The notes beneath the pieces are model-generated. The model saw nothing but the letters and a program-made list of their open reading frames with translations, had not been told where the DNA came from and did no database searches. A stretch of DNA of 64,000 bases. Source: an uncultured Gammaproteobacteria bacterium. Lineage in GTDB: Bacteria; Patescibacteriota; Microgenomatia; JALYQM01. A program made the position numbers and the translations under genes. The DNA lies in the NCBI GenBank assembly GCA_964525495.1, contig CAZGHS010000001.1, positions 10,863 through 74,862 on the forward strand, in the 5' to 3' direction. Shown here one piece after another: positions 1-64,000 of the stretch. The stretch's first letter is position 1; each line of letters starts with the position of its first letter.

Positions 1-1745
1 ACACCGAAGCACGCTGCTTCTCTCCCGCGGACAAAGTTGAAAACACACGCTCACCATTCACACTCTCTTTAGACAAGTTACCACCTGATGCACTTAGTAA
101 AGTATTAACCCATTCCAATCGGGATTTTCTATACGACCTTAATAGCTCTAATACTCTCGGATTAAAAATAACTTTTTCACCTTTAGTATGCTTTTCAAAT
201 TCAGCCATGAGCAAGCTGTCAGACATGTTGATACCAACCTCCCATTGCATTCGTTCATAATCATCATCACTCTCAAAGGCGACTTCTTGCAGTTCAAACT
301 CTCGTTTGAAAACATCAACCAGTTGGTCTGATGAATTAATTACATCGGGAGCAATATAAGTAATTCGCTCTGAAATTCGGGATGGATTATCGAGAGTATG
401 AATGTTTTTACCTTGACCATTCTCAACAATATACAAATCTCCCTCATGCTCAGAGAAGTGCATTAATCCTGCTAATAGACTAGATTTACCCAATCCAGAC
501 TGCGCTTTAAGTACAACAACCTCTCCACTTGATACCACAACGTTAACAGGTGGCAACTCAGTATGTTTCCCGTCTGGTAATACTGTCTTAAAATCTCTAA
601 CAATTAAACCGCTTTCAATAGGAGCTTCTTCTAAATCTACACTTCCAGCTTTATCTATATGCTCTTTCCATCTCTTTTCTGTCAAAATAAATTTATCAGA
701 GCTAATCAAGCCAATAAGTTTTTGCGTAAATTCAATACTCCTTCTACTATCTTCACGAGCGCGTTGTTGTGTTAACGCACCATTTAATCCCGTAAGACCA
801 TAACGTAATCCATTTAAGTTCGCAAAGAGATTACCAGCACTGTTGCCCAATAAAAGACCAATTGTAATTATCTCATCAGCTCTAGAGATAGTATTGTTTC
901 TATCAGTCATTCTAATATGCTCTCCTGCTACCCTTCGCAAATATCCAACAACCCCAGCACTCTGCCCCGCTCTATTTTGAGCTGCACGATTCTTATTACT
1001 TTCCTTATAAGTCATTTCACCAAAGGGAAAAGAAGCAAACCCTAACGCAGCAGTAAGAGCTGCTAATCCATAGTTCTCGTATCCTGCCATTGCAGCAGCA
1101 CATGCAACAGGTAATATTCCGTTTGACATACGAGATAAGTTAGGCTCGGCTAGTTCAGCAAGATAAACTCCATTAGGTAAACTTTGAATTGAACGAATTT
1201 CATCATCTGCAAATCCTGCTTGTTTCAATTGCGCATTAAAAACATTTTGATATGGCCTAATGAGTTGTAATTTATCAGTTAACAATAAACGCCATTCAGA
1301 ACCAACTTCATTCTGTGTATGATACTTAATAAGCTCGCTTCCAATTTTTACTGCAAAACCAGCAGCACCAACTGCTTTAGTTGGGCTTGCATCAGATACA
1401 CCCCAAGTAGCTGTCGCAATTCCACCAATTCTACTAAATGTAGCAGCAGCAAGGAGTAACCGCCTATTTGCAATCTTTCGAGCTAAATCAAAATCTCCAC
1501 CAACTTCAATACATGCTATTGCAGGCAATTGATATTCTGAGCATACTAAGTCATCAATGAAAAAAGCTGCCTTATCTGCAATTGTAGCCTCTACTCCTAA
1601 CACCGCTAACTTATCAGCTACACCATCATATCTTTCCCTTAGCTTAGTCATTGGATATTCTGCTTGAACATCACGCCGAAGAGTATAAGGGTCTACACCT
1701 TCAGTTCTGCAATATTTCATTAAATCTGAGCTTAATTCTGCATGC
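1..1745 (-). CDS. Partial CDS running off the window start: roughly 370-aa N-terminal domain of unknown function followed by an ABC-type ATPase domain
   Basis: Translating the reverse strand from the ATG at 1745 gives MHAELSSDLMKYC... The translation contains a Walker A P-loop (LKAQSGLGKSSLL) and, near coordinate 1, the ABC signature LSAGEKQRAS. No stop codon occurs before the window edge. It is absent from the ORF track, presumably because it is truncated. Confidence 0.55.
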
Positions 1746-2100
1746 ATACATTTATCACAAAAAGTAAAACTATAAAGCGAAATTATACTCTTTTATCCTA
1801 TAGTATTCAAGTGGTAAAGCACAGGGCAAACTATGTAACCAAAAATGGGAGAGACACATATAGCCCTAAAAATAACATGGGTTTCCCCCCGACCTCTTTT
1901 GTAGTCAAAAATTATATAATATATGGTTAAATTGAGGGATAAGAAGCTCTTTGAATATCAACAAGAAGCGGTCGCCAATTATGGATTGTTTCAACTAATT
2001 GATTTAATGTATGATTCGAAATAAGACTAAGGTAGTCCACAGCAAAAATCCTGCCACTTTTGTCATTGTTTTCTTCTATCCTTCCAATTATCATGAGGAT

Positions 2101-2352
2101 ATGACTTCGCCAGATCTACAACAAATAAGCGATATTGTGGAGAGAATTGTAAATCGAGCAATTGAACCTCTTATCAAAAATTCGGGGGAACACACTGCAA
2201 TTTTAAATCAACATACGGCAAAGCTTGACCATCTCACAACTATAACTGATGAACATAGCGAAACTCTTTTAAGAATTGAAGGCGATATTCAAGAAATGAA
2301 AGAAGAAACCAATAAACGCCTCGATAAAATCGAAAATCATATCTGGAAATAA
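2101..2352 (+). CDS. Small coiled-coil hypothetical protein. Track ORF begins at 2011; the start is more likely the internal Met at about 2101
   Basis: ORF 2011..2352. Heptad-like charged sequence (LDHLTTITDEHSETLLRIEGDIQEMKEETNKRLDKIENH). No recognisable domain. Confidence 0.3.
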   Translation: MTSPDLQQISDIVERIVNRAIEPLIKNSGEHTAILNQHTAKLDHLTTITDEHSETLLRIEGDIQEMKEETNKRLDKIENHIWK

Positions 2353-2372
2353 CCTGATGATATACTCTCCCA

Positions 2373-3434
2373 ATGTTTCAGGAAACCTCGCACAATCTAC
2401 ACTTACTTCCCAACCTACCCTACCAATGGATCAAAGATCATCCTGTACACCTTAAATCAGATAGAAGATATAGAGAACTTCTCCAAGCAAAACCCACCAA
2501 AAAATTATCCATCATCATCCCTTTTAGAAACGAGCTCCGCTCAGTTGAATCATTCCTCGTCGCATTAGATATGGCAAAAATACATTCTTATCCCATGCCT
2601 ACAACACTAATCTTTGTGCAAAATGGTTGCACAGATGGCACAGATAAAGTACTTACAAATTGGATACATGTTAAAAACAGTACCCGGCAAACACAAAATT
2701 TAGAAATTCTCCACCTCACAACACCGATAGAATCAAAAGCAAATGCATTAAACATCGCAAACGAAGTTGCCTTACAATCAAATAGCGATATTGCAATCAG
2801 TCTAGATATGGACAACTACTGCGATATCAACACAATTCCAGAGCTGTACTTAGCGCTTTCCCAGTCAGATGCCTCGCTTATCACTGGTACAACCATTACA
2901 CAGCCACGACGGATACCGAGAGGAAAATTAAAGGACATATGTATTCAGTACACATGCTTCAATCCCAAAAAAGATGAAGCGGTAGTAAACGGAATGGTCC
3001 AAGCATGGAAACCGCGGGATATAAAGGATATTGGTGGCTTCCCTCATGTTATTGGGGAAGACTACGCAACAGGATTATTACTTCGCAGTCAAGGAAAAAC
3101 TCATCGCAGATTGCCAGAAGCCAAAGTATGGGGATATAGGGCAAATACTTTCGAAGATAAATTCAAACAATTAGTGCGCGGGCAACGAAGTCTCATACAA
3201 CTTCGCGAGCTTTATCCCCACCTCAGAGATCAAATTCAAAACGATATGCCAGCAACTAATAATTTACTTAATCAGGTTACTGCACATTGGCACTGGGCGT
3301 CCAAAAACTACAAACGCATACCCTTTGCCCTTATTAACATGCCTATTATCTGGGCTGCTCAATATCAAGCAAAAAGACAACATCAAGAAGATCCTTACGT
3401 AAAAACCTGGACTCAAATCGAATCGACAAGATAG
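2373..3434 (+). CDS. Family 2 glycosyltransferase (GT-A fold)
   Basis: Characteristic GT2 N-terminus KKLSIIIPFRNE, a downstream DxD-like SLDMDNYCD, and a length of 353 aa. Confidence 0.6.
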   Translation: MFQETSHNLHLLPNLPYQWIKDHPVHLKSDRRYRELLQAKPTKKLSIIIPFRNELRSVESFLVALDMAKIHSYPMPTTLIFVQNGCTDGTDKVLTNWIHVKNSTRQTQNLEILHLTTPIESKANALNIANEVALQSNSDIAISLDMDNYCDINTIPELYLALSQSDASLITGTTITQPRRIPRGKLKDICIQYTCFNPKKDEAVVNGMVQAWKPRDIKDIGGFPHVIGEDYATGLLLRSQGKTHRRLPEAKVWGYRANTFEDKFKQLVRGQRSLIQLRELYPHLRDQIQNDMPATNNLLNQVTAHWHWASKNYKRIPFALINMPIIWAAQYQAKRQHQEDPYVKTWTQIESTR

Positions 3435-3555
3435 AAATAAAAAAAGCGCCACTTTGCAATGAGATTAATCATCACATCATGGCGCACGATCATGCAAACA
3501 CACTCGAATAGACATTCTCGACGAATATCATTCAAACGCATTCACACCATACAGG

Positions 3556-3810
3556 CTAGTTATCGTATCCACAGTCAGGACAATAAACGTGGGTGTCTCC
3601 TCCTCTATCGTTATACCTTCGAGAATTCGGATGCTTACACCGCCGCTGCAATTGCTTGATCCGAATCCCGATCACTTCTATCTCCTCCTTCAGCGGAGCC
3701 ATTCGTTCTCTGACAGCGTCAGCTTGTTTCTTTAATTCCTTTACCTTATCTGAAATCTCATTCTGACTCACAGATGCCTCCTTCTTAATCCTGATATCCA
3801 CAGTCGTCAC
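3556..3810 (-). CDS. Coiled-coil plus C-terminal zinc-ribbon miniprotein (paralog A)
   Basis: C-terminus RRCKHPNSRRY...CPDCGYDN. The N-terminal region is charged and helical. Confidence 0.45.
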   Translation of the reverse strand: MTTVDIRIKKEASVSQNEISDKVKELKKQADAVRERMAPLKEEIEVIGIRIKQLQRRCKHPNSRRYNDRGGDTHVYCPDCGYDN

Positions 3811-3997
3811 AGATATTCCCTACTTCACCCATCGCTGAGTACTTCCGCATATTTGGGTGAGAGCATCGTCGGATAAGTACGTTCCAATGTGCGTGCTGAA
3901 TCGCTATTTCACCTTCAAGCGCACGAATCCTCCCCCGGATCTGTTCCTTTTCCTTACGAATCGCAATCTGTGAATTGGGTTTGCGAGACATAGTCAT
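3785..3997 (-). CDS. Coiled-coil plus C-terminal zinc-ribbon miniprotein (paralog B), tandem to and overlapping paralog A
   Basis: C-terminus RRCSHPNMRKY...CDDCGYQD shares the motif C-x-HPN-x-R-x-Y...C-x-DCGY with the downstream paralog. Confidence 0.45.
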   Translation of the reverse strand: MTMSRKPNSQIAIRKEKEQIRGRIRALEGEIAIQHAHWNVLIRRCSHPNMRKYSAMGEVGNICDDCGYQD

Positions 3998-4197
3998 GTC
4001 CTTTCTGCCTGTATTTGAAAAGAGCGAAAATAGGAATCAGAATCAACTTCTGGGCCTATTTGTAGCCAATTCTTAGTTTACGTAATATTTACATTAACTA
4101 TCCACATGTTACAACAACAAACTTAAATGTCAATAACGTATTTTATACGTTTACTATTTAACAAAAGCGGAGTATACTAGTCAAAAAGGAGCAAGTT

Positions 4198-4815
4198 ATG
4201 TCTAACTCAATCTACCTCAACAGCCGTGTAGCGATCGACGTCGTTATATTCACTATTCTCGAAGAAAAGCCTCAGGTCCTCCTCCTCAAGCGTCACAAAG
4301 AACCGTTTCAAGGCAAGCTTGAGCTCCCTGGTGGATTGCTTATAGAAAATGAAACCGCTGAACAAACTCTCCAGCGTAAGCTTGGTGAAATTACCAACAC
4401 AAATAACACTCACTTTAACCAATTCCATACGTTTACGAACCCAGTTCGAGATCCTCGAGGTCGCACAATTTCTATTGGATTTCTTGCACTCGTAAATTCA
4501 GAAAAAATGAGCTCGGACTGTGACTGGCATGATGTTAATAATCTTCCCGAATTAGCATTTGATCATGCCGAAATTATTCAATCAGCCTCAAAATATTTAA
4601 AAGAGAATCTAAATCTTCAATTCCTTAAGAGCTATATGCCTATTTACTTCCCACTCAACTCACTTCAAACAGTTTATGAAGTAATACACAATGAAAAATA
4701 TGACAATCGCAACTTCCGAAAGCAGCAGCTAGCGTCCGAAAACATAGTCGAAACAGATAAGCTCGAAAAAGACGTAAAACACCGCCCAGCCAAATTATAT
4801 CGATTTAAAGAATAA
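4198..4815 (+). CDS. NUDIX hydrolase domain protein with a C-terminal extension (NrtR-like architecture possible)
   Basis: Nudix box GGLLIENETAEQTLQRKLGEITN (G-x5-E-x7-REuxEExGu pattern). 205 aa with about 70 aa beyond the Nudix fold. Confidence 0.6.
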   Translation: MSNSIYLNSRVAIDVVIFTILEEKPQVLLLKRHKEPFQGKLELPGGLLIENETAEQTLQRKLGEITNTNNTHFNQFHTFTNPVRDPRGRTISIGFLALVNSEKMSSDCDWHDVNNLPELAFDHAEIIQSASKYLKENLNLQFLKSYMPIYFPLNSLQTVYEVIHNEKYDNRNFRKQQLASENIVETDKLEKDVKHRPAKLYRFKE

Positions 4816-4859
4816 TAACCTATAGTATTTACAAATACCTTAGTCCATGATATAATCAC

Positions 4860-5460
4860 TAGTACCTTTTAAGTAAATTTTGAGGCTAATACACTCAATT
4901 CCTTTCCTTAAAAGTTTGAGCGTTACGCTCAAATCTGTCCCTTAACAGTAAAGATAGAGAATATCTCTTACCTCAAAATCTACAATCTCCTTACAGATTG
5001 GCTATACCCCGCCTGCACTCAATTACTTGAGTCTATACGGGGAATAGTCAATTTTATGCTGCAAATGCAGCAGGGAGAACTCAGTGTCTACGAGAATTGT
5101 GACAACTACACCATCTTCTGGAGTAGTTATCCAAGATTCCCATGGGCGGTTTCTAAACGGACGAGACAGATGGCAACCAAAACAATCCGCCGAATTCGCG
5201 TTTGTCCATCCCGAAGGAAAGCTCAGTCAGAGTGAACCTTGGGTCACAAACGCAGCCTGGATTTTCCCAGCACGCCATGTTCCCCACCAAGGAACACTCA
5301 TTACAGGAAGCCGAAAAGCATTTGGAACATAGTAGAGTCCGAGGGTAAGAGAAACAGACAGCACTTTTTGTGCGTTCAGGCGACCGTTGTTTACAACGTC
5401 CTCGCGTGCACCGCCTGAAGTCTGTCTCTTACCCTCTATCTTTACTGTCTTTTCTAAAAA
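4860..5460 (+). ncRNA. Candidate large structured RNA of unknown class; strand assignment tentative
   Basis: A roughly 700 nt gap between CDSs with clearly higher GC than its surroundings. 4945-4959 (acagtaaagatagag) is perfectly complementary to 5434-5448 (ctctatctttactgt). A 16-bp extended hairpin pairs 5341-5358 with 5421-5436 and has nested inner hairpins (ttcaggcg/cgcctgaa; cgttgt/acaacg). Further local hairpins: actcaa/ttgagt near 5011-5030, gttcc/ggaac near 5279-5295, ttgagcg/cgctcaa at 4915-4933. A -10-like gatataat sits near 4847 and a U-run follows the closing helix. The track ORFs inside this region look spurious. Confidence 0.45.
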
Positions 5461-5524
5461 TCTCACCACTATTGCATTTCTCACTCTTTAGCGACATAAT
5501 AGCTTCTGTATACAGGAGGTTCCT

Positions 5525-6268
5525 ATGCAAATTCGCATACGTACAATATTATTCGCAATTATTCCATTACTCGCACTCACTCTCACCATTTCCTCAGCAT
5601 CAGCTGAAGAATCAACACTTCGCACCAACACATCAAACAGAACAGCAAAACCAACCTTAGAAGATTTTCCAGAACGAAATATGGAAAAAATGCGCACTCA
5701 AGAATTGCGTATAGCCAGCAAAGCTAGCGATATCAAAGCTCGACAGGAAAAAATAGCAACGCGCACTGGAGACATGAAAGAAAAGCGAGAAGAACTCGCA
5801 TCCAGAGCGGCACAAATGCGCGAAGATCGTTGCAAAATGCTCAACGAACGAAACACTCTTCTCCTCACTCGATACGAAAATAACAAGGTTCGACACATTG
5901 CTGAATACCAAAACGTTAAGAAAAAAGTTGAAGAACTAGTTGCTCGACTCAAGACAGATGGCAAAGATACAACCAAACTCGAAGCAGATCTTCGCCAACT
6001 CGATGTGCTTATCAAAAAAGCTAGTGATGACTACACTGCATTCATAACAGCGCTCAAAGATACCAAAAACTATACCTGCGGCAAATCTGAAGGCGCTTAT
6101 GCAGATGCCCTCAAAAAAGCTATGGATAAACTAATGCTCGCACGCCAAAGCTTACTGGCTGTCCGCACATATTACCAAACAACTATCCGACCAGACATAC
6201 TAGCAATCAAAGGAACACGTCCAGCTAGCTCAGCATCACCTATTGGAGATACAACTAATACTCAATAA
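5525..6268 (+). CDS. Secreted coiled-coil protein with a signal peptide
   Basis: N-terminal hydrophobic signal MQIRIRTILFAIIPLLALTLTISSASA followed by long charged helical sequence. A Shine-Dalgarno ggagg lies 8 nt upstream. Confidence 0.5.
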   Translation: MQIRIRTILFAIIPLLALTLTISSASAEESTLRTNTSNRTAKPTLEDFPERNMEKMRTQELRIASKASDIKARQEKIATRTGDMKEKREELASRAAQMREDRCKMLNERNTLLLTRYENNKVRHIAEYQNVKKKVEELVARLKTDGKDTTKLEADLRQLDVLIKKASDDYTAFITALKDTKNYTCGKSEGAYADALKKAMDKLMLARQSLLAVRTYYQTTIRPDILAIKGTRPASSASPIGDTTNTQ

Positions 6269-6285
6269 AACCTGGAGGACTATTT

Positions 6286-6555
6286 ATGAAAAAAATCGCA
6301 ATTATTATTTCAGCATTTGTACTGACCCTAACCTTAGCAGGTTGCACTCCTAAAACTCCCGCAGCAACTAACGAAACCAATGTAGATGTTGATCAAAGCT
6401 CAGACACTACGATCAACGCAACAGGCTCAGCTTCTGCATCATCGATGCCATCGTTCGCACCTACAACAGATCAAGATGTTAAATCCATGGACACTATGAT
6501 GGACAAAGTAAACATGAATGACTATTCAGATAAGTCACTCGAAGATTTAAAATAA
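6286..6555 (+). CDS. Small lipoprotein
   Basis: Signal peptide ending in a lipobox-like LAGC followed by Thr/Ser/Asp-rich sequence. SD ggagg upstream. Confidence 0.5.
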   Translation: MKKIAIIISAFVLTLTLAGCTPKTPAATNETNVDVDQSSDTTINATGSASASSMPSFAPTTDQDVKSMDTMMDKVNMNDYSDKSLEDLK

Positions 6556-6565
6556 CTTAGTTGAA

Positions 6566-6598
6566 AATAAACTAAAAGCCGCCTATTTCTCAGCGGCT
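6566..6598. terminator. Bidirectional intrinsic terminator between convergent genes
   Basis: aaaagccgc-ctatttctca-gcggcttttttt: a GC stem flanked by an A-run on one side and a T-run on the other. Confidence 0.6.
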
Positions 6599-7770
6599 TT
6601 TTTTGTACCAAACACATATGCTGCAAGCAACGTAGCTATAGGCACAGCCAAAATCAATGCAGAGCTTCCCACAACAGTGCGAATTATCTCCTCAACCAAC
6701 TGTTCGCTATTTAATGTGATCCACAAAGGTTGTTGATCCTTGTTCGCCGTAAACAACAAGAACAATGGCAACGAGCTACCTGCATACGCCAGGAAAAGCG
6801 TATTTACCAACGAAGCTATATGCTCGTGCCCTATCGAGATTCCCCGCTTATACAGCTCAGCAATACTCAACGCAGGATTAGCTTTATGAATCTCCTCCAC
6901 CGACGCAGTCTGGGCAGTAGTAATGTCATCAAGCACACCCAAAGTTCCGATCAAAATTCCACCAAGCAATAATCCTTGCAAGTTCATCCGTCCCAGCGGT
7001 CCCAACTGCAAGAAAAATGCTTCTTCTGTCCCCAACCCGGTTAACTTTGTCGCCGTAACAGCCACATAGGCCAAAATGGTCGACAAACCTAAAGTAATCA
7101 GTGTACTGATCAGCGCCAACGTCGTCCGTTTATTAAACCCATGAGCCAGATACAACGACACAAACGCAATCGCTAGTAATCCGATCAATGTGATCACAAA
7201 GGGATTCTTGCCATCTAGTATCTGGGGAATCATGAACTGCGCAATTACCAGAACGCTTACACTCAATCCAAGCAAAGACATTATTCCTTTTTTACGTCCA
7301 AACAAAAGGATCAAAAACACAAACCCCAAAGTTAAATACAAAAGCGGATGCAGACGATACCGATCAATGATCACATACGAACTCTCACCGGCTAGTGTAG
7401 TCTTAGTCAAAACAATTCGCTCGCCCTTAGAAACCTTTACACTCGTCGTAACAGCTTGGATATGTCCTTGATCAACAGTTACCGTCTTGCCTTTATCTGC
7501 CCCATCCAGGAGCCGCACAGCCAGCACCTGATACTCTCGTACGTACCCACCAATATCTTCAGTACCTTCCTTAGTTATCCCTACAACCAGTCCAGTATAA
7601 AATTCATCCTTAGGAAACTGGTACAACACTTCACTAGATTCAGAAGCCATCATAGGTTCTAAATCAACCGGTGTTGAGTCTTGCGCAGACACACTCCCCG
7701 TAAATACAATAAGTGAAAGACAAAACGCCACGCTCCACGCACAAACTGTACGAATCAAAGAAATAATCAT
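6583..7770 (-). CDS. Polytopic membrane protein with an N-terminal extracytoplasmic domain (YibE/F-like topology)
   Basis: Signal/TM at the N-terminus, a roughly 130-aa soluble domain, then six or more hydrophobic helices. The family assignment is tentative. Confidence 0.4.
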   Translation of the reverse strand: MIISLIRTVCAWSVAFCLSLIVFTGSVSAQDSTPVDLEPMMASESSEVLYQFPKDEFYTGLVVGITKEGTEDIGGYVREYQVLAVRLLDGADKGKTVTVDQGHIQAVTTSVKVSKGERIVLTKTTLAGESSYVIIDRYRLHPLLYLTLGFVFLILLFGRKKGIMSLLGLSVSVLVIAQFMIPQILDGKNPFVITLIGLLAIAFVSLYLAHGFNKRTTLALISTLITLGLSTILAYVAVTATKLTGLGTEEAFFLQLGPLGRMNLQGLLLGGILIGTLGVLDDITTAQTASVEEIHKANPALSIAELYKRGISIGHEHIASLVNTLFLAYAGSSLPLFLLFTANKDQQPLWITLNSEQLVEEIIRTVVGSSALILAVPIATLLAAYVFGTKKAAEK

Positions 7771-7787
7771 ACACTAAGTATATCAAT

Positions 7788-8285
7788 ATGACAGCAAATA
7801 CTCATCACTCAAAGGGATTCACACTCATCGAAATACTAATTACAATCTCAGTTTTCGCGATCATAGCTGGAGCAGTCCTCTTGGCCATTAATCCTGCCAA
7901 ACTCATCCGTGAATCACGTTTAAATATCACAAAAGCCAACCTCAACCAGATTATTAAAGCCGCTCAAACCTACATGGCCGAAACGGGCAGACTACCACCA
8001 GATGCTAACAGAAACATTCCGGCAGAGTTCATGCCTCAACTTGGTGCAGGGCCATGGCCAAACGGTCCATTTCCTGGTTCTATTTACGACTGGGACAATT
8101 GGGAAAACAACACTTGCTGGGACGGTTCAACTGGAATAATTCAAATAACCTTGCGTGAAGTAGACCACTATAACAGTCAAGAAAACTATAATCTCTATAT
8201 GACAATGCGGGGTGAAGGAATTCCTCACTGCGATAATTCAGCAGAACGAGGTGAGTGCTTAAACTGTGTAAGTAGATATCCTTAA
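7788..8285 (+). CDS. Type IV pilin-like (prepilin) protein
   Basis: Class III signal KGFTLIEILITISVFAIIAGAVL, which is the prepilin peptidase cleavage/methylation motif (G|FTLIE). Confidence 0.65.
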   Translation: MTANTHHSKGFTLIEILITISVFAIIAGAVLLAINPAKLIRESRLNITKANLNQIIKAAQTYMAETGRLPPDANRNIPAEFMPQLGAGPWPNGPFPGSIYDWDNWENNTCWDGSTGIIQITLREVDHYNSQENYNLYMTMRGEGIPHCDNSAERGECLNCVSRYP

Positions 8286-8288
8286 AAA

Positions 8289-8711
8289 TTACTGGCAATC
8301 ATGACAAAGTCCGTAGAACTCGAGCATATGCTCTTTGACCTGAAATTTATTATTCCGCTTAATCTGTGACTCGATATCACTCAAATTCTCTTCCAGCACA
8401 ACATCCTCGATCTTCTGACAACTCTGACACACGAGATGATGATGATGCTCAAGATGAGCTAGTTCATACCGCTTCTTCTCCTCACCCAGATCAATCTCAG
8501 CAACAATCCCTTGTTCCATCAAAAAATATAGTTCACGATAAACGGTAGTCTTATTTGGCTCCAAATCCTTTTTTCGAAACGACTCCAGTATCTCCTGTAC
8601 AGCCAAAGGCTGACTGGACGCAAAAAAAACTTCGAGCAGGCCCACCCGATATCTAGTCGACTTAACACCCTGTTCCTTCAGATAATTCATCGCTTCTAAA
8701 GCTGTTTTCAT
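8289..8711 (-). CDS. Fur family metal-responsive transcriptional regulator
   Basis: 140 aa with a winged-helix N-terminus, an HHHH...C-x2-C motif (EHHHHLVCQSCQ) and a C-terminal CHDCQ. Confidence 0.7.
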   Translation of the reverse strand: MKTALEAMNYLKEQGVKSTRYRVGLLEVFFASSQPLAVQEILESFRKKDLEPNKTTVYRELYFLMEQGIVAEIDLGEEKKRYELAHLEHHHHLVCQSCQKIEDVVLEENLSDIESQIKRNNKFQVKEHMLEFYGLCHDCQ

Positions 8712-8762
8712 ACTCTCATTTTAACATAATCGGCATAGCAGATAGCCAATTGGAGGTCAGGA

Positions 8763-9482
8763 ATGTATGCTAATAATATGATTGCTCGGTTAAATCCATT
8801 AATCGCACTACTCTTTCTACTACCAGCTTTAGTGCTAGGAAACGCCGCATTCGGAGCGTATCAAGAAGCAAGCCAAAAAGTAATACAGGACCAAGGGTCA
8901 TCTTACCGCATTTTTAACGGAGTTACGTTCAAGACGTTTGACAAAAAAATACTCGAAGAGCCTGCGTCGGCTAATCCTAATTCATTCCTAATCCCATTTC
9001 ATCAAACTATAAGAAATGACTACGAGAGCAGCCTAGAATTAGGAAAATACTACCAAGGCACTCAGACCAATCTCACAATTTTTTACGGTGTTCTCGCCCT
9101 AATAGCAATCTTACCCGCTATTGCTACATATGTACTTAATATAGTTAAACTAGAAGGGAATATACTTACTATCAAAACTTTTTTGCCAAGTAGGTACAGG
9201 TCATCGATACAGTCTTCACCAAACCTGTCACTAGATATTTTTTCAATCAGCGAGATAAAGGTTATTCGTACAACACCATTCACAGATCCCATCAGTAGTA
9301 TTGAAAAAACAAACTGGAGAGATCTTCTGGAACTCAGTACGAACATGCACCAAAAAGCGTATATTAACCTCTTTTTAATTCCCGGAGCTAAACATATTAT
9401 TCACACTATCCTTACCAAACGTTCAGAAATCCCACTAACATTCTCTAAGAACTCCTTGAGAGATAACCTAAAAAACATATAA
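8763..9482 (+). CDS. Hypothetical membrane/secreted protein
   Basis: N-terminal signal/TM region and an internal hydrophobic helix. No recognisable motif. Confidence 0.4.
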   Translation: MYANNMIARLNPLIALLFLLPALVLGNAAFGAYQEASQKVIQDQGSSYRIFNGVTFKTFDKKILEEPASANPNSFLIPFHQTIRNDYESSLELGKYYQGTQTNLTIFYGVLALIAILPAIATYVLNIVKLEGNILTIKTFLPSRYRSSIQSSPNLSLDIFSISEIKVIRTTPFTDPISSIEKTNWRDLLELSTNMHQKAYINLFLIPGAKHIIHTILTKRSEIPLTFSKNSLRDNLKNI

Positions 9483-9701
9483 AAACAAAATCGGCACCGA
9501 AGAATAGTTGTATGAATCACTTCAAGACCTTAGCGTCATTACTATAGGCATGATACCACAAGAATCTCAACACAATCTTAGACTGGAAATATAGCCTATA
9601 ATATGATATAATATGCCGAATAATTTGTACTTAAGTATGAACTATTTACGCTTACGAATTATGCACCTTAAAACCATGCAAAAAGCAAAATTATACCTAG
9701 A

Positions 9702-9742
9702 GGGTAGCATTTAGGGCATTTTTAATGCCTTAGATGTTACCC
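9702..9742 (+). repeat. Perfect 19-bp RNA-type hairpin with three G.U pairs
   Basis: gggtagcatttagggcatt-ttt-aatgccttagatgttaccc. Every position pairs, three of them as G.U wobbles that are only valid on the + strand transcript. Confidence 0.5.
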
Positions 9743-10052
9743 TTTAACCGCTACAAGTAAGTGAGGTCTTTCATGGCCATTAAACCGATAGCTGTACTTC
9801 CAGCCGGCTCTACCCTCTTCTCCAGGAATCGATTTGTTCAACAATGGCCGCGGGATATACCCACACAGGCAACAATAATAGCAGTATCTCAAGTTGCCAA
9901 TGTGAAATTCCGATGTGATAACGAAAGCGACTTACTCGACATTTGTAACGTTATTTTAAGAGCTGGTGTCAGAGAAATGCTGTGGTACTACTACATCGCT
10001 CCACGAGCAATAACAGCATAGCAAAATAATTTTGTTTACCATGGTTTCCATC

Positions 10053-10103
10053 GAAGAGAAGTATGCGATATCACACATCCCATACCAAACATACTTCTCT
10101 TCC
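10053..10103. repeat. 13-bp perfect inverted repeat at the 3' end of the 10105..11199 gene; possible terminator hairpin
   Basis: gaagagaagtatg ... catacttctcttc separated by 24 nt and ending 2 nt before the stop codon of the minus-strand gene. Confidence 0.4.
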
Positions 10104-10104
10104 C

Positions 10105-11199
10105 CTAGTCACAATATTTATAAAGTACAGGAACTGTACATCCCATCCCCTTACATACTTCATCAGAATATTTTTTATTAAGTTCAGCATAAACTTTACA
10201 CATATCATCACCTTTATTACGATACAAACACTCAATAACTGGTTGCACGTTAGGACAACTACCACATCCTCCGTGCTGAAACCCTGTCATACTACATGAC
10301 ACAGGCATAGCAGTGGGTTTAGGAGTCGGAGTAGCAATAACTGGTTGATATACATCTACTACCTCATCATCCTTCAGTGTACTTGGATATTTCCTTAAAT
10401 AAGCAGTAAAGATTCGACTCATATCTGTTTTTACTTTATTCCCACTAACATAAACAACATAATTTCCACTTACCCATACATACCGATCTCCAAACTGACC
10501 TTCCTTAACCACATATACTATATCTTTACCAATTTTTGTTTTCTTGGCTGGATCATTAAATAGATTAAGTAAACTCATCATCTCTTTTATTGTTTTATCT
10601 CTGTCTGGACGCTCCTTTACCTGAACACTAGCTATTGGAGATCCTGAATCAAGAAGAGAGTAGCCAACAGAATAGTCCATTCCTCCTAAATATGCAGGGT
10701 ATGCATAAAAACTATCAATTTGCAAATTAAATCCATACAATATGAATATCTGTTCAACACTTTTACCGCTATTCTGCTTAAACTCCATATTAAAGGCACT
10801 AATTAACTTAAACTGATTTATAGCAAATGCAATGAAGGACTGAATCATGGGCACAAAACAAATTATTAAAATAACAATCAAGAATTTCTTTAATTTCTGA
10901 GGATCAAAGCGCCGCATAAACGAAAAAATAATGCAGGCATAAACATACAGCAAGGCAGTATTCCCAATAACACCTGCAGTTTCGTTAATCCTACCAACTG
11001 AGATGTAAACAGGTAAAAAAATAAATGTGAATATATTTGCTAAAGTTATGAAAATACTACTAGAACATCCTAAACTGAGTGCACAACTAAACATCATTCC
11101 TAGTGAAAAAATGTTCACATAGTTAGCCAAAATACATAAAATTATGAAAATAAGTATTGTAAAAAACGTGGGTTTAAAGAATGAAACAAGCCTATTCAT
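10105..11199 (-). CDS. Polytopic membrane protein with a Cys-rich C-terminal extracytoplasmic domain
   Basis: Five or more hydrophobic helices in the N-terminal half. The C-terminal roughly 70 aa contains 10 Cys (CSMTGFQHGGCGSCPNV...CKGMGCTVPVLYKYCD). Confidence 0.5.
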   Translation of the reverse strand: MNRLVSFFKPTFFTILIFIILCILANYVNIFSLGMMFSCALSLGCSSSIFITLANIFTFIFLPVYISVGRINETAGVIGNTALLYVYACIIFSFMRRFDPQKLKKFLIVILIICFVPMIQSFIAFAINQFKLISAFNMEFKQNSGKSVEQIFILYGFNLQIDSFYAYPAYLGGMDYSVGYSLLDSGSPIASVQVKERPDRDKTIKEMMSLLNLFNDPAKKTKIGKDIVYVVKEGQFGDRYVWVSGNYVVYVSGNKVKTDMSRIFTAYLRKYPSTLKDDEVVDVYQPVIATPTPKPTAMPVSCSMTGFQHGGCGSCPNVQPVIECLYRNKGDDMCKVYAELNKKYSDEVCKGMGCTVPVLYKYCD

Positions 11200-11402
11200 A
11201 CAACTTATATTCAGTATGAAGACTATTTTAAAAAATTACCAGATCGAAAAACGCTTATAATCTGTGGGCAATGTTGTCTCAAAATGGAACACAATCTCCC
11301 CTTTTCTACTTAGATTACACACTACTTTTCAAAGACAAAATATCGCTCTACCTTCCGTAACATACGCTGGATAGCAAAGATTCTATCTATACCAATAATA
11401 AA

Positions 11403-11897
11403 TTGGAACACAATAAAGTGTTACTTGCCATACCAAAGCACTTTGATAAGATAGTGGTAATAATCATTAAAGCTGCTGAGGAGCTTATTATGTCTGAACA
11501 AGGTGAAGCACCACAACCAATTCTCGAAGAAGTAAAAATAGATCAATCATCTCATCCAAATAGTTTATTGGTTGATGTAAAAGGCGAACAAGCCCAAGTA
11601 GAGGATTTTATCAAGCAAACTTTATACAAAATTAGAGCGCGCGAGATACCTCCCACTAACGATACGGAATCTACAAATCTGCGACTTGATATCGATGACT
11701 TATTTGAGCAACAACGAGAAGATATCGACAAATATTTCAAAGGAGGGCAACCTTACAATCCCTACATCGGTACAAATTGGGAAATACGTGCATATGTACG
11801 AAGAGAGCGTCAACAGCCTGGAATTTATCACCTTAATTTCTACGATAATGCCAGTATGCAGCGAGTAAAATCTGACGGTCTTGAAATAGCGGAATAA
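11403..11897 (+). CDS. Acidic hypothetical protein (island cargo)
   Basis: 164-aa ORF rich in Glu/Asp with no motif. The start may be the internal Met (MSEQGE). Confidence 0.35.
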   Translation: MEHNKVLLAIPKHFDKIVVIIIKAAEELIMSEQGEAPQPILEEVKIDQSSHPNSLLVDVKGEQAQVEDFIKQTLYKIRAREIPPTNDTESTNLRLDIDDLFEQQREDIDKYFKGGQPYNPYIGTNWEIRAYVRRERQQPGIYHLNFYDNASMQRVKSDGLEIAE

Positions 11898-11950
11898 CCA
11901 ACTTTATTTCAAGCATATTATTCTCGCAAATAGTCTGTTAAAATCCAGCC

Positions 11951-13057
11951 ATGAGCTGGGACTTACCAATACCACCAGAAAGCAAGTATGCCTATTCTGA
12001 ACCAATTACAATTCGAGATGGCTCGTGGGGACATTTATGCGTTAAGGTAGGATACGTAAAACAACATCCAGAGAAACGGGTAATTCGATTAGAAAAAAGA
12101 TGGAAAGCAGACGGCGGTATTTATAAAGAAGAAAAATTTAATATTAAAGATGGTGACGACTGGATACAAATTAGACAAGCAGTGGAAAGGTTATGGCCTG
12201 AATTAGAATCGGCCCCTACTGCAACAGAGATTGACCAAGCTATTCATAAAGTAAGTAAAGAAACACAGTTACTTGAACTTCTTTCAAAATATCCTGAAAT
12301 ACTTAGCCAAATACCTCAAAACGCAGATATCTTATCAATGCCCGAAGAACATAAAGAAGCATTAAAACGACTACTTACAGCAGGTGGACAAATCGCTAAT
12401 GCAGTTATTAGCAAATTAGCAGAACAACCGATAGATGACATTGCTCAATTCGTAAAGCTACTTGAAGAGTTAAAACTCTCTACTATAAATTCTCTCGTCA
12501 CACACGTTACTTCCAGAACCAAATTCATTGAGATGTTTGAGAAAGCCATACATAACGAAGAATCTTATGAACGTAGAGGGCATAATTCCATCCATAATCT
12601 GTTAAAGGTAAATATGTGGCTGGTTAATCATAATTACGCTATCCTTCATGATGACGAAACATTAAGAAATATCATTCATTCCCAATGGGACAAAATTGCA
12701 GATGAAGAAGATTTAGACACGAGGCCAGATTTTTTATGCATGGTTGATCCATTCGCAAAAGAAAACGGTATCAAGAAACTGGTTATTATTGAAATAAAGC
12801 GGCCTACAGTAAAAATAAAACTAAAGCATATAGACCAAGTTATGGGATATAGGACTATCCTACATAATCATTCTGGGAAACCAATCACTGACTTTTCTTG
12901 TTATATTGTAGGTAAGGAAATCGATTCAAAATTGCAGCTTAATGATATGTCCAATTCTGGCTTCATTGTTAAAACGTATACTGATTTCATAAGTGAAGCA
13001 CGACATTTTTATCGAGAATACATCAAGATTATTGAATCTGAATCTTATGCTTTCTGA
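11951..13057 (+). CDS. PD-(D/E)xK nuclease-like protein, resembling DUF4263/Shedu-type defense nucleases
   Basis: C-terminal catalytic-core pattern TRPDFLCMVDP...KKLVIIEIKRP (a D, then an E-x-K on a hydrophobic strand) preceded by NMWLVNHNYAIL. The N-terminal 250 aa has no recognisable motif. Confidence 0.45.
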   Translation: MSWDLPIPPESKYAYSEPITIRDGSWGHLCVKVGYVKQHPEKRVIRLEKRWKADGGIYKEEKFNIKDGDDWIQIRQAVERLWPELESAPTATEIDQAIHKVSKETQLLELLSKYPEILSQIPQNADILSMPEEHKEALKRLLTAGGQIANAVISKLAEQPIDDIAQFVKLLEELKLSTINSLVTHVTSRTKFIEMFEKAIHNEESYERRGHNSIHNLLKVNMWLVNHNYAILHDDETLRNIIHSQWDKIADEEDLDTRPDFLCMVDPFAKENGIKKLVIIEIKRPTVKIKLKHIDQVMGYRTILHNHSGKPITDFSCYIVGKEIDSKLQLNDMSNSGFIVKTYTDFISEARHFYREYIKIIESESYAF

Positions 13058-13589
13058 CGAAACAAAGACTACTCAATACCAAACAAATCCAACCGAGAAA
13101 CAAATCAAGACGACAAATAATATACTTGCAGGAGAACAAAGCGTTGGGCAAGCCATGAGAAACGCAGGATATTCTACGACATCTTCATTGAACCCAGGTA
13201 AGAATTTCATGGAAGCTAAGGGAACAAAAACTTACTTATCCCGTCTTGATCTAAAATCAAGAATTAAATTCAATATGTGTACTGTAGATCGCGCATTAGA
13301 AGTATTCATGGAGGCTTTAGAGGCGAAAAAGTACATACCGTTTCGTGTTGTTAATGAAGGCAACAAAGTAATTTATAAAACTCAATCAGTTCCCGATCAC
13401 GACATAAGAATACGTGCCGCTGATAAACTATTAAAGCTACATAGCGTGGAGAACCTACAACCTGAAAAAGAATCATCACACTCACAGACACTAACACAGG
13501 AAGAGATTGACGATTTTAATAAGAAATTCCTTCGATTTATAGAAAGTGGAGAATTTAGTTCTACAGTAATTAGCAAATCACAATCCTAA
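13047..13589 (+). CDS. Terminase-small-subunit-like HTH protein (track ORF starts at 12993; internal Met start assumed)
   Basis: NILAGEQSVGQAMRNAGYSTTSS resembles the AGYS-containing N-terminal HTH of phage small terminase (Terminase_2-like). The call is weak and rests on a short motif. Confidence 0.3.
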   Translation: MLSDETKTTQYQTNPTEKQIKTTNNILAGEQSVGQAMRNAGYSTTSSLNPGKNFMEAKGTKTYLSRLDLKSRIKFNMCTVDRALEVFMEALEAKKYIPFRVVNEGNKVIYKTQSVPDHDIRIRAADKLLKLHSVENLQPEKESSHSQTLTQEEIDDFNKKFLRFIESGEFSSTVISKSQS

Positions 13590-13612
13590 TTCAACAATGA
13601 TAAAATCCCTGT

Positions 13613-14350
13613 ATGCTGGGAGTTGAAGTACCTAATGGTATTGAAGAATGGACTTATGATAAAGTAAAATACTTTCTTCTTTTTCATACCGCAGGTACAC
13701 ACCTGTTGGTTAAGAATCTTCGAGAGAAATATAAATATAACTCTAAAAAAAGAACAATTTTTGAGCGAAAATTGCGTTCATCAATTCATAATCAAAACTT
13801 AGAAAGAGAATTGGAAGACGTAGTAAATGAACTGGGAATTGGCCGTGCTTTTGTTGATTATTCGCTATTAAATGACACGATTGACGAAGAGTTTCTTGAT
13901 TCCGTTTCTCTCCCCATCTTCATCGCTACTTCGGTAAGTCATTTAACAAGCGGTTTTTTTATAAAAGTAGACCAAAAAACGACACTTACCACAGTGCAGG
14001 AATCATTCAACGAGATACAAAAGTTAATGATTCACTACAACAAATTCATTCAAAAAAAGAAGAACTACTACGCTCCTGCCAAAAAGGAAGCTCCACTAAA
14101 TAATCTATCAAAGTCTGTTGAGATAGCCTTACTTATAGAGAAAGAGTTAATTCAAGGAAAATCTGTAACAGAAAGCATTGGTACAGTAGCCGACATGATC
14201 TACCCTGTAGAAAACGAAACAGAATTACAAAAAAAGACGACAGCAGAAAAAGTTCAAGAACGCTACTACGAAGTACTTCGTTATTATCACATTCCTACTC
14301 CACTGCAATTCAAAAAACTTGCGTCTAAATACGCTCCTTCACGGAAGTAA
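13613..14350 (+). CDS. Hypothetical protein (island cargo)
   Basis: 245-aa ORF with no recognisable motif. Followed by hairpins at 14391-14440. Confidence 0.4.
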   Translation: MLGVEVPNGIEEWTYDKVKYFLLFHTAGTHLLVKNLREKYKYNSKKRTIFERKLRSSIHNQNLERELEDVVNELGIGRAFVDYSLLNDTIDEEFLDSVSLPIFIATSVSHLTSGFFIKVDQKTTLTTVQESFNEIQKLMIHYNKFIQKKKNYYAPAKKEAPLNNLSKSVEIALLIEKELIQGKSVTESIGTVADMIYPVENETELQKKTTAEKVQERYYEVLRYYHIPTPLQFKKLASKYAPSRK

Positions 14351-14456
14351 AAAAATTCCAGATAAAGCTACTCTATACATACTCTCAATGCTGGGAAGTT
14401 GAGCGTATAAGAAGACCCTTATTCCCAGCAGTAAGGGTCTTTCTATATGAGCAACA

Positions 14457-14618
14457 ATGAGTAAGCCTAAAAGAAGAACCAGTCCAAATAAGCAAGAAGC
14501 GCCACAAAATGCAGCATTAGAAGACAAAATGCGTGCATTTGCTAATCAAATTATTGATGTGATTTTAGATGACTACAAGCAAGGAAAAATGAAATATAAT
14601 AAGCTCAAAGGAAAGTAA
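14457..14618 (+). CDS. Unannotated 53-aa basic ORF immediately upstream of the serine recombinase (candidate excisionase/RDF or regulator)
   Basis: ATG at 14457 to TAA at 14616-14618 encodes MSKPKRRTSPNKQEAPQNAALEDKMRAFANQIIDVILDDYKQGKMKYNKLKGK. The stop is 3 nt before the recombinase ATG. It is below the 60-aa cutoff of the track. Confidence 0.3.
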   Translation: MSKPKRRTSPNKQEAPQNAALEDKMRAFANQIIDVILDDYKQGKMKYNKLKGK

Positions 14619-14620
14619 CT

Positions 14621-16339
14621 ATGCTGGAAAAAGCCGTTGCGGCAATGCGTGTCTCATCAACAAAACAAGGTCAAACAGGAGATAGCCCAGAAAGACAAAA
14701 GGAGCGCATCCTACACTACTCGCGCAAACATGGATATGAAATAGCGAAATTCTTTGAATTGTGGGAATCAGCATCAGGAGAGAATCAACCATTACAAAAA
14801 GTAATTGATTATTGTAAGAATCCTGACAATAAAATTAAAGCGATCTTAATTAACTCCATAGACCGATTTACACGCGGCGGATCATTCTTATATGACTCTT
14901 TGCGTTCACAGCTCACAAAATATGGGATAAAGTTAGTTGATACATACGATGTGATCGGGAATGAAAAAGTAAACACTTTAGAGCAATGGGGTGTAAGTTA
15001 TCCAAAATGGTCAGAATTTAGCCCTTCGAGAAAAAATGAAATACTTGCTGCCGAAGATGCAAAAGATGAAATGCGAACTATGCTCACTCGAATGATTGGA
15101 GCTGAAATAGATTATGTAAGGAAAGGCTATCGAGTAAGAGCTGCCCCACCTGGATATATGAACACTAAGGCAGATACAGAGCATGGAATACGATATATTT
15201 TAACTCCTCACCCCAAAGAGTCCGAATGGTTCTACAAAATATTTGAGCTTCGTGCTATGGGTAATTTCTCCGATGATGAAATCGTAGACGAAGTAAACGC
15301 ATTAGGGTTTAGAACCCGCCAGCGCCGCATACGCGACCCGCAAAACAATCAAAGAATCATTGGATACACGGAAGGCAAACCCCTAACAGTCAAAGACCTA
15401 AAACGATACATCCAAATGCCAATCTACTGTGGCGTTAATAATGAGAAATGGCTTTTAGGAGTGCCTGTTAAAGGTAAATTCCCTGGCATCGTATCAATAG
15501 ATATGTGGAATCAAGCAAATCGGGGGAAGTTTACGATTATAGAAGAAGGCGACAATGTTCAATTATATAAAGGTACGCCGCCTGAATGGCAATTAACAAA
15601 ACAAAAAGATAATCCTATTTTTCCTTATAAAAAATATGTTCTCTGTCCTATTTGCAGAAAACCGCTTCTTGGAAGTTCATCCTCAGGAAGACTAAAAAAA
15701 GGATATGGTGGATATCACTGTAGTCGTGGACACAAATACTTTAGAATACCCTTAAAGACATTCAACAAAACAATCGAAACCTTTGTACAGAAATTACATT
15801 TCAGTAAAACCTTCTCCAAAAGATTTCAAGAAATACTTCTCGAAGAGTGGCATAAGCGTAAACTACAAGTTGGAAACGACAGCATTAAGTTAGAAGAACG
15901 AGTTTTGGAGCTAAAACACACAGCTCAAAATATTACACGAAAGATTATAGACACATCATCAGATACAGTGATGAAAGCCTTAGAGGCAGAACTTGAAAAG
16001 GTAGAAAACGAAAAGGCTGCTGCGATATACATACTTAATAAAAAGGAATCGGAAGAGTTGGACATTGAAACCGTGATTGGCTATCTCAAATACTTTATGG
16101 AACACTTAGAGGATTTGGTATTAAATGACTCTAAACCCATACAACAGGCTGCCATTTTTGGACTACTTTTTGAGGAGCCACCAACCTACCAAGAACTAAA
16201 AAATGGAACACCAAGATTAAGCTGTCTATTTGAGCTAAACAAGAAGTTCAAATCTTCAAAAACTATCACTGTGGGCAACAATGGACTCGAACCATTGACC
16301 TCGGTCTTATCAGGACCGCGCTCTAACCACCTGAGCTAG
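14621..16339 (+). CDS. Large serine recombinase (resolvase/invertase-type catalytic domain plus recombinase domain plus zinc ribbon)
   Basis: N-terminal AMRVSSTKQGQTGDSPERQ has the catalytic Ser context, though SSTKQ departs from the typical S-x-x-Q spacing. 572 aa. CPICRKP...YHCSRGH zinc ribbon, then a C-terminal coiled coil. The last roughly 22 codons read antisense through tRNA-Ile. Confidence 0.8.
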   Translation: MLEKAVAAMRVSSTKQGQTGDSPERQKERILHYSRKHGYEIAKFFELWESASGENQPLQKVIDYCKNPDNKIKAILINSIDRFTRGGSFLYDSLRSQLTKYGIKLVDTYDVIGNEKVNTLEQWGVSYPKWSEFSPSRKNEILAAEDAKDEMRTMLTRMIGAEIDYVRKGYRVRAAPPGYMNTKADTEHGIRYILTPHPKESEWFYKIFELRAMGNFSDDEIVDEVNALGFRTRQRRIRDPQNNQRIIGYTEGKPLTVKDLKRYIQMPIYCGVNNEKWLLGVPVKGKFPGIVSIDMWNQANRGKFTIIEEGDNVQLYKGTPPEWQLTKQKDNPIFPYKKYVLCPICRKPLLGSSSSGRLKKGYGGYHCSRGHKYFRIPLKTFNKTIETFVQKLHFSKTFSKRFQEILLEEWHKRKLQVGNDSIKLEERVLELKHTAQNITRKIIDTSSDTVMKALEAELEKVENEKAAAIYILNKKESEELDIETVIGYLKYFMEHLEDLVLNDSKPIQQAAIFGLLFEEPPTYQELKNGTPRLSCLFELNKKFKSSKTITVGNNGLEPLTSVLSGPRSNHLS

Positions 16340-16345
16340 TCGCCC
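16272..16345 (-). tRNA. tRNA-Ile (anticodon GAT)
   Basis: The reverse complement is GGGCGACTAGCTCAGGTGGTTAGAGCGCGGTCCTGATAAGACCGAGGTCAATGGTTCGAGTCCATTGTTGCCCA. The cloverleaf is complete: acceptor 7 bp, D-stem GCTC/GAGC, anticodon stem CGGTC/GACCG with loop CTGATAA, T-arm AATGG-TTCGAGT-CCATT. Confidence 0.8.
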
Positions 16346-16398
16346 TTAGTAAACTCGCTAGATTATAATACAATCGACCTACCCTGTCGAGATAGACC

Positions 16399-17958
16399 CT
16401 ACCTGACAAAAAACTTCCACCAAGCCTTCCGCGGCTGTACGGAAGTATGCGCCAACTCCCCGTATCCCAAACTCGCAGCATATTCCTCTTCGGTTTGAGG
16501 TGGAATATAGCGTGCCAGTATCTCCCCATCCTCTTCCTCAAGTATCAATTGTCCAGGGTTCAATAGCCCACAATGATGTGCGCCTCCAGCTCCCCCAAGC
16601 ATCTTCTGGTAGGCTCCCACACACGCAAATACCACGAGCTGATCATCAGCATCAGGCAGGACTACAAATTTCTCCTCAGCATTTTTTGAGGGATATCTCC
16701 CGTCGGAGTCACACGTCAGATCTCCCAGCACATATCGAGATGATGTCTCGTTACCATTATTACCAGCCAATACAGGAAATTTCTTTTTCGTAATAAACAT
16801 ATCGGGTAGCTCTGCCATCAAACCACCATCCACGATAGCCCATCGTAAATCACCTTCATTGTCACTCACAGAATTATGCTTACGCTGCAAAACCCGATGC
16901 ACGAGGAATCCAGATTCATCAGTCAAAAAGCTCCCAAACTCAAATACCACAATGGGCGCCTCACAACCATACTCTACTGCCATCCGATTAATACCACTCA
17001 ACAAACGCTGTAGATACACATCATAGTCATACCCGGAAGCGAGCGGAGGAATCCCCCCACCCACGTTCAGATACTGCAGACTCGGATATTGTTTCTTCAA
17101 TTCAAAATATTTTTCAGCACCATACAACAAAGACATGACCAATTCATCGATCGGCACAACTTCAGCTGCAGACACCATCATATGCAACATTTTCAGCTGC
17201 AAATTTTCCGCCTTATCCACTACCCGAGCCACTTCACTTATCTCATCCCACGACATACCATGTCGCGACACACCTCGAGCCAGATGCTCATCATCATGAA
17301 CAATGCCAAACTTCATCCTCAAACCCACATCCATCGTGCCGTTATCTATCTGCTCCGCAAAATATTCTACTTCACCAGCATCCAAGATCGGCATAATATG
17401 AAAGCCAAGTTTAAAAAGCTTCACTATATATTCAGCGTACAAATAAGGCAAAGGGACAGTCGCCTGACCATCATTCACAAAAGTAATTCCAGTACTGGCA
17501 TTGTCCTGATCCGATACCTGAGAGAGAACAGGAAATTTAAATCCATTACAGATAATTGGAAGGCCATAACCTATCAGTCCTTTTTGGTGCAGCTGAAGAA
17601 TATGTACCAGATCCTGAGCAGAGCTTGTCTCAGCAAGCCACCCTTCCCTATATGCATTCAATACATAAGACAAAGCCATATTAGCTTTAGACGCATAAAA
17701 CAACGCAAAATCACCGGTATATTCAACATCTTTAGCAATCTCGCGAATCTTTTCCCGCCAATACACCGCCCGTTGCTTCATAATGCCCATATCGTGGATC
17801 TCAAGCGGAGTACCATATTTTGCAACCGCGTCCTTCACCCGCAACTTATTTATCCACAGATCACCGTGCTCATCGTATCTCAGATAATCTCGCAGATGGC
17901 TGCCAGACAAAAAGTTCTGAATTTCAGACACATAGGATTGAGATGGAGAGAGTTTCAT
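16399..17958 (-). CDS. PLP-dependent decarboxylase of the Orn/DAP/Arg decarboxylase (alanine-racemase fold) family
   Basis: KYGTPLEIHD then FYASKANMA (the YAxKAN PLP-lysine motif) and a Gly-rich region. 519 aa. Confidence 0.55.
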   Translation of the reverse strand: MKLSPSQSYVSEIQNFLSGSHLRDYLRYDEHGDLWINKLRVKDAVAKYGTPLEIHDMGIMKQRAVYWREKIREIAKDVEYTGDFALFYASKANMALSYVLNAYREGWLAETSSAQDLVHILQLHQKGLIGYGLPIICNGFKFPVLSQVSDQDNASTGITFVNDGQATVPLPYLYAEYIVKLFKLGFHIMPILDAGEVEYFAEQIDNGTMDVGLRMKFGIVHDDEHLARGVSRHGMSWDEISEVARVVDKAENLQLKMLHMMVSAAEVVPIDELVMSLLYGAEKYFELKKQYPSLQYLNVGGGIPPLASGYDYDVYLQRLLSGINRMAVEYGCEAPIVVFEFGSFLTDESGFLVHRVLQRKHNSVSDNEGDLRWAIVDGGLMAELPDMFITKKKFPVLAGNNGNETSSRYVLGDLTCDSDGRYPSKNAEEKFVVLPDADDQLVVFACVGAYQKMLGGAGGAHHCGLLNPGQLILEEEDGEILARYIPPQTEEEYAASLGYGELAHTSVQPRKAWWKFFVR

Positions 17959-18072
17959 AAATTAGAGCTCAATAAGTTCACAATATAACAATAAACTATT
18001 AAATCATTTTTCTACAATATGCATCTACAAAATCTATTGCGATAATTAAAAAAACAACATACTCTTAAAGAG

Positions 18073-19248
18073 ATGGTAAAAAACAAAGAGATCGACCCTA
18101 CTGTCTATTTACTTGTTATTGCGTTTACAATAATACTCAGTATTGCCGTAATTGCAATGTCTAAGTCAGATGTTCTATCAATACTAAAAAACAGCGTCTT
18201 CCCACCTCCATCACCGAGCCCCATCGCAATTATCGATACAGATACTACCTATCCTCTCGAACTCCGAGTACTAGGAATCGGATTAAATCCCAGCCAAAGC
18301 GGCAAAGATATAGCTACCACATATTTCTCCGATCGGATGAATAACTGGAGCGCAAGCTATACCGAAGACTATATTTTTGACACCACCGCAGAATCACTCA
18401 GAAAAGTCACACATAACACTATCAACCCAAGTATTATTAAGAAAATAGAGATCGACGAATTTCCTACATATAAAGAAGGATATTCCTTCACCGTAGCCAA
18501 CTACGATCAATGCGTTTTTGGCCAACCAGGCTTTTCCGCTTCACTCTGCGAAAACAAGAAAAAACAGTTCGATACCATCACCTGGCTCAAAACAAACCGA
18601 ATATGTGAACAGGCTAATGAAACCAACGCTGATCAGATCTGGTTAATTGCTCCACCATATATCACGACCTACGAAAGCTTCATGATCGGCCCTGACACCA
18701 CTTACCCAGTCAATGGAGCAGAATTCATAATGGAAGAATGCAACAAGAGCTATCTCGTAATAACAGGAACATACGAACGCCCAGAACCAATGCTTCATGT
18801 ACTTGGTCACATTGTCGAAGCAACTATGGCACACATCACCAAAGAATGGACGAGCGGTGATCGATACAAACACTGGGTATATTTCTCAGCAGTCACAAGA
18901 TACCAAACTCCATACAGCGGCGCTCTGAATACATTACAATGCGGCAATGCTCATTTTCCAGCCAACGCTTCCAAAGCATACGACTACTCCAACAAAAAAG
19001 TCATGAATGTAAACTGCAGTGACTGGGAAAACTTTCCAAACTATACTTATGAAGAGCAATCAATCGACTGTTCTGTGTGGAACTGCACCGAGATTGGCTG
19101 GCACGAATACTGGTTAAGCAGCTTACCTCATCGTCCTGGTTCATCTGGCATAAATTGGAAGGGCGGCGCACTCAAACCGTTCAAAAACAACTGGTGGTAT
19201 TACATCCTCTACCCTGAAAACACAATCGCAGTAGTCAAGCAAACATAA
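18073..19248 (+). CDS. Secreted/membrane-anchored Cys- and Trp-rich hypothetical protein
   Basis: N-terminal TM helix, then a roughly 350-aa domain with many Cys, Trp and N-x-S/T sites. No catalytic motif identified. Confidence 0.4.
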   Translation: MVKNKEIDPTVYLLVIAFTIILSIAVIAMSKSDVLSILKNSVFPPPSPSPIAIIDTDTTYPLELRVLGIGLNPSQSGKDIATTYFSDRMNNWSASYTEDYIFDTTAESLRKVTHNTINPSIIKKIEIDEFPTYKEGYSFTVANYDQCVFGQPGFSASLCENKKKQFDTITWLKTNRICEQANETNADQIWLIAPPYITTYESFMIGPDTTYPVNGAEFIMEECNKSYLVITGTYERPEPMLHVLGHIVEATMAHITKEWTSGDRYKHWVYFSAVTRYQTPYSGALNTLQCGNAHFPANASKAYDYSNKKVMNVNCSDWENFPNYTYEEQSIDCSVWNCTEIGWHEYWLSSLPHRPGSSGINWKGGALKPFKNNWWYYILYPENTIAVVKQT

Positions 19249-19288
19249 ATATTCCCTGATTCCGCTATTCAAGATATAATACACGCTT

Positions 19289-20320
19289 ATGAGTCCAGAC
19301 AAACTCCAACGCATTAGCGTCATAGTAAATGAGCATTCAGGCAGTGGAAATAATAATGAACTTATCAGACAAGCTACAGACGGCATGCCAAACGTCAGGC
19401 AGCACGATTTCCATACAGAATTCAAACCAAATAAAGACAACGTCAGAGCCCAAATATATTTAGAAAGCGACGTAATTCTCTCCGGATCAGGAGACGGTAC
19501 CTGCGGATACATCTGGACACAATCACTAAATAGGCAGCAAGAGCCGCGAGGTGAAATCGCCTACGGTCTATTACCTAACGGTGGAGAAAACGTACTTGCC
19601 CACTTCACAACAGGCAGACGCAGATATGACAGAAACAAAGTAAAAAACATAAGACAAATAATTCAAGAAATTAGTCAAGGAAATTACACAACCAAACAAA
19701 TAGAACCGGCGATTATCACAACTGATCAAAACGATAAAGCAGATATCTTCTGGCAATTTGGTGCAGGTGATGGCCAACTGATGGATATACTGCTAGGACA
19801 GGTCGAAGCATGGCGTCCTCGTGTGCAACAAAAACACTTACGCAAACTATTAGCCGGAGTTACTTCGGCAATACACCTCAACTATAGCCCACAACATCCA
19901 CTACATATTAAATTGGGGCAGACACAGTTAGAGGCATATGAAATAGCCCACGTAAGTAAGAACTTTCCGCAACTCGCTCACTGGGATATGCGAGGAACAG
20001 ACAATAGTTTCTTACTGTATGTAGCAGATCGGTATCACAAATTTCCTCGAATCCGAGGTGCTTTGGCAGCAATGGATGCAACAGCAATAAGCTTTCAAAA
20101 ACAACGACGCATGCCTATAAATCCACCATTTAAAACACTACTGTATCGAGAGTGGAACGACGCGCTCACCGTATATGCCGCTGAACGGCAAACAATTCTT
20201 ATACAAGACTCCGAAATTAAATCTGCGAATAAAGGTGAGATTGCACCGTGGAAACATGTTACATTCGATCCAGAGGCTTGCAACAAATCGCTTCGTATTC
20301 TGCAGATGAACCAAACTTAA
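19289..20320 (+). CDS. Diacylglycerol-kinase-catalytic-domain (DAGK_cat, YegS/BmrU-like) lipid kinase
   Basis: ISVIVNEHSGSGNNNE (N-terminal nucleotide-binding strand) and VILSGSGDGTCGY (GGDGT-like motif). 343 aa. Confidence 0.5.
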   Translation: MSPDKLQRISVIVNEHSGSGNNNELIRQATDGMPNVRQHDFHTEFKPNKDNVRAQIYLESDVILSGSGDGTCGYIWTQSLNRQQEPRGEIAYGLLPNGGENVLAHFTTGRRRYDRNKVKNIRQIIQEISQGNYTTKQIEPAIITTDQNDKADIFWQFGAGDGQLMDILLGQVEAWRPRVQQKHLRKLLAGVTSAIHLNYSPQHPLHIKLGQTQLEAYEIAHVSKNFPQLAHWDMRGTDNSFLLYVADRYHKFPRIRGALAAMDATAISFQKQRRMPINPPFKTLLYREWNDALTVYAAERQTILIQDSEIKSANKGEIAPWKHVTFDPEACNKSLRILQMNQT

Positions 20321-22371
20321 CGTGCGTACATACTTACAATTTGAGTCAACTTACGCTGCGGCATTCCAGCCTTCAGATACGGAACATGCGCTATGATAGT
20401 TAATTTTTCTTGAGATCGCGAAAAAGCGACTGTCAAAATCTTAAGCACTTCATCGCCCTTCATTTTTTTCTCATCAAGCATGATACTTGGCCGCTCTGGA
20501 GGAGCATCAGTCGTATCGAAAATTATCACTCGTTTTTCTCTTCCCTGAAATGTATGAATAGTCCCAATTTCTACACCAAATATTTTTAAATCTCGAAAAC
20601 GCTTCTTCAAAGCAGATACCTGTGCCCTATACGGACTAATAATCCCAATATCCTGAACATCATAGCTATAAAGTAAATCCTTAACATACTGCATTATCAC
20701 TTCAACATGCACCAGATTTAAACGAGAACTCCCACCACTTTTTTTCTGCTCCCGCTCACATATTGGATTAAATTCTTGTGTATTAATAACCACAACAGCA
20801 TCGCGAATGGTGTCATTCTTAGCATTCAAAATCATTCCCCGATAAAAATGTTTGCTCACCAGCTCAGACAATTGATACGGCATACGATACTGTGTATCCA
20901 AAAATGTCACATGATCCTGTCTATCCTGCCATCGATACAAATCATCAACGACCTCAGCTCCAGACGCGCACATAAAAATATCTCGTCCGAGCCACTTTTT
21001 CGTTTCGCTTGTCTCAACTTGTGCGATAGGTGGCAACTGTTGCGGATCTCCTGCCACAACTACATGAGACTTTGCGATACTTGAGGCAAGAGCTACCAAA
21101 GGCAAAGGAGCCATACTCGCCTCTTCAATTATTACCGCATCAAAACGCAGTTTCTTAAACACTTCATCAGTCGCGAGCTTTGCCAGCGTAGTAAATACCA
21201 CATATTTTTTAGCCAAATAATCTCCGGCATCAACTTTTTTCTCACGATCCAACATTTTCTTTATTACATCGACTCCACCCAATTTTTGAATCGACGCTTC
21301 TATCTCCTTCAATTCATGCTCGATCATTTCTTCCGAAGGAAACGATCCAACCATAGTGATAACATACTCATCAAGCTGAGTTACTTTATCAACAATCTTT
21401 TGCTGTTCATCCAGTAAAGCTTGCTTTGTGGTCTTGGCTTTCCGTATTTTCGTTTCAATCTTTTCAGCTTCCAGTATCAGATCCCTTTTTTCATTAAAAA
21501 TATACCTTGCCTCTTCCAAAGATTTCTTTCTATCCATCATAGTTTTTAATTGTGCTCGTTCGCTTTTATCTGACTGCTTCATCGCTGTCGATTGCTCAAA
21601 GAAACTAAATTCTCGCAGACGTATACCTTCAACAGCATTTAATAACGTCATAGTGTATCGAGTAGTAATCTGTTGCAAGTCCGCATTCGACATCCCCTGT
21701 TCTAATCCGATCTTCAAAAACGCAGCCAAAGCGTTATCCACGGCTCTGTTTGCATGCGATACTACCAGGACACGTTTTCCCTGAGACGCCAACGCATACA
21801 TTATCATGCTCAATGTTTTAGTTTTTCCCGTTCCCGGCGGTCCCCAGATAAAGGATACAGGAAAAGATAAAGCATTCTGTATTGCAGACAGTTGTGCCGG
21901 ATTTGGTGGTGTCAAAAAGTCAAAGTCGAGGGATTCTTGCTGAGTTGGTTTGAAATTACCACCATAAAACAATCCATCAGTTAATTCCAAAGAAAACTCT
22001 TTTGGCTTCTCTTCCAGATATTTCAATCGATCGATAATCTTCAGATACAACGCCGAAATATCCTCTTCCACTACAGCTTCGCCCACAGTCTCCCCAATAT
22101 TCTCACTCAAGATAAGCGTGACGTATTGCCCTTCAGTGGCCAATACAGATCCCGCTACTTCTTTTCCTTGGGTATACAGAGTGATAGGTGTATCTTCAAA
22201 AAGTCTGCGTTCTTCAGCAGTTTCAAACAAATAACGAAAATAATTATCCTCATTCGCTTTCATCATTCCGTTATACACACTGATCGATCGCCCGATCTTC
22301 CGCTCACGAATATAGGCAAGTTCTTGCTCAACAGCCGTGATCATTTCAGGCAAATCCTTTAAAATAGTCAT
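20317..22371 (-). CDS. Superfamily 1 helicase, Upf1/DNA2-like (AAA_11/AAA_12)
   Basis: Walker A GPPGTGKTKT, Walker B VIIEEASM, and the QYRMPYQL motif typical of Upf1-like helicases. Confidence 0.7.
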   Translation of the reverse strand: MTILKDLPEMITAVEQELAYIRERKIGRSISVYNGMMKANEDNYFRYLFETAEERRLFEDTPITLYTQGKEVAGSVLATEGQYVTLILSENIGETVGEAVVEEDISALYLKIIDRLKYLEEKPKEFSLELTDGLFYGGNFKPTQQESLDFDFLTPPNPAQLSAIQNALSFPVSFIWGPPGTGKTKTLSMIMYALASQGKRVLVVSHANRAVDNALAAFLKIGLEQGMSNADLQQITTRYTMTLLNAVEGIRLREFSFFEQSTAMKQSDKSERAQLKTMMDRKKSLEEARYIFNEKRDLILEAEKIETKIRKAKTTKQALLDEQQKIVDKVTQLDEYVITMVGSFPSEEMIEHELKEIEASIQKLGGVDVIKKMLDREKKVDAGDYLAKKYVVFTTLAKLATDEVFKKLRFDAVIIEEASMAPLPLVALASSIAKSHVVVAGDPQQLPPIAQVETSETKKWLGRDIFMCASGAEVVDDLYRWQDRQDHVTFLDTQYRMPYQLSELVSKHFYRGMILNAKNDTIRDAVVVINTQEFNPICEREQKKSGGSSRLNLVHVEVIMQYVKDLLYSYDVQDIGIISPYRAQVSALKKRFRDLKIFGVEIGTIHTFQGREKRVIIFDTTDAPPERPSIMLDEKKMKGDEVLKILTVAFSRSQEKLTIIAHVPYLKAGMPQRKLTQIVSMYAR

Positions 22372-22374
22372 AAA

Positions 22375-23097
22375 GTGAAGTTTACTTCAAATGATATAAT
22401 CAAAACAATGAACAATCCTCGAGATCTTCTTGAAAAAGCACTTCGTTTACAAGAATCTAACAAGCCAATTGAAGCATTAAACATAGAGAATCAAGCATTA
22501 CTAGAATTCGCTCAAGCAAGTGACACAGCAGGATTCGCAGAAGTTACTGTCTTAAGATCCAAGACACTCAAACATCTCTACCAACAATCAGACAATAAGA
22601 ATTATCTTATTCTCGCTCGTGCAGAAGCGCAGGGATCAGTGGAAATTGCTGAGAATTCATCAGATAAATATGCTTCCGCGATTCCATACTTTGTATTAGC
22701 CCAATTGCATGAAGCACTTGAAGAATATCCACCAGCAAAAATTGCCTATCAAAAATCTCTTGAATACCTTCCGCATGCACCTCAACCAAAACACAATAGA
22801 AAATCTGTTAAAGCAGACATTGAAGGACATTTAGCATTTTGTGAATTTAAATCTGGAGAGAAAGATGGTTTGCAAAAAGCACTATCCGCACTCATAGCAC
22901 TCGAAGCGTCTGACGACGCAGATTCTTACGAATATAATGTCTGGCTCACAGGCGCTCATATGAGAATAGCATCGATATACCATCAACTAAACAATCCTCA
23001 ACAAGCGCAAACACATGTAGACAAAACAAGAGAAATTATCAAAAGCGACGAGCGTCTTATCCTCCGTAAAAGCCAGCTAGAAAAAATGACAAATTAG
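22375..23097 (+). CDS. Hypothetical helical-repeat protein
   Basis: 240 aa, helical and TPR-like in composition. No catalytic motif. Confidence 0.35.
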   Translation: MKFTSNDIIKTMNNPRDLLEKALRLQESNKPIEALNIENQALLEFAQASDTAGFAEVTVLRSKTLKHLYQQSDNKNYLILARAEAQGSVEIAENSSDKYASAIPYFVLAQLHEALEEYPPAKIAYQKSLEYLPHAPQPKHNRKSVKADIEGHLAFCEFKSGEKDGLQKALSALIALEASDDADSYEYNVWLTGAHMRIASIYHQLNNPQQAQTHVDKTREIIKSDERLILRKSQLEKMTN

Positions 23098-23101
23098 AGA
23101 G

Positions 23102-23839
23102 CTACATAAACCCATTCTCAGCCAAACTCAAAAAAGAATTCTTCGCCACAATCACATGATCCACCACAGATATACCCATTATCACACCAGCATCAACCAA
23201 TCGCTTAGTGATCTCAATATCATCATCACTCGGATCACACACTCCAGACGGATGATTGTGTGAAACTATCACTTGCGCCGCATGTCGGCGTATCGCTGCT
23301 TCAAACGTCTCGCGTGGGTGAATAATATTCGCAGTCAAAATCCCCACCGCAATCACATCCATACCCAAGAATTTATTCCGCACATCGAAGGACAAAACCA
23401 CAAAATGTTCCTTAGATTCCTGAGAAATTTTAGATTTAACCAAGCGATACACATCCGACGGCTTCATCACTACTTCATTATCATCAAGTCGCACAGCGCT
23501 CACGCGCCTCACAATCTCTAAACACGCTTTCAACTGAGTCGACTTCGCAACACCCAAGCCCCGCATCTTCTGAAGATCCGCAATCGAAGCATTCAAAATA
23601 TTTTCTAGAGATCCAAAATGGGATAAAAGTTTCTGCGCTGTAACAAGCACCGATTCGCCCTGAATACCACGTCCTAACACCAATGCCAAAAGTTCCTGAG
23701 AAGACAAAGCCTCTGCACCATGCGCAATCATCCGTTCACGAGGTCGTTCGTTCTGGGGCAGATCACGTACAGTAAAACTAGAACTCATTTTTTCTTTGAA
23801 ATCAAAATTATACCGATCAAGATCAACGCAACCGGCCAA
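23102..23839 (-). CDS. radC: RadC-family JAB/MPN domain protein
   Basis: JAMM motif HNHPSG and an N-terminal HhH-like region. 245 aa. Confidence 0.75.
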   Translation of the reverse strand: MAGCVDLDRYNFDFKEKMSSSFTVRDLPQNERPRERMIAHGAEALSSQELLALVLGRGIQGESVLVTAQKLLSHFGSLENILNASIADLQKMRGLGVAKSTQLKACLEIVRRVSAVRLDDNEVVMKPSDVYRLVKSKISQESKEHFVVLSFDVRNKFLGMDVIAVGILTANIIHPRETFEAAIRRHAAQVIVSHNHPSGVCDPSDDDIEITKRLVDAGVIMGISVVDHVIVAKNSFLSLAENGFM

Positions 23840-24294
23840 AAATCTTCCATGTCAAAGAATCCAAATCCAATATTAGAATTTCGCAAAAGGAAAAATACAC
23901 CAAAGACAATCAGTATAAGTGCAAAGACTCCACCACTACTATTTGCCGGTCCTTGGCCCGTCACAGACTGTACAACCTTTGTTGCCTTCTCTTTCATATC
24001 TGTAACCACATCACCAAGTCTATCGGCTGATGCGGTATCTGCATCGGCTTCTTCAGGCATCACGATCCAAAGCAAAATATAAACCAAAATCCCAGATCCA
24101 CCCATTAACGTAAACAACACGAATGCGATACGAATAATACTTGGATCAATTTCAAAATACTCGGCAAGTCCAGCGCATACACCTGCAATCATTTCATTCT
24201 TTTCAGAACGATATAATCGCTTTTTAGGCACCTGTTTCTCTTCTGTTTCCATATATCCGCTCCTCCTAAAAAGAGTATATCCCCTATCAATCAT
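23785..24294 (-). CDS. PspC-domain membrane protein
   Basis: MIAGVCAGLAEYFEIDPSIIRIAFVLFTL is a PspC-domain signature. Two TM helices. Confidence 0.6.
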   Translation of the reverse strand: MIDRGYTLFRRSGYMETEEKQVPKKRLYRSEKNEMIAGVCAGLAEYFEIDPSIIRIAFVLFTLMGGSGILVYILLWIVMPEEADADTASADRLGDVVTDMKEKATKVVQSVTGQGPANSSGGVFALILIVFGVFFLLRNSNIGFGFFDMEDFWPVALILIGIILISKKK

Positions 24295-25113
24295 CTATAC
24301 AACAATATCCCCAACAGACAGCTCCAAGATTTTTGAAGCATTGGCACCTTGCACCGTGATTTCCAAGAATCGCTTATCCTCAATACCTGAGCTTCCGATC
24401 ATTACAGCTTTCTCTCGATCAGGCACATCCTTCAATCGAGCATAGCATCCGAGTTTTCCAATTTCAGTTTCAAGTGAAGAATCTGCTTTAAAGCCAACTT
24501 CTTCCGGCAATATCGTTGTCTTACAGTTTCCAAAATTATCTACAAACCACACAGCCAGTGGCGCATCAATTACTTCATCAACCGACATAACTTCGGCAGG
24601 CACTTCTCCACCCTGCACCAAATAAGCACCGACGCGAGGAGTGAAATCAAAACTACGGAACTGAGTAGTCTTCACATGCTCTGAGACTTCTTTACTGACC
24701 ACACCTTTTACAGCCAAATGATCCATTACTGTCGGCACATCCATGACATGAATCTCTTTAGCAACTCCAAGTTTCTTTACCAAAGACAAAGCCAAACCAT
24801 CAATCGAAGAAATAACCAACGTCTCCTTATACCAAAAATATCCAAACGGAGTTCCGTTAGGCCATTTCTTACCCTTTCCATGCCTATGAGCTACGTTAAC
24901 CAACACTACACCCTTCCGACCTTCAGCTGCATCAAGTACATCGATCAGACAACCTGCTGCTTCCAATTCAGCGCTCGTAAATTCTTCATTTATATTCAAT
25001 TCATGAGTCACACCAACAAAAGTAGGGTTAATACCCAAAAGTGAGGCTACTCGAGTACTCTGGCGACCTATTGCGTCATAATCCTGACAGTCGTTAATAA
25101 TTGTGCAAAACAT
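24295..25113 (-). CDS. DUF62 family protein (SAM hydroxide adenosyltransferase / fluorinase-chlorinase family)
   Basis: N-terminal TIINDCQDYDAIGRQSTRV and a C-terminal region with IGSSG...LEITVQGANAS match the two-domain DUF62 pattern. 272 aa. Confidence 0.55.
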   Translation of the reverse strand: MFCTIINDCQDYDAIGRQSTRVASLLGINPTFVGVTHELNINEEFTSAELEAAGCLIDVLDAAEGRKGVVLVNVAHRHGKGKKWPNGTPFGYFWYKETLVISSIDGLALSLVKKLGVAKEIHVMDVPTVMDHLAVKGVVSKEVSEHVKTTQFRSFDFTPRVGAYLVQGGEVPAEVMSVDEVIDAPLAVWFVDNFGNCKTTILPEEVGFKADSSLETEIGKLGCYARLKDVPDREKAVMIGSSGIEDKRFLEITVQGANASKILELSVGDIVV

Positions 25114-25255
25114 ATTTGCTCCTTTCTTATCTAAAACTAAAAAAGCCTCCCGATTACTCTGGAGGCTGCTATTTCTACATCAAATGATGTGATTAGGCAC
25201 CCCTCCTAGCCGGAAGGCTTCGCATACCCATCATGTTGTTTATAACTAACATAGG
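25114..25255 (-). promoter_or_regulatory. Promoter, roughly 130 nt structured leader and intrinsic terminator upstream of the DUF62-pspC-radC operon; candidate riboswitch or attenuator
   Basis: On the minus strand there is a -35 TTGCTT, a 17-nt spacer, a -10 TATTAT, and then a leader with P1-like AUGAUG/CAUCAU enclosing GGUAUGCGAAGCCUUCCGGCUAGGAGGGGUGCCUAAUCA. A hairpin AGCCUCC-AGAGUAAUCG-GGAGGCU plus a U6 run follows, 30 nt before the start codon. GGAGG in the leader can pair alternatively with CCUCC of the terminator. Confidence 0.45.
25137..25168 (-). terminator. Intrinsic terminator inside the leader (minus strand)
   Basis: agcctcc/ggaggct stem with a U-run downstream on the minus strand. 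It sits between the promoter and the start codon rather than after a gene. Confidence 0.55.
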
Positions 25256-25482
25256 CTCATAATACTACAACACCGCTACAAAAGCAAAATTCAAAGCAGG
25301 TTTGCAAAAAAGCCTATAGAATGATAACATGCGTCTTGTTTTCCTAATTGCAGCCAAATGCTGAGTTTTAAGAAAACATGAACCTTAACACGATTTGTGA
25401 TTCATTTTCCCTTACTTTATAGTCTCTTTAAGCCGATATAGTCATATCGTTTTCAAGGGGCTATAAAGTCAATCGCAACAAC

Positions 25483-25899
25483 ATGAAAGGGGCTGCCACA
25501 ATCATGGACGACACAGTCGAAACCTCACAGCAGGCAAGAGCAATCAAATTTGTACGTGAACGACTCAGTGAAGCGAGAAAAAAAGGAGTGTCTGTAGACG
25601 AACTAACTCAAACGGTCGGCACGCAATTTCCTGAGATCGTGGGCCGTAAATTCGGACCGGTCCTCGTCGGAGTTAGGGCACGAAAACATGAGGGCCGATA
25701 TTATCTCTCTGAGTACTTTCCCACCACGCCACCACCAGCCGAGCCTTCAGTCCGAAACTACGAACTACCCTCAATGTCAGTTACAGTAAAAGAAGGCAGA
25801 AAAAAGATCTACGAAGGGCCCGCCAGCAAGGTTACAATCTATCCGCCTGGACACAATAACAACAACACACCACCCACTCGGCGGCGCGGCAGCAAATAG
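25483..25899 (+). CDS. Hypothetical basic protein
   Basis: 138-aa ORF with no motif. The C-terminus is Pro/Arg rich. Confidence 0.35.
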   Translation: MKGAATIMDDTVETSQQARAIKFVRERLSEARKKGVSVDELTQTVGTQFPEIVGRKFGPVLVGVRARKHEGRYYLSEYFPTTPPPAEPSVRNYELPSMSVTVKEGRKKIYEGPASKVTIYPPGHNNNNTPPTRRRGSK

Positions 25900-26036
25900 G
25901 AACGCAAATCGTAATTCGTAGAAAAAAACACTACAGTCCGGTAATTCATTACTTGGAAGGTCGTGTCGAATAACTACGAATCGGGGGATATGCAATATAC
26001 TTAAAAAGTATAAAACATATCCCCTTAGATATATTG

Positions 26037-26110
26037 TCGGAGCGAGAAGACTTGAACTTCCAACCTCTTGCACCCCATGCAAGCGCGCTAGCCAATTGCG
26101 CCACGCCCCG
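26037..26110 (-). tRNA. tRNA-Pro (anticodon GGG)
   Basis: The reverse complement is CGGGGCGTGGCGCAATTGGCTAGCGCGCTTGCATGGGGTGCAAGAGGTTGGAAGTTCAAGTCTTCTCGCTCCGA. Acceptor 7 bp, D-arm GCGC/GCGC, anticodon loop ATGGGGT with G37, T-loop TTCAAGT. Confidence 0.8.
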
Positions 26111-26169
26111 ATTTCACACCATATTATACCATCCAAACACGCTTTCTTTAGTTCGACTGTGTTACTATT

Positions 26170-27105
26170 ATGAGTATGTCAATTCTAGAAAAAGCCACCG
26201 ATGCAAGACAAACAGAGCTTTGGTCGGTATTCATGCAAAAACTCGGCTGGACCGTAGAAGAGATCGATGGCTACTACGTATTCATCAGAAAAATCCCCTT
26301 ATTCAATCATGCACTTATCAAAATCCAACACAGCCGCGGAGTTCCACCACTCGATAAAATCGAAGAAATTGCCAAACGAAATAATGCCCTCTTTGTACTC
26401 ATAGAACCAACCTCTATTGGCTACACTGAAGACCTTTACAAAAAAAACGGCTATATGCGCTCCAAAATGAAAACTGCATATTCAGCGAACATTCTCATCG
26501 ACTTAGTAAAAACCGATCAAGAAATACTTGAATCATTCTCAGAAAACGCCCGTAGAAATATTAAAAAAGCTGAAAAAGCAGGCATCACCATTTCCGAAAA
26601 TTTAACAGACGACAACTCATACCAACACAAAGTAGATATGTTCTACGAACTTCACAAAATGGTCAGCGTCAAAAAAAAATTCTATATCCACCCCTACAGC
26701 GAATTCACTGCTAAAGCCGAAGCTTTTAAAGACAACGGCTTCTTTCTCTTTGCATTTCAAAAGGGCGAACAAAAACCCGTCGGAGCGATCTGGTTCGGGG
26801 AAAAAGACAAAACGGTATACTATATAAACACAGGCATGAACGAAGAAGGTTACGCCAAAAACGCCAATTATCTCCTACTCTGGGAAGGCATTAAAATTGC
26901 TAAACAAAAAGGATTAGAAGTACTAGATTTTGAAGGAATTTTCGACGAACGAAACAAACAAGAAAATAAAAAATGGAAAGGATTTACTGAGTTCAAAAAG
27001 AAATTCCATGGTGAAACAATCTACTACCCTCCTTCATGGATAAAAATTTATAATTTACCGTATAAAATTCTCTACATATGCGTCTCCTCGATCCTCCGAT
27101 CATAG
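26170..27105 (+). CDS. FemAB-family aminoacyl/peptidyl transferase (GNAT-like)
   Basis: C-terminal NYLLLWEGIKIAKQKGLEVLDFEGI resembles the conserved FemABX block. 311 aa. Confidence 0.5.
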   Translation: MSMSILEKATDARQTELWSVFMQKLGWTVEEIDGYYVFIRKIPLFNHALIKIQHSRGVPPLDKIEEIAKRNNALFVLIEPTSIGYTEDLYKKNGYMRSKMKTAYSANILIDLVKTDQEILESFSENARRNIKKAEKAGITISENLTDDNSYQHKVDMFYELHKMVSVKKKFYIHPYSEFTAKAEAFKDNGFFLFAFQKGEQKPVGAIWFGEKDKTVYYINTGMNEEGYAKNANYLLLWEGIKIAKQKGLEVLDFEGIFDERNKQENKKWKGFTEFKKKFHGETIYYPPSWIKIYNLPYKILYICVSSILRS

Positions 27106-27854
27106 TTGCCTATATAGTCTTCTTAGCTTTATGCATACTCTTCGTATACAAAACACGTATACCAATAGTCAAAAAGTATAAATCCGAACTAAACAAATTT
27201 ATTGACGTGCGCAAAAACAAACTTGGCGAACTATATATGACGCTCAACGGATATACACAAGGCATCGAGGTAAAAAAAGGCTTACAAAACACCGCTATAG
27301 ACAAGTCATACTGGTATTTCTGCGCTAACTCAATCACCGAATTTTGTAAAAATATTGAGAAACCTAAAGTTCTCCTCCTTGGACTCGGTGCCGGAACTGT
27401 CCCTCATATAATAAACAACGTGAATCCCAACATCGAAATGACAGTTGTCGAATACGATCCTGTAGTGATTCAAGTCTGCAAAGACTACTTTCGACTCAAT
27501 GATCTCACTAACACACATGTCATAAACGCAGACGCATTTGAGTTTGTTAAACAAATCCCAGATACACTTTACGACGCAGTACTCATAGATCTTTTTATCA
27601 GCGAAGCACCCTACCTCTCACCTCAGAGCCAAAGCTATAACTTTATCGCCGATGTAGACAAGCTCGTCAAGAAAGACGGTTGGTTTGTCTTAAATCGTCC
27701 TGCTAACGACGCATTCGCTAAAGCAGACCAGAAAAAATTCATGGAGCTTGTAAAGAAAATCTTCAAAGAATACAAAGAAAACGAAATTATTGACCCACGC
27801 AATTACTACAACTATATTATCGAGGCCAAATATTTTCAGCCCGGAATAACATAA
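27078..27854 (+). CDS. Membrane-anchored spermidine-synthase-like (PABS fold) methyltransferase-family protein
   Basis: N-terminal TM helix, then LLLGLGAGTVP...VVEYDPVVI...DAVLIDLF, which is the spermidine/spermine synthase pattern. Confidence 0.5.
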   Translation: MRLLDPPIIVAYIVFLALCILFVYKTRIPIVKKYKSELNKFIDVRKNKLGELYMTLNGYTQGIEVKKGLQNTAIDKSYWYFCANSITEFCKNIEKPKVLLLGLGAGTVPHIINNVNPNIEMTVVEYDPVVIQVCKDYFRLNDLTNTHVINADAFEFVKQIPDTLYDAVLIDLFISEAPYLSPQSQSYNFIADVDKLVKKDGWFVLNRPANDAFAKADQKKFMELVKKIFKEYKENEIIDPRNYYNYIIEAKYFQPGIT

Positions 27855-28783
27855 ATAATAGTGTGCACAATTATCGCCCAGATTATCACGGTCGTAAGAA
27901 GCGGTTTATCCGACAAAAGCATGCGCTCTGGCGACTCCCCTTCTTTCTTCTCATAAATAAGATACAAATACCGCATCACACCATAGATCACAAACGGAAT
28001 CGTTGCCATGAACCATTTCGTATCATCCACTCGAGGTGTCAAACTATAGAAAAACTGACTAAAAAACCCGTTAGGTGTGATACGCGGCTGCTGAAATGCG
28101 AAAAGCGCGTACGTCATCCAAGTAGCAGTCGCAAACATAGTAGTGTAAGCATGCAACAAAGACTCGGGATAATGACTCAGAGTCGACCTTACCTTGGCCA
28201 CAGGTGCAGATTCAGCATATCCCTGCAATAAAGTTGCCTCAGCCCGTCGTTTACCGATAGCAATGAACAGCGCAAACGCAGCCACACACATCAAAAACCA
28301 GATATTAAGATGAGTTCCAATCACCCAAATACCAGCATAAATCCGCAATAAAAATCCCGAAGCAATGGCCAAAACGTCAAGAATAATAATATTCTTCAAG
28401 TAATGCATATACGAAAATTGCAAAAGAAAATATGCAATAACCGCAAGGAAAAAGCGTTGTGACAACAAATACGAAGAAACTAAGGCAACAATAATGAAAA
28501 TCACACCAAGAATCGTTGCTAATTGAACAGATAACTGACCTGAAGCAATAGGCCGCTTCTTCTTAAAGGGATGCAGACGATCCTTAGGCGCATCCACAAT
28601 ATCATTAAAGATATAAACAGCTGACGTCGCAAGTGAAAACAAAAGAAAAGCCTGAGTAACGATCGAAAAATCAGACAAAACATACAGTCGTGCACTAAAA
28701 ATCAAACCAGCATAGATAGTGAGGTTCTTAAGCCATTGTCGTGGCCTTATTGTTTTGACGATTGCAACGAACGTCTTATCCAT
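27836..28783 (-). CDS. UbiA-family prenyltransferase, decaprenyl-phosphate phosphoribosyltransferase (DPPR synthase)-like
   Basis: FNDIVDAPKDRLHPFKKKRPIASGQLS matches the ND-x2-D-x3-DR-x-HP-x-K-x2-RPIA-x-G block of DPPR synthases. Eight or more TM helices. Confidence 0.6.
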   Translation of the reverse strand: MDKTFVAIVKTIRPRQWLKNLTIYAGLIFSARLYVLSDFSIVTQAFLLFSLATSAVYIFNDIVDAPKDRLHPFKKKRPIASGQLSVQLATILGVIFIIVALVSSYLLSQRFFLAVIAYFLLQFSYMHYLKNIIILDVLAIASGFLLRIYAGIWVIGTHLNIWFLMCVAAFALFIAIGKRRAEATLLQGYAESAPVAKVRSTLSHYPESLLHAYTTMFATATWMTYALFAFQQPRITPNGFFSQFFYSLTPRVDDTKWFMATIPFVIYGVMRYLYLIYEKKEGESPERMLLSDKPLLTTVIIWAIIVHTIIYVIPG

Positions 28784-29829
28784 AACATGCTAACAGAAAA
28801 TACGATCAGCACACCAATAAAAGCAAACAACTTACTCTGACTATTAATCTGTAATGTGAGTATACCTAATAAAGCGCATATTAGCCAATAGAAAAAAGCA
28901 ATTCTCCGCTTTGACCACCCTAGATCCAGCAGATAATGGTGCAAGTGTGTACGATCACTCTTCATGGGGTTTTTCTTATGTGCCAAACGCCGCGAGAACA
29001 CCCACAACGCATCCAGTATTGGGATAGCCAGCACAATGATCGCAATGGCAAACTTTGCACCAGACAAAATCGCAAGCACAGCAATCATAAATCCAGAAAA
29101 CGTAGAACCTCCAAATCCGGGCATTATTTTTTGAGGATACGATGAAAAAATAAGGAACCCGGCGAACGCACCCGCGGCAATAAAAGCCAGCAGAGCCGTC
29201 GGCTCAGAAAGTCGATCGTAACGCAGTGAAGCAAATCCAAGTATCGTCAAGGTAACCACAGCAATTCCTGCATTCTGCCCATCCACACCAGACGACCAAT
29301 TAACCACGTTCATCATAGATACAATCCAAAAAATCGCCACCACATCTGCCCATACCACTATCGTATGCAACCCGTCCCAGAAGTAGAGTGGGATTACCCA
29401 TTCATTCAACAAAATCACCCCACCCAAAGGATTCGTCACATAACTCACGCCAATACCAAACCCCACGACAATCAAGGCAAAAAGAAACATCAAACCCAAC
29501 CGCAATTTTGGCGAAAGATCATATTTATCATCGATCACGCCCATCACCACGATACACAGACCAGCCAAAAATATACCGGTCAGGTGTTTTACCCAATCAG
29601 TACTCTCAATAAACGAAAACTGAAATCCAAATATTAACAGACTTGCAAAAAGCGTTGCCAAATATACTGGCGCCCCTCCTGCACGAGGGATCGGCGTACT
29701 ATGCAAAATCGCGCCATGCTTTCGTTTTGGATCGTCTACAAATCCATATTTAAAAGCCAAATAAATAGTAATTTTTGTAAAAATTAGTGCGAGTAAAAAA
29801 GCTAGTGAAAATCCTAAAAAATATGCCAT
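28747..29829 (-). CDS. Polyprenyl-phosphate N-acetylhexosamine-1-phosphate transferase (WecA/MraY family)
   Basis: MMNVVNWSSGVDGQNAG resembles the N-x2-N-x2-DG-x-DGL motif. Polytopic. 360 aa. Confidence 0.6.
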   Translation of the reverse strand: MAYFLGFSLAFLLALIFTKITIYLAFKYGFVDDPKRKHGAILHSTPIPRAGGAPVYLATLFASLLIFGFQFSFIESTDWVKHLTGIFLAGLCIVVMGVIDDKYDLSPKLRLGLMFLFALIVVGFGIGVSYVTNPLGGVILLNEWVIPLYFWDGLHTIVVWADVVAIFWIVSMMNVVNWSSGVDGQNAGIAVVTLTILGFASLRYDRLSEPTALLAFIAAGAFAGFLIFSSYPQKIMPGFGGSTFSGFMIAVLAILSGAKFAIAIIVLAIPILDALWVFSRRLAHKKNPMKSDRTHLHHYLLDLGWSKRRIAFFYWLICALLGILTLQINSQSKLFAFIGVLIVFSVSMLWIRRSLQSSKQ

Positions 29830-29838
29830 GTATATTGT

Positions 29839-30261
29839 TTAAGCGAACCACAATTTCACAGTAATCACAAGATTCATGCTATTCCAAACAGCCAAAAGGC
29901 TCATCAAAGCACATACAGAAATAGTCCCACCCAAAATACGAGCTGTCAGCGGCTCATTTTTAAAGGTAATAAGAGATAAGGCGTAATTAACAAGGAAAAA
30001 TATAGTAAGTAATCCTGGCTGAAGCCAGATGAGATTTCTCATAGCCAACTGATCCACCCCCCAAGTGCGCTGCAAAAACAACGGAATCTCTGGAGGCAGT
30101 GAAGAAAAATTTATCCAGACCAGCAAAAAATTCAATAAAATAAGCAGGAAAGCTACAATAAAACTAACATTGGATATGCGGTCATTAAACTGATAATCAG
30201 CGACCACTGGTAACAACCGAGCAGTATTTGGCTTCAATGATTTAAAAAACTGTTTCTTCAT
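29839..30261 (-). CDS. Small integral membrane protein
   Basis: 140 aa with four predicted TM helices. No motif. Confidence 0.35.
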   Translation of the reverse strand: MKKQFFKSLKPNTARLLPVVADYQFNDRISNVSFIVAFLLILLNFLLVWINFSSLPPEIPLFLQRTWGVDQLAMRNLIWLQPGLLTIFFLVNYALSLITFKNEPLTARILGGTISVCALMSLLAVWNSMNLVITVKLWFA

Positions 30262-30274
30262 ACGTCTAGTATAA

Positions 30275-32080
30275 CTAACTTCCCACTCGCAAAATATCCA
30301 AAAACGCTTCTTGGGGAATACTTACTCTACCTATCTCTTTCATCTTCGCCTTACCCTTTTTCTGCTTATCCAAGAGCTTATTCTTACGTGTCACGTCACC
30401 TCCGTACAATTTTGCAATCACATCTTTACGAAAAGGAGCAATAGTTTCCCGTGCAATTATTTTCCCCCCGATTGCCGCCTGTAGCGCAATCGCAAAGTTT
30501 TGACGAGGTAACACATCTTTTAACTTTTCAACAATATTTCGTCCGAAACTCTCCGCCTTAGATTTAACCAACACGTACGACAGTGCATCAATAATCTCCC
30601 CCGCCACCATAATATCCATTCTGACAACCTCAACCTCTTTAAAATCAGTCAGTTCATAATCCATTGACGCATACCCCGACGTTGAAGATTTTAGTTGATC
30701 ATAGAAATTCACAACCAATTCAGATAATGGAATATCGTACAAAAGCTTTACCTGACTTGCTAAATATGTTTGATCAACCAACACTCCCCGATGCTCTTGG
30801 CACAACTGCATCACAGCTCCTACATAGTGTTGTGGACTGATCAAAGTTACGCGAGTCCACGGCTCAAGCACCAACGCTTGTGAAGGAATCTCTGAAGGAT
30901 TTTTAATTTCCTCATCATTAAGAATATAACCAACACTTGGAGTCGTCACAATCACATCAATACCAAACTCACGCTGTAAACGATCGTGTGTAATTTCAGC
31001 ATGAAGTAATCCTAAAAAGCCGCAACGAAAACCATGACCCAAAGCCTTCGAGGATTCCTCAGTGAAATACAACGAAGAATCATTTAACTTTAACTTATAC
31101 AACGCATCTTTAAGATCAGCAAAATCGTCAGAACTAATTGGGTACAAACCGGTAAACACCATTGGTTTCATCTCTTTGTACCCTGCTAAAGCGCCTACTT
31201 GAGATTTCCAATCTAACGATCGGAGATTAAGACTAGAACCGTCCTTTAGCTGCGATCCAATAATAGTGTCGCCTACTCGCCCCAAACCTACGTCCTTTAA
31301 ACCAGTCGCAAGATATCCTACCTCACCCGCACGTATTTCGGTACTTTTAGTCATCCCTGGTGTAAAATACCCCAACTCCAAAACATCAACACCTACTTCG
31401 GTATTAAAAAATCGCACAAAGTCTCGATCGTTGAATACGCCATCAAACACCTTAATCGAGCAAACCACACCTTTATATGAATCATAAAAAGAATCAAAAA
31501 TGAGAGCTCGAGAATACGACACGTTGCTATCGCGAGGTGCAGGCACCCGCTCAATAATCGCTTTTAAAATATCCTCAATGCCAATACCAGTTTTTCCTGA
31601 CGCCTCGATCATCTCTGATTCTAAAAATCCAAATGAGTCTGCAAGTTCTTTAGCTACTCTTTCTGGTTCAGCAGCGGGCAAATCAACTTTATTTAAAACT
31701 GGAATAATCGTCAGCTTATTTTCCAATGCCTGAGTTAGGTGTGATAATGTTTGTGCTTGCACACCCTGTGTTGCATCAACCAAAAGCAAAGCACCTTCGC
31801 ACGAAACAAGTGAGCGTGAAACTTCATACGAAAAATCTACATGTCCAGGAGTATCGATCAAATTCAGAATATATTCTTCACCTTTGTATGTATATTTCAT
31901 TCGCACCGGTGTAAGCTTCACGGTAATACCACGCTCGCGCTCAATATCCATTGAATCCAAAAGCTGCTCCTGCATGTCTCGCTTTTGCACAGTACCAGTG
32001 TACTCAAGCAAACGATCAGCTAAAGTAGATTTTCCGTGATCAATATGGGCAATAATACAAAAATTACGAATATGAGCCAT
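30275..32080 (-). CDS. lepA: Elongation factor 4 (LepA)
   Basis: N-terminus IRNFCIIAHIDHGKSTLADRLL (G1 motif), DTPGHVDF, 601 aa, and the C-terminal LepA-specific region. Confidence 0.9.
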   Translation of the reverse strand: MAHIRNFCIIAHIDHGKSTLADRLLEYTGTVQKRDMQEQLLDSMDIERERGITVKLTPVRMKYTYKGEEYILNLIDTPGHVDFSYEVSRSLVSCEGALLLVDATQGVQAQTLSHLTQALENKLTIIPVLNKVDLPAAEPERVAKELADSFGFLESEMIEASGKTGIGIEDILKAIIERVPAPRDSNVSYSRALIFDSFYDSYKGVVCSIKVFDGVFNDRDFVRFFNTEVGVDVLELGYFTPGMTKSTEIRAGEVGYLATGLKDVGLGRVGDTIIGSQLKDGSSLNLRSLDWKSQVGALAGYKEMKPMVFTGLYPISSDDFADLKDALYKLKLNDSSLYFTEESSKALGHGFRCGFLGLLHAEITHDRLQREFGIDVIVTTPSVGYILNDEEIKNPSEIPSQALVLEPWTRVTLISPQHYVGAVMQLCQEHRGVLVDQTYLASQVKLLYDIPLSELVVNFYDQLKSSTSGYASMDYELTDFKEVEVVRMDIMVAGEIIDALSYVLVKSKAESFGRNIVEKLKDVLPRQNFAIALQAAIGGKIIARETIAPFRKDVIAKLYGGDVTRKNKLLDKQKKGKAKMKEIGRVSIPQEAFLDILRVGS

Positions 32081-33735
32081 TATTTAGCCTCCTCAACCGT
32101 CTCAGTCAGCTTCACTTCATCACTCTTCATCTGGAATCCCTTAAGCCGTCCCTGAATATATGCAATCACCATTAACGCTTCTCTTACCTTGAGCAGGCGA
32201 GTCAAAAGAAGATACATTATCATACCACACCCACCCGCTATTCCCGTAAGAACAAGCAAATTAACAGTTCGTGTAGTGTCAAACACCACTTGGTCTAGAC
32301 CAATCATCACGCGATGCAAAATAACAGCCATGACAAACGCTGCACCCATCATACGCAAAAAAGGAGAGAAGAACTCTTTTGACCACAACCCACCTGTCCG
32401 CCTATCGAGCAAGAAAAACATAAGTATTGCTGAAAAACTACCACCCACCGTGCTAGACAACCCCAAAACCCACACATCCAAATGCAACACAAACACACCA
32501 ATTATGCTAATAAAAATATCCAAAGCCAATCCTACAAGCACAATTTTTAATGGAGTAGACGTATCGTGAATTGCATAATAAGCACGCATAAGCATCACTG
32601 AAATCGCCTCAGCAACGAGTCCCACCGCAAGCCATGCAACAGTCATACCAGTTAACACCGTCGCATCCCAGTTAAATTGATCTGCTCCAAAAGCCAAACG
32701 CACAACAGGAATACGCAAAACAACCAAAATAGCGGCTGCAGGAAAAATCATAAAAATAACCTGATGAATCGACGTAACAAGCGTTTTAACAAATCCCTGC
32801 TTGTCTCCTTGCGCATCAAGCTTAGCCAACACAGGCAGAACAGCCTGAGCCATAGTCGCAACAAAAAGTCCAACCGGAACTAGATAAAGTTGTTGTGCCA
32901 GGGTCAACATAGTGACACTTCCTACAGAAATAATTGAAGCCAAAGATAAGTTGAAAGTAGTTCGAAGTTGCTCTCCTGCGATCGCAATAGTACGGGGAAT
33001 CATTAAAGTCCACACTTCCCTCACGCCTTTTTGAAAAAAATCACTTGACCACCGCAAACGAAATCCCACCTTATACGCCAAAGGCAGCTGAACAATCACA
33101 TAAAACAACGCACCTAGGAAAACACCATACACCACACCATCAATTCCCAACACAGGTGTTAAGAATATAATCCCGATGATAATACCCACGTTATAAAGCA
33201 CCCCGCTCAGAGCAGGAATCAGAAAATGCTTAAATGTCTGTAAAACGCTCGTAAGCAGTCCGCCTATCACAAAGAGAAATTGAGCACCAAAAAGCATACG
33301 AGAAAGCGTAATCATCTCTACACGCTGATGATCTTCAAACCCGGGAGCAATAACAGTCGAAATTGCCGGAGCAAAAATAATCGCAACGAGTGAAACAGCT
33401 CCGAACAAAACCATGCCCAGAGAAAGCAGTCCTTCTGCAAAATGAAACGCCTTATCAGTGCCTTCAGACTCCTTTATACGCGAAAAAACCGGGATAAACG
33501 CGACGGACAGGGCACCAAAAATCAGCAAGTTGTAGACCATATCAGGCAAACGAAAGGCTGCAAAATAGACTGCCGCTTCCTCAGGGGTGAAGTATTGAGC
33601 TAGCAAACGAGACCGCAGTAGCCCCAAAATACGCGAGATAGCCACTGTCGCCATAAGCACAGTAGCAGCACCCAAAATACTACTTTGGCGCGACAAAAAG
33701 ATGTTTTTCCCGTTTTTAAGAATTCTGTTTACCAT
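32080..33735 (-). CDS. murJ: Lipid II flippase MurJ (MviN)
   Basis: 551 aa with 14 TM helices. The N-terminus has the typical MurJ pattern SSILGAATVLMATVAISRILGLLRSRLLAQYF. Confidence 0.8.
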   Translation of the reverse strand: MVNRILKNGKNIFLSRQSSILGAATVLMATVAISRILGLLRSRLLAQYFTPEEAAVYFAAFRLPDMVYNLLIFGALSVAFIPVFSRIKESEGTDKAFHFAEGLLSLGMVLFGAVSLVAIIFAPAISTVIAPGFEDHQRVEMITLSRMLFGAQFLFVIGGLLTSVLQTFKHFLIPALSGVLYNVGIIIGIIFLTPVLGIDGVVYGVFLGALFYVIVQLPLAYKVGFRLRWSSDFFQKGVREVWTLMIPRTIAIAGEQLRTTFNLSLASIISVGSVTMLTLAQQLYLVPVGLFVATMAQAVLPVLAKLDAQGDKQGFVKTLVTSIHQVIFMIFPAAAILVVLRIPVVRLAFGADQFNWDATVLTGMTVAWLAVGLVAEAISVMLMRAYYAIHDTSTPLKIVLVGLALDIFISIIGVFVLHLDVWVLGLSSTVGGSFSAILMFFLLDRRTGGLWSKEFFSPFLRMMGAAFVMAVILHRVMIGLDQVVFDTTRTVNLLVLTGIAGGCGMIMYLLLTRLLKVREALMVIAYIQGRLKGFQMKSDEVKLTETVEEAK

Positions 33736-33856
33736 GAAGATTAAACTAATCGGATAGCTAGAAGCATCATATCATCTTTTATTATTCCAGGCATCTAGAA
33801 TGCCCACAAACACCCCCTTGCTCAAAATCTGGTCCCTATGGTATTATTCTCACCAT

Positions 33857-34198
33857 ATGCCGATACTAAAGAATGCAATCAAGAAAATGCGCCAAGATAA
33901 AAAGCGCACAGAAGCTAATAAATCAAAGCGAACACGTATGCGAACTGTTATGAAAACAGCACGCATAGATATGACACCTGAAGCTATTGCCAAGGCATAT
34001 AGTGCGCTAGATAAAGCAGCAAAAAAGCACTTAATCCACAAAAAGAAGGCTGATCGTCTCAAGTCTCGCTTAGCGTTAGCTATTGCTCGAATGACAGGCG
34101 AAGCAAAGGTTGAAGAAGCTCCAAAAGCTAAAAAGGCTGCTAAACCAGCTAAGAAGGCTACGAAGAAAACAACCAAAAAAGCTACAAAAACAGCCTAA
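33857..34198 (+). CDS. rpsT: Ribosomal protein S20 with a Lys/Ala-rich C-terminal tail (start assumed at the internal Met; track ORF starts at 33800)
   Basis: ILKNAIKKMRQDKKRTEANKSKRTRMRT... matches the S20 signature. Confidence 0.75.
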   Translation: MPILKNAIKKMRQDKKRTEANKSKRTRMRTVMKTARIDMTPEAIAKAYSALDKAAKKHLIHKKKADRLKSRLALAIARMTGEAKVEEAPKAKKAAKPAKKATKKTTKKATKTA

Positions 34199-34304
34199 AC
34201 GTTGCACAAAGACAATTTTAACTTCCTATATCTAGATCAAATATTCCGAAGTGTATTATTTCGTAGTGATTGTCCCTCTGGACTCTTTGTACCATCAAAG
34301 CTTA

Positions 34305-34967
34305 TCACTTCGTAACTTTCAGAATAAACTGCTCTAGCAAAACCTCAGGTATTCCCTCACCAGTTTTCATCTGCACATCCATTTGCAGCAACTGATAATA
34401 TATCCGGCGCAGCTCTTCAAACGAAAATTTATTCTTAGCTTCCATAGCTTTTTTCTGAACAAACCCTGAAGCATTTTCTGGCACAATTACATTCCGAAAC
34501 TGCCATACAAGCATTGTGAGCAAATAAATTGGCTCCTGTTTTGCTTTTATCAAACGCAAATATTCCATCAATGCCAACTTCCTATTCCGACTCACCACAG
34601 CGTCCAAAAACGGAAATATCGTCAGATCAACTTTCTCATCAAACAATTCGACCTCGCCCTTGAGATCCTTGGCCAATTGCATCAACCCGTCATTAGCCCG
34701 CAACTTTTCACCCATCCAGACGATCAAATCAACATCCGAACTTGCAAGTTTCTTACCATCAAACTGCTTCGCATCCAGCTTACCTTCCACCACGACCGCT
34801 TGCTTATCTCCAAACATAGAAACAGTAGAAAACAACAACGGGAATTGAGAATAATCAATCTCTTTTGAAACAAGACTTTGGATAGCGTCCGCGGAATACT
34901 GGCTTTTTAACTGTTCAAGCCGCAAGCGACTAGAAACAACATCAGCTCCATGCAAAATATATATCAT
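34305..34967 (-). CDS. Short DNA polymerase III delta subunit (HolA)-like protein
   Basis: N-terminus MIYILHGADVV and a C-terminal helical domain pattern (LLTMLVWQFRNV). Only 220 aa. Confidence 0.4.
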   Translation of the reverse strand: MIYILHGADVVSSRLRLEQLKSQYSADAIQSLVSKEIDYSQFPLLFSTVSMFGDKQAVVVEGKLDAKQFDGKKLASSDVDLIVWMGEKLRANDGLMQLAKDLKGEVELFDEKVDLTIFPFLDAVVSRNRKLALMEYLRLIKAKQEPIYLLTMLVWQFRNVIVPENASGFVQKKAMEAKNKFSFEELRRIYYQLLQMDVQMKTGEGIPEVLLEQFILKVTK

Positions 34968-34969
34968 AG

Positions 34970-36283
34970 TTAATTCGTCTTTGGTGTCGCAGAACTACTT
35001 GCTTCATGAGGTGGTTGTTCGCTCACAGTAATCCATTGTTTTATTGTGCTCTGCACGACACTCCAATCACTCGCACCAGCTTTAGGAACAAGCACATACG
35101 CTCCGTTATACACTGACCTATCCACAGGCAGTATCAGCAAGGCATCTACACCTTCCGCTGAAATCGAATGACTTTGAATTGTAGCGTCCTTCGATTTCTG
35201 GAAAAGTTTAAAAAACTCACCATATTCTACAGGTTCAATATCTGTTTCAATACTGCTGCCGAAGTTATTAAGCAACGGCCCTACCTTAGCAGGATTAAGA
35301 AGCGTTTCGCTGGATAATAATTTCTCTTTTATACCTGAAATAACTTTCTCTTGTCGACGCGAGCGTGCAAAGTCACTTCCTTCACCGTTTGTACCATGTC
35401 GTGAGCGGACAAATTTCAAGGCTGTTTTCCCATCAAGAGTCAACGGACCAGTTTTAAATGCTAATGTCTCATAACGACAAGGATACGGTTCTACATTCTC
35501 GGGAATAGGACTATTATTCGCATCAACCAATTTCTTTACAACAATCTCGCCGCTCTCGCTCGCAATTTTCTCTTCGATCTCTTTGTTTCCACACATATCT
35601 CGCTCACGACCAGATATTGGATACATGCCATCCGTGAATGCAGTATCCACAGTTATGTCTATCCCACCAAGCAAATCAATTGCTCTCTCAAAGCCACCAA
35701 AATCTACACGCAACGCATAGTGAATCGGCATACCAGTCATTCGTCCCAATTCTTCCTTAATCTGATTCAGGCCTTGTTTATCTCCCTTTTCAAAACCATA
35801 CGCATATACTGCATTCAGCTTTGAACGTGTACTTGGCACCCAAATATCTCGAGGAAACGGGATCAATACAGCATTACCATTTTTAATATTGATACTCGCA
35901 ACAATCATCGTATCAGTTAGGTACGGACCATCATGTCCTTGTCCACCAATACCAAGCAAAGCAATATTCACACGTCCATCATCATTTTTGACCTGAGGAT
36001 CTTTATTTGCGACAAATGAAACAACAGCATTAGGCGCTTTAGCCAAATCTCCGGCGGATACTTTTAATCCCGAAAGAAACGAGTAAGCATAATAACCAAC
36101 AACACCAACCAGGAATATAACCGTAGCAGTAACAATCAACCACCACTTAGGACGAATAGCCATAACCCCACTCGCAGCACGATGCTGCTTCTGAAGCTGT
36201 GCAGCTTCTTTTTTATGATCGACATTAACGTAACGCATGAAGCATCTCCATGAAACTCGAAGGATCGTTTGAAGCAGATCCAA
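34970..36283 (-). CDS. LytR-CpsA-Psr (LCP) family cell-envelope phosphotransferase
   Basis: TM anchor, then VNIALLGIGGQGHDGPYLTDTMIVASI...LIPFPRDIWV, the LCP core. The start is likely an internal Met because it overlaps tpiA. Confidence 0.7.
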   Translation of the reverse strand: MDLLQTILRVSWRCFMRYVNVDHKKEAAQLQKQHRAASGVMAIRPKWWLIVTATVIFLVGVVGYYAYSFLSGLKVSAGDLAKAPNAVVSFVANKDPQVKNDDGRVNIALLGIGGQGHDGPYLTDTMIVASINIKNGNAVLIPFPRDIWVPSTRSKLNAVYAYGFEKGDKQGLNQIKEELGRMTGMPIHYALRVDFGGFERAIDLLGGIDITVDTAFTDGMYPISGRERDMCGNKEIEEKIASESGEIVVKKLVDANNSPIPENVEPYPCRYETLAFKTGPLTLDGKTALKFVRSRHGTNGEGSDFARSRRQEKVISGIKEKLLSSETLLNPAKVGPLLNNFGSSIETDIEPVEYGEFFKLFQKSKDATIQSHSISAEGVDALLILPVDRSVYNGAYVLVPKAGASDWSVVQSTIKQWITVSEQPPHEASSSATPKTN

Positions 36284-36887
36284 TCAATACACCCGCAATA
36301 GTCGGATGGTTCATAAAGGAAGCAATATTTGAAGAGTTAACACTTCCACCATATAATCCTTGCATATCTCCTATAGAAGGCAAAATCCCTATTCTTTCTC
36401 CTGCAGTCGCCGCATCAATTGCATTTCCAGTTCCAATCGCACTTACTGGTTCCCACGCAAAGACCTTCACTTCCTTGGGAATCACATCATGCTCATCACG
36501 AACAAGCACAATAGGCTTTATCTTACATCGGACACACTGCTCTACTTGTTTAGCAATATCTTCATTTGTTTCATTTTTCAATGACCGTCGCTCAGAGTGA
36601 CCAACCAACGCATACGCAGCGATACCTTCAAGCATAAAAGCAGCGACTTCGCCGGTATAAGCACCAAGCTCATAGAGCGACACAGTTTGAGCCCCTACTT
36701 GAATTGGATAGTGTGCATGCATAATATGCTTTGTTACTGCATCCAGAGCAACAAAGGGAGGGCACACAATTATTTCATAATCCTCAAACTCAGCAAGCTG
36801 AGGACCAACAACATCAAGCCACTCAATACAAGCATCGATATTCTTTGTGCACTTCCAGTTCGCAATAATATATTTTTTATCTGACAT
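36225..36887 (-). CDS. tpiA: Triosephosphate isomerase
   Basis: ANWKCTK, VGHSERR, and AWEPVSAIGTGNA. Confidence 0.8.
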   Translation of the reverse strand: MSDKKYIIANWKCTKNIDACIEWLDVVGPQLAEFEDYEIIVCPPFVALDAVTKHIMHAHYPIQVGAQTVSLYELGAYTGEVAAFMLEGIAAYALVGHSERRSLKNETNEDIAKQVEQCVRCKIKPIVLVRDEHDVIPKEVKVFAWEPVSAIGTGNAIDAATAGERIGILPSIGDMQGLYGGSVNSSNIASFMNHPTIAGVLIGSASNDPSSFMEMLHALR

Positions 36888-36895
36888 GGGAATAG

Positions 36896-37162
36896 TTATT
36901 TAATATATGATTCTAATTTACTCTTAAATTCAGACTTTGGTACATAGCCAATCATGCGAGCCACTTCTTGACCATCCTTCATCACAACATAAGTAGGGAT
37001 GCTCATAACTCCAAACTCAGCAGAACGCTCAGTTTCTGCATCAACGTCAATTTTTTCAAATGTCAGCTTACCTTTCAACTCTTCTTCCACTTCGTGCAAA
37101 ATTGGATCCATAGCCTTACAAGGTCCACACCAATCAGCATAAAAATCTAAAACGGTAATCAT
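36896..37162 (-). CDS. trxA: Thioredoxin
   Basis: WCGPCK active site, about 88 aa from the internal Met. The track ORF extends to 37198. Confidence 0.8.
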   Translation of the reverse strand: MITVLDFYADWCGPCKAMDPILHEVEEELKGKLTFEKIDVDAETERSAEFGVMSIPTYVVMKDGQEVARMIGYVPKSEFKSKLESYIK

Positions 37163-37307
37163 AAAAATCCTTTCCAGCCTCACAAAAAACAAGGCCACAT
37201 CTGTCCATGCCTATACCTCTAGATTATACACTATGGCGCCATTACACAAGCTCAAAAACTCAATCAAAGTCTATACAAAGATAAAATAATCATGTATTAA
37301 TTTACTC

Positions 37308-39401
37308 ATGTCCCAACTTCTTTCCGATCTCAATCCTACCCAACAAGAAGCCGTCCAAGCCACCGATGGACCAGTACTAATTCTTGCTGGAGCTGGATCG
37401 GGAAAAACACGTGTACTTACCTATCGTACAGCATATCTCATGACCGAAAAGCATATTCCCGGCAATAATATTTTGATGGTAACCTTCACCAACAAAGCCG
37501 CCGGAGAAATGAAAGATCGCGTCAAAAAACTCCTCGCAGAATACTATCCAGTTGAAATCGAACGCATTACCCTTCCGTTTGTAGGAACGTTTCACTCATT
37601 CTGTTCACGACTGTTACGCATCGAGGGAAAACATATTGGACTTTCGCCAAACTATATGATTTATGATGCGGACGACCAGAAAACTCTGATCCGCAATATC
37701 TTAAAAGGCATGGAATTGGATCTAAAAAAAGTAAACCCAAACGCCATCCATGCAATCATCTCCCAAAGCAAAAACGAAAATATATCTGCACTCGAATACA
37801 GCCAAGTAGCCAAAGGACCCTATCAACAAGTCGTAGCTCAAGCATACGCAGAATATGAAAAAAAACTCAAAGAAACAAGTGCCCTAGATTTTGATGATCT
37901 ACTCATTTACAGCATCGAACTTTTACGAAATGTTCCAGCAGTGCTCGAAAAGTACCAAGAGATTTTTAAATATATTATGGTCGACGAGTACCAAGATACC
38001 AACCATATTCAATACACACTCACAAAATTGCTGTCAAAAAAATACCACAACATTTGTGTAGTTGGCGACATGAGCCAGTCTATATATAAATTCCGCGGAG
38101 CAGACATTCGCAACATCATGGCCTTTGAAAAAGATTATCCAACAGCCCAAACCTATGCGCTCGAAGAGAACTATCGGTCTACACAATTCATACTCGATAC
38201 AGCAACCTCGGTAATTAGTAAAAACACGGGACATAAGGTCCTCAAACTATTCACCAATAACCCCTCAGGACTACCAGTTACGCTCTACGAAGCACAAAAT
38301 GAAGTCGACGAAGCCTACTATATTCTTCGCCAGGTTTTAAACAACGAATACCTTTACAAAGATGTTGCCATACTTTATCGCACCAACGCTCAATCTCGAA
38401 CTCTTGAAGAAGCCTTTATCAAAAGCGGCATTCCTTACAAACTTATTGGTGGACTCCGTTTCTACGAACGCAAAGAGATTAAAGATTTGCTCGCGTATCT
38501 GCGAGTCTTTGTAAACCCTATCGACTCTGTGTCCATGGAACGTCTCACAAAAATAGGCAAAACTAAACTCAAAAAATTCCTAGATTTTCAAAACCAATAT
38601 CAGCAAACAGTTGAATCACTCAAAGAAGTAACACAAGCAGAAGCAGCTAAACCAAAGCCCGATGAAAATCTCCAGTTTGATTTCTCCGAAGAAGAAAAAA
38701 AAGCCGATATCGTCCCAGTAGAAACAGCACAAGAGGTCACACAAAACATTCTCGAAAACGACGTCTACTCCCCATCTCCACTCACACTACATTCCACCAT
38801 AGATATTCTAGAAAAAGTAATTGAGATCACAGATTATATCGACTATATCGACGACGGCACAGAACAAGGAGCAGGGAGAGTCGAAAACATAAAGGAATTA
38901 AAAACGGTTGCATCTCAGTATCCACATCTCGATCAATTTCTCGAAGTCGTCACACTTCTCGAAGGCCCTGAAACAATTTCCGGTCGCCACCGAGCAGAAA
39001 CCGAATTCAATGCTGTTACCATGATGACGCTTCATGCAGCCAAAGGTCTCGAGTTTAAACATGTATTTATTGTCGGATGGGAAGAAGGTCTATTCCCGCA
39101 CTCTCGAGCATTACTCGACAATAGCGAACTAGAGGAAGAGCGTCGCCTCGCCTATGTAGGTATCACACGAGCCATGCAAGATCTCTTCCTTACGTACACT
39201 ATCAACCGAAATATCTATGGCACGTCACAATCGTCTGTAATATCCCGATTCATTGCTGACATACCTGAGAGTCTACTTAAGTTCGAAAACGCCTACTCAG
39301 GAGCCTATGGCGGCTCAGGTAAGCAAAATTCATCATATAAGCAAAAAGTTCAGTTCTACGCCGATCAAATAGACAAGTTTAATGACGATATTACTTGGTG
39401 A
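37308..39401 (+). CDS. UvrD/PcrA/Rep-family ATP-dependent DNA helicase
   Basis: GAGSGKTRVLTYR (motif I), VDEYQDTN (motif II), 697 aa. Confidence 0.85.
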   Translation: MSQLLSDLNPTQQEAVQATDGPVLILAGAGSGKTRVLTYRTAYLMTEKHIPGNNILMVTFTNKAAGEMKDRVKKLLAEYYPVEIERITLPFVGTFHSFCSRLLRIEGKHIGLSPNYMIYDADDQKTLIRNILKGMELDLKKVNPNAIHAIISQSKNENISALEYSQVAKGPYQQVVAQAYAEYEKKLKETSALDFDDLLIYSIELLRNVPAVLEKYQEIFKYIMVDEYQDTNHIQYTLTKLLSKKYHNICVVGDMSQSIYKFRGADIRNIMAFEKDYPTAQTYALEENYRSTQFILDTATSVISKNTGHKVLKLFTNNPSGLPVTLYEAQNEVDEAYYILRQVLNNEYLYKDVAILYRTNAQSRTLEEAFIKSGIPYKLIGGLRFYERKEIKDLLAYLRVFVNPIDSVSMERLTKIGKTKLKKFLDFQNQYQQTVESLKEVTQAEAAKPKPDENLQFDFSEEEKKADIVPVETAQEVTQNILENDVYSPSPLTLHSTIDILEKVIEITDYIDYIDDGTEQGAGRVENIKELKTVASQYPHLDQFLEVVTLLEGPETISGRHRAETEFNAVTMMTLHAAKGLEFKHVFIVGWEEGLFPHSRALLDNSELEEERRLAYVGITRAMQDLFLTYTINRNIYGTSQSSVISRFIADIPESLLKFENAYSGAYGGSGKQNSSYKQKVQFYADQIDKFNDDITW

Positions 39402-39838
39402 AGATATACATCCACACCATCTAACTTCTTAATTTCTTCTACAGTAAACCAACCAAATGTATCATGCTCTTCTGGGTCAAGTTGTACATCGCCACGAATA
39501 CTCCCTATATAGGTAAGCCTAACGACATGCTTACCAGGCACTTTTAATATATCTTGTGCTGCAATTAATTTAGGTGCATCAACAAGATCGAGTTTAACTT
39601 CTTCCCGAATCTCACGTCTCAAATTCTCGATCAACGGTGTTCCTGGAGTAATTCTACCTCCAATAATGTCCCACAAATTAGTTATATCCGGATATTTCTC
39701 TTGAATACGATGCAAAAGTAAATACTTACCATCCTGATTCTTCAACAAAACCTTCACGCCAACCTGCAATTGAATATCCATAGTAGTAGTATACAAAAAA
39801 GGGCAAAGATCACTCTTCACCCTTCTAGTTAATTTCAA
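39365..39838 (-). CDS. NUDIX hydrolase
   Basis: Nudix box GGRITPGTPLIENLRREIREEVKL. Confidence 0.65.
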   Translation of the reverse strand: MKLTRRVKSDLCPFLYTTTMDIQLQVGVKVLLKNQDGKYLLLHRIQEKYPDITNLWDIIGGRITPGTPLIENLRREIREEVKLDLVDAPKLIAAQDILKVPGKHVVRLTYIGSIRGDVQLDPEEHDTFGWFTVEEIKKLDGVDVYLHQVISSLNLSI

Positions 39839-39845
39839 ATTAAAT

Positions 39846-41414
39846 TTATCTCGCTGTCGCTACTGCCCTAGTTTCTCGTATTACAGTAACCTTTATCTGA
39901 CCAGGGAAGTTCTTCAAGCGTACTTCCAATTCTTTAGCTATTTTCTTGGACAGCATTACCGCTTCGGAATCATCAACATGTGATGACTTCACAAGCACAC
40001 GCAACTCACGTCCAGCCTGCACTGCAAATACTCGATCAACCTTATCTTTACCCGCAATATCGTAAACAGTATCTTCTTCCATTCGCAATCGATCTATATA
40101 TTCCTGAACGCTCTCATGTCGCGCTCCAGGGCGTGATCCAGAAATCGCATCAGCGATATAAACGATCATAGATTCAACTGATGAAAACGGTTCATCCTCA
40201 TGGTGTTCAGCCACCGCACGAATAACTTTTTCTGGAAACCGGTGCTGCTTCAGCAATTTCACACCAAGTTCAATATGTGTACCTTCTTCGTCCTGAATAA
40301 TCTTTCCAATATCATGGAAGAGACAGGCCAGCTTCACAATATCAACGTCAGCCCCAACCTCTTTTGCGATCGCAACACCAATCTTGGTTTCTTCTAGTGT
40401 ATGCGTAATCATGCTCTGACCATATGAGAATCTATGCTTAAATCGTCCAAGCATATCCACCATTTCAAACGGCAAATTATATACACCCACAGATGCACAC
40501 AATTTCTCTCCCTCTTCACGCATCAGTTTCTCTTCTTCTTTACGAGTTTTCTCTACAATCTCCTCAATCTTAATTGGCTGAATACGTCCATCAGCCATCA
40601 AACGCTCAAGTGATTTCTTCGCAATCGCACGTCGCACGCTATCAAAGCTAGATAGCAATATTTCACCGGGAGTTTCATCAATCTCAACATCAACACCTGT
40701 AGCCATTTCAAACGCACGGATATTTCGTCCTTCTTTACCAATGATTCTTCCCTTCATATCCTCATCCATTAGCTTGACTCGCGTCGCAGTATACTCTGGA
40801 ACATAGTCGGTAGCTCCATGAAGCATTGCGGTCACTACAATATCTTTTGCCTTCTCTTCTGCTGTTATTTTCGCTTCAGTCTCAGCTTCACGTACCTTCT
40901 TCGCAATCTCATCCTTCAAGCTCTTCTCAGTAGCTTCCATGATAATTGCCTTTGCCTCGTCTCGTGTCATCTGTGCAGCTCGCTCGAGCTTTGCTAAAGC
41001 CTCAGCCTTAACTTTCTCAACATCCGCTACTTTTGCATCCAAGTCAGTCTGCTTATTGATCAAGTTCCCTTCGCGAGTTTCTACAGCACTGAGCTTCTTA
41101 TCCAAAGATTCCTCTTTTTGCTGCAATCGTGATTCGAGAGCTAAAAAGTCCTTTCGAGCTTGTCGGATCTCTTCTTCAGCTGTTTTCTTGATCTTGTAAG
41201 CTTCATCCTTTGCTTCAAGAACAATCTCTCGAGCCTTCTGAGTAGCTTCCGTTATAGCATGGTCATTAGTAATAGCTGACTGCTGAACAGGAGCAGTTTG
41301 AGCTGATTCAACAGGCTGTTCGGTCGGAGCACTCTTTCGGTTCTTTTCGCGATATACGACAAAACCGATCGCTCCAGCCAACCCAACACCCAAAATGAGG
41401 GTTAGTAAATCCAT
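39846..41414 (-). CDS. rny: Ribonuclease Y
   Basis: N-terminal TM, a long coiled coil, a KH domain (GKEGRNIRAFEMATGVDV), and an HD domain (LFHDIGK). 522 aa. Confidence 0.85.
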   Translation of the reverse strand: MDLLTLILGVGLAGAIGFVVYREKNRKSAPTEQPVESAQTAPVQQSAITNDHAITEATQKAREIVLEAKDEAYKIKKTAEEEIRQARKDFLALESRLQQKEESLDKKLSAVETREGNLINKQTDLDAKVADVEKVKAEALAKLERAAQMTRDEAKAIIMEATEKSLKDEIAKKVREAETEAKITAEEKAKDIVVTAMLHGATDYVPEYTATRVKLMDEDMKGRIIGKEGRNIRAFEMATGVDVEIDETPGEILLSSFDSVRRAIAKKSLERLMADGRIQPIKIEEIVEKTRKEEEKLMREEGEKLCASVGVYNLPFEMVDMLGRFKHRFSYGQSMITHTLEETKIGVAIAKEVGADVDIVKLACLFHDIGKIIQDEEGTHIELGVKLLKQHRFPEKVIRAVAEHHEDEPFSSVESMIVYIADAISGSRPGARHESVQEYIDRLRMEEDTVYDIAGKDKVDRVFAVQAGRELRVLVKSSHVDDSEAVMLSKKIAKELEVRLKNFPGQIKVTVIRETRAVATAR

Positions 41415-41443
41415 ATAATCCTTTCAGTGTGGATGAAGAGATA

Positions 41444-41470
41444 CAAAAAAGCACACTATATGTGCGCTTA
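41444..41470 (-). terminator. Intrinsic terminator downstream of recA-recX (minus strand)
   Basis: The minus strand reads AAGCGCACAUAUAGUGUGCUU followed by UUUUUU. Confidence 0.6.
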
Positions 41471-41631
41471 CGATGAAATAACATGATCTATAGATCTTTT
41501 AAGCTCAAATCCCAGGTTTGAATATGTAAAACTCATGTCAAAATATTTCATTACGAGAACCTCTTAAACCACCGATATAACAAATTGAACAATAAATATG
41601 ATCGTTTTAATTACAAACGTCTAAGTGTATT

Positions 41632-42171
41632 TTAGCGCCTTGACAAAAGCTCGTCAACGACTCGCTTAATAAGAGGTAGTTCAAACCCTTTTCGACCTAA
41701 AGACATAGACAACTTGTACCTCGCTTCTTTGATCTCGAGGTGTTCATATTTCCTTAAATTCTTTTCACCTAATTTAAGAGCAGAGCGAAAAAGAACTCCC
41801 TCGCTCTGCTCAGAACTAGCATTTTCATCAGCTATAATTTCTTCAAACATCTCGTCTATTAACTCTTTATCAATACCTTTTTGCAAAAGCTCCATCGCTA
41901 TTAATACTTTTCCCCGCGGCTTGGAACGAAGTCTACTTGAAATCCATTCTCGAGCGAAATTACGATCGTTCAGAAAACTCTCACGCTTTAACTGAGCAAC
42001 AACACGATCCTCTATTACCAACCAGTTCACCTCACTCGCATCTCCAAGATGACGCTGCTCTTGCTTGATCCACTCTTGAAGCTTGGTCCGAATCTCTTTT
42101 TCACTGCGCATTCGTATTCCCAAAAAACGTAGACAACTTTTATATAGCTTTTTGAACAACAATTCATCCAT
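41632..42171 (-). CDS. recX: RecX-like regulatory protein
   Basis: 179-aa helical-repeat protein immediately downstream of recA in the same orientation. Confidence 0.55.
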   Translation of the reverse strand: MDELLFKKLYKSCLRFLGIRMRSEKEIRTKLQEWIKQEQRHLGDASEVNWLVIEDRVVAQLKRESFLNDRNFAREWISSRLRSKPRGKVLIAMELLQKGIDKELIDEMFEEIIADENASSEQSEGVLFRSALKLGEKNLRKYEHLEIKEARYKLSMSLGRKGFELPLIKRVVDELLSRR

Positions 42172-42179
42172 AATAAGTA

Positions 42180-43301
42180 TTATGCTTCTGCCGACTCACC
42201 TTCTGCACCATCCTCATTATCTTCCTGTCCCACGACCATCTCAGCTCCTTTACCTTCCTGCTTTTTCCATTCCACAATAATCTGATCATAAATTTTCTGA
42301 CACAATGCAGGATCAGCCTTCAAGGTCTCTTTTGCAGCCTCTCTACCTTGTCCAAGTAAAGCGCCTTCATATTTATTAAACGATCCCGACTTTTGAATGA
42401 CATTTAGCTCAATACCTACATCAAGCAAGCCGCCTTCATAAGATATGCCTTGCTCATCCATATCAAACTCTGCAACACGGAAAGGTGGTGCTACTTTATT
42501 TTTAACAACTTTTACTCTATGACGAGAACCAATTACCCGATCCCCTGGTCCTTTTATATTCTCAATTTTACGAATATCCATACGAACAGATGCATAAAAT
42601 TTTAGAGCCATACCACCAGTGGTTGTCTCAGGATTACCAAACATCACACCTATCTTTTGGCGTAACTGATTAGTAAAAATCATAATTGTTTTGGATCGAT
42701 TAATAACGGCAGTTAATTTACGCAAAGCTTGGGACATTAAACGTGCCTGTACTCCCATGGTCGCATCACCCATCTCACCTTCAATTTCGCTTCGTGGCAC
42801 AAGTGCAGCAACTGAATCAATAATAAGAACATCAACCCCACCTGACCGAATCAAAGTTTCTGCAATCTCTAACGCTTGTTCACCTGTATCTGGCTGAGAG
42901 ATCAAAAGATTATCAAGATCAACACCGATATTTTGTGCACGTACAGGATCCAAAGCATGTTCAGCGTCAATAAAGGCAACCGTACCTCCTCGTTTCTGTG
43001 ATTCAGCGAGAATATGCAAACAAACAGTTGTTTTACCTGAAGCCTCAGGGCCATAAATTTCAATAATTCTTCCTTTAGGAATACCACCAACTCCCAATGC
43101 CAAATCCAAAGCAATAGACCCTGTCGGAATTACTTCAACTTGCATGGCTTGTTGCTCACCAAGTTTCATAATCGAACCCTTACCATATGATTTTTCAATC
43201 TGTTGCATTGCACTCATCAAAGCTTGCATCTTGGCCGCTTGATTCGATTCTCCAGATAAATTTTCTACAGGGGTATCTGCTTTCGCAGCTGCTTTTGCCA
43301 T
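42180..43301 (-). CDS. recA: Recombinase RecA
   Basis: GPEASGKTT Walker [12 protein letters not shown], and the L2-loop region. Confidence 0.9.
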
Positions 43302-43399
43302 ATCGCGATCCTTTCTTCCCTCGTCATAAAATTGGCGAGTTAAAACAGTAAATATAACTCGAGACTACCCGAACAATACCCAAAATACAAGAGGAGAAA

Positions 43400-43732
43400 T
43401 TAGTGATTAAGAAGATCAATTTTTACAGCCATCACAAAATCATTTATAGACAACCCACTAATAGCATGAGTTGTTAACGTAAATCGGACTTTATTCCAAT
43501 CATGGATATATATATCTGGATGATGTCCCTCTTTTTCTGCCACCTTAGCGACTTTATTAACAAATTCCAGTACGTCTTTAAAATTCTCAAAACGAAATTC
43601 TCGCAATAACTGAACATCATCAATAACTTGCCAGTCTTTAACCTGCTCTAAGTACTTTTCAAATTCTTCCCGCTTTAAGGGTTCAATATCGCCTTCACAA
43701 GGAACACATTTTTTATCTTTCAACAGAGACAT
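43400..43732 (-). CDS. Pterin-4a-carbinolamine dehydratase (PCD/DCoH)
   Basis: EGHHPDIYIHDWNKVRFTLTTH matches the PCD signature. Confidence 0.7.
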   Translation of the reverse strand: MSLLKDKKCVPCEGDIEPLKREEFEKYLEQVKDWQVIDDVQLLREFRFENFKDVLEFVNKVAKVAEKEGHHPDIYIHDWNKVRFTLTTHAISGLSINDFVMAVKIDLLNH

Positions 43733-43746
43733 ATAAAAAGTATAAC

Positions 43747-44421
43747 TTATTTTCGTGCAATAATATAAACAGGAACAGTATGTGGCGGAAGTTTCATCGA
43801 AAACATATTTCTATAAAACAAATCATCTAACTGTTCTGCCGAGGCAAAACCATTCTCTCTCATAATTCCAGCTAACGTCTTAGCGCTGGTTATCTGACCC
43901 ACGCCATTTTTCATTTTCCACATTACTGTATCAGCAGGAAAAATCGGCCACAGAAAAACTCCTCCTGGTTTCAATACTCGCTTTACTTCGTCGAGCATTA
44001 CATACAGTCCATCCTTTTTTATATATCGATTTGCCCAGACACTCGTCACACCATCAAACGAATTTGCCGCAAAAGGTAACGGCTTATTGAAATCACATAT
44101 TACTCGCTCTATATGCTGATTCTGTAAACGAATATGCTCCAGCACTGTTTCATTTATATCTCCAGCGCACACTTTATATCCACGCTTATACAATTCTCGT
44201 GAAATGATTCCAGTACCTGCACCCAAATCCAAAATATAGGGGTGCGCATCATGAACAGGAACATTGACTTCAAATAAATCAGCAATATGCCGTCCCAATA
44301 ATCCTCTACCCCAAAAAGTTCGAACTAAAGCTTCATACGCTTGCGCGTCCTTATAATTATCATGAAAGACAATTCCATGTGCTTCACGAAACAATCGACC
44401 AAATTTATGCAAGAGACCCAT
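43747..44421 (-). CDS. Class I SAM-dependent methyltransferase
   Basis: Motif I LDLGAGTGIIS and a post-I acidic residue. Confidence 0.6.
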   Translation of the reverse strand: MGLLHKFGRLFREAHGIVFHDNYKDAQAYEALVRTFWGRGLLGRHIADLFEVNVPVHDAHPYILDLGAGTGIISRELYKRGYKVCAGDINETVLEHIRLQNQHIERVICDFNKPLPFAANSFDGVTSVWANRYIKKDGLYVMLDEVKRVLKPGGVFLWPIFPADTVMWKMKNGVGQITSAKTLAGIMRENGFASAEQLDDLFYRNMFSMKLPPHTVPVYIIARK

Positions 44422-44493
44422 ATAGGAATAATACCAAACTCTATTGACAAAGGGAATTCATCTCTTCTACAGTACTAGATAAGGGGACCCTTT

Positions 44494-45804
44494 ATGGATC
44501 AAACAACAAAAACGCCGCTTGCTACACCAACAGAAACACCAATTACTCAAACTCAAAAAGAATCAACTCTGAATTCAGTACAACCTGAAAAAAAATCTTA
44601 TTTAGTGCTAGGAATTGCTCTTGTTGTTGGTGGATTGGCAGTAGGAATCCTCGGAGGTTGGGCACTCACCAGTTTCACTTCAAATCAACAGATCACAACT
44701 ACATCGGCAAATCAGTCACAGGAATCTACACTATCAGGTGATCCATTTGTAATAGGCATGATCGTACCATTAACAGGTGACGGTGCATCATATGGAACAA
44801 ACGCCAAAGAGATTGCGCTCATGACAGAAAAAGAGCTCAATAACAAGGATGGCATTGGCGGGCGCCCTATCAAGTTCATTTTTGAAGATGGTCAATGCAT
44901 GGGCGACAATGCTAAAAATTCCGCTACCAAATTAATAAACGAGGATAAAGTAGATCTTCTTTACGCAGGTGAATGTTCAGATGAAGTATTAGCGGCAGCA
45001 CCGATTGCTCAGGAGAAAAAAATCATTTCGATATCTACAGGCGCAACGAATCCAAAAGTAAGTGAGCTCGGTAAATATGTGTTTAGAACTGCCCTTTCCG
45101 ATGAAGTTGGAGGTCGTGTGGCAGCTAAGTATGCGCTAGACAAGATGAATTCTAAAACTGCAGCAATAATAGTAGAAAATACAAGCTATGCGCTTGGACT
45201 AAGAGATGTTTTTAATGAAGAATTCACCAAACTAGGTGGAAAAGTTTTATATAGTACAGTGTTTGAAACAGGTGAAACAGATTTCGTTACAACAGCCGAA
45301 GCGGTAGCAAAGGCAAATCCAGATCTCGTATATATTATTCCCCAAACCCCTATTCCAGGAGTTCTGGCTATTAAAGCAATCCGCGAGAAGCAACCAAAAG
45401 TCGCGTTCTTAACTGCAGAAGTATTACTCGCCCGCGATGAAATTGAAAAGCACGGAAAAATCCTCGAAGGCCTCATCGGAATGGAAGCCTACTTCGATGC
45501 TGAAAGCGAAGGATATAAACAACTCAAAGACAAATTTGTAAAAGAGTATGGTCGAGACGTCGCGTATCCTACAGACTTAGTTGAAATTCATGATTTTATT
45601 TACCTCTACAAAGCAGCCTATGAATCAGTAGGATCAAACGATACAGACAAGATATCAGAATATATGTACAGCCTAAAAGACTGGAAAGGCACGGCAAGCA
45701 ATCTAACATTTAACAAACAAGGCGATATTATTTCTAAGAAATACGGTATCTATAAAATTACAAATAATACAGCGAACTTGATTGAAACCTACGCTACACA
45801 ATAG
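44494..45804 (+). CDS. Membrane-anchored LivJ-type (type I periplasmic binding fold) ligand-binding protein
   Basis: N-terminal TM anchor, then the Peripla_BP_6-like pattern (IGMIVPLTGDGASYG...EDGQC). Paralogous to 48100..49275. Confidence 0.6.
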   Translation: MDQTTKTPLATPTETPITQTQKESTLNSVQPEKKSYLVLGIALVVGGLAVGILGGWALTSFTSNQQITTTSANQSQESTLSGDPFVIGMIVPLTGDGASYGTNAKEIALMTEKELNNKDGIGGRPIKFIFEDGQCMGDNAKNSATKLINEDKVDLLYAGECSDEVLAAAPIAQEKKIISISTGATNPKVSELGKYVFRTALSDEVGGRVAAKYALDKMNSKTAAIIVENTSYALGLRDVFNEEFTKLGGKVLYSTVFETGETDFVTTAEAVAKANPDLVYIIPQTPIPGVLAIKAIREKQPKVAFLTAEVLLARDEIEKHGKILEGLIGMEAYFDAESEGYKQLKDKFVKEYGRDVAYPTDLVEIHDFIYLYKAAYESVGSNDTDKISEYMYSLKDWKGTASNLTFNKQGDIISKKYGIYKITNNTANLIETYATQ

Positions 45805-45813
45805 AATCATGAC

Positions 45814-48096
45814 ATGCCAAACAAAATCCATATATCATTTCGCAACAAGTTACTACTGCTGCTACTTACAATATCGGTAGTTCCTCTTCTACTCGTCGCG
45901 TATATCGTTTCAAGCACCGTACAAGATCGTTATCGAGAAACATTAGCAAAGTCATTCGAAACCAATGTTGAATACAGGGAAAAAATACTAAACTACTATC
46001 TCGAAGGAAACAAAGAGTGGATAAGAAGTATCGCAGCGCAAGATATTTTCCTCGCTGAAATGGAGAAATATAACGCAGGAGAAACATATTCAGAAAACAA
46101 AATATTTGCTTCCCTCGTATCACTCCGTCGTGAGAATCAGTTTATAGATAAAATATATATTGCCGATATTGACGGAAAAATCATTTCATCAACCACAACT
46201 GATGACAATGAAAAAATTATAGAAAATTTTAGTGAATTTAAGCATATAACACAGCGTGGCTCTTACTATCAAAAAATCAAAACCACTCCGCAAGGTAAGC
46301 GAATTGTTACACTAACCACCCCTTTTATAAAAAGAAACGATGGCGAGATTATTGGCTTATTAATAGCAGAATATAATGCCAGTGTTGTAAAGTCATTAAT
46401 CGACGGAAGTCTCTACGAATCTCGCTCCATCAACCAAGAGAGTACCTCCTCACTCGGAAACACATTTATCATCGACGAAGATGGGTATATTCTAACCAGC
46501 ATTACCGGGACAAACATTCAAAAGACGCCTAAAACGCAACCGATCCAGCTATGTCAGTTAGGTAGCAACGCTGCCTCCGGTTACTGGATCAATAAGGAAG
46601 GCAAAGAAGTATATGGGTCATATAAATGTAATCAAATCGACAACATGAAGTTTACCTATATAGTCGAAGAGGAGTCCTCCAAAGCATTTACCATTAGCGA
46701 CAACGTGCGTAATACAATTTTCATGGTGACGTTAACGGTGGCTGTATTGTTAATCATCGCCACAATTACAACAGCAGGATCGGTGACACGACCAGTAAAA
46801 AAGCTTGCTCACGGGGCTCAAGAATTCGGTAAAGGTAACTTTACATATGCACTTGATGTAAAAACCGGTGACGAATTAGAAGAGCTAGCAGACTCATTCT
46901 CAGAAATGGCAAAACAAATCAACGGATCTATTAATAGTCTTAAACAGCAGGAAGATAAATTAAATAAAATAAACCAAGAATTGGAAACAGAAAAAGAAAC
47001 TATCTCAGCCGAGAGAAATAAGTTAGAAGTAATTATTGCAGGAATTACCGACGCAGTTATTGCGTTAGATATGAATCGCAAAATCGTAACAAGCAACAAA
47101 GCAGCCCAAGAATTAATTGGTCTGAGCGCAGATGAAATGCTTGGAAAGAATATTGCAGATCTTATTAAGCTCGAAGATGAAAGTGGCGAAGTTGTTCCAG
47201 ACACCTACAGTCCAATACGAAAAGACGATTTTGAAGGCGTAATTTACAAAAATGACGAATTAGAGCTTAAGCCTTTTAGAGCGAAAACCACCAAAGTAAA
47301 ATTAATTACTGGAAAAATCAAGGAAGCAGTCAGCGTAAACTTAGGATGCATCCTGACAATACACGACAAAAGTAAAGAAGCCGAATTAGAAGAAATGAAA
47401 TTAGACTTCGTATCGATGGCAGCACACGAGCTACGCACCCCAATCACATCGATCAGAGGATATGCAGGCCTCCTTGGGGAAGAAGTCGAAGAATTTAACG
47501 ATCCCAGAACAAACGATTGGAAGACACTAATTAGCAGAATATCGGTAAGCGCAGAACAGCTACTGGCACTCGTAGAAAATCTGTTAAACGTAACAAAAAT
47601 TGAAAAAGGAATCTTGAGTATCACCTGTAAAAATGAGAACTGGAAGGAGTGCGTACAAGAAGTATCTGAGGTATTTAAGGAACGAGCTATAAGCAAAGAA
47701 ATCAAGTTAACCGTCAAGGAAACAGACGAAGCAATCACTGCGTATGTCGATAAACTACGCATAAACGAAGTATTATCCAATCTTATATCCAACGCGATTA
47801 ACTATACACAAAACGGAGGCAATGTGACAGTCGAAGCGCATTTGTCAGCAGATGGGAACTGGATTGAAACATCAGTTGCAGATAACGGTAAAGGTATCCC
47901 AAAATCTGCTCAAGGTCACTTATTCGAAAAATTCTTCCGAGTTGCGGGTCCTCTCGAACAAGGCTCTAAAGGAAATGGTCTCGGACTATATATTTCCAAA
48001 TCGATAGTTGAGATGCATGGCGGAAAAATATGGGTTGAATCTGACGAAGGCAAAGGTGCAAAATTTACATATACTATACAAAGGGCTACAACATAA
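45814..48096 (+). CDS. Sensor histidine kinase with extracytoplasmic Cache-like domain, HAMP, PAS, HisKA and HATPase
   Basis: Two TM helices flank a roughly 270-aa extracellular domain, followed by a coiled coil. H-box FVSMAAHELRTPITSI. N, G1, G2 boxes (NAINYT, DNGKGI, GLGLYIS). Confidence 0.8.
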   Translation: MPNKIHISFRNKLLLLLLTISVVPLLLVAYIVSSTVQDRYRETLAKSFETNVEYREKILNYYLEGNKEWIRSIAAQDIFLAEMEKYNAGETYSENKIFASLVSLRRENQFIDKIYIADIDGKIISSTTTDDNEKIIENFSEFKHITQRGSYYQKIKTTPQGKRIVTLTTPFIKRNDGEIIGLLIAEYNASVVKSLIDGSLYESRSINQESTSSLGNTFIIDEDGYILTSITGTNIQKTPKTQPIQLCQLGSNAASGYWINKEGKEVYGSYKCNQIDNMKFTYIVEEESSKAFTISDNVRNTIFMVTLTVAVLLIIATITTAGSVTRPVKKLAHGAQEFGKGNFTYALDVKTGDELEELADSFSEMAKQINGSINSLKQQEDKLNKINQELETEKETISAERNKLEVIIAGITDAVIALDMNRKIVTSNKAAQELIGLSADEMLGKNIADLIKLEDESGEVVPDTYSPIRKDDFEGVIYKNDELELKPFRAKTTKVKLITGKIKEAVSVNLGCILTIHDKSKEAELEEMKLDFVSMAAHELRTPITSIRGYAGLLGEEVEEFNDPRTNDWKTLISRISVSAEQLLALVENLLNVTKIEKGILSITCKNENWKECVQEVSEVFKERAISKEIKLTVKETDEAITAYVDKLRINEVLSNLISNAINYTQNGGNVTVEAHLSADGNWIETSVADNGKGIPKSAQGHLFEKFFRVAGPLEQGSKGNGLGLYISKSIVEMHGGKIWVESDEGKGAKFTYTIQRATT

Positions 48097-48099
48097 TAT

Positions 48100-49275
48100 A
48101 TGAAAAATCACAAACATCTTTTCATAACCATTATTGTTGCATCAATCGCAACTGCATCTGTGTGGCTCCTCCTCTTAAATCAAAGTACCCAAAGCGCAAA
48201 TACTGTACTGCAGAAAAAGACCATCAAAATTGGCGGGATCCTTCCACTATCTGGAGACGCTGCCTCCGGGGGCATTCCCCTACAACAAGCGGCCGAAGTC
48301 GCAGTCAAAGAAATAAACAATGCAGGAGGATTACGCGGAAAATTAATTGAAACTATATGGGAAGATGGCCACTGCGAGAAAACTAGCGCAAAAATTGCTG
48401 CCGAAAAATTGTTGAATCAAAACGATATAGATTTCCTGATTGGTGGAGCTTGCTCTGATGAATTTCTTGTCTCAGCCCCTCTTGCCCAACAAAAAAACAT
48501 ATTAAGTTTTACCCCATCAGCTACTAGTCCTCAAATAAGTTTGCTCGGTGAAAATATTTTTAGAACAACTCCTTCAGATAGCTTAGCGGGCAAAGCTGCA
48601 GCACAATATGGCTACACAAAATTAAAATCCCGCAGAGTCGCTCTCATTAGCGAAGACAAAGATTTCACCACCAATCTAAAAGAAGAATTCAGAAAAGAAT
48701 ATCTGAAATTAGGCGGTGCTGTGGTATATGAAATAGTTTTCAAAACCGGAACTAATGAGTTTGACACAATAGCAAATGCAGTAAAAGCAGCTAAGCCAGA
48801 TCTCATATACCTCGTGCCACAAACTGAAAGTCCTGGAGTCTTAGCAATCAAATCCATAAAGCAAACATTACCGACCACAAATATTATGACGGGAGAAATA
48901 CTTTTACAAAGACAAACGGTTACAGAACAGGGTACTATCCTTGAAGGCATCACTGGAATTGAATTATATTACGACGAGACAAACCCAAAAACAAAACATC
49001 TACTCGATACATACAAATCGGAGTATGGCGTCGCCGCTCCCTATCCAGCTTATATGACTGGCATGTATGATATTTTTTATCTTATAAAAGAAGCCTACGT
49101 AAAAACCGATGGATCAACAGAAAAAATGGCAGAATATCTTCACCAATTAAATAACTGGCCTGGTGCTGTGGGAGAGTTATCCTTCGACAAAAATGGTGAT
49201 CCTGTACTTAACTACAGTATTAGAAAAGTAAAGAATAAGCAGACTGAATTAATAGAGATATACCGTCCTCAATAA
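48100..49275 (+). CDS. Second membrane-anchored LivJ-type binding protein (paralog)
   Basis: IGGILPLSGDAASGG...EDGHC. Same architecture as 44494..45804. Confidence 0.6.
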   Translation: MKNHKHLFITIIVASIATASVWLLLLNQSTQSANTVLQKKTIKIGGILPLSGDAASGGIPLQQAAEVAVKEINNAGGLRGKLIETIWEDGHCEKTSAKIAAEKLLNQNDIDFLIGGACSDEFLVSAPLAQQKNILSFTPSATSPQISLLGENIFRTTPSDSLAGKAAAQYGYTKLKSRRVALISEDKDFTTNLKEEFRKEYLKLGGAVVYEIVFKTGTNEFDTIANAVKAAKPDLIYLVPQTESPGVLAIKSIKQTLPTTNIMTGEILLQRQTVTEQGTILEGITGIELYYDETNPKTKHLLDTYKSEYGVAAPYPAYMTGMYDIFYLIKEAYVKTDGSTEKMAEYLHQLNNWPGAVGELSFDKNGDPVLNYSIRKVKNKQTELIEIYRPQ

Positions 49276-50364
49276 CTATTTAAGTATATCAATACTACTT
49301 TGCTTCATCGAGTCTAAGATTTTTGTAGATTCGACTCCCTGTGCCAAACGCACTTGTCCATACTTTTCAATAATAATTGGAACATAAGCTACGTCGACAA
49401 GCTTTTTGTTATTAAAAACATACTTCCCTATTACACCTTCTTTTGTTTCCCGTGACCACTCCTGGTCAAATATAAAATTGCCATGCGCATACGCAATAAA
49501 CCCTTGCTTATATTGTTCAACACTTTGAACCCAATGGGGGTGATTTCCCATAACAAAATCAGCGCCATTATCAACAAAAAAATGCCCAAGATCAATCGGA
49601 TCATCCGGTGCTATCCCTGCAGCTCGCTGCGGAAAATAAGTATACTCTTTCCCCCAATGAACTGAGACAACGACAACATCAACCATTTTCTTCAGCGCGT
49701 TTAGTTTCTCAGCAACAAGAGGCTTATTCACTTGTGGTCCAACGGCATTTATAGCAAAAATACCCAAGCGCATATCGTTAACTGTCGTAATCAGCGGTTC
49801 GTCAAATGTAACACTCTCAATATTCGCATCCAATAAATGAGAAATCGTTTCTTTCTTCCCCTGTAACCCATGATTCAAAATATGGTTGTTCTCTAAAGTA
49901 GCAATTGATATACCAGCGTCACTCATAGCCTGTGCAAACAATGGCTGCCCACAAAACACCATTCCTTCAGTATGATGAGGGCAACTAGCTATTAACGGAG
50001 CTTCTAAATTAGTAATAGTAATATCACCTGAGGAGAAGAGTCCGGGAATATGCTCGAAGGGAAAGTTTACACCAAGTCGTCGAATTTTATTATCCGTTAC
50101 GCGCGCAGGAATAATATCCCCGGTTGCCATAATTACGCTTGAGTGAGGGTCATCTAGCACTTCGGAATCTGAAAAAATCGACTCAATAGTTAGTGGTTCA
50201 AAAGACACAGCTAACGGTGTCGCGACTGCTGCATCAACTTTCTCCACAACAAGCGGCTCTCCAGCATTATAGAATGGAGTGGGCGAAAGTGCTCGAAATA
50301 AAGCAACTCCGCCAATTAAAGTGAAGGCAAGTCCACTAAAAAAAATAAGAATTTTTTTTATCAC
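49276..50364 (-). CDS. CapA/PGA_cap family metallophosphoesterase-like protein
   Basis: N-terminal anchor, then GDIIPARV, NLEAPL, LENNHILNHG, and MGNHPHWVQ blocks typical of CapA. Confidence 0.6.
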   Translation of the reverse strand: MIKKILIFFSGLAFTLIGGVALFRALSPTPFYNAGEPLVVEKVDAAVATPLAVSFEPLTIESIFSDSEVLDDPHSSVIMATGDIIPARVTDNKIRRLGVNFPFEHIPGLFSSGDITITNLEAPLIASCPHHTEGMVFCGQPLFAQAMSDAGISIATLENNHILNHGLQGKKETISHLLDANIESVTFDEPLITTVNDMRLGIFAINAVGPQVNKPLVAEKLNALKKMVDVVVVSVHWGKEYTYFPQRAAGIAPDDPIDLGHFFVDNGADFVMGNHPHWVQSVEQYKQGFIAYAHGNFIFDQEWSRETKEGVIGKYVFNNKKLVDVAYVPIIIEKYGQVRLAQGVESTKILDSMKQSSIDILK

Positions 50365-50367
50365 AAG

Positions 50368-50838
50368 TTATTTTTGAATAATAACGGGCGCTATGAATAA
50401 ATCTTTAGTAACTTCAACAAAACTTGGATTAATAGGAATTAAGTCAGCATCTTGTAACGTACTCTCAGCATTCGACTCTAAATATGCAACCTCAGCATCA
50501 GAGTAATTGGAAGGAGAAGCAACTCGAATTTGATACTTGCCGGCAGGTACACTTTCAATAACTGCCGTACCAATATCGTTGACCAAAGCACTTCGAACAA
50601 AATCGTCTTCAAAATTTGCGAGTTCGATTCGTAGATTCCGCTCACCACTTCCTAAAATTCCATATTTCTCTGGAAAATATGGAAGAGCTTTAGCTACTTT
50701 TATCTCTACCCTATATGCAGATTTAAATTGAGCTTCTTGAAAAAGTGCCGCAGAAAGATTTCGCATGCCAAGATATATTTCCGGCAAATACCACACAAAA
50801 GCTATCGCTAAAATAAATGGAAAAACTCTCCTCAACAT
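50368..50838 (-). CDS. Hypothetical secreted protein
   Basis: N-terminal TM/signal. No motif. Confidence 0.35.
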   Translation of the reverse strand: MLRRVFPFILAIAFVWYLPEIYLGMRNLSAALFQEAQFKSAYRVEIKVAKALPYFPEKYGILGSGERNLRIELANFEDDFVRSALVNDIGTAVIESVPAGKYQIRVASPSNYSDAEVAYLESNAESTLQDADLIPINPSFVEVTKDLFIAPVIIQK

Positions 50839-50852
50839 AACGTACTTTAAGA

Positions 50853-51950
50853 CTACCGATTAGCAACAGCTTCGTCAACTATGGATTTAATCCGTAAGTT
50901 AAATTTGGAGCGAGAAAAGTCTGATGCACGTAACCGACATGCCTCAGGATTAAATTTCATCGTACTAAAACGCTGTAAAGCCCCTACTACAGCATCAACT
51001 GTCTGCTGTTCAAAGAAAATACCCGTTTGTCCATCCACTACAGATTCACAAACACCACCCTTGGCATAAGCAATAACTGGTTTTCCCCACGCCATCACTT
51101 CAAGAGGCGCTAACCCAAAATCTTCAAAACCTGGAAAAATAAGGCCTTTAGACTGAGCAATCAGAAGATTTCTCTTCGTATCATCAACGTACCCAACAAA
51201 CGTAATAGTTTCCCCTGCAATACTTTCCAAATATGACCGTTCGCTACCTTCACCCACAATTACTAACTTTACTTTCAATTCATTACAAGCACGAACAGCT
51301 AAATCTACTCGTTTAGATCGTACAAGTCGAGATAAACATATAAAATAATCACTACTGCTCGAATACACCTTGGCAAACTCTTTCTGTTCGGGGACATCAA
51401 CAAACGAATAAATTACAGTTGCTTTTCGCTTATAATAACTCGCCATGCGATCTGCAGTAGTATGTGAATTAGTAAGTAATCGATCAATACGCTGTACTGC
51501 AATATATTCATGGTTCCGCAAAAAAGATTTTTGGAACATACTCACTAATGAACTCTTTATAGATCTCTTCTGCTCATCTAGAAATCCATAGAGTGTTTGC
51601 GCAGGAGTATGCATATAGCTGATATGAACAACCTGAGGAGGACAAATCACAAACTTGGAGAAAATAACGTCCGAGGTGATTACAACATCGTACGATGACA
51701 AATCGAGCCGTTCCATCACCGACACCAGGTACGGCGCATAAATTTGAGGGTATACATCAATTTTTGGCAAAGATGATGCGACACTGGTTATCCGTAACCC
51801 TTTCCAATGCGCAGGAAATTTCGTGTGGTCATACGTCAAAGTATAAATATCCACTTGGTTATCAAAACATAACGCCAATGCTTCCAAAAAACGTTCTGCA
51901 CCACCATATTGAGTCAAAAAATCATGAACGAGCGCTATCTTCATAAACAA
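50853..51950 (-). CDS. GT4-family (GT-B) glycosyltransferase
   Basis: E-x7-E region FGLAPLEVMAWGKPVIA and Rossmann-like halves. Confidence 0.7.
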   Translation of the reverse strand: MFMKIALVHDFLTQYGGAERFLEALALCFDNQVDIYTLTYDHTKFPAHWKGLRITSVASSLPKIDVYPQIYAPYLVSVMERLDLSSYDVVITSDVIFSKFVICPPQVVHISYMHTPAQTLYGFLDEQKRSIKSSLVSMFQKSFLRNHEYIAVQRIDRLLTNSHTTADRMASYYKRKATVIYSFVDVPEQKEFAKVYSSSSDYFICLSRLVRSKRVDLAVRACNELKVKLVIVGEGSERSYLESIAGETITFVGYVDDTKRNLLIAQSKGLIFPGFEDFGLAPLEVMAWGKPVIAYAKGGVCESVVDGQTGIFFEQQTVDAVVGALQRFSTMKFNPEACRLRASDFSRSKFNLRIKSIVDEAVANR

Positions 51951-52755
51951 TCTCTTTAATCGCAGTAATATGAATACCTGCGCCAGGCAAAAACCAAAAT
52001 AATCGTGATTCCCAGAACCAAATCCACGATATACTATTTTTTATCCAACGTAAAACGAAAACTCCACTGCGTGAACCCTCCGCATCCAAAGATCCTTCCA
52101 AAGAGTTTTCAATTTTTTTCCCAGATAAACTGAGCAATAGGTAGTAAAAAAGGTCACCAATCTGATTAAGCAAGTGACAACTCCATCGTACTTCAATTAT
52201 CCGCAGTCCAGCATCCTGACACATAATTTCAACTGCATTACGCGTTAGTTTTTGTATATGCCCGGCTGTCTTTTCTTTTAAATTAACCCCCACAGCATTT
52301 AACAATCCATGCAGACTAAATATCTCCCCTTCACAAGGCACATATGCATGAAATAGTCCACCATTATCCAACACGCGAACAGATTCTTTAATACATGTAG
52401 CCGGATCCACAACATGCTCCAATACATCGAAAAAACACACAACAGAAAAAACAGAAGAATTATACGGCAGAGATTCTGCCGGTCCTTCGACTAAATGCAA
52501 TTGAGGAAAATGTTCTGAACCATATCGAATAGCAGCTCGCCCAATGTCAACTCCATACAGTTCAAGTTCGGGAGAATATCTCTGTATTCCAAGCAGATTT
52601 CCACCTGCACCGCAACCAATTTCCAACAGCTTTCCTATACGATTCTTAAGATGAGGAATAAAATAAAAAAACCGCAATCCTGCTAAACAGAAGGGAGATA
52701 TCTCAGGGATAACGGTACCCCACACTTTAGTTTCATAGTCAAATTGATAACTCAC
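51922..52755 (-). CDS. Class I SAM-dependent methyltransferase
   Basis: LLEIGCGAGGNL motif I. Confidence 0.6.
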   Translation of the reverse strand: MSYQFDYETKVWGTVIPEISPFCLAGLRFFYFIPHLKNRIGKLLEIGCGAGGNLLGIQRYSPELELYGVDIGRAAIRYGSEHFPQLHLVEGPAESLPYNSSVFSVVCFFDVLEHVVDPATCIKESVRVLDNGGLFHAYVPCEGEIFSLHGLLNAVGVNLKEKTAGHIQKLTRNAVEIMCQDAGLRIIEVRWSCHLLNQIGDLFYYLLLSLSGKKIENSLEGSLDAEGSRSGVFVLRWIKNSISWIWFWESRLFWFLPGAGIHITAIKEIVYEDSARS

Positions 52756-53285
52756 AATTCGTAGAACTCCAAACTCAGTTCTTTTAATTTTTCAACGTCG
52801 TCGTATTTATGGTCATTACCTGGAATCTCGTGAAGTCGGTAATCAATAACGTTCTTTGAAATAAGAAGTTCGTCTAAATCTTTAGCAGACATTGCCGGAT
52901 CTGACTCCTGCTGAATAAAAAGCGTCGGAACGTGATAATTAGTTAACCAATTATCAATATCATAACCCCGTTCCTTCCCCCACAGTACTGGAGTACCAAC
53001 AAAAATGCACACTTCTGGATCCAACACACCTTCAAAAATTCCATACAGAGTAAGTAAAACTCCAGCAGATTTTGCAAATATAACGTACTTATCAAACTCT
53101 TGAACAGTAGCGGTAAGCTTCAACAATTCAGCGTCCAAATCAATCTCAGACTCCTCATCTCCGTTCCACCAATGATCATAGTAAAGAACTGCTGTATGAG
53201 GAAAAATACCTTGAAAGGCTCCATCTACACGGTCCACCCACACTTTATCTGACTTACTGTTTCCTGGCAACAAAATTAGGTTCAT
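52752..53285 (-). CDS. Hypothetical protein
   Basis: 177 aa with no motif. Translationally coupled to the upstream methyltransferase. Confidence 0.35.
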   Translation of the reverse strand: MNLILLPGNSKSDKVWVDRVDGAFQGIFPHTAVLYYDHWWNGDEESEIDLDAELLKLTATVQEFDKYVIFAKSAGVLLTLYGIFEGVLDPEVCIFVGTPVLWGKERGYDIDNWLTNYHVPTLFIQQESDPAMSAKDLDELLISKNVIDYRLHEIPGNDHKYDDVEKLKELSLEFYEL

Positions 53286-53347
53286 ATCTCACCATTATAC
53301 CCTATCAACACCTTCCTATTTAGTACCCAACTCGATATACTCTACCC

Positions 53348-54997
53348 ATGACACAACATGCTGATCAAGGCGGTTATTATGAAGACGATGATGTTAAAGA
53401 AGAAAAGCATCTCCAGCACGACGTCGAACCAAAATCCCAGCGTGTAACAACAATCATCACTCTCGTAGTTCTTATAGTAATTGCCCTCACTGCACGATTA
53501 ATATACCTCTTTCTCGTAGCCAATCCTGACAATCCAGGAGCTGGTTGGTTTGGAGACTCCTATCACCATTGGCAAATAGGATATCTCACAAAAGAAATTG
53601 GACTAAGCCAAGGATTTCTGCGCGTCTGGGATTTAAAAGGTATGGACCTCTTTTGGGGAGCACTCCATCCACTTACACTTGCATTCGCCTTTAGCATTAC
53701 CGGTAACGATTCAATGGCATTAGCACGCGCTATCACTTGTATCGCCGGAGCTATATCAGTCGGACTAATTTACCTTATTGGAAGAAAATATTGGAATAAT
53801 ACTGTTGCAATCATGGGAGCGCTCTTTGCAGCGCTGTGTTCAATTATCATTTTCAATGATGCAACTGGCATGGTTGAACCTCTTGGTATCCCCTTCCTAC
53901 TTGCCGGAGTATATTTTTGGCCTCGTAAGTCACTACTATCTGGCTTGTGCTTCGGCATTGCACTCACGACTCGCTCAGAATATTGGATGTACAGCATCGG
54001 TTTAATTTTCGTCTATACGATATGGGATCGCATGGCGCACATGGATAAAAAAGTACTTTTGTGGCTTGGATTGTTCATAATTCTCGTTCCATATATGAAA
54101 TATCTACTGGATTATACCGGCAATCCTGTATACCCTTTTTATCAAAACTTTTTCAAAAACATAGCAGGCGAATGGCAATATAAAAAAGTACTAGAACCCG
54201 CAGATCTTCAAGGCCAGCTTACGTTTAGAATCATATTAGCTATCACCACACTAGCCACTGTCATAACACTCTGGAAGAGGCCGCGCGGATGGCAATTCCA
54301 CCTGCTCGGTCAAGGAAACTGGCTCTTCTTAGGATTAACATTTGGTGTATCAAACTATATTAAGAGCTGGGCAGATTATGTCTGGGTAGTCAGATTTATG
54401 CTCTTCCCCTATACCTATCTCGGAGTCGTAATAGCAATTGCACTTTTCTATACGTTCCGGGAAAGGCTCTCAGGAGGACTTAAATCTACATATACAGTCG
54501 TAGCTGCCGCCACTTTCATACTTTTCATAGGAACTACTCATCTCGCATGGCAAGAGATAAATAAATATTATGAACCAACCAACAAAACATGGAGTTATGT
54601 ACAAGAAGTAGCCACAAAGATGAGTACGGGGTACAAAGGAGGAAAAATCCTTTTACCAGAAGGTAATCCAGACTTAACGTATGCCTTAGTTACATTCCAT
54701 GGAGTGGAAGGCAAAGACATGCTAAGCCAAATGTACGATCCGATCGGATATGCCAGCCAAAATGGCCTAAACGCTGTCGAAAACTGGAACAATGTCGACC
54801 CATTTAGTAAAGAAGGCTTAACCTTTAAGGAAGAAGTTCGTGACTATCTCAAAACCAATAAAGTGCAATACATTATCACTTATGGGAGCTTCCCTCGATA
54901 TAATGTATTAGTGGAAACCGAACCAACGTGGTTCAGCGTTGCAGTTCCACTCTCAGAAAACTTTATTGCTCTCCATGTGAATCAAGACAATCTTTAG
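53348..54997 (+). CDS. Polytopic membrane protein, GT-C-fold glycosyltransferase-like (ArnT/PMT/Emb-like architecture)
   Basis: Eleven or more TM helices in the first 400 aa, then a roughly 150-aa soluble C-terminal domain. Acidic residues sit in the first extracytoplasmic loop. Fold assignment is tentative. Confidence 0.4.
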   Translation: MTQHADQGGYYEDDDVKEEKHLQHDVEPKSQRVTTIITLVVLIVIALTARLIYLFLVANPDNPGAGWFGDSYHHWQIGYLTKEIGLSQGFLRVWDLKGMDLFWGALHPLTLAFAFSITGNDSMALARAITCIAGAISVGLIYLIGRKYWNNTVAIMGALFAALCSIIIFNDATGMVEPLGIPFLLAGVYFWPRKSLLSGLCFGIALTTRSEYWMYSIGLIFVYTIWDRMAHMDKKVLLWLGLFIILVPYMKYLLDYTGNPVYPFYQNFFKNIAGEWQYKKVLEPADLQGQLTFRIILAITTLATVITLWKRPRGWQFHLLGQGNWLFLGLTFGVSNYIKSWADYVWVVRFMLFPYTYLGVVIAIALFYTFRERLSGGLKSTYTVVAAATFILFIGTTHLAWQEINKYYEPTNKTWSYVQEVATKMSTGYKGGKILLPEGNPDLTYALVTFHGVEGKDMLSQMYDPIGYASQNGLNAVENWNNVDPFSKEGLTFKEEVRDYLKTNKVQYIITYGSFPRYNVLVETEPTWFSVAVPLSENFIALHVNQDNL

Positions 54998-56504
54998 AAA
55001 CATAATAAATATAGACAGTATCTTGATACGCTAAACTTTTTTCAAATACTTTTCGTAATTCAAAACAACTTGGATTATCCAACCGATAGTTCAATAACAT
55101 AACGCCTTCGCCGCCAAGGTGCGCTAAAGAGCGCCTAACCACCTCGCTTTGATCAATTGCCTGCCGATCCGTGTTCATAACCACATAAGTACCTACAGTG
55201 TCACTACGAGGATAATATAAATGCCTATTTAAATATATTGCGATAGGAGTCATCGCATAGTCAAAATCCACACTGATAGGCAGTCTGTCGAGTTGCGAAG
55301 TCTTTAAATAATCTGAGACATCCTTACTCGTCATGAATGGTTCATTAAAATCTGCATAGTACGCATAGATTCCACAGACAAAATGTACCGAAAGCAACAC
55401 AGTAAAAAACGGCGGGAATATTCGATTTACTGCCTTATACATTTTTTCAGATCGAACAGACAAACCATCTTCTCTCTCGGGATAAAAACTTCTTAGCCAC
55501 ACGATACATATAAAAAGAATAAAAAAGAAGCCATAATGACGGACCGCTCCATAGTAAGTGGTATAAAATAACAAAAACAACACACTCGCCGCACCCAAAT
55601 ATAACCCTAGTAACACTCGCCTCTTAACAAGCAAAAGACACGAATACAAAATAAACAAGCCAACTAATCCAATCGCAATACCAATCGAAACATACTGCGT
55701 AGTCGAAAGTGATTCAGTGTTCTGAACCGGCATAACAATATTTGTATTCCAAAAATGAAGTCCGAAGTGAGGAATTGGTATCATCCCACGCCAAACCATC
55801 AAACTAGATAGAGCCACCCTCTGTAAATCAAAGTGGGTATACGAATCCAAGGTATAACTACGATCAACGGGCGGCAATAATTTAAGCAGCGCAGTACCAC
55901 TCAAGGATACAAAACAGAATAAAGAGATCACTAATATTCGCCAATCAACTTTTTTGCGATATATCCATATATATTCACCAAACAAAAAACAACCCAAAAC
56001 AAGCGAAAAAAGAAATCCAACTGGCGAAGTCTGCCCTAACAATCCCACAATCAAAGCAGTGAGATATAATCGTCGAAACCGTTGCGCATACCAAGCACAA
56101 TATATAAAGAGAAGCAAAACAGTCAAACCATAGTTCCGGCTTATAACGGCATATTCAAAAAAAACAAAGTAACCAAAAATAAATAAAATCTTATCGAGCA
56201 ATCGAAAAGGTGCATATCGACAAAAAACTACAATTCCAATCAAAGCAATGGCTATATGAGCCAGTTGCATATAGTAAAAATTGTCAGTAATCCGAGTTAC
56301 TCCAAACAGGATCGAATACCACATCATAGGGTGCGCTTCATATGTTAGATTCTGATAAAGGTTGACCAACGAGCTGCTATCTCGCGCAAAAAGCCAGCCA
56401 TGCGCTTCTTCATACCACAATTCATGTCGAGGCAATAGCAAAACAAGAAGAAAAAACCAAATACCTACAATGATATAAACAAAATATTTTCTAAAATTAC
56501 CCAT
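54963..56504 (-). CDS. Polytopic membrane protein, possibly a second GT-C-like glycosyltransferase or polymerase
   Basis: 513 aa. About 12 TM helices, then a C-terminal soluble domain. Confidence 0.35.
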   Translation of the reverse strand: MGNFRKYFVYIIVGIWFFLLVLLLPRHELWYEEAHGWLFARDSSSLVNLYQNLTYEAHPMMWYSILFGVTRITDNFYYMQLAHIAIALIGIVVFCRYAPFRLLDKILFIFGYFVFFEYAVISRNYGLTVLLLFIYCAWYAQRFRRLYLTALIVGLLGQTSPVGFLFSLVLGCFLFGEYIWIYRKKVDWRILVISLFCFVSLSGTALLKLLPPVDRSYTLDSYTHFDLQRVALSSLMVWRGMIPIPHFGLHFWNTNIVMPVQNTESLSTTQYVSIGIAIGLVGLFILYSCLLLVKRRVLLGLYLGAASVLFLLFYTTYYGAVRHYGFFFILFICIVWLRSFYPEREDGLSVRSEKMYKAVNRIFPPFFTVLLSVHFVCGIYAYYADFNEPFMTSKDVSDYLKTSQLDRLPISVDFDYAMTPIAIYLNRHLYYPRSDTVGTYVVMNTDRQAIDQSEVVRRSLAHLGGEGVMLLNYRLDNPSCFELRKVFEKSLAYQDTVYIYYVSKDCLDSHGEQ

Positions 56505-56531
56505 ATAAACTATGCTAGAATACTATTCTAG

Positions 56532-58220
56532 ATGAAAACGCTTGGTATCAATCCTTTTAGTCATGACGCAAGTGTTGCACTCTGTGTCGATGGAAAAATT
56601 ATAGCAGCTGTTACACAAGAGCGTTTTGACAGGATAAAACACAGCACCCAAATTCCTCGAGAGGCACTAGAATTCTGCCTCAAGCAAGGAGATATCTCGG
56701 ACATAAACCAACTCGAAAGCATCGGATTCACGTTTAACTTTCTACATTGGAAAATCATTTGGCACCTACTCGACACCCTCTCCCCGATTCTGCCATCACA
56801 AATAGTAACTCCTTTTTTAAAAAATAAATCTCATCTCTGGAATATTATTAAGATTTGGCATCTCTTAAGAAAAGAGCAAAACTATAAAGGTAAGGTAATA
56901 TTCCTAGAGCATCATCTATGTCATGCAGCATCGGTATACTTTGCATCTCCTTATTCTGACTCAGTAATTATTACTGCCGACGGCAAAGGAGAAATCGCCA
57001 CCACCTGCATTTATGAAGCCGATCAATCAAATATCAAGAAAAAACTTCAGATTAATCATCCAGATTCTATCGGCATCCTGTACTCTCTTGTTACCGAATT
57101 TCTAGGATTTAAACAACTATGTGACGAAGGAAAAATCATGGGGCTCGCACCATACGGAAACAATTCATTAGTAGATTCAATGAAAAAACTTATTCGACTT
57201 GAGGATGGGTTCTCCATTAATATGAACTATTTTCAGCAGGATATTTTCAGCCGATTATCTTTCAGTGAAAAATTTTACGATATATTCGGAAATAAACGTA
57301 AAAAGGATGAAGAACTCACCCAGCACCACAAAAACATAGCCTTCGCAATACAGGCACTAACAGAAAAAATTATTCTCCATATTGTTGCGGTCTCGAAGAT
57401 GCGAACTGAGTCCTCGAACCTCTCGATGGCAGGAGGAGTTATTCTTAACAGCGTAACAAACGGTAAAATTCTTGAATCCAATTTCTATAAAAATGTATAT
57501 TTCTATCCTGCTGCAGGTGACGACGGCACTGCAGTCGGTGCTGCATTTCTAACCTACTATCAAAACAATACCTCTAAACAAAACATTATTGAGAACAGCT
57601 CACCTTATCTTGGACCAGAAATATCAGAGTCAGACATTCTAGCAGAATTAGCAAAACGAGGAATCAAATACACAAAATCAGAAAACATTGCGCATGAAAC
57701 CGCGAAACTTCTCGCACAAAACAAATTTGTCGGGTGGATACAGGGAAAGGCAGAGTTTGGACCGCGCGCGTTAGGCAATCGCTCGATCCTCGCCGATCCG
57801 CGCAATCCCCATAACAAAGATCGACTTAACGCGACTGTCAAATTTCGTGAAAGCTTCCGACCGTTCGCTCCATCAATCTTGGAAGAAGAGGCAACAAAAC
57901 ATTTCAAATCAGATGGAATTAACTCACCGTATATGATCGTTACCTACGATGTAGTCAAGGACAAACAAGACAAAATTCCTGCGGTTACACATATCGACAA
58001 GACGGCCAGAATACAAACGGTTAACAAACAACAAAACGAAAGATACTACAACTTAATAAGCGAATTTAATAAATTAACAGGAGTTCCTGTTTTACTCAAC
58101 ACAAGTTTCAATCGTATGAATGAACCAATTGTAAATTCAGCTGAACAAGCAGTTACCTGCTTTCTAGAATCTGGACTTGAAGTCCTCGCAATGGGAGATT
58201 ATCTAATACTTAAAGATTAG
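56532..58220 (+). CDS. NodU/CmcH-family carbamoyltransferase
   Basis: N-terminus LGINPFSHDASVALCVDGKIIAAVTQERFDRIKHS and the C-terminal YrdC/HypF-like half. 562 aa. Confidence 0.75.
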   Translation: MKTLGINPFSHDASVALCVDGKIIAAVTQERFDRIKHSTQIPREALEFCLKQGDISDINQLESIGFTFNFLHWKIIWHLLDTLSPILPSQIVTPFLKNKSHLWNIIKIWHLLRKEQNYKGKVIFLEHHLCHAASVYFASPYSDSVIITADGKGEIATTCIYEADQSNIKKKLQINHPDSIGILYSLVTEFLGFKQLCDEGKIMGLAPYGNNSLVDSMKKLIRLEDGFSINMNYFQQDIFSRLSFSEKFYDIFGNKRKKDEELTQHHKNIAFAIQALTEKIILHIVAVSKMRTESSNLSMAGGVILNSVTNGKILESNFYKNVYFYPAAGDDGTAVGAAFLTYYQNNTSKQNIIENSSPYLGPEISESDILAELAKRGIKYTKSENIAHETAKLLAQNKFVGWIQGKAEFGPRALGNRSILADPRNPHNKDRLNATVKFRESFRPFAPSILEEEATKHFKSDGINSPYMIVTYDVVKDKQDKIPAVTHIDKTARIQTVNKQQNERYYNLISEFNKLTGVPVLLNTSFNRMNEPIVNSAEQAVTCFLESGLEVLAMGDYLILKD

Positions 58221-59681
58221 TTACAAACTAACCTGCTTAATTTTATACTCAAAAATCGATTTATCTTCCTTATTATCAATAAAATTCTGTGCTAACTGAA
58301 AAGCCATTTCGATACTATTATCCGAGTTGTTATACCGAAATATTCCAGTTCTTCCCAGCAAATAGACATCATCACTTTCCAAGTATTGCACGACCTGTTG
58401 CAACCGCTCTTTGTAATCCAAATCATATACAGGATACGCATACCGTATTCGCTTCACAAAAGTCCCTAATACCTTGTCGAGAGCAAACAATTTAATCCGA
58501 TCCCCAGCCTCTACGCACTCCTGAGATAATTGTTCATCGCTTTTATTCCATGTCTCATCACCAAAATAACAGGTAATATCTAAACAAACACAGGTTTTGC
58601 CAGCAGGTGCCATCTTTTTTGACCAATTTGTAAATTCCACAGATCGATTAAATGGAATATCTTTATCGGGAAAATACATCCAATGATCATTGGAAACACG
58701 ATCCTGATCCAAAAACACATAGACAAAAATAATATCCATATACTTGGTCTGTTTTAATAAACTCTCTATCTTTTCGCTCTTTTTCTCTTGCAAGTCATAC
58801 AACAACTTGAGAGGTACAGTAGAAACAAGAGAATCATACGGAACAACCTGTTCCACGTTATCTTTCACATACACAACTTCATGTTTTTCTTTTCGGATCT
58901 CTTTTACCAAAGCTCTCAGGGTTACTTCTCCTCCATGCACTTGTAAATCGCGAGCAAATGCATCCGGCACTTCTTGAATACCGTCATCCGGATAATAAAA
59001 CTCTCCCCCATCCGGTGCGAGAGAATCATCTTCAAGATCATATCGAAAAAAATTAAATGAAATAAGTTTTTGTACTGCGCGCTTAATTAATTTCTGTAAA
59101 TTCTCACCGCTAAAGCGCGCATCTGCCCAATCTGCAGAGATTTCACCCGGATCCATTCCCCAAATTTTTGAGGTGTATCGGTAGCACATAATTTCATACA
59201 ATTTTGGACCGTAGTAATACAAAAACCAGTCCTTATATGATCGTACATTCCGAGCCTTACCTCGCAGTTTAAATCTATTCCACAAATAATCTACGCCACA
59301 CAAAAAAGCTTCATGCAACGGCATCGCACCAAACAAATTATCTAACTCGAAAGGATATTTAAGATACTTATTATATAAATAAATACGACTCTTCTTGATG
59401 TGCGTCTTCATCTCCAAGCCAGGAAGTGAATGTATAACATCGAGCAACTCTTTGTTTTTTGTATGAAACCTATGCGCTGAGAAGTCCAATAAGTACCCAT
59501 CGTGCTCCATCGTGCGACTCAATCCACCTACCACATTCTCCTTTTCCAATACCAATACAGATTTACCGCTCTTTGCAACTTTCCACGCAAACGAAAGCCC
59601 TGCAACACCCGCGCCTAGTACGATAAAGTCATACTTCTTTAGTTCCATTGTGTTAAATACTCCTTCAAACACTCTTGCCAA
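58221..59681 (-). CDS. FAD-dependent UDP-galactopyranose-mutase-like flavoenzyme
   Basis: Dinucleotide-binding KKYDFIVLGAGVAGLS...VLVLEKENVVGG and the AHRFHTKN block, comparable to the Glf AH-x-FHT motif. 486 aa, longer than bacterial Glf. Confidence 0.5.
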   Translation of the reverse strand: MARVFEGVFNTMELKKYDFIVLGAGVAGLSFAWKVAKSGKSVLVLEKENVVGGLSRTMEHDGYLLDFSAHRFHTKNKELLDVIHSLPGLEMKTHIKKSRIYLYNKYLKYPFELDNLFGAMPLHEAFLCGVDYLWNRFKLRGKARNVRSYKDWFLYYYGPKLYEIMCYRYTSKIWGMDPGEISADWADARFSGENLQKLIKRAVQKLISFNFFRYDLEDDSLAPDGGEFYYPDDGIQEVPDAFARDLQVHGGEVTLRALVKEIRKEKHEVVYVKDNVEQVVPYDSLVSTVPLKLLYDLQEKKSEKIESLLKQTKYMDIIFVYVFLDQDRVSNDHWMYFPDKDIPFNRSVEFTNWSKKMAPAGKTCVCLDITCYFGDETWNKSDEQLSQECVEAGDRIKLFALDKVLGTFVKRIRYAYPVYDLDYKERLQQVVQYLESDDVYLLGRTGIFRYNNSDNSIEMAFQLAQNFIDNKEDKSIFEYKIKQVSL

Positions 59682-60514
59682 GAACGCATAGTATACAGAT
59701 TTTGCTCCATCAAGCGCTTATTAACAAGTTTTTCAGAAACTGGCCGAGGCGCATGATACTCTTTCGCAACAAAGTCGGAAGAAACTTTGTGCAATACAAT
59801 ATCGTCACGCTGCAATTCTTTCAAGATATACTCGGCAACATCATAGCGACTCGCACACCCCTCGCAAACACTGTGATACAAACCGTACGATTCTTTTTCT
59901 ACGACATTAAAGATATTTTGAACTAAGTCATAAGTGTATGTCGGAGTTCCAAATTTATCGTCAACTACAAATAATTCTTTCTCTCCATTTTTAATCTTCT
60001 TAAGCAACTTATTAACAAATTTCTTATCCTTTTTCTCCCCGCCACCCATCATCCAGCCAGCTCGAAATATATAATGTTTAGTGTATTGTGCAACCAATTG
60101 CTCAGCAGCATATTTGGTCTTGCCATATGCATTAATTGGATTAGGCGTATCTTCTTCCATATATGCATCCTGATCCCCATCAAAAACTCCCGCAGTAGAG
60201 ATATGAACCATAGGAACGTCAAGCGCTTTGCAGGCATTCAAAACATTCTGCGTTCCAAGCATATTAGTTACATGCGCTTCTTTAGGATGCAACTCACAAT
60301 ACTCTACATCAGTCAAAGCGGCCAAATGCACCACGATGTCTGGCTCAAATGTATGTATTTGACGCGTTGTAAGATCCGAATCCCGCACATCACCATACTC
60401 TAAAAACGTATCATTTACATCAATATCAGTAGCAAAAAAATTATCAGAATTTTTGAGGCGATGATAAAATGCTTCCCCAAGCATTCCACCACAACCAGTT
60501 ATGTAAACACGCAT
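59639..60514 (-). CDS. SDR-family NAD(P)-dependent sugar reductase/epimerase, RmlD (dTDP-4-dehydrorhamnose reductase)-like
   Basis: MRVYITGCGGMLG Rossmann motif. 291 aa. Y-x3-K catalytic pair. Confidence 0.6.
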   Translation of the reverse strand: MRVYITGCGGMLGEAFYHRLKNSDNFFATDIDVNDTFLEYGDVRDSDLTTRQIHTFEPDIVVHLAALTDVEYCELHPKEAHVTNMLGTQNVLNACKALDVPMVHISTAGVFDGDQDAYMEEDTPNPINAYGKTKYAAEQLVAQYTKHYIFRAGWMMGGGEKKDKKFVNKLLKKIKNGEKELFVVDDKFGTPTYTYDLVQNIFNVVEKESYGLYHSVCEGCASRYDVAEYILKELQRDDIVLHKVSSDFVAKEYHAPRPVSEKLVNKRLMEQNLYTMRSWQECLKEYLTQWN

Positions 60515-60571
60515 ACGAGGTAGTGTACCGACACGGAAACCTATTTACAAGCCGTATCAAACTCATTTACT

Positions 60572-61435
60572 ATGCTCTGTATGTCTGAATTTTCTGCTCA
60601 CACCCAATGGCAAGCTGAACTCTACGACGAACATCCACCTCTCAACCCTTTTGAGAAACTTCATCGTGAAATCGGTTTCGCTCTTGTTTGTCGCCCTAAA
60701 GATCTAGCTACAAAAAACTACCTCGAACAATTCAAGGTCAACGATCAAACCAAAATCCTTGACATGGGATGCGCCTCAGGATTTCTGCTCCAGCGAATCA
60801 GCAAAACATTTGGCTCCCAAGGAACAGGAATAGATGTGTCAAAAGTACTTATCGACAAAGCAAAGCAAGAAGATCCCAATAACCAATACTTTTTGGCCGA
60901 CGCATCCAAACTACCATTTCCAGACAACACCTTCGATCTTGTAACCAGCTTTGATAACCTCGAACATATTCAAGAATACAAAAAAGTAATTAAAGAAATG
61001 GTACGAGTATTAAAACCAGGCGGAACGATACTACTCAACACTATTAACAAACACAACCGTTTTACGTTCGACTGGCTCCTGGAAAAACTTGGCAGCGACT
61101 ATCATATGCGACGCGCTGGCCATGTTAAGGAGCTTTTTTTCGACCCTCAGGATATAAAAGTACTATTTGAAGAAGCAGGTTTAGAAAACACTAAAATCCG
61201 ACTGTTTGATGCTACATTTATTTTGATTATGGATTGTGCCTTATACATATTCCTCATGGCAATAGAGAAACTAGCAAATGTTACAAATAGTTATCATAGA
61301 TTAGGGCGAATATCCCTTACTATTACTAATATCGCAAGTAAACTCTCATTACCAGTACTCGAAAAATGTGATACAGTTATTATTAAACACGGGTTTTCCA
61401 ACGCGTTTTTCCTAACTGGAGTAAAAAGCAAATAA
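60572..61435 (+). CDS. Class I SAM-dependent methyltransferase
   Basis: ILDMGCASGFLL and LKPGGTILL. Confidence 0.6.
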   Translation: MLCMSEFSAHTQWQAELYDEHPPLNPFEKLHREIGFALVCRPKDLATKNYLEQFKVNDQTKILDMGCASGFLLQRISKTFGSQGTGIDVSKVLIDKAKQEDPNNQYFLADASKLPFPDNTFDLVTSFDNLEHIQEYKKVIKEMVRVLKPGGTILLNTINKHNRFTFDWLLEKLGSDYHMRRAGHVKELFFDPQDIKVLFEEAGLENTKIRLFDATFILIMDCALYIFLMAIEKLANVTNSYHRLGRISLTITNIASKLSLPVLEKCDTVIIKHGFSNAFFLTGVKSK

Positions 61436-61447
61436 ACTAAAAACAAT

Positions 61448-62356
61448 ATGTTACCTGCCCTCAAAAGACTTTATTTAGAAAAAGGCGCGCTCGGCGTGCT
61501 CGAATGGATTTACGACAAAAAACGGTTTTTTCCCGTAAAGCTAGTTCTCAAGACAATCTTTAAAGTCTTTCCCTATGAACATATTCTGCGAACAACTGCA
61601 AAATATAACCAATCCATTCCAAGCAAGGGATTCGTAAAAAGTACTCAAACCTATATAAAGAACTTTAATATAGATATAAAGCAAATCAACTCATTCGATA
61701 TCAATGGACCATGCCTCATATTTGGAAACCATCCTACAGGACTAGATCCATTTATTATCGCCTCGTGCCTCAAGCGTGATGATGTATATATTGTCGCCGA
61801 CAACTATCAGCAAAGAAAGGGAACGTTTATAGGCCAACACGTAATTCCTATTTTCTACTCACGCACTCAGAAAAACCTAGAGAATCGAGGATTCCTGAAC
61901 TCTATAGGATTTTACGCCATGCGGCAATTGACAGGCTATGAAGAATACGAAACAGTAAAAAAACAAAACCAGGTAACGATTCAAACCGCAGCCAAGCTTT
62001 TAATGGACGGACATGTAGTTATAATTTTTCCGGATGGCGGAAGTAACAATCCGGAGTTATGGTATAACGGAATTGGAGAAATTATTAAGCGAACGGTAGA
62101 TAGAGAAAATAAAATCAAGTTGTTTGCGGCCAACATTCAAGGCATTTCATCATTCAAACTATGGAGGCATTTTCTATTCAACCGCAAAAAATATCTACAA
62201 AGCCACCCTGCTCACGTAGTAATTTCACCACAACTCACTTTAGCAAGTTTATGTATCGAATCTCACCAAGAATCACGAGAAATTACAGAACGATTAAGAT
62301 CTGAATATAAAGCAAATAAACTGTGGCACCCGAACTACGCCTACCAACAAGCTTAA
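61448..62356 (+). CDS. PlsC-like acyltransferase
   Basis: H-x4-D motif in FGNHPTGLDP. Confidence 0.55.
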   Translation: MLPALKRLYLEKGALGVLEWIYDKKRFFPVKLVLKTIFKVFPYEHILRTTAKYNQSIPSKGFVKSTQTYIKNFNIDIKQINSFDINGPCLIFGNHPTGLDPFIIASCLKRDDVYIVADNYQQRKGTFIGQHVIPIFYSRTQKNLENRGFLNSIGFYAMRQLTGYEEYETVKKQNQVTIQTAAKLLMDGHVVIIFPDGGSNNPELWYNGIGEIIKRTVDRENKIKLFAANIQGISSFKLWRHFLFNRKKYLQSHPAHVVISPQLTLASLCIESHQESREITERLRSEYKANKLWHPNYAYQQA

Positions 62357-62357
62357 T

Positions 62358-63650
62358 ATGAAAATTGCGCTATTTCACCTTTCCTTTCTCTATTCTGGAG
62401 GAGGAGAAAAACTAGTTCTAAAAGAGATCGAACTTCTTACACAAGCCGGTCATACAGTCGATTGTTACGCGCCACTAATCGATCCAGAAGAATGCTTTCC
62501 AGAAATAATCAAAAAATACAACATTAAAGAAATAATAAAAGGCACCACCAAAATTTTTCTCGGAAAACCAGAACTTGGGGTAGCCTTCACTTGCTTACTA
62601 TTCCCGTTTATTGCATTTAAATTTAGAAAATACGACACCATTATTGGAGCCAATCAGCCAGGACCGCTTTTTGGTTGGATACTCAAAATACTTCTTAGAA
62701 AGCCATATATTGCATATATTGCTCAACCAACCCGGCTTATATATCCTCGCCCTATTGATAGAGAAGTAGGATTGAGATTTAAATCCAAAATGAATTTCTT
62801 TCCGCACGTAGCAAACATACTACGCCCGTTTATCTACTGGCTCGACCTCAAGAGTATTACCAGCGCACACACTCTTTTTACAAACGGCGAGTACATGAAA
62901 GAAATAATTGAACAGATTTATGGCAAAACAGCTACCATCTGTCATCCAGGAGCAAAATGGGACTACAAAATGAGTTTTCTAAAACAGAACAAACAAAACT
63001 CAATAACAATAAATAATAATACATACCCCACTCCGTATATCTGCCTGACAAATAGACATTTTCCTCAAAAAAAGTTCGAATATGCAATAGAGGCAATCCG
63101 TCATTTAGATCATAAAATACCGGTATTAATTGCGGGTAAAGAAACCTACTATACTCAGTCTCTCAAAAAACTAGTGCAGAGTTACCATCTCGAAGACCGT
63201 ATTCATTTTCTAGGATATGTGAGTGAAACAGATATCGAGATTCTATATAAAAACAGCTCACTCTATCTCTACACTGCGATCGAGGAAGATTTCGGCATGG
63301 GCATAGTTGAGGCAATGGGTTACGGCATACCAGTCATAGCAATAAATCGAGCAGGACCATCTAAAATAATCACACACAACCATAACGGATTTCTAGTCGA
63401 ACCAGATGATCACAAAGCAATGGCCTCGACCATAAAAAAATGTTTAAACAATAGAGAACTAGTTCTTAAAATTGGAAAAAACGCAGTCCATACCATACGA
63501 AAGAATTATTCCTGGGGAAATCACGCAAATATTTTGGGAAATACACTAAAATCAATCGCAAATACGAATCACAAAACTGATTCAAAAACTTCTTTATACC
63601 GCGCCGTCATAAATTCTCGCTTAACGTTCGAAGGTAAAACCATTTCATGA
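62358..63650 (+). CDS. GT4-family glycosyltransferase
   Basis: EEDFGMGIVEAMGYGIPVIA E-x7-E block. Confidence 0.7.
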   Translation: MKIALFHLSFLYSGGGEKLVLKEIELLTQAGHTVDCYAPLIDPEECFPEIIKKYNIKEIIKGTTKIFLGKPELGVAFTCLLFPFIAFKFRKYDTIIGANQPGPLFGWILKILLRKPYIAYIAQPTRLIYPRPIDREVGLRFKSKMNFFPHVANILRPFIYWLDLKSITSAHTLFTNGEYMKEIIEQIYGKTATICHPGAKWDYKMSFLKQNKQNSITINNNTYPTPYICLTNRHFPQKKFEYAIEAIRHLDHKIPVLIAGKETYYTQSLKKLVQSYHLEDRIHFLGYVSETDIEILYKNSSLYLYTAIEEDFGMGIVEAMGYGIPVIAINRAGPSKIITHNHNGFLVEPDDHKAMASTIKKCLNNRELVLKIGKNAVHTIRKNYSWGNHANILGNTLKSIANTNHKTDSKTSLYRAVINSRLTFEGKTIS

Positions 63651-64000
63651 TGATCTATAGGACGAGTAATCAACGTTCGCAGCAATTCAGCAGCTGATTC
63701 TACCCCATCCGTTGGTTTAAAAATTACACATTCGGTTAGATTGTTCAATAGCTCATCTGCCCCTGCCCCGTCAGCAAGCATTACTTTCTGTGTACCACTC
63801 GCAATAGCTTCGAAAGGAACCATAGTACATCCTTCGCCGTAAGAAGAAGGGTGTATCAATATCTGAGACCGCGCATACACAGATACCAATTCATGCTTCT
63901 CTACAAAACCCAAAAAAACCACACGATCACTGCAACGATCAATGCATAAATTACTCACATCGCCACTCCCCGCAAAAACCAAATAGAGTTGCGGATTGGT
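63569..64000 (-). CDS. GT4-family glycosyltransferase, partial (N-terminus beyond the window end); 3' end overlaps the convergent gene by about 80 nt
   Basis: LVFAGSGD and EGCTMVPFEAIASG blocks. The reading frame stays open to position 64000. Confidence 0.55.
   Translation of the reverse strand, partial: TNPQLYLVFAGSGDVSNLCIDRCSDRVVFLGFVEKHELVSVYARSQILIHPSSYGEGCTMVPFEAIASGTQKVMLADGAGADELLNNLTECVIFKPTDGVESAAELLRTLITRPIDHHEMVLPSNVKREFMTARYKEVFESVL

Follow-up and report, generated by a model that had tools for sequence, protein, structure and literature searches.

Two overlapping genes in a 64,000-nucleotide (64-kb) stretch of DNA, referred to here as the window, raise the question of which lipid-linked sugar their products make and what glycan that sugar serves. 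The original prediction read them as a DPPR-synthase-like UbiA enzyme and a WecA-like phosphoglycosyltransferase at the start of a mycobacterial-type arabinofuranose donor pathway. We analyzed this pair together with a third gene next to it, and the three are called the module below:

27836..28783, minus strand: putative UbiA-superfamily polyprenyl-phosphate 5-phosphoribosyltransferase (DPPRS/PPPRS type), 315 aa (NCBIfam, PDB 8j8j, residues, NJ tree)
28747..29829, minus strand: predicted WecA/TagO-type PNPT (GT4 family) phosphoglycosyltransferase, 360 aa, its active site departing from the norm at S180 and F239 (PF00953, profile, alignment)
29839..30261, minus strand: small 3-TM membrane protein, 140 aa, a conserved PNPT partner of no known family (in 69 of the 79 related loci it occupies position -2)

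The family assignments of the UbiA and GT4 proteins are far beyond chance as judged by their Pfam, NCBIfam, and PDB E values. The 315-aa protein matched the Pfam UbiA model (E = 3.5e-19), two NCBIfam phosphoribosyltransferase models (E = 4.9e-68 and 2.6e-63), and the structure of Rv3806c from M. tuberculosis (PDB 8j8j; E = 2.4e-36), to which it is 34.8% identical over 230 aa. It passed the cut-off of the NCBIfam equivalog for decaprenyl-phosphate phosphoribosyltransferase, NF008978 (213.9 bits against 207), scored just under that of NF008977 (229.7 against 234), and was under that of NF008976 (156.8 against 474). By comparison, the models for quinone, heme, and chlorophyll enzymes (UbiA, MenA, CyoE, ChlG) gave at most 48 bits, against 214 to 230 for the phosphoribosyltransferase models. 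In BLAST, the protein matched Rv3806c with an E value of 3e-41, and E. coli CyoE and UbiA with values of 0.002 or worse.

The extended UbiA block that had been predicted, N60-D61-x2-D64-x3-D68-R69-x-H71-P72-x-K74-x2-R77-P78-I79-A80, was read exactly in the translation, and in the alignment it pairs residue for residue with N73 to A93 of Rv3806c. The Rv3806c residues that bind the Mg, ribose, 5-phosphate, and pyrophosphate of PRPP have been established (PMC10994848). R22, K28, Y70, N73, D77, K87, R90, Q135, Y138, K143, and Y157 of Rv3806c correspond to R13, K19, Y57, N60, D64, K74, R77, Q122, Y125, K130, and F144 of the window protein; 10 are identical, and the exception, Y157 to F, is seen in some mycobacteria too. 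This residue set is invariant or near-invariant among 79 CPR homologues. A neighbor-joining tree, a small distance tree without bootstrap, grouped the protein with Rv3806c, apart from E. coli UbiA, MenA, and CyoE. Taken as a whole, the sequence evidence supports its placement in the DPPR-synthase (polyprenyl-phosphate 5-phosphoribosyltransferase) clade and not in the quinone or heme clades, in agreement with the original prediction.

The two reading frames overlap by 37 nt, as had been noted: the ATG of the UbiA gene lies at 28783, and the TAA of the GT4 gene, which is in a different frame of the minus strand, at 28749-28747. The spacing of the module is operon-like, and no internal promoter or terminator signals rose above background in it. 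At least 588 stretches in a species-representative genome collection encode relatives. We took the best 80 of these loci, the titles of which are nearly all CPR/Microgenomates lineages or uninformative, and analyzed 79. The GT4 gene lies directly upstream of the UbiA gene (-1) in 76 of the 79, a membrane GT2 is linked to the module in 62, and a PMT_2-type GT-C is directly upstream of it in 30, as at locus L093, where the module gene order is the same. Other genes linked to the modules of the relatives encode Wzy_C and PEGA/SH3 wall proteins, and the membrane GT2 is of the processive type. Among 150 GT4 cluster representatives, no GT4-UbiA fusion protein was found. By gene content, the small 3-TM protein, the PNPT, and the UbiA protein thus form a module typical of CPR/Microgenomates bacteria. 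The pairing had been called unexpected in a reduced genome, a view at odds with these counts and with the fact that NCBI already names such homologues. Our literature search returned no paper naming both "Candidate Phyla Radiation" and "decaprenyl".

The adjacency had also been said to mirror the start of mycobacterial arabinogalactan assembly. However, mycobacterial wecA (Rv1302) and ubiA (Rv3806c) are unlinked by their locus tags, whereas the CPR UbiA gene is translationally coupled to that of the PNPT. The enzyme shares with Rv3806c (PDB 8J8J/8J8K) the UbiA fold, the extended block, and the PRPP and Mg ligands described above, but it belongs to a CPR host, its carrier is probably C55 instead of the mycobacterial C50, neither a PAP2 phosphatase gene (Rv3807c) nor Emb/Aft genes cluster with its gene, and no DprE1/DprE2 was detected nearby. 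A precedent for a WecA-UbiA link is found in C. glutamicum, where WecA binds UbiA in a two-hybrid assay; the authors took this to mean that the two enzymes coordinate their use of the carrier lipid (PMC4213368). In both cases, two enzymes drawing on one polyprenyl-phosphate pool are paired; in the C. glutamicum WecA-WbbL-UbiA complex, the coupling is at the protein level and the genes are unlinked, whereas here the overlap of the genes would hard-wire it.

The 360-aa partner matched Pfam Glycos_transf_4 (PF00953; E = 3.8e-24) but scored far under the cut-off of the WecA equivalog TIGR02380 (88.7 bits against 326.05). Against a profile of its family, E. coli WecA reached 98.6 bits and MraY 54, which places the protein nearer WecA. 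In the alignment, D100/D101, D183, and H295/H297/H298 are kept and correspond to D90/D91, D159, and H279/H281/H282 of WecA. On the other hand, S180 stands at WecA D156, the equivalent of which is essential in Coxiella WecA (PMC5843353), and F239 stands at WecA D217 (D267 in EcMraY; the Mg site D265 in AaMraY), the position at which the MraY aspartate binds Mg (PMC5039524). The equivalent of D156 is K, S, T, or A in all 83 paired homologues, the Mg-site Asp is F or Y in 76 of them, and the two positions covary across the 150 cluster representatives. DDxxD, N177, D183, D273, and HxHH are invariant among the homologues. The first Asp (the D156 equivalent) is missing as well from human DPAGT1, the GlcNAc-1-P transferase activity of which is proven, and this leaves F239 as the sole change without precedent among the enzymes compared; the PNPTs of Curtissbacteria retain the Mg-site Asp and are still paired with UbiA. 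Compared with E. coli WecA and B. subtilis TagO, the CPR enzyme thus has the same PF00953 fold and family, DDxxD, the N-x-x-N...G-x-D-G core, HxHH, and the N-terminal DxPxxRxxH, but differs in its equivalog score, in the two replaced residues, and in being partnered with or fused to an extra 3-TM module. Sequence comparison supports a WecA-type PNPT at the family level, and the WecA-like label in the original prediction stands to that extent; it does not carry over to the WecA equivalog or to the residues equivalent to D156 and D217. Since both the Mg-site Asp and the D156 equivalent are gone, an ordinary HexNAc-1-P transferase activity is uncertain.

The small 3-TM protein had no Pfam or NCBIfam match. 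It carries a conserved LPPxhPLF...WGxxQL loop, and its AF2 model, made from a 13-sequence alignment, has three helices at a pLDDT of 72 and no significant PDB match by Foldseek. In 19 of the 150 GT4 cluster representatives, the small TM domain is fused N-terminally to the GT4 enzyme, and in such fusion variants (L091, L092) the UbiA gene still comes directly after it. Neither this third conserved partner nor the atypical PNPT active site was part of the original prediction.

We searched the window and 85 related loci (1.49 Mb in all) for an arabinofuranose route by tblastn with the validated DprE1 and DprE2 of M. tuberculosis. DprE1 had no match, and DprE2 had one generic SDR match; Pfam found neither among the ORFs of the 64-kb window. 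No Arabinose_trans or AftA domains, as in Emb/Aft-type arabinosyltransferases, were seen in the window or its relatives, where the GT-Cs seen were all PMT_2/ArnT-like (53348-54997 in the window, families 12 and 23 in the relatives). By Pfam, the window has no PAP2 phosphatase, and a membrane PAP2_3 protein is linked to the module in 1 of the 85 loci (L005); in the window, the 315-aa UbiA protein has no fused phosphatase domain and its module no linked phosphatase. Since these epimerases and arabinosyltransferases are missing from the loci searched and PAP2 occurs in 1 of 85, the product would by default be a lipid carrying ribofuranose, matching the three-component pentofuranose systems that Kelly et al. 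described in 2024 (PMC11127046), and the arabinofuranose part of the original prediction was not borne out. In one of those systems, ORF15 of C. youngae makes polyprenyl-P-Ribf for a GT-C with no need of an epimerase (PMC11127046).

Two other phosphatase candidates were set aside. A secreted PAP2/vanadium-haloperoxidase-like protein near the module of L001 has no window counterpart and looks like a soluble exported protein. TatD, often encoded upstream in the relatives, was taken as half of a MetRS-TatD pair, a common housekeeping synteny.

Several other genes of the window may bear on the fate of the lipid-linked sugar:

30275..32080, minus strand: LepA (EF4) GTPase, operon context, outside the module (translation)
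32080..33735, minus strand: MurJ, a MOP-superfamily flippase of lipid-linked glycans, at the head of the same-strand block (TIGR01695, Pfam)
34970..36283, minus strand: candidate LytR-CpsA-Psr (LCP) glycopolymer-to-peptidoglycan ligase (TIGR00350, 80.8 bits against a cut-off of 62.3)
53348..54997, plus strand: GT-C fold glycosyltransferase (PMT_2 type), 549 aa (Pfam PMT_2, E = 1.2e-9)
58221-59681: FAD oxidoreductase (PRK07208 family), overlapping the next gene
59639-60514: RmlD-like SDR; both it and the oxidoreductase lie beside two GT-C-like proteins
7788-8285: prepilin-type protein

The LepA slot is filled in L001 and L003 as well (GTP_EFTU/EFG_C/LepA_C), and LepA is absent there in Daviesbacteria-type loci. 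MurJ (TIGR01695, 268.5 bits against a cut-off of 235.55; Pfam MurJ, E = 6.3e-70) accompanies the module in the window lineage alone (the window, L001, L002, L003, and L006) and is a possible flippase for it. The LCP protein may act in the same pathway. No GT-C or GT2 adjoins the module in the window, and the GT2 and GT-C family profiles built from the modules of the relatives matched none of the window ORFs. The GT-C at 53348-54997, 25 kb from the module, appears weakly related to the module-linked GT-C family of the relatives (hhalign, 60% probability); it might conceivably use the polyprenyl-phosphate sugar donor. The GT-C candidates of the window had no PDB sequence match.

In our view, the best explanation, which we hold at slightly better than even, is a pathway that makes a polyprenyl-phosphate ribofuranose donor and is coupled to a transferase that primes a glycan. 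In the step that the sequence supports, the UbiA enzyme would convert PRPP and polyprenyl phosphate (probably C55) to polyprenyl-P-beta-D-ribofuranose-5-P. An unlinked phosphatase, for which the window holds no gene that we found, would then strip the 5-phosphate, and the lipid-linked ribofuranose would be flipped. Judging from the relatives, a GT-C outside the membrane may add the pentofuranose to a surface glycan; that sugar would be ribofuranose if the rest of the genome encodes no epimerase. The PNPT and its small membrane partner, going by the PNPT family, would prime the same carrier lipid with a sugar-1-phosphate, probably that of an amino sugar, giving rise to the acceptor glycan, which the LCP ligase could later join to peptidoglycan. 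Through the overlapping frames, the two enzymes that consume carrier lipid would be made in a coupled manner, and they may form a complex. This scheme resembles the three-component systems exemplified by C. youngae O1/O2 ORF15-ORF14-ORF12 (Kelly et al., PNAS 2024) in that an ArnT-like GT-C draws on polyprenyl-P-ribofuranose provided by a PPPRS, epimerases are optional add-ons to a ribofuranose default, and, in the CPR relatives, a PMT_2-type GT-C lies inside the gene block. However, the CPR module has neither the fused HAD phosphoribose-phosphatase domain nor the adjacent MATE flippase; its additions are the WecA-type PNPT, the small 3-TM partner, and, in many loci, a membrane GT2, and it looks like a core housekeeping locus and not a serotype-variable modification cassette.

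Other readings of the locus have to be weighed against this one. One is that the UbiA protein belongs with the aromatic or quinone/heme prenyltransferases and stands next to the PNPT by coincidence, which would fit the generic Pfam UbiA match and the JGI automatic name of the homologues ("4-hydroxybenzoate polyprenyltransferase"; NCBI calls them decaprenyl-phosphate phosphoribosyltransferase). It is effectively refuted, with a negligible chance of being right, by the model scores, the tree, the GT4-UbiA adjacency kept in nearly all loci, and the presence of all the phosphoribose-binding residues, which prenyltransferases do not conserve (PMC10994848). A mycobacterial-type arabinan, in which DprE1/DprE2-like C2 epimerization would yield polyprenyl-P-arabinofuranose for an arabinogalactan-like polymer on a WecA primer, shares the same first enzyme, and the window also encodes a WecA-type primer enzyme and a candidate LCP ligase; the FAD/SDR pair at 58221-59681 and 59639-60514 could in principle be a nonorthologous oxidase and reductase. 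This pair, however, is 30 kb off and belongs to families other than DprE1/E2, the tblastn search argues against the epimerases, the module-linked GT-Cs are of the PMT_2/ArnT type and not Emb/Aft, and Kelly et al. saw DprE1/E2 homologues in every Araf-containing system examined (PMC11127046), so that we consider an arabinan quite unlikely.

The donor may instead serve protein O-glycosylation, with type IV pilins or an S-layer protein as examples of targets, and not a wall polysaccharide, much as in the pilin arabinosylation of P. aeruginosa PA7. In Pseudomonas, PPPRS orthologues take part in glycosylating pilins (PMC11127046), some PMT_2-type GT-Cs act on proteins, and the window encodes the prepilin-type protein at 7788-8285; yet no pilin gene adjoins the module in the window, and the modules are linked to PNPT, processive-type GT2, Wzy_C, and PEGA/SH3 wall protein genes, making this use of the sugar similarly improbable. 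With regard to the PNPT-like protein, it is also unlikely, in our estimate, that it is something other than an ordinary HexNAc-1-P transferase, acting on the UbiA product or serving as a noncatalytic scaffold for the phosphoribosyltransferase. The two replaced and covarying positions, the near-universal GT4-UbiA gene overlap, and the lack of a linked 5-phosphatase point that way, whereas the invariant motifs are those to be expected of an active PNPT, DPAGT1 is active without the first Asp, and the Curtissbacteria enzymes keep the Mg-site Asp in the same pairing. Less probable still is the specific version in which polyprenyl-P-ribose-5-P, and not free polyprenyl phosphate, is the substrate of the PNPT, which would attach a sugar-1-phosphate to its 5-phosphate or process it in another way; we know of no precedent for such chemistry. 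If true, a previously unknown ribose-bridged lipid-linked intermediate would be the primer of a CPR-specific envelope polymer.

The ribofuranose donor pathway favored here concerns the CPR/Patescibacteria, mostly uncultured bacteria the cell envelope of which is almost without experimental data. The module, which many of their lineages retain, predicts that these cells make a pentofuranose donor linked to lipid and carry ribofuranose or an epimer of it in a surface glycan, and it offers a biochemical handle, i.e., two enzymes that could be assayed in E. coli membranes and one sugar that could be traced in enrichments. With it, the pentofuranose glycosylation pathway, which was defined only recently, would gain a new and hard-wired architecture. 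In addition, the atypical PNPT site and the detachable 3-TM module may inform metal and substrate binding in this antibiotic-target enzyme family.

The UbiA-family gene and the overlapping gene for a polyprenyl-phosphate sugar-phosphate transferase lie exactly where the original prediction had put them. They close a tightly packed block of minus-strand genes in the order MurJ, LepA, a 140-aa membrane protein, GT4, and UbiA, inside which no convincing promoter or terminator signals were found.

27836-28783, minus strand: UbiA protein, 315 aa (Pfam UbiA, E=3.5e-19)
28747-29829, minus strand: GT4 protein, 360 aa (Pfam Glycos_transf_4, E=3.8e-24)
29839-30261, minus strand: small membrane protein, 140 aa

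The UbiA and GT4 ORFs share 37 nt, read in different frames, and the extended UbiA block recognized earlier is exact in the translation (N60-D61-IV-D64-APK-D68-R69-L-H71-P72-F-K74-KK-R77-P78-I79-A80). Converging on this module are genes for a FemAB-like aminoacyl transferase (26170-27105) and a membrane-anchored, spermidine-synthase-like methyltransferase (27078-27854), the latter overlapping the UbiA gene by 19 nt at their 3′ ends; both are syntenic across the window lineage (the window and related loci L001, L002, L003, and L006).

The UbiA protein was identified from its sequence as a new member of the decaprenyl- or polyprenyl-phosphate phosphoribosyltransferase (DPPRS/PPPRS) clade, and automated annotation already names it so. 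Its top three NCBIfam models were all decaprenyl-phosphate phosphoribosyltransferase equivalogs, namely, NF008977 (229.7 bits; cut-off, 234), NF008978 (213.9 bits, passing the cut-off of 207), and NF008976 (156.8 bits), followed in fourth place by the HAD-fused UbiA family PRK08238 (141.5 bits), and the quinone, heme, chlorophyll, and GGGP prenyltransferase models all scored ≤48 bits. The best-matching solved structure was M. tuberculosis Rv3806c (8J8J, E=2.4e-36; 34.8% identity across 230 residues). In Rv3806c, Mg is bound by N73 and D77, the ribose by N73 and Q135, the 5-phosphate by K28, Y70, and Y157, and the pyrophosphate by R22, K87, R90, K143, and Y138, and ordinary UbiA prenyltransferases do not conserve this site for phosphoribose (PMC10994848). 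The UbiA protein has the identical residue at all of these positions except Y157, which is F144, a change that also occurs in some mycobacteria (PMC10994848), and the positions are invariant or near-invariant among 79 related CPR proteins. In a small, distance-based NJ tree, the protein and its CPR relatives were sister to Rv3806c, with E. coli UbiA, MenA, and CyoE and a second UbiA-family protein of L003 apart from them. Since the model scores, the 8J8J match, the kept ligands, and the tree agree, a placement with the quinone or heme enzymes was not borne out, and the DPPR-synthase-like identity proposed earlier stands.

The same earlier reading had called this pairing unexpected in a reduced genome, a view that its distribution does not support. 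The UbiA protein has thousands of homologues (7,228 with E≤1e-5 among 8,000 candidates scored), the closest named ones being from Candidatus Daviesbacteria, where some are already named decaprenyl-phosphate phosphoribosyltransferase by NCBI. When one genome was scanned for each species, at least 588 stretches proved to encode relatives; of the best 80, most were titled Daviesbacteria, Woesebacteria, Curtissbacteria, Beckwithbacteria, Collierbacteria, Microgenomates, or Patescibacteria, or uninformatively. We clustered longest-ORF calls from 85 loci and the window and counted neighbours over the 79 loci with a called UbiA. GT4 was at position -1 on the same strand in 76/79 loci, nearly always overlapping; the small membrane protein was at -2 in 69, and a ~590-aa membrane GT2 with a QxxRW motif was at -3 or -4 in 62. 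A PMT_2-type GT-C was directly upstream of the small membrane protein in 30 of the 79 (GT2 and GT-C assignments being based on Pfam matches). The window lineage has MurJ-LepA where other loci have GT2/GT-C. The searched literature held no description of a PNPT-PPPRS pair that is conserved, translationally coupled, and accompanied by a third, small protein, of the spread of this module through CPR lineages, or of the atypical PNPT active site. Many MAGs carrying the module (loci L008 to L078, from binchicken assemblies) are listed under the titles uncultured Gammaproteobacteria or uncultured Pseudomonadales; judged by gene content and by likeness to Daviesbacteria, these titles appear to be placeholder or wrong labels.

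By family assignment, the partner belongs to the PNPT superfamily and is of the WecA/TagO type; at that level, the WecA-like label given to it originally holds. A profile of its family gave E. coli WecA 98.6 bits and MraY 54 bits, and DDxxD (D100/D101, equivalent to WecA D90/D91), D183 (WecA D159), and HxHH are kept. However, its score of 88.7 against the WecA equivalog model is far under the cut-off of 326, and two canonical acidic positions are altered, with S180 for WecA D156 and F239 for WecA D217. Coxiella WecA requires D156 (PMC5843353), but its change alone is not disqualifying because alanine occupies the position in human DPAGT1, whose GlcNAc-1-P transferase activity is proven. The real oddity is the other position, which corresponds to the MraY Mg-site aspartate (EcMraY D267, AaMraY D265; PMC5039524). 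It is F or Y in 76 of 83 UbiA-paired homologues and D in only seven loci, the informatively titled ones being Curtissbacteria, and the D156- and D217-equivalent positions covary across 150 GT4 cluster representatives. Because it falls under the equivalog cut-off and has lost the Mg-site aspartate, we describe this protein as having a WecA-like fold and probably WecA-like chemistry but do not count it as a proven WecA.

The small membrane protein had no assigned family in Pfam or NCBIfam, and no PDB structure matched it; three helices were predicted (AF2, pLDDT 72). It is fused to the GT4 N terminus in 19 of the 150 representatives (P0144 and 18 others; compare L091 6001-7449 and L092 6001-7425) from WWE3-labelled and other Patescibacteria genomes, again with the UbiA gene immediately after. 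Given these fusions directly before UbiA, the most fitting reading is that it forms a detachable part of the PNPT rather than a flippase of its own. A Wzy_C (O-antigen ligase-like) gene is next after UbiA in L091 and ~1 kb further downstream in L092.

The arabinogalactan-like start proposed earlier finds only partial support. With M. tuberculosis DprE1 and DprE2 probes validated by full-length PDB matches (1058 and 546 bits, respectively), tblastn of the window and 85 loci (1.49 Mb) gave no match for DprE1 and only one generic SDR. Pfam annotation found no DprE1/E2, PAP2, or HAD phosphatase among the likely genes of the 64-kb window, and a membrane PAP2 was linked to the module in a single related locus. 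The GT-Cs linked in relatives are PMT_2/ArnT-like, and the ribofuranosyltransferase family GT136, founded by Kelly et al. (PMC11127046), is described as having its nearest sequence likeness to ArnT. In such PPPRS and GT-C systems, ribofuranose is the default sugar added, arabinofuranose needs DprE1/E2, and xylofuranose needs an SDR epimerase (PMC11127046). Because ribofuranose is the default and DprE1/E2 were absent from the window and 85 loci, the expected donor on present evidence would be polyprenyl-P-ribofuranose; arabinofuranose would be possible only if epimerases are encoded beyond the window and the loci scanned.

Elsewhere in the window, a separate glycan cluster (49276-63650) encodes a CapA/PGA_cap protein, two GT4-type (GT-B) glycosyltransferases, three methyltransferases, a NodU-like carbamoyltransferase, an acyltransferase, and two GT-C-like membrane proteins (53348-54997, PMT_2 type; 54963-56504, no family). 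Within it, a PRK07208-family FAD oxidoreductase gene (58221-59681) overlaps an RmlD-like SDR gene (59639-60514), and, with GT-Cs beside them, the two enzymes could serve as an oxidase/reductase pair for sugar modification. Between two Peripla_BP_6 genes lies a large dCache-HAMP-PAS histidine kinase gene (44494-49275 together), with no response regulator for it seen among the annotated window ORFs. A likely integrated mobile element (11400-16345) carries a large serine recombinase (14621-16339; Resolvase and Recombinase domains) ending inside or beside tRNA-Ile (16271-16345); at 10 to 16 kb, GC is lower (0.35) and several ORFs have no family match. GC skew, strongly negative (about -0.15 to -0.28) over nearly all of the window, flips to about 0 at 12 to 16 kb; one published Microgenomates genome is reportedly noted for unusual strand composition disparity. 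L003, whose UbiA is 80% identical to that of the window, has a carotenoid-like cluster (15779-19364) of a CrtD/amine-oxidase-type FAD desaturase, the second UbiA-family protein (289 aa; in the NJ tree, not related to the phosphoribosyltransferase clade), a GT2, and Caroten_synth (PF04240), which we take to resemble bacterioruberin-type clusters; no counterpart was found among the annotated window ORFs.

In the mechanism that we propose, the UbiA-type enzyme would load polyprenyl phosphate with 5-phosphoribose from PRPP, a step for which the sequence gives good support. A flippase, together with an unlinked phosphatase, would then bring polyprenyl-P-Ribf to the outer face, where, judging from the genes linked in relatives, a GT-C would put the pentofuranose on a glycan. 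The PNPT and 3-TM module may prime the same carrier with a sugar-1-phosphate, starting that glycan, a family-level role weakened by F239, and, more speculatively, an LCP ligase (34970-36283) could join the glycan to peptidoglycan. For Corynebacterium, it has been proposed that an association of WecA with UbiA coordinates carrier-lipid use (PMC4213368), and the overlapping PNPT and UbiA genes here fit the same idea.

Follow-up and report, generated by a model that had tools for sequence, protein, structure and literature searches.

A sensor histidine kinase gene flanked by two LivJ-type binding protein genes forms a candidate binding-protein-assisted two-component sensor

Three co-oriented genes lie on the forward strand of the window (the whole 64 kb stretch of DNA that was analysed, part of a 223 kb contig). 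The gene for PBP-A (44494..45804) encodes a LivJ-type binding protein of 436 aa (Pfam Peripla_BP_6, E=2.4e-45), that for HK (45814..48096) a sensor histidine kinase of 760 aa, and that for PBP-B (48100..49275) a second LivJ-type binding protein of 391 aa (Peripla_BP_6, E=3.2e-53). PBP-A and PBP-B align over 366 aa with 42% identity (E=2e-102). Together with the exact open reading frames and the Pfam domains, this bears out a preliminary description of the region 44494-49275 as a sensor kinase between two paralogous LivJ-type proteins. The ORF coordinates leave gaps of 9 nt and then 3 nt, so that PBP-B starts 3 nt past the HK stop, and the genes are not fused, the ORFs lying in different frames and a stop codon intervening. 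Their spacing is operon-like and they are predicted to form one operon. A convergent PGA_cap gene (49276-50364, minus strand) abuts the PBP-B stop. Upstream of PBP-A, a divergent intergenic region of 72 nt includes a promoter-like site on the forward strand (44444..44473; TTGACA, an 18 nt spacer and TACAGT, 10/12 consensus positions), and a Shine-Dalgarno-like AAGGGGA is located downstream of it at about 44482-44488, before PBP-A. As the scanned region gave 19 promoter-like matches compared to 14.3±3.9 in shuffles, the site is a suggestive consensus match.

PBP-A starts with a 33-aa tail rich in Pro, Thr and Gln, followed by a predicted transmembrane (TM) signal-anchor (aa 34-61; 44593..44676, forward strand), a Ser/Thr/Gln linker and the binding domain (aa 86-423). 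In PBP-B the predicted signal-anchor (aa 5-29; 48112..48186, forward strand) precedes a binding domain at aa 41-380. A Kyte-Doolittle scan found a single N-terminal hydrophobic helix in each protein, a regex search found no lipobox in either, and both proteins are predicted to reside outside the cytoplasmic membrane. Both carry a Cys pair equivalent to the LivJ disulfide, which is consistent with an oxidising, extracytoplasmic location. Membrane anchoring of both proteins, as previously described, is thus predicted here as well, but binding proteins of monoderm-type cells, which have no outer membrane, are normally membrane-tethered (PMC8050422), and anchoring is therefore no evidence for signalling.

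The closest solved relatives of both PBPs are Leu/Ile/Val and other amino-acid binding proteins (3TD9, 4GNR, 3IPC and 1Z15). The equivalents of the LivJ C53-C78 disulfide, S79, A101/T102 and E226, the last of which we take to be a contact residue from the LivJ/LivK structures, are kept in all members of the PBP family, and LivJ Y202 is replaced by Gln throughout. Mapping by HMMER alignment to 1Z15 and by MAFFT alignment, with the LivJ ligand contacts taken from PMC6983066, placed Y100, C135-C161, E160, S162, A184/T185, Y232, Q284, E309 and D361 in the pocket of PBP-A, and G57, C92-C118, A117, S119, A141/T142, F189, Q241, E266 and Y318 in that of PBP-B. Both proteins look ligand-competent, with the residues that bind the amino-acid backbone intact, and their side-chain pockets are predicted to differ from each other. 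The comparison with LivJ pockets that had been suggested as a ligand check therefore gives a kept backbone site with altered side-chain pockets, and the Gln in place of Y202 suggests a ligand that may differ from the standard branched-chain amino acids.

The kinase has the predicted architecture TM1-dCache-TM2-HAMP-coiled coil-PAS-HisKA-HATPase_c, in agreement with the Cache-like extracytoplasmic domain, HAMP and PAS noted earlier (all features on the forward strand). A hydrophobicity scan placed the TM helices at about residues 9-37 and 297-325. Between them lies the extracytoplasmic double-Cache sensor domain (aa ~38-296, 45925..46701; Pfam, AF2 and Foldseek), and the cytoplasmic part includes the HAMP domain (aa 321-370, 46774..46923; Pfam E=9.5e-12), the PAS domain (aa ~403-486, 47020..47271; PAS E=2.4e-10 at 403-459, PAS_9 E=1.1e-8) and the kinase core (47398..48084), in which Pfam recognises HisKA (aa 529-599, phospho-acceptor His538) and HATPase_c (aa 646-757). 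Pfam found no MCP signalling domain in HK, the output part being HisKA/HATPase_c. By NCBIfam the core is WalK/PnpS/PhoR-like, under all cutoffs. Residues H538, N660, D690/G692/G694, F704/F707-708 and G720/G722/G724 are invariant in ten HK orthologs; judged by this phospho-acceptor His and the N, G1, F and G2 boxes, HK is predicted to be catalytically intact.

The sensor domain is rare and divergent. Pfam dCache_1 matches residues 43-278 at 45.0 bits, exactly equal to its cutoff of 45, the profile of the sensor family found only 12 clusters at E<=1e-30 among 1.84 billion representatives, and a search of the PDB with it by sequence gave no match at E<=1. An AF2 model, built from a 7-sequence alignment and of moderate confidence (pLDDT 67.9), consists of a long helix and two beta-sheet modules. 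Foldseek related this model with a probability of 1.00 (TM-score 0.5-0.7) to the dCache domains of Tlp3, TlpA, KinD, DctB and PctA, and on the strength of the model we assign the domain a dCache fold, which would agree with indirect sensing. Residues R105-R106-E107-N108, S126, T129, R148, R163, N188 and the Cys pair C247/C272 are invariant in the family, which also has a conserved acidic residue at 186 and a conserved R148-x-[PS]-[YH].

Neither a transporter nor a receiver accompanies the three genes. Pfam scans of the 64 kb window, which covered about 50 ORFs of 100 aa or more, found no Response_reg, ABC_tran or Liv permease domain, and no ORF of the window contains the ABC signature motif. 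With four receiver sequences as phmmer --max queries, the best match among all six-frame ORFs of 40 aa or longer had E=0.12, and a local receiver HMM had no match in the window, which also lacks a FIST gene. The absence of permease, ATPase and receiver, previously reported for roughly 10 kb, thus reaches 44 kb upstream and 15 kb downstream. No ABC-like ORF was found in 216 kb of sequence from loci of the sensor family either. The locus differs in this from a canonical two-component system, in which the regulator is encoded with the kinase; here no receiver is found in any frame of the 64 kb.

In all 13 distinct loci that carry the rare sensor family (the window, L002, L004, L005, the P0005 locus, L008, L009, L010, L012/L095, L094, L096, L097 and L100), a PBP gene is located directly upstream of the kinase gene. 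All of 80 kinase loci whose cores are related but whose sensors are of other types lack a PBP within 10 kb (Fisher p=4e-16). These controls are mostly unrelated kinases from a genome-collection scan of species representatives, to which the window's genome does not belong, and in that scan the full-kinase-alignment patterns fell in the generic core. The best partial matches of the scan (Woykebacteria, Daviesbacteria and Roizmanbacteria), together with the names of relatives of the receiver and of the PBPs, suggest that the window comes from a small bacterium, probably of the Patescibacteria/Microgenomates. Five of the 13 loci share overall synteny with the window and are therefore not independent observations. 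The surroundings of the 13 loci vary, with recA/PGA_cap synteny in some and MreB/FIST, ribosomal-protein or RecG/cupredoxin genes in others. The linkage of PBP and kinase genes is conserved, specific to one sensor family and beyond chance. A literature search on such a PBP-kinase module in Patescibacteria returned nothing relevant.

The conserved unit is the PBP gene followed by the kinase gene, and the second, downstream PBP is limited to the lineage of the window and to L097. That diverged locus is colinear with the window over the whole PBP-HK-PBP arrangement (63, 66 and 53% protein identity), and the possibility that the sandwich is unique to the window's genome was rejected. Nearer relatives carry the PBP and kinase genes only. 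In deeper relatives the order is FIST-PBP-PBP-HK followed by a stand-alone receiver; the receiver is directly downstream of the kinase in L009, L010, L012/L095 and L100, and in L010, L012/L095 and L100 the string of PBP and kinase genes also contains one for a FIST protein of 395 aa. This is consistent with the earlier proposal that the cognate regulator is encoded elsewhere, the window's clade having no receiver nearby. Stand-alone receivers form a large family, a homologue search with the L009 receiver giving 1,966 matches. The single upstream PBPs of L002, L004, L005 and L094 and the upstream PBP of L097 are orthologs of PBP-A. PBP-B and the downstream PBP of L097 (P0122) form a separate clade with 100% bootstrap. 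An origin of PBP-B as a recent tandem duplicate of PBP-A was rejected, since it is 42% identical to PBP-A compared to 50-53% to PBPs of other lineages and belongs to that clade of its own.

Activation of dCache-type receptors by binding proteins is known from LuxP/LuxQ, ChvE/VirA, CBP/ChiS and BasB/BasT (PMC8050422). As in LuxP/LuxQ, and more loosely in TorT/TorS, a type-I binding protein gene lies here beside a sensor kinase gene and not beside a transporter, and in HK as in LuxQ two TM helices enclose an extracytoplasmic domain of the dCache-like kind, which in LuxQ binds the protein partner (PMC8050422). However, LuxP belongs to Peripla_BP_4 and TorT to Peripla_BP_1, whereas the proteins of the window belong to Peripla_BP_6. 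HK, with its HAMP and PAS, is a simple HisKA/HATPase kinase, in contrast to the hybrid kinases LuxQ and TorS and their receiver/HPt phosphorelays; the TorS sensor is helical, that of HK dCache; and both known systems use one free periplasmic binding protein in place of two paralogues that are predicted to be TM-anchored. BasB/BasT of Halobacterium salinarum, which responds to aliphatic amino acids, has a Peripla_BP_6 gene directly upstream of a gene for a dCache-like membrane receptor, no transporter genes and a membrane-tethered binding protein (PMC8050422). It differs from the window in having a single binding protein, and in that BasT is an archaeal methyl-accepting chemotaxis transducer feeding CheA and not a histidine kinase.

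Both domain types of the locus also occur in Dret_0059 of Desulfohalobium retbaense (PDB 5ERE), in which the match to the PBP profile covers residues 3-317 (E=8e-15) and is followed by a dCache part that ranks sixth in the Foldseek search with the HK sensor model. The title given by its authors reportedly describes it as a signal-transduction protein. Its dCache domain spans residues 322-562 (PMC8694187). In Dret_0059 the two domains form one soluble polypeptide, whereas the window encodes them in different genes and has the dCache within a TM kinase; this natural (Rosetta-stone) fusion supports the pairing of LivJ-type and dCache domains. E. coli LivJ and LivK share fold and family with the window's PBPs, including the disulfide and the residues for the amino-acid backbone. 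They serve LivHMGF, a HAAT ABC importer, in contrast to the window, where permease and ATPase genes are absent from the 64 kb; the window's PBPs further differ from them in the predicted TM anchors, in the Gln at Y202 and in pocket changes at E160/D361 of PBP-A and G57/A117/F189/Y318 of PBP-B. The relatives with a FIST protein, in turn, resemble NosP/NahK. NosP, a sensor of the cytoplasm with a FIST domain, controls a kinase encoded alongside it (PMC12570481 and others), and it is the best NCBIfam match of the FIST proteins in L010, L012/L095 and L100, although at 87 bits they are far under its cutoff of 450.

Taken with the absence of ABC-like ORFs in 216 kb and the 5ERE fusion, the linkage between PBP and kinase argues for signalling rather than transport, in line with the preliminary description. 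Of the known systems invoked there, TorT/TorS or LuxP/LuxQ, the binding-protein-assisted type is supported, but BasB/BasT and 5ERE are a closer precedent for the pairing of families than TorT/TorS. The three-gene operon is probably a binding-protein-assisted two-component sensor, likely for amino acids, with its receiver encoded outside the window. For the docking of the PBPs, the identities of the ligands, the direction of the regulation, and the receiver with its output, we infer the following scheme. Their N-terminal helices would hold PBP-A and PBP-B at the outside of the cytoplasmic membrane, and each protein would bind a small ligand, most likely an alpha-amino acid, in side-chain pockets that appear to differ. 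The closed, ligand-loaded proteins would dock on the double-Cache domain of HK, serving as the docking platform, and docking would shift the TM2-HAMP-PAS relay and alter autophosphorylation at His538. The phosphoryl group would then pass to a receiver outside the window, possibly akin to the stand-alone, CheY-like receivers that directly follow the kinase in related lineages.

The PBPs may, on the other hand, have a role in transport. In one such scheme, which we regard as unlikely, PBP-A and/or PBP-B feed a distant ABC importer and also report its substrate to the kinase, like BctC, GltB and the chitin-binding protein. Several known systems share one binding protein between transport and signalling (the 'Ta & SPa' class of PMC8050422), the best family matches of both PBPs are branched-chain amino-acid ABC binding proteins, and our view of the genome covers 64 kb. 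However, their NCBIfam NF011933 scores (115.1 and 122.9 bits) are far under the 477-bit cutoff of that transporter subfamily, ABC components are missing from the window and from the related loci alike, and the PBP genes share a predicted transcription unit with the kinase and not with a transporter. Pure transport, in which the PBPs are orphan components of a distant ABC importer and the kinase regulates them or is co-regulated with them without contact, would agree with the usual tethering of transport binding proteins in cells that have no outer membrane (PMC8050422). Nor does gene adjacency guarantee interaction: AgtS/AgtB and AruS/PA4985 are cases of adjacent binding protein and kinase genes whose products do not bind (PMC11113362). 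Yet the pairing seen here is confined to a single rare sensor family and is kept in differing contexts, with a transporter never nearby, only 3-9 nt separate the kinase from the PBPs in what is predicted to be one transcription unit, and in 5ERE both domain types are physically joined. We find this account very improbable.

A different objection concerns the dCache domain, which may bind a small ligand of its own, with the PBPs as accessories that buffer or concentrate the ligand or provide optional extra inputs. Most dCache domains bind a ligand in the membrane-distal module, as do all of the structural neighbours Tlp3, PctA, KinD and DctB, and the invariant Arg (R105, R106, R148, R163), S126, T129 and N188 with the conserved acidic 186 could form such a pocket in the membrane-distal module of the HK sensor. 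In addition, P0009, a 28%-identical relative, has a receiver and no PBP; however, it has no match to the family sensor profile. Of the AA_motif of dCache_1AA domains (Y121, R126, W128, Y144 and D173 in PctA numbering; PMC8915833), which marks direct amino-acid sensors, the Y-x4-R-x-W part was not found in the sensor sequences read, seven out of nine and without the window's own among the rows listed; the conserved R148-x-[PS]-[YH] and the acidic 186 are left. This may speak against direct sensing. The dCache-like domain of LuxQ is listed with no ligand of its own and serves only the contact with the binding protein (PMC8694187), and dispensable PBPs would leave their strict co-occurrence with the sensor family (13/13) unexplained. 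Sensing by the dCache domain itself as the main function thus seems highly unlikely.

A more far-reaching version of the binding-protein-assisted sensor is tentative, and we consider it rather doubtful. It would be a three-protein receptor of a Patescibacteria-type cell of ultra-small size that lacks any Liv transporter. One rare dCache kinase would be the docking site of two PBPs of ancient divergence, PBP-A, whose side-chain pocket is acidic (E160/D361), and PBP-B, whose pocket is enlarged and aromatic (G57/A117/F189/Y318). The kinase would in this way integrate host-derived amino acids or amines of two classes, and the output would run through a stand-alone receiver and not a transcription factor.

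Receptors that are activated by binding proteins are thought to be widespread, and few have been characterised. The signalling principle is already known, and it is the set of parts that is unusual: in a census of 2021, no kinase example uses a protein of the LivJ family, Peripla_BP_6 (PMC8050422). The locus is a compact and evolutionarily well-supported candidate for two differently tuned PBPs acting on one kinase, and its relatives display other wirings, with one PBP, tandem PBPs, an added FIST co-sensor or an adjacent stand-alone receiver. If the proposed mechanism is true, the locus would provide a testable model of multi-input amino-acid sensing and a portable pair of PBP and dCache sensor; if it is false, it would be another documented case of misleading gene adjacency. 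The genome that carries the locus is probably of the candidate-phyla-radiation type. Organisms of this type have few signalling systems and probably rely on external amino acids, and how they sense hosts and nutrients is poorly understood. Should the reading as a three-protein receptor be true, this would be the first binding-protein-dependent kinase with the Peripla_BP_6 family and two inputs, and an episymbiont would have in it a dedicated sensor of its host or of nutrients.

Two genes for LivJ-type periplasmic binding proteins, PBP-A (44494-45804) and PBP-B (48100-49275), flank the gene of a sensor histidine kinase, HK (45814-48096), all three on the + strand. Both binding proteins match Pfam Peripla_BP_6 (LivJ family; E=2.4e-45 for PBP-A and E=3.2e-53 for PBP-B) and share 42% identity across 366 residues. 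By hydropathy each has a single N-terminal helix (aa 34-61 in PBP-A, following a 33-aa Pro/Thr/Gln-rich tail, and aa 5-29 in PBP-B), and neither has a lipobox. The arrangement given in the preliminary description, two paralogous anchored binding proteins around a kinase, was thus borne out, and Pfam also recovers the Cache-like extracytoplasmic domain, HAMP and PAS that it had assigned to the kinase: dCache_1 (aa 43-278, at 45.0 bits exactly the gathering score), HAMP (321-370), PAS (403-459), HisKA (529-599) and HATPase_c (646-757). Two hydrophobic helices flank the Cache domain, and the H, N, G1, F and G2 boxes show no variation among 10 orthologs. The intergenic gaps are 9 nt (PBP-A/HK) and 3 nt (HK/PBP-B), with no terminator-like site between the three genes. 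A promoter-like TTGACA-18-TACAGT and a ribosome-binding-like AAGGGGA lie 5' of PBP-A, and a convergent PGA_cap gene abuts the PBP-B stop codon.

A Pro/Thr/Ser/Gln-rich cytoplasmic tail of 20-35 aa precedes the anchor in PBP-A (44494-44592) and in its orthologs in the related loci L002, L004, L005 and L097; it is absent from PBP-B and from P0122, the downstream PBP of L097. Convergent to the operon, an envelope cluster (49276-63650; PGA_cap, GT4 glycosyltransferases, methyltransferases, PMT_2, acyltransferase) is syntenic in all of these close relatives.

Our view of the genome is that of the 64-kb window. About 50 ORFs spread over its whole length, scanned with Pfam, include housekeeping and envelope functions (UvrD, RNase Y, RecX, RecA, LepA, MurJ, glycosyltransferases, methyltransferases) but neither a receiver nor an ABC ATPase or a Liv permease. 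Filter-free phmmer searches with four receiver queries against all six-frame ORFs of at least 40 aa returned only noise (best E 0.12). No ORF of the window carries the ABC signature, and its sole Walker A motif is that of a helicase. The reported lack of an ABC permease, ATPase or receiver within about 10 kb consequently extends over 44 kb upstream and 15 kb downstream, and Liv permease genes directly outside the sandwich, which would have indicated an ordinary transporter operon, were sought and are absent over the same distance. Two other regions of the window are of note. Between 10001 and 16339 the G+C content is 0.35-0.38 against about 0.41, the otherwise strong negative GC skew is lost, and several ORFs without a Pfam match accompany a 572-aa serine recombinase (Resolvase domain, 14621-16339); this region may be an integrated mobile element. 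A PspC/LiaF-TM-like membrane protein of the envelope-stress type (23785-24294) adjoins a RadC gene, with no kinase or regulator beside it, and is possibly another envelope-signalling component.

The kinase belongs to a rare family. Its full-length relatives are few (P0002-P0007, 45-55% identity), and of 1.84 billion representatives searched with a profile of its sensor domain no more than 12 clusters reached E<=1e-30, beyond which scores fall to the generic dCache level. In 13 of 13 distinct loci bearing this sensor, the kinase gene is directly preceded by a PBP gene. The recA…PGA_cap synteny of the window recurs in five of the loci (L002, L004, L005, L094, L097); L010, L012/L095 and L100 lie in different settings, among MreB, ribosomal-protein or RecG/cupredoxin genes, and for L008, L009 and L096 the contigs end too soon to reveal the neighbourhood. 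As a control we used 80 loci from a genome scan, encoding kinases with related cores but other sensors. None of these has such a PBP within 10 kb of the kinase (Fisher p=4e-16 for adjacency in the family versus the controls), and most have an adjoining receiver. No ABC-like ORF was found across 216 kb of sensor-family loci. In L097 an NMT1/THI5-type binding protein (1439-2446) is encoded two genes upstream of the operon, with a methyltransferase gene between, and the 18 kb seen of this locus hold no ABC transporter genes; genomes of this kind may often encode orphan binding proteins. L017 (OZ246394.1), a 1.61 Mb chromosome labelled uncultured Gammaproteobacteria bacterium, encodes a kinase core with 41% identity to that of HK; the matches alongside it are mostly Patescibacteria, and the label may be wrong.

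The nearest relatives encode only a PBP followed by the kinase, and then directly the convergent PGA_cap gene. L097 alone among the close relatives carries the PBP-HK-PBP sandwich, colinear with that of the window (identity about 67% in DNA and 63, 66 and 53% in protein), so that the sandwich is conserved in a second, well-diverged lineage. Other orders are FIST–PBP–PBP–HK–receiver in the deeper relatives L012/L095, PBP–HK–receiver in L009 and PBP–HK…2×REC–FIST–HK in L100. In L010 a stop codon splits the distal PBP of a tandem pair (8648-9922) into ORFs 8648-8953 and 8957-9922, reflecting either a pseudogene or an assembly error. A neighbour-joining tree groups PBP-A as an ortholog with the single upstream PBPs of its clade (100% bootstrap), sets PBP-B and P0122 apart in a clade of their own (100% bootstrap), and shows that the tandem PBPs of L012/L095 arose by a separate duplication. 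This kinase has therefore acquired a second PBP on more than one occasion. PBP→HK is the core unit; PBP-B is a paralogue of older origin that was recruited separately and is conserved in a single sister lineage.

An AF2 model of the sensor, built from a seven-sequence alignment and of moderate confidence (pLDDT 67.9, pTM 0.53), has two α/β modules that come after a long helix. Its Foldseek neighbours are dCache ligand-binding domains (Tlp3, TlpA, KinD, DctB, PctA; probability 1.0), and the sensor profile had no match among PDB sequences. The sensor has several invariant Arg, Ser/Thr and acidic residues and possibly a ligand pocket of its own. In the membrane-proximal Cache module the pair C247/C272 is nearly invariant and probably forms an extracytoplasmic disulfide. 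Ranked sixth in the Foldseek search was PDB 5ERE, Dret_0059 of Desulfohalobium retbaense, whose dCache domain spans residues 322-562 (PMC8694187). Residues 3-317 of this chain match the PBP family profile (E=8e-15). One solved protein therefore joins the two domain types that are encoded by separate genes here, which makes a Rosetta-stone case for their being functionally linked.

Both PBPs have their nearest solved relatives among amino-acid binding proteins (3TD9, 4GNR, 3IPC/3IP5 and LivJ 1Z15). Through the 1Z15 alignment we mapped the LivJ contact residues (listed in PMC6983066) onto the two proteins. The C53-C78 disulfide, S79, A101/T102 and E226 of LivJ are conserved in both PBP clades, and Y202 is replaced by Gln in both. 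E226, an addition to the listed residues, is a contact in the LivJ/LivK structures. The clades differ at Y18 (Y in the PBP-A clade, G in the PBP-B clade), L77 (E, A), Y150 (Y, F) and F276 (D, Y); in L012, whose tandem pair is independent, position 276 is D in the proximal and F in the distal copy. On this comparison both proteins would bind an amino-acid-like ligand with differing side-chain preference, PBP-A probably in a pocket with two acidic residues and PBP-B in a larger, aromatic one. PBP-A is predicted to favour basic or amino-bearing side chains, and PBP-B bulky hydrophobic or aromatic ones.

Stand-alone receivers follow the kinase directly in four relatives (L009:3779-4180, L010:13789-14196, L012:15316-15801 and L095:12338-12835). 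They are 133-166 aa long, OmpR-family-like in sequence and without a DNA-binding domain; of 1,966 homologues at E<=1e-15, the few with organism names are Patescibacteria. A cytoplasmic FIST/FIST_C protein of 395 aa shares the gene string with PBPs and kinase in L010 (7445-8632), L012 (8794-9981), L095 (5747-7015) and L100 (7836-9032), and none is encoded in the window. In NCBIfam this protein scores best, though weakly, with the NO sensor NosP (87 bits; cutoff 450). NosP acts in the cytoplasm as a co-sensor of kinases, which suggests that the FIST protein is a second, cytoplasmic co-sensor in these relatives.

A role in transport and mere neighbourhood of unrelated genes have to be weighed against signalling. 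Tethered transport binding proteins are normal in cells without an outer membrane (PMC8050422), and the anchoring of the PBPs is not diagnostic of signalling. In P. aeruginosa, neighbouring sbp and kinase genes were shown without interaction of their products (PMC11113362). The operon is not a LivJ/LivHMGF transporter, as permease and ATPase genes are missing from its surroundings and the binding proteins score far under the family cutoff; as a canonical two-component locus it is incomplete, with no receiver in the window. The specific linkage of PBPs to this sensor family, the lack of ABC-like ORFs in its loci and the fusion in 5ERE support binding-protein-assisted signalling over transport, as first proposed. 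The suggested likeness to LuxP/LuxQ holds, since there, as in ChvE/VirA and CBP/ChiS, the dCache-like sensor of a kinase works together with a binding protein (PMC8050422); that to TorT/TorS is looser, closer precedents being Dret_0059, in which the domains are fused, and BasB/BasT. The latter shows the same family pairing, a Peripla_BP_6 protein encoded directly ahead of a dCache-like receptor, except that BasT is a chemoreceptor and not a histidine kinase. A 2021 census lists no binding-protein-dependent kinase with Peripla_BP_6 (PMC8050422).

Architecture, operon spacing, specific conserved linkage, intact functional residues, the absence of a transporter or receiver nearby and the fusion precedent are established, and on them we consider the binding-protein-assisted sensor mechanism rather probable. 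Tethered PBP-A and PBP-B would catch ligands outside the membrane, and we infer that their closed forms dock on the dCache domain of HK. The signal would pass through TM2, HAMP and PAS to the HisKA/HATPase core, and phosphotransfer would reach a receiver encoded outside the window, probably stand-alone as in the relatives; ligand identity, direction of regulation, partner and output are likewise predicted. The locus is a variant on a known principle and adds no new one. It offers a clean, testable candidate for a multi-input binding-protein/kinase system in a probable candidate-phyla-radiation genome.

Follow-up and report, generated by a model that had tools for sequence, protein, structure and literature searches.

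The locus analysed here raises the question which polymer it makes, and whether a gene resembling those of UDP-galactopyranose mutases (UGMs) points to furanosidic sugars in it. An earlier note had suggested a heavily modified polymer containing galactofuranose and/or arabinofuranose from the window, i.e., the whole stretch of 64,000 nucleotides; its observations were partly confirmed in our analyses and its interpretation is partly supported. The gene cluster for a cell-surface sugar polymer in this uncultivated bacterium is real and conserved. The host carries genes of a monoderm-type wall, and the locus probably serves the assembly and decoration of a cell-envelope glycan.

Extent and conservation of the cluster

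Pfam and NCBIfam searches recovered all enzyme classes that had been named for the locus, including the carbamoyltransferase, acyltransferase and SDR genes (Table 1). The counts changed, with two methyltransferases instead of three and three GT4 enzymes instead of four, one of them cut by the window end. The genes are densely packed, with gaps of -82 to +62 nt. Two other genomes (L008, and L009, which is the same as L001) share a block of eleven of these genes, in a different order and at 38-73% protein identity. Tight packing and recurrence thus argue for more than a chance grouping. For the left boundary, 49276 is more likely than the previously given 50853, because the PGA_cap and 156-aa genes come after GT4 a on its strand, spaced by only 14 and 3 nt, and are conserved, being kept beside GT4 a in L008 (50 and 39% identity, respectively) and L050. 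The PGA_cap gene probably is the last one of a minus-strand operon starting at 53285. The right cluster end falls beyond position 64000.

Table 1. Genes of the cluster and the separate UbiA gene, in window coordinates
Feature	Position	Strand	Basis
Polyprenyl-phosphate phosphoribosyltransferase-like UbiA (DPPR-synthase-like)	27836..28783	-	NF008978 213.9 bits vs cutoff 207
PGA_cap (CapA-like) protein	49276..50364	-	PF09587 E 4.3e-43; 3-nt gap to upstream gene
156-aa protein, no assigned family, hydrophobic N-terminus	50368..50838	-	weak CarboxypepD_reg match, 18.8 bits, below cutoff
GT4 (GT-B) glycosyltransferase a	50853..51950	-	Glycos_transf_1 7e-24, Glyco_transf_4 4.4e-11
SAM-dependent class-I methyltransferase a	51922..52755	-	Methyltransf_11 7.5e-17
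Conserved 177-aa protein, no assigned family	52752..53285	-	orthologs only
Predicted GT-C-fold membrane glycosyltransferase 1 (PMT_2 / GT39-like)	53348..54997	+	PMT_2 1.2e-09
Predicted GT-C-fold membrane glycosyltransferase 2, 513 aa, polytopic	54963..56504	-	AF2 model and Foldseek
NodU/CmcH/TobZ-type O-carbamoyltransferase	56532..58220	+	Carbam_trans_N 7.4e-62, Carbam_trans_C 4.2e-72
UGM-superfamily flavoenzyme (PRK07208 type), predicted NDP-sugar pyranose/furanose mutase	58221..59648	-	NF005548 314.7 bits
RmlD-family extended SDR, predicted NAD(P)H-dependent NDP-4-ketohexose reductase	59639..60514	-	RmlD_sub_bind (PF04321) 220.7 bits
SAM-dependent class-I methyltransferase b	60572..61435	+	Methyltransf_11 9.4e-25
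PlsC-type acyltransferase	61448..62356	+	PF01553 2.5e-08, 34.3 bits vs cutoff 23
GT4 (GT-B) glycosyltransferase b	62358..63650	+	Glycos_transf_1 5e-37
GT4 c, C-terminal 143 aa	63569..64000, window-truncated	-	Glycos_transf_1 1.3e-13; frame open to base 64000

Membrane proteins, flavoenzyme and reductase

Judged by their AF2 models, both membrane proteins have GT-C folds, as had been proposed, and their first loops carry acidic residues that are conserved. Protein 1 (pLDDT 92.7) matched ArnT, ALG9/12, STT3/AglB, AftA and Pmt4 best in Foldseek, with 22 matches at E<=1e-3, and 72 homologs all share its residues D70, H73, W75 and D95. Protein 2 had no Pfam, NCBIfam or PDB sequence match; its model (pLDDT 94.4) found GT-C enzymes in all 18 best Foldseek matches (ArnT, PglB, AftA, AftD, Emb, AftB, DPY19, OST), and 68 homologs all have H27 and E33, and nearly all have W30 and D32. 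The conserved acidic residues in the loop after TM1 hence are E33 together with D/E32 in protein 2 and D70 in protein 1, and a loss of the catalytic acidic loop was not seen. ArnT, OST and ALG enzymes were at least as good matches for the models as Aft and Emb, so that the furanosyl specificity proposed earlier is not indicated.

For the flavoenzyme, the ORF spans 58221-59681, and the true start most likely is the ATG at 59648, preceded at 11 nt by AAGGAG, which would give 475 aa. Its best PDB relatives are UGMs only, with AfUGM at 2.6e-23 for the single sequence and 7e-35 for the family profile; it is UGM-like over its full length and affiliates with the eukaryote-type enzymes. In contrast, amine oxidases, PPO and CrtI reached E values of 1e-10 or worse, mostly over the N-terminal dinucleotide-binding part only, so that the grouping with UGMs made in the earlier note stood. 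Nevertheless, the protein stays below curated UGM thresholds (PF03275 18.1 vs 26.3; TIGR00031 74.2 vs 303.75). Among 20 close homologs, the counterparts of UGM His63, Arg182, Trp315, Tyr317, Arg327, Tyr419, Arg447 and Tyr453 do not vary, and 140 distant ones conserve each of these positions at 89-100%. In TcUGM, His62 lies at the flavin, different steps of the reaction are stabilised mainly by Arg176 and Arg327, the latter of which also hydrogen-bonds the UDP phosphate that Tyr395 and Tyr429 hold, and Arg423 is in the active site (PMC4192007); counterparts of all these residues are conserved in the same homolog sets. The sugar-contacting AfUGM Asn207 seemingly is an invariant Asp in the family, in a gapped part of the alignment, which would fit a different substrate. 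Going by sequence, the flavoenzyme represents a subfamily of its own, in which the gene overlaps with one for an RmlD-type reductase; a literature search found no assayed member.

This partner is an intact RmlD-type reductase, with GxxGxxG and Y130xxxK134 conserved in 30 orthologs. It scored 215.2 with TIGR01214 (cutoff 224.05) and 55.7 bits with the GalE model, and eight of its nine best PDB relatives were deposited as dTDP-4-dehydrorhamnose reductases, the ninth as dTDP-glucose oxidoreductase. Neither DprE1 nor DprE2 is present in the window.

The SDR reading frame runs 10 nt into that of the flavoenzyme. The pair recurs in about 34 of 41 loci; in 33 the SDR gene directly adjoins that of the flavoenzyme, as a rule on its upstream side and in the same orientation, and the frames overlap in most. 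At about 50% identity across loci in CPR bacteria, DPANN archaea and other phyla, the pair is widespread yet unstudied, and it usually lies near membrane-embedded sugar transferases: a large polytopic membrane protein is found at most two genes away in 29 of the 41 loci (odds ratio 5.4, p 2e-9). Several of these proteins have PMT_2, PMT, STT3 or DUF2142 domains, and GtrA and GT2 genes are often nearby. About 9/41 loci (L013, L019, L025, L026, L029, L031, L035, L039, L041) have genes for nucleotidyltransferases, 4,6-dehydratase-like SDRs or NDP-hexose C-methyltransferases in the vicinity of the pair.

Possible products of the pair

The reading that we favour, at about even odds, is that the reductase and a pyranose-to-furanose mutase yield an NDP-(6-deoxy)hexofuranose for assembly by GT4 and GT-C enzymes and later decoration. 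The reductase would use NAD(P)H to convert an NDP-4-keto(-6-deoxy)hexose to the pyranose, which the flavoenzyme would contract by the reduced-flavin N5 mechanism of UGM. Assembly of the glycan on a lipid carrier might then fall to three cytoplasmic GT4 enzymes, and the transfer of sugar or glycan from polyprenyl-phosphate-linked donors at the outer face of the membrane to the two GT-C proteins; two methyltransferases, the O-carbamoyltransferase and the PlsC-type acyltransferase may decorate the product. The data show families and folds, conservation of catalytic residues, the gene overlap and the recurrence of both block and pair; substrate, furanose product, order of steps and acceptor are given here as we infer them. 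The overlap with an RmlD-type reductase gene points to a 6-deoxyhexose. Adjacent C4-reductases and flavin mutases making 6-deoxyhexofuranoses have precedents in C. jejuni HS:41, where HS41.18 and HS41.17 make CDP-D-Fucf and CDP-6d-L-Altf (PMC12369002), and, for dTDP-D-Fucf, in E. coli O52 (Wang 2008 as cited in PMC7685785).

Several findings count against an NDP-furanose. No nucleotidyltransferase, 4,6-dehydratase or 3,5-epimerase to feed the reductase was found across the window, and only the few loci given above have such genes in the neighbourhood of the pair; the flavoenzyme scores below the GLF model thresholds; and Asn207 apparently is Asp, although this is compatible with a different substrate. 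Moreover, a mutase acting on soluble NDP-sugar does not itself explain the tight GT-C linkage, because GT-C enzymes use lipid-linked donors. The route from one to the other would need a GtrB-type GT2 and a GtrA flippase, which occur in other pair loci, but neither was found in the window.

Several pipelines annotate the flavoenzyme as an ordinary amine oxidase, protoporphyrinogen oxidase or carotenoid desaturase type, which would make it a chance neighbour of glycan genes. Amino_oxidase is its top Pfam match above cutoff (81.2 bits) and many homologs carry the JGI name 'protoporphyrinogen oxidase'; however, UGMs lead amine oxidases, PPO and CrtI by some 20 or more orders of magnitude in profile and sequence searches, UGM-specific residues are conserved and the gene surroundings invariably are glycan-related, and we find this annotation scarcely credible. 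Rather unlikely, in our view, is a true UGM that makes UDP-Galf, with an SDR that is either unrelated or helpful, e.g., by forming UDP-Gal as a 4-epimerase, with the GT-C proteins as Galf/Araf transferases and Araf supplied via the UbiA at 28 kb. The nearest solved relatives, the retained catalytic residues and the AftA, AftB, AftD and Emb fold matches agree with it, as do a UbiA above the DPPR-synthase cutoff and a UDP-Glc to UDP-Gal to UDP-Galf route that needs no other sugar-nucleotide genes, none being in the window. Yet the scores are far under the UGM equivalog cutoff, the usual partner is an RmlD-family reductase (215 bits) rather than GalE, and the GT-C models match other enzymes at least as well as Aft/Emb; with such scores and a partner pointing to 6-deoxyhexose, galactofuranose as a product is not supported. 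Nor is arabinofuranose, as DprE1/DprE2 are absent from the window and the UbiA is unlinked. The identity of the latter as DPPR-synthase-like was upheld, as it exceeds the NCBIfam cutoff for decaprenyl-phosphate phosphoribosyltransferase (NF008978) while staying under that of NF008977 (229.7 vs 234), but not its connection to the cluster: it lies 22 kb away in another operon, overlapping a WecA/MraY-like gene (28747-29829) by 37 nt, and no homologue occurs within 10 kb of the pair in 41 other loci. It possibly supplies a lipid-linked pentofuranose.

Alternatively, the pair might be a two-component epimerase like DprE1/DprE2, with the FAD enzyme oxidising a hydroxyl of a polyprenyl-phosphate sugar to the keto form and the NAD(P)H-dependent SDR reducing it with inversion, providing the donor for the GT-C neighbours. 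This would suit the tight GT-C linkage, would be self-contained with rml genes unnecessary, and meets a polyprenyl-P-ribose synthase-like enzyme in the window; the layout GtrA, SDR, flavoenzyme, GT-C in L004/L038 resembles the known set Rv3789, DprE1, DprE2, AftA. Epimerases of SDR and DprE type acting on undecaprenyl-P-pentofuranoses are documented beside GT-C enzymes (PMC11127046). We nevertheless deem it improbable: the flavoenzyme retains all the UGM phosphate-binding and flavin-loop residues, which would be pointless for an alcohol oxidase, its fold type is that of UGM and not VAO/FAD_binding_4, the adjoining SDR in some loci is of the 4,6-dehydratase type rather than a reductase, and none of the 41 loci has a UbiA gene close to the pair. 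In L031, moreover, a genuine DprE1-like/DprE2-like pair coexists with two flavoenzyme copies, and the two thus are not interchangeable. There is a slim chance that the SDR is no sugar enzyme at all but a dedicated NAD(P)H-dependent partner keeping the mutase flavin reduced. Bacterial UGMs require an external reductant, the overlapping genes are co-inherited, and enzymes feeding a reductase were not found in the window; however, the RmlD substrate-binding domain of the SDR is complete and its catalytic YxxxK pair is kept, and eukaryote-type UGMs, the closest relatives, take electrons directly from NAD(P)H. A UGM-NADP+ complex has been noted (PMC7662398).

Remaining genes of the cluster

The carbamoyltransferase has GdmN (5.8e-94), novobiocin carbamoyltransferase (7e-91) and TobZ (8e-75) as PDB relatives. 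The gene order methyltransferase b, acyltransferase, GT4 b is retained in L001/L009 and L008, with 61% identity for the acyltransferase, for which a PDB search gave no significant relative, and 54% for GT4 b. GT4 c is convergent with GT4 b, overlaps it by 82 nt and has a 32%-identity match in L008. GT4 a has orthologs in L008 and L009, to which methyltransferase a is 60% and the 177-aa protein 62-65% identical; the gene of the latter adjoins the PMT_2 gene there too. Pfam, NCBIfam and PDB searches with the 177-aa protein gave no match; an alpha/beta-hydrolase-like 'AKSAG' motif was spotted in it by eye only.

A conserved reductase–flavoenzyme gene pair

The unusual part of the locus is a conserved, cross-domain pair of genes encoding an RmlD-like reductase and a flavoenzyme resembling eukaryote-type UDP-galactopyranose mutases (UGMs), linked to GT-C proteins. 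When the PDB was searched with the flavoenzyme (P0001), the first 27 matches were all UGMs. The single sequence aligned over nearly full length with the A. fumigatus UGM (2.6e-23) and the T. cruzi UGM (9.1e-19), and a profile of 20 homologs reached 7e-35 and 8e-33, respectively, over query positions 6–455. The best non-UGM match to this profile had an E-value of 5.7e-10 and covered the dinucleotide-binding N-terminus only. The flavoenzyme thus is UGM-like, as the earlier note had claimed, and does not group with amine oxidases or phytoene desaturases.

The homology to eukaryote-type UGMs (A. fumigatus, 3UTE; T. cruzi, 4DSG) runs over the full length, and the conserved residues include the His of the histidine loop, the two catalytic Arg, the two Tyr that hold the phosphate, and the Trp and Tyr of the 315–317 region. 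In the T. cruzi enzyme, His62 sits at the flavin and Arg423 in the active site; different reaction steps are stabilised chiefly by Arg176 and Arg327, the latter also hydrogen-bonding the UDP phosphate, which is held by Tyr395 and Tyr429 (PMC4192007). His62, Arg176, Arg327, Tyr395, Tyr429 and Arg423 align with P0001 H59, R178, R335, Y405, Y439 and R433, and W323 and Y325 are the counterparts of the UGM Trp/Tyr; the A. fumigatus counterparts align with the P0001 catalytic set as well. All eight residues are invariant in 20 close homologs (alignment A1), and each is kept in 125–141 of 141 sequences, i.e., P0001 and 140 representatives of 27–47% identity (128–141 for H59, R178, R335, Y405, R433 and Y439). 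An invariant Asp, D213 (window ~59010–59012, minus strand), is found within a 'PDGG' motif. It appears to replace the sugar-contacting Asn of UGMs (Asn207 in A. fumigatus, Asn201 in T. cruzi), an equivalence that is tentative because the alignment is gapped at this position.

In contrast to the eukaryote-type enzymes, the window flavoenzyme has an obligate RmlD-type partner and falls below the curated UGM cutoffs, with 18.1 versus 26.3 for Pfam GLF (PF03275) and 74.2 versus 303.75 for the NCBIfam equivalog TIGR00031. Judged by the latter sequence model, it does not qualify as a UGM equivalog. Pfam matches above threshold were generic only, namely Amino_oxidase and NAD_binding_8 (8.2e-16); the FAD-binding Rossmann motif GxGxxG is present, and its G12, G14 and G17 are kept in the close (20) and distant (140) homologs alike. 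The best NCBIfam model was NF005548, a 'hypothetical protein' (PRK07208), with 314.7 bits against a cutoff of 389. In an exhaustive search 1122 clusters at 50% identity matched at E≤1e-30, and the flavoenzyme is therefore a member of a large, unannotated UGM-like family. Current pipelines label its members 'protoporphyrinogen oxidase' or 'FAD-dependent oxidoreductase', and we found no characterisation of the family in the literature searched. Homologs with 50–56% identity occur in Patescibacteria, Woesearchaeota, Nanoarchaeota, Spirochaetes and Chitinophagaceae, and further in Polyangiaceae, Marinimicrobia, Gemmatimonadota, Thermodesulfobacteriota and Peregrinibacteria.

The partner is, by its sequence, an RmlD-family extended SDR. 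PF04321 matched residues 1–289 with 220.7 bits, and the score for the equivalog TIGR01214 was marginally below the cutoff (215.2 vs 224.05 bits). Among its nine best PDB relatives, eight carry the deposited name dTDP-4-dehydrorhamnose reductase, with 5U9C at the top (1.8e-36). The GxxGxxG motif (G7, G10, G13) and Y130xxxK134 are kept in 30 orthologs. Its domain is RmlD_sub_bind and not the adh_short of DprE2. The orthologs also share an invariant 'RxGWMxGGG..DKK' segment at SDR residues ~151–169. It is present in 5U9C, annotated as a dTDP-4-dehydrorhamnose reductase, and may mark a distinct RmlD subfamily.

The SDR stop codon and the flavoenzyme ATG lie in a 10-nt overlap within CAATGGAACTAA, with AAGGAG 11 nt upstream of the ATG. 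In 33 of 41 genome loci holding homologs, an SDR ortholog of ~50% identity directly adjoins the flavoenzyme gene, usually upstream and on the same strand, and the frames overlap in most loci. Among these 41 loci, the remaining window genes showed no conservation outside L008 and L009, two loci that carry most of the block. What is conserved is therefore the pair alone, in a cluster that is otherwise specific to its lineage. The pair is common to CPR bacteria, DPANN archaea, Spirochaetes, Bacteroidota, Myxococcota and others; its characterisation was not found in the literature searched.

The surrounding gene block and its membrane proteins

The ORF map and Pfam/NCBIfam family scans of the window confirmed a tight glycan-gene block, and 11 of its proteins have orthologs of 38–73% identity that cluster together in two other genomes. 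The block hence is not a chance juxtaposition. Gene order in L008 is nearly that of the window, and in L009 (identical to L001) it is rearranged. The kinds of enzyme listed in the earlier inventory were all recovered, but two methyltransferases and three GT4 genes were counted instead of three and four. Its left boundary at 50853 was set ~1.6 kb too far right: a run of five minus-strand genes, overlapping or spaced ≤14 nt, extends to 49276.

Genes of the glycan block and genes near the UbiA-family gene, with window coordinates
Feature	Position	Strand	Remark
FemAB-like	26170-27105		near UbiA
MurJ	32080-33735		near UbiA
LCP ligase	34970-36283		near UbiA
PGA_cap protein	last in run 53285 to 49276	-	
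156-aa protein	fourth in run 53285 to 49276	-	
GT4 glycosyltransferase	third in run 53285 to 49276	-	
Class-I methyltransferase	second in run 53285 to 49276	-	
177-aa protein	first in run 53285 to 49276	-	without family match
PMT_2 membrane protein	53348-54997	+	
Polytopic 513-aa protein	54963-56504	-	no family match; convergent with PMT_2 gene
Carbamoyltransferase	56532-58220	+	two-domain
Flavoenzyme	58221-59648	-	
RmlD_sub_bind SDR	59639-60514	-	
Methyltransferase	successive genes after SDR	+	
Acyltransferase	successive genes after SDR	+	PF01553
GT4 glycosyltransferase	successive genes after SDR	+	
Third GT4			C-terminal 143 residues; convergent; frame open to base 64000

The carbamoyltransferase is of the NodU/CmcH type, as proposed before. 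It has both domains (Pfam Carbam_trans_N, 210.2 bits; Carbam_trans_C, 241.7 bits) and close solved relatives in GdmN (5.8e-94), novobiocin carbamoyltransferase and TobZ (8e-75), and it scores below the NCBIfam NodU equivalog cutoff (180.9 vs 1000). No match to the 177-aa protein was obtained in Pfam, NCBIfam or the PDB; the idea of an alpha/beta-hydrolase came from a motif spotted by eye only. Overall, the locus is a surface-glycan cluster of a well-supported but ordinary kind.

The cluster is laid out as about seven short, alternating transcription units. The two convergent GT-C genes overlap by 35 nt at their 3' ends (54963–54997) and the second and third GT4 genes, likewise convergent, by 82 nt (63569–63650), and there is no gap between the carbamoyltransferase and flavoenzyme genes. 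A promoter/terminator scan of 49–64 kb was uninformative because promoter-like sites were fewer than in shuffled sequences (34 vs 43.2).

Sequence searches of the two large membrane proteins against the PDB gave no match, and structure models alone were informative. AF2 models were built from ~70 homologs each (alignments A2 and A3) and were confident for both the 513-aa protein (pLDDT 94.4, pTM 0.94) and the 549-aa protein (pLDDT 92.7, pTM 0.90), whose sole Pfam match is PMT_2. Each model shows a long series of helices followed by a mixed alpha/beta C-terminal domain. The top Foldseek matches of both in the PDB were exclusively GT-C enzymes, with a probability of ~1.0: for the 513-aa protein ArnT (E 7.8e-05, TM ~0.5), PglB, AftA, AftD, EmbA/B/C, AftB, DPY19 and OST, and for the PMT_2 protein, with 22 matches at E≤1e-3, ArnT (5e-07), ALG9, ALG12, STT3/AglB, AftA, Pmt4 and PglB. 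The two polytopic proteins are thus GT-C-like, in line with the former assignment.

The acidic loop expected of GT-C enzymes is also present in both proteins, right after TM1. In the 513-aa protein (TM1 helix 2–23), an invariant E33 is accompanied by conserved D/E32, W30 and H27; in the 549-aa protein (TM1 helix 29–57), D70 is invariant and H73, W75 and D95 are conserved. These acidic residues would lie in the first extracytoplasmic loop, a sidedness taken from the positive-inside rule and not computed.

The structure comparison to Emb, Aft, ArnT and PglB that the earlier note had called for found all of them among the matches, but with ArnT and not Aft or Emb as the best. ArnT, the Und-P-L-Ara4N:lipid A transferase (5F15/5EZM), is the best structural match of both models at TM ~0.5, but sequence identity is only ~12–13% and no arn pathway genes are present. 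Membership of the furanosyltransferase families Emb/AftA/AftB/AftD or GT136 is not supported: no PDB chain matched by sequence, and PMT_2 was the sole Pfam match. Neither membrane protein has a particular affinity to furanosyltransferase families. The family of the 513-aa protein is without a Pfam model and is found in cyanobacteria, Bacteroidota and others. One homolog, at 7001–8584, occurs in L051 (Chroococcidiopsis sp. TS-821, MVDI01000001, 1055–8584). This locus also holds four GT2 genes, a Wzx and a PRK07208-type flavoenzyme (1055–2491) that is 29% identical to the window flavoenzyme and retains the UGM residues, and there is no RmlD-like gene within 7 kb.

Polytopic proteins also accompany the pair elsewhere. 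In 29 of the 41 loci (odds ratio 5.4, p 2e-9), a protein of ≥350 aa with ≥6 predicted TM segments is encoded within two genes of the pair; recognised Pfam classes were PMT_2, PMT, STT3, DUF2142 and EpsG/DUF6798, and several neighbours were without a model. GtrA-family proteins are found near the pair in at least seven loci and GT2 enzymes in at least 12, one of them as a fusion with a GtrA/DPMS membrane domain. Another recurrent neighbour is a class-I methyltransferase.

Proposed pathway and its precedents

The best-supported reading of the cluster is a reductase–mutase pathway feeding glycan assembly. The SDR would reduce an NDP-4-keto(-6-deoxy)hexose, and the flavoenzyme would then contract the ring to the furanose. 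GT4 enzymes would assemble the glycan on a lipid carrier, and the GT-C proteins would work outside the membrane, with the product being methylated, O-carbamoylated and acylated.

Such a reductase and mutase logic has precedents. In C. jejuni HS:41, the adjacent C4-reductase and FADH2-dependent mutase HS41.18/HS41.17 provide CDP-D-Fucf and CDP-6-deoxy-L-Altf (PMC12369002). The same logic is followed by the dTDP-D-fucofuranose pathway of E. coli O52 (Wang et al. 2008, cited in PMC7685785). As in the window, the gene of an NAD(P)H-dependent SDR 4-ketoreductase adjoins that of a UGM-superfamily flavoenzyme in a surface-glycan locus, and the predicted order is shared: a 4-keto-6-deoxy sugar is reduced before its ring is contracted. 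In contrast to these systems, the window encodes a long mutase of eukaryote-like type, with 475 aa, of which no more than the first ~170 are covered by matches to bacterial UGMs in the PDB. Its pair with the SDR is linked to GT-C membrane proteins and spread over bacterial and archaeal phyla. Furthermore, the HS:41 and O52 pairs are accompanied by nucleotidyltransferase, dehydratase and epimerase genes, whereas no gene for the RmlA, RmlB or RmlC role (nucleotidyltransferase, 4,6-dehydratase, 3,5-epimerase) was found within the 64-kb window, a weakness of the proposed pathway.

In about nine of the 41 loci a nucleotidyltransferase and/or a 4,6-dehydratase-like SDR is encoded ≤10 kb from the pair, and in three loci an NDP-hexose C-methyltransferase. 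The order in L013 (Woesearchaeota) is SDR, flavoenzyme, nucleotidyltransferase and dehydratase fragment; in L019 (Nanoarchaeota) three genes in a row encode a PMT_2 protein, the flavoenzyme and a dehydratase-like SDR, and those of the nucleotidyltransferase and GtrA lie further upstream. Genes upstream of the pair in L011, guessed from their sizes to be rmlA-rmlC-rmlB, proved by NCBIfam to be a UDP-glucose dehydrogenase fragment and a GT4.

The mycobacterial arabinan donor system comprises the GtrA-like Rv3789, DprE1, DprE2 and AftA together with a UbiA-family DPPR synthase. It resembles our loci in that adjacent genes outside the window encode a small GtrA-type membrane protein and a GT-C transferase along with a flavoenzyme and an NAD(P)H-dependent SDR, and the window itself encodes a DPPR-synthase-like UbiA protein. 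However, the enzymes belong to unrelated families: the flavoenzyme is of the UGM type (NAD_binding_8 and Amino_oxidase) and not of the VAO type (FAD_binding_4), and the SDR is of the extended RmlD type and not a classical SDR. DprE1 and DprE2 were not found in the window by tblastn with the DprE1/2-like pair of L031 (Paceibacterota, JAGVDT010000036). In L031, a DprE1-like (FAD_binding_4, 9079–10410) and a DprE2-like gene (adh_short, 10407–11141) coexist with the UGM-like flavoenzyme, and the latter thus is not simply a DprE1 stand-in. L031 gathers many furanose-related genes at 1066–16259. There are two flavoenzyme copies (4838–6265 and 14165–15613, the latter preceded by an RmlD-like SDR at 13220–14146), three PMT_2/GT87-like GT-C proteins, a GT2-GtrA fusion and a 4,6-dehydratase-like SDR.

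Again in contrast to mycobacteria, the UbiA gene is unlinked to the pair. It is the only polyprenyl-phosphate-sugar synthase visible in the window, and its assignment as DPPR-synthase-like holds: it passes NF008978 (decaprenyl-phosphate phosphoribosyltransferase; 213.9 vs 207) and is just below NF008977 (229.7 vs 234). The connection to the cluster drawn in the earlier note does not, as the gene sits 22 kb away in another operon. We found no UbiA-family protein near the pair in the 41 loci by tblastn and jackhmmer, which speaks against a tie between the two in these loci. An IMPase-like phosphatase in L026 and L029 was also considered as DPPR phosphatase and rejected, because its gene is found with one for ATP sulfurylase/APS kinase and it resembles PAP phosphatases of the CysQ type. 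In L029 (Kaiserbacteria, JACRFH010000010) the ATP sulfurylase/APS kinase fusion and the CysQ-like gene (5076–7497) lie directly upstream of the flavoenzyme and GT-C genes, a hint that this lineage may make a sulfated glycan.

The UbiA gene (27836–28783) shares a 37-nt overlap with a WecA/MraY-like polyprenyl-phosphate HexNAc-1-P transferase gene, the two together spanning 27836–29829, and the region, with its FemAB-like, MurJ and LCP ligase genes, looks like a second wall-glycopolymer module, possibly with a lipid-linked pentofuranose route. In an established pathway, polyprenyl-phosphate-ribofuranose synthases (PPPRS) feed GT-C enzymes with the help of auxiliary SDR or DprE epimerases (PMC11127046). 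By analogy, the window organism may also add a pentofuranose.

The same work describes pentofuranose three-component systems of PPPRS, MATE flippase and GT136 with auxiliary epimerases (PMC11127046). In these and in GtrABC-type systems, as in the window, polyprenyl-phosphate sugars outside the membrane are the predicted donors of the GT-C protein. Further likenesses are a donor identity set by auxiliary sugar-modifying enzymes and, in related loci, GT2 (one GtrA-fused) and GtrA genes beside the pair. In contrast, no GtrA, GtrB-type GT2 or MATE flippase was found in the window cluster; a tblastn search of the window with the GtrA of L014 and the GT2 of L011 likewise revealed no GtrA or GtrB-type GT2 to load the furanose on polyprenyl phosphate, a further weakness of the proposed pathway. 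Moreover, the auxiliary enzymes in the window are a reductase and a mutase instead of an epimerase, and the sugar would be a hexofuranose instead of a pentofuranose.

A broader reading, which we regard as rather unlikely, is that the pair and a variable GT-C protein, often joined by GtrA and GT2, make up a horizontally mobile module that would produce an undescribed polyprenyl-phosphate-linked (6-deoxy)hexofuranose donor for extramembrane glycosylation. If true, it would be the hexofuranose counterpart of the recently described pentofuranose systems. Should the pair indeed make a new furanose donor, a function would be defined for a large unannotated family (1122 clusters), and a surface-glycosylation chemistry common to the ultrasmall organisms of CPR and DPANN, about whose envelopes very little is known, would be indicated as well. 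Furanose-making enzymes are drug and vaccine targets, and mammals, to our knowledge, are without furanose sugars; together with the size of the unlabelled family, this is why the pair would matter.

Other features of the window

A type IV pilin-like gene with an N-terminal methylation motif is present at 7788–8285. In Pseudomonas, GT-C enzymes are known to glycosylate pilins with furanoses, so the window pilin is a conceivable acceptor.

Window positions 10000–19000 have a low GC content (0.35 vs ~0.41), and most ORFs there are without a Pfam match. The 3' end of a serine recombinase gene (14621–16339, plus strand) overlaps tRNA-Ile (16271–16345, minus strand), and the region may be an integrated mobile element. 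The Rfam scan returned two tRNAs only. Nearly the entire window has a strongly negative GC skew (−0.12 to −0.28), regardless of the coding strand. Exceptions are 12000–16000, where it is near zero, and 44000–48000, where two Peripla_BP_6 genes flank a dCache/HAMP/PAS histidine kinase.
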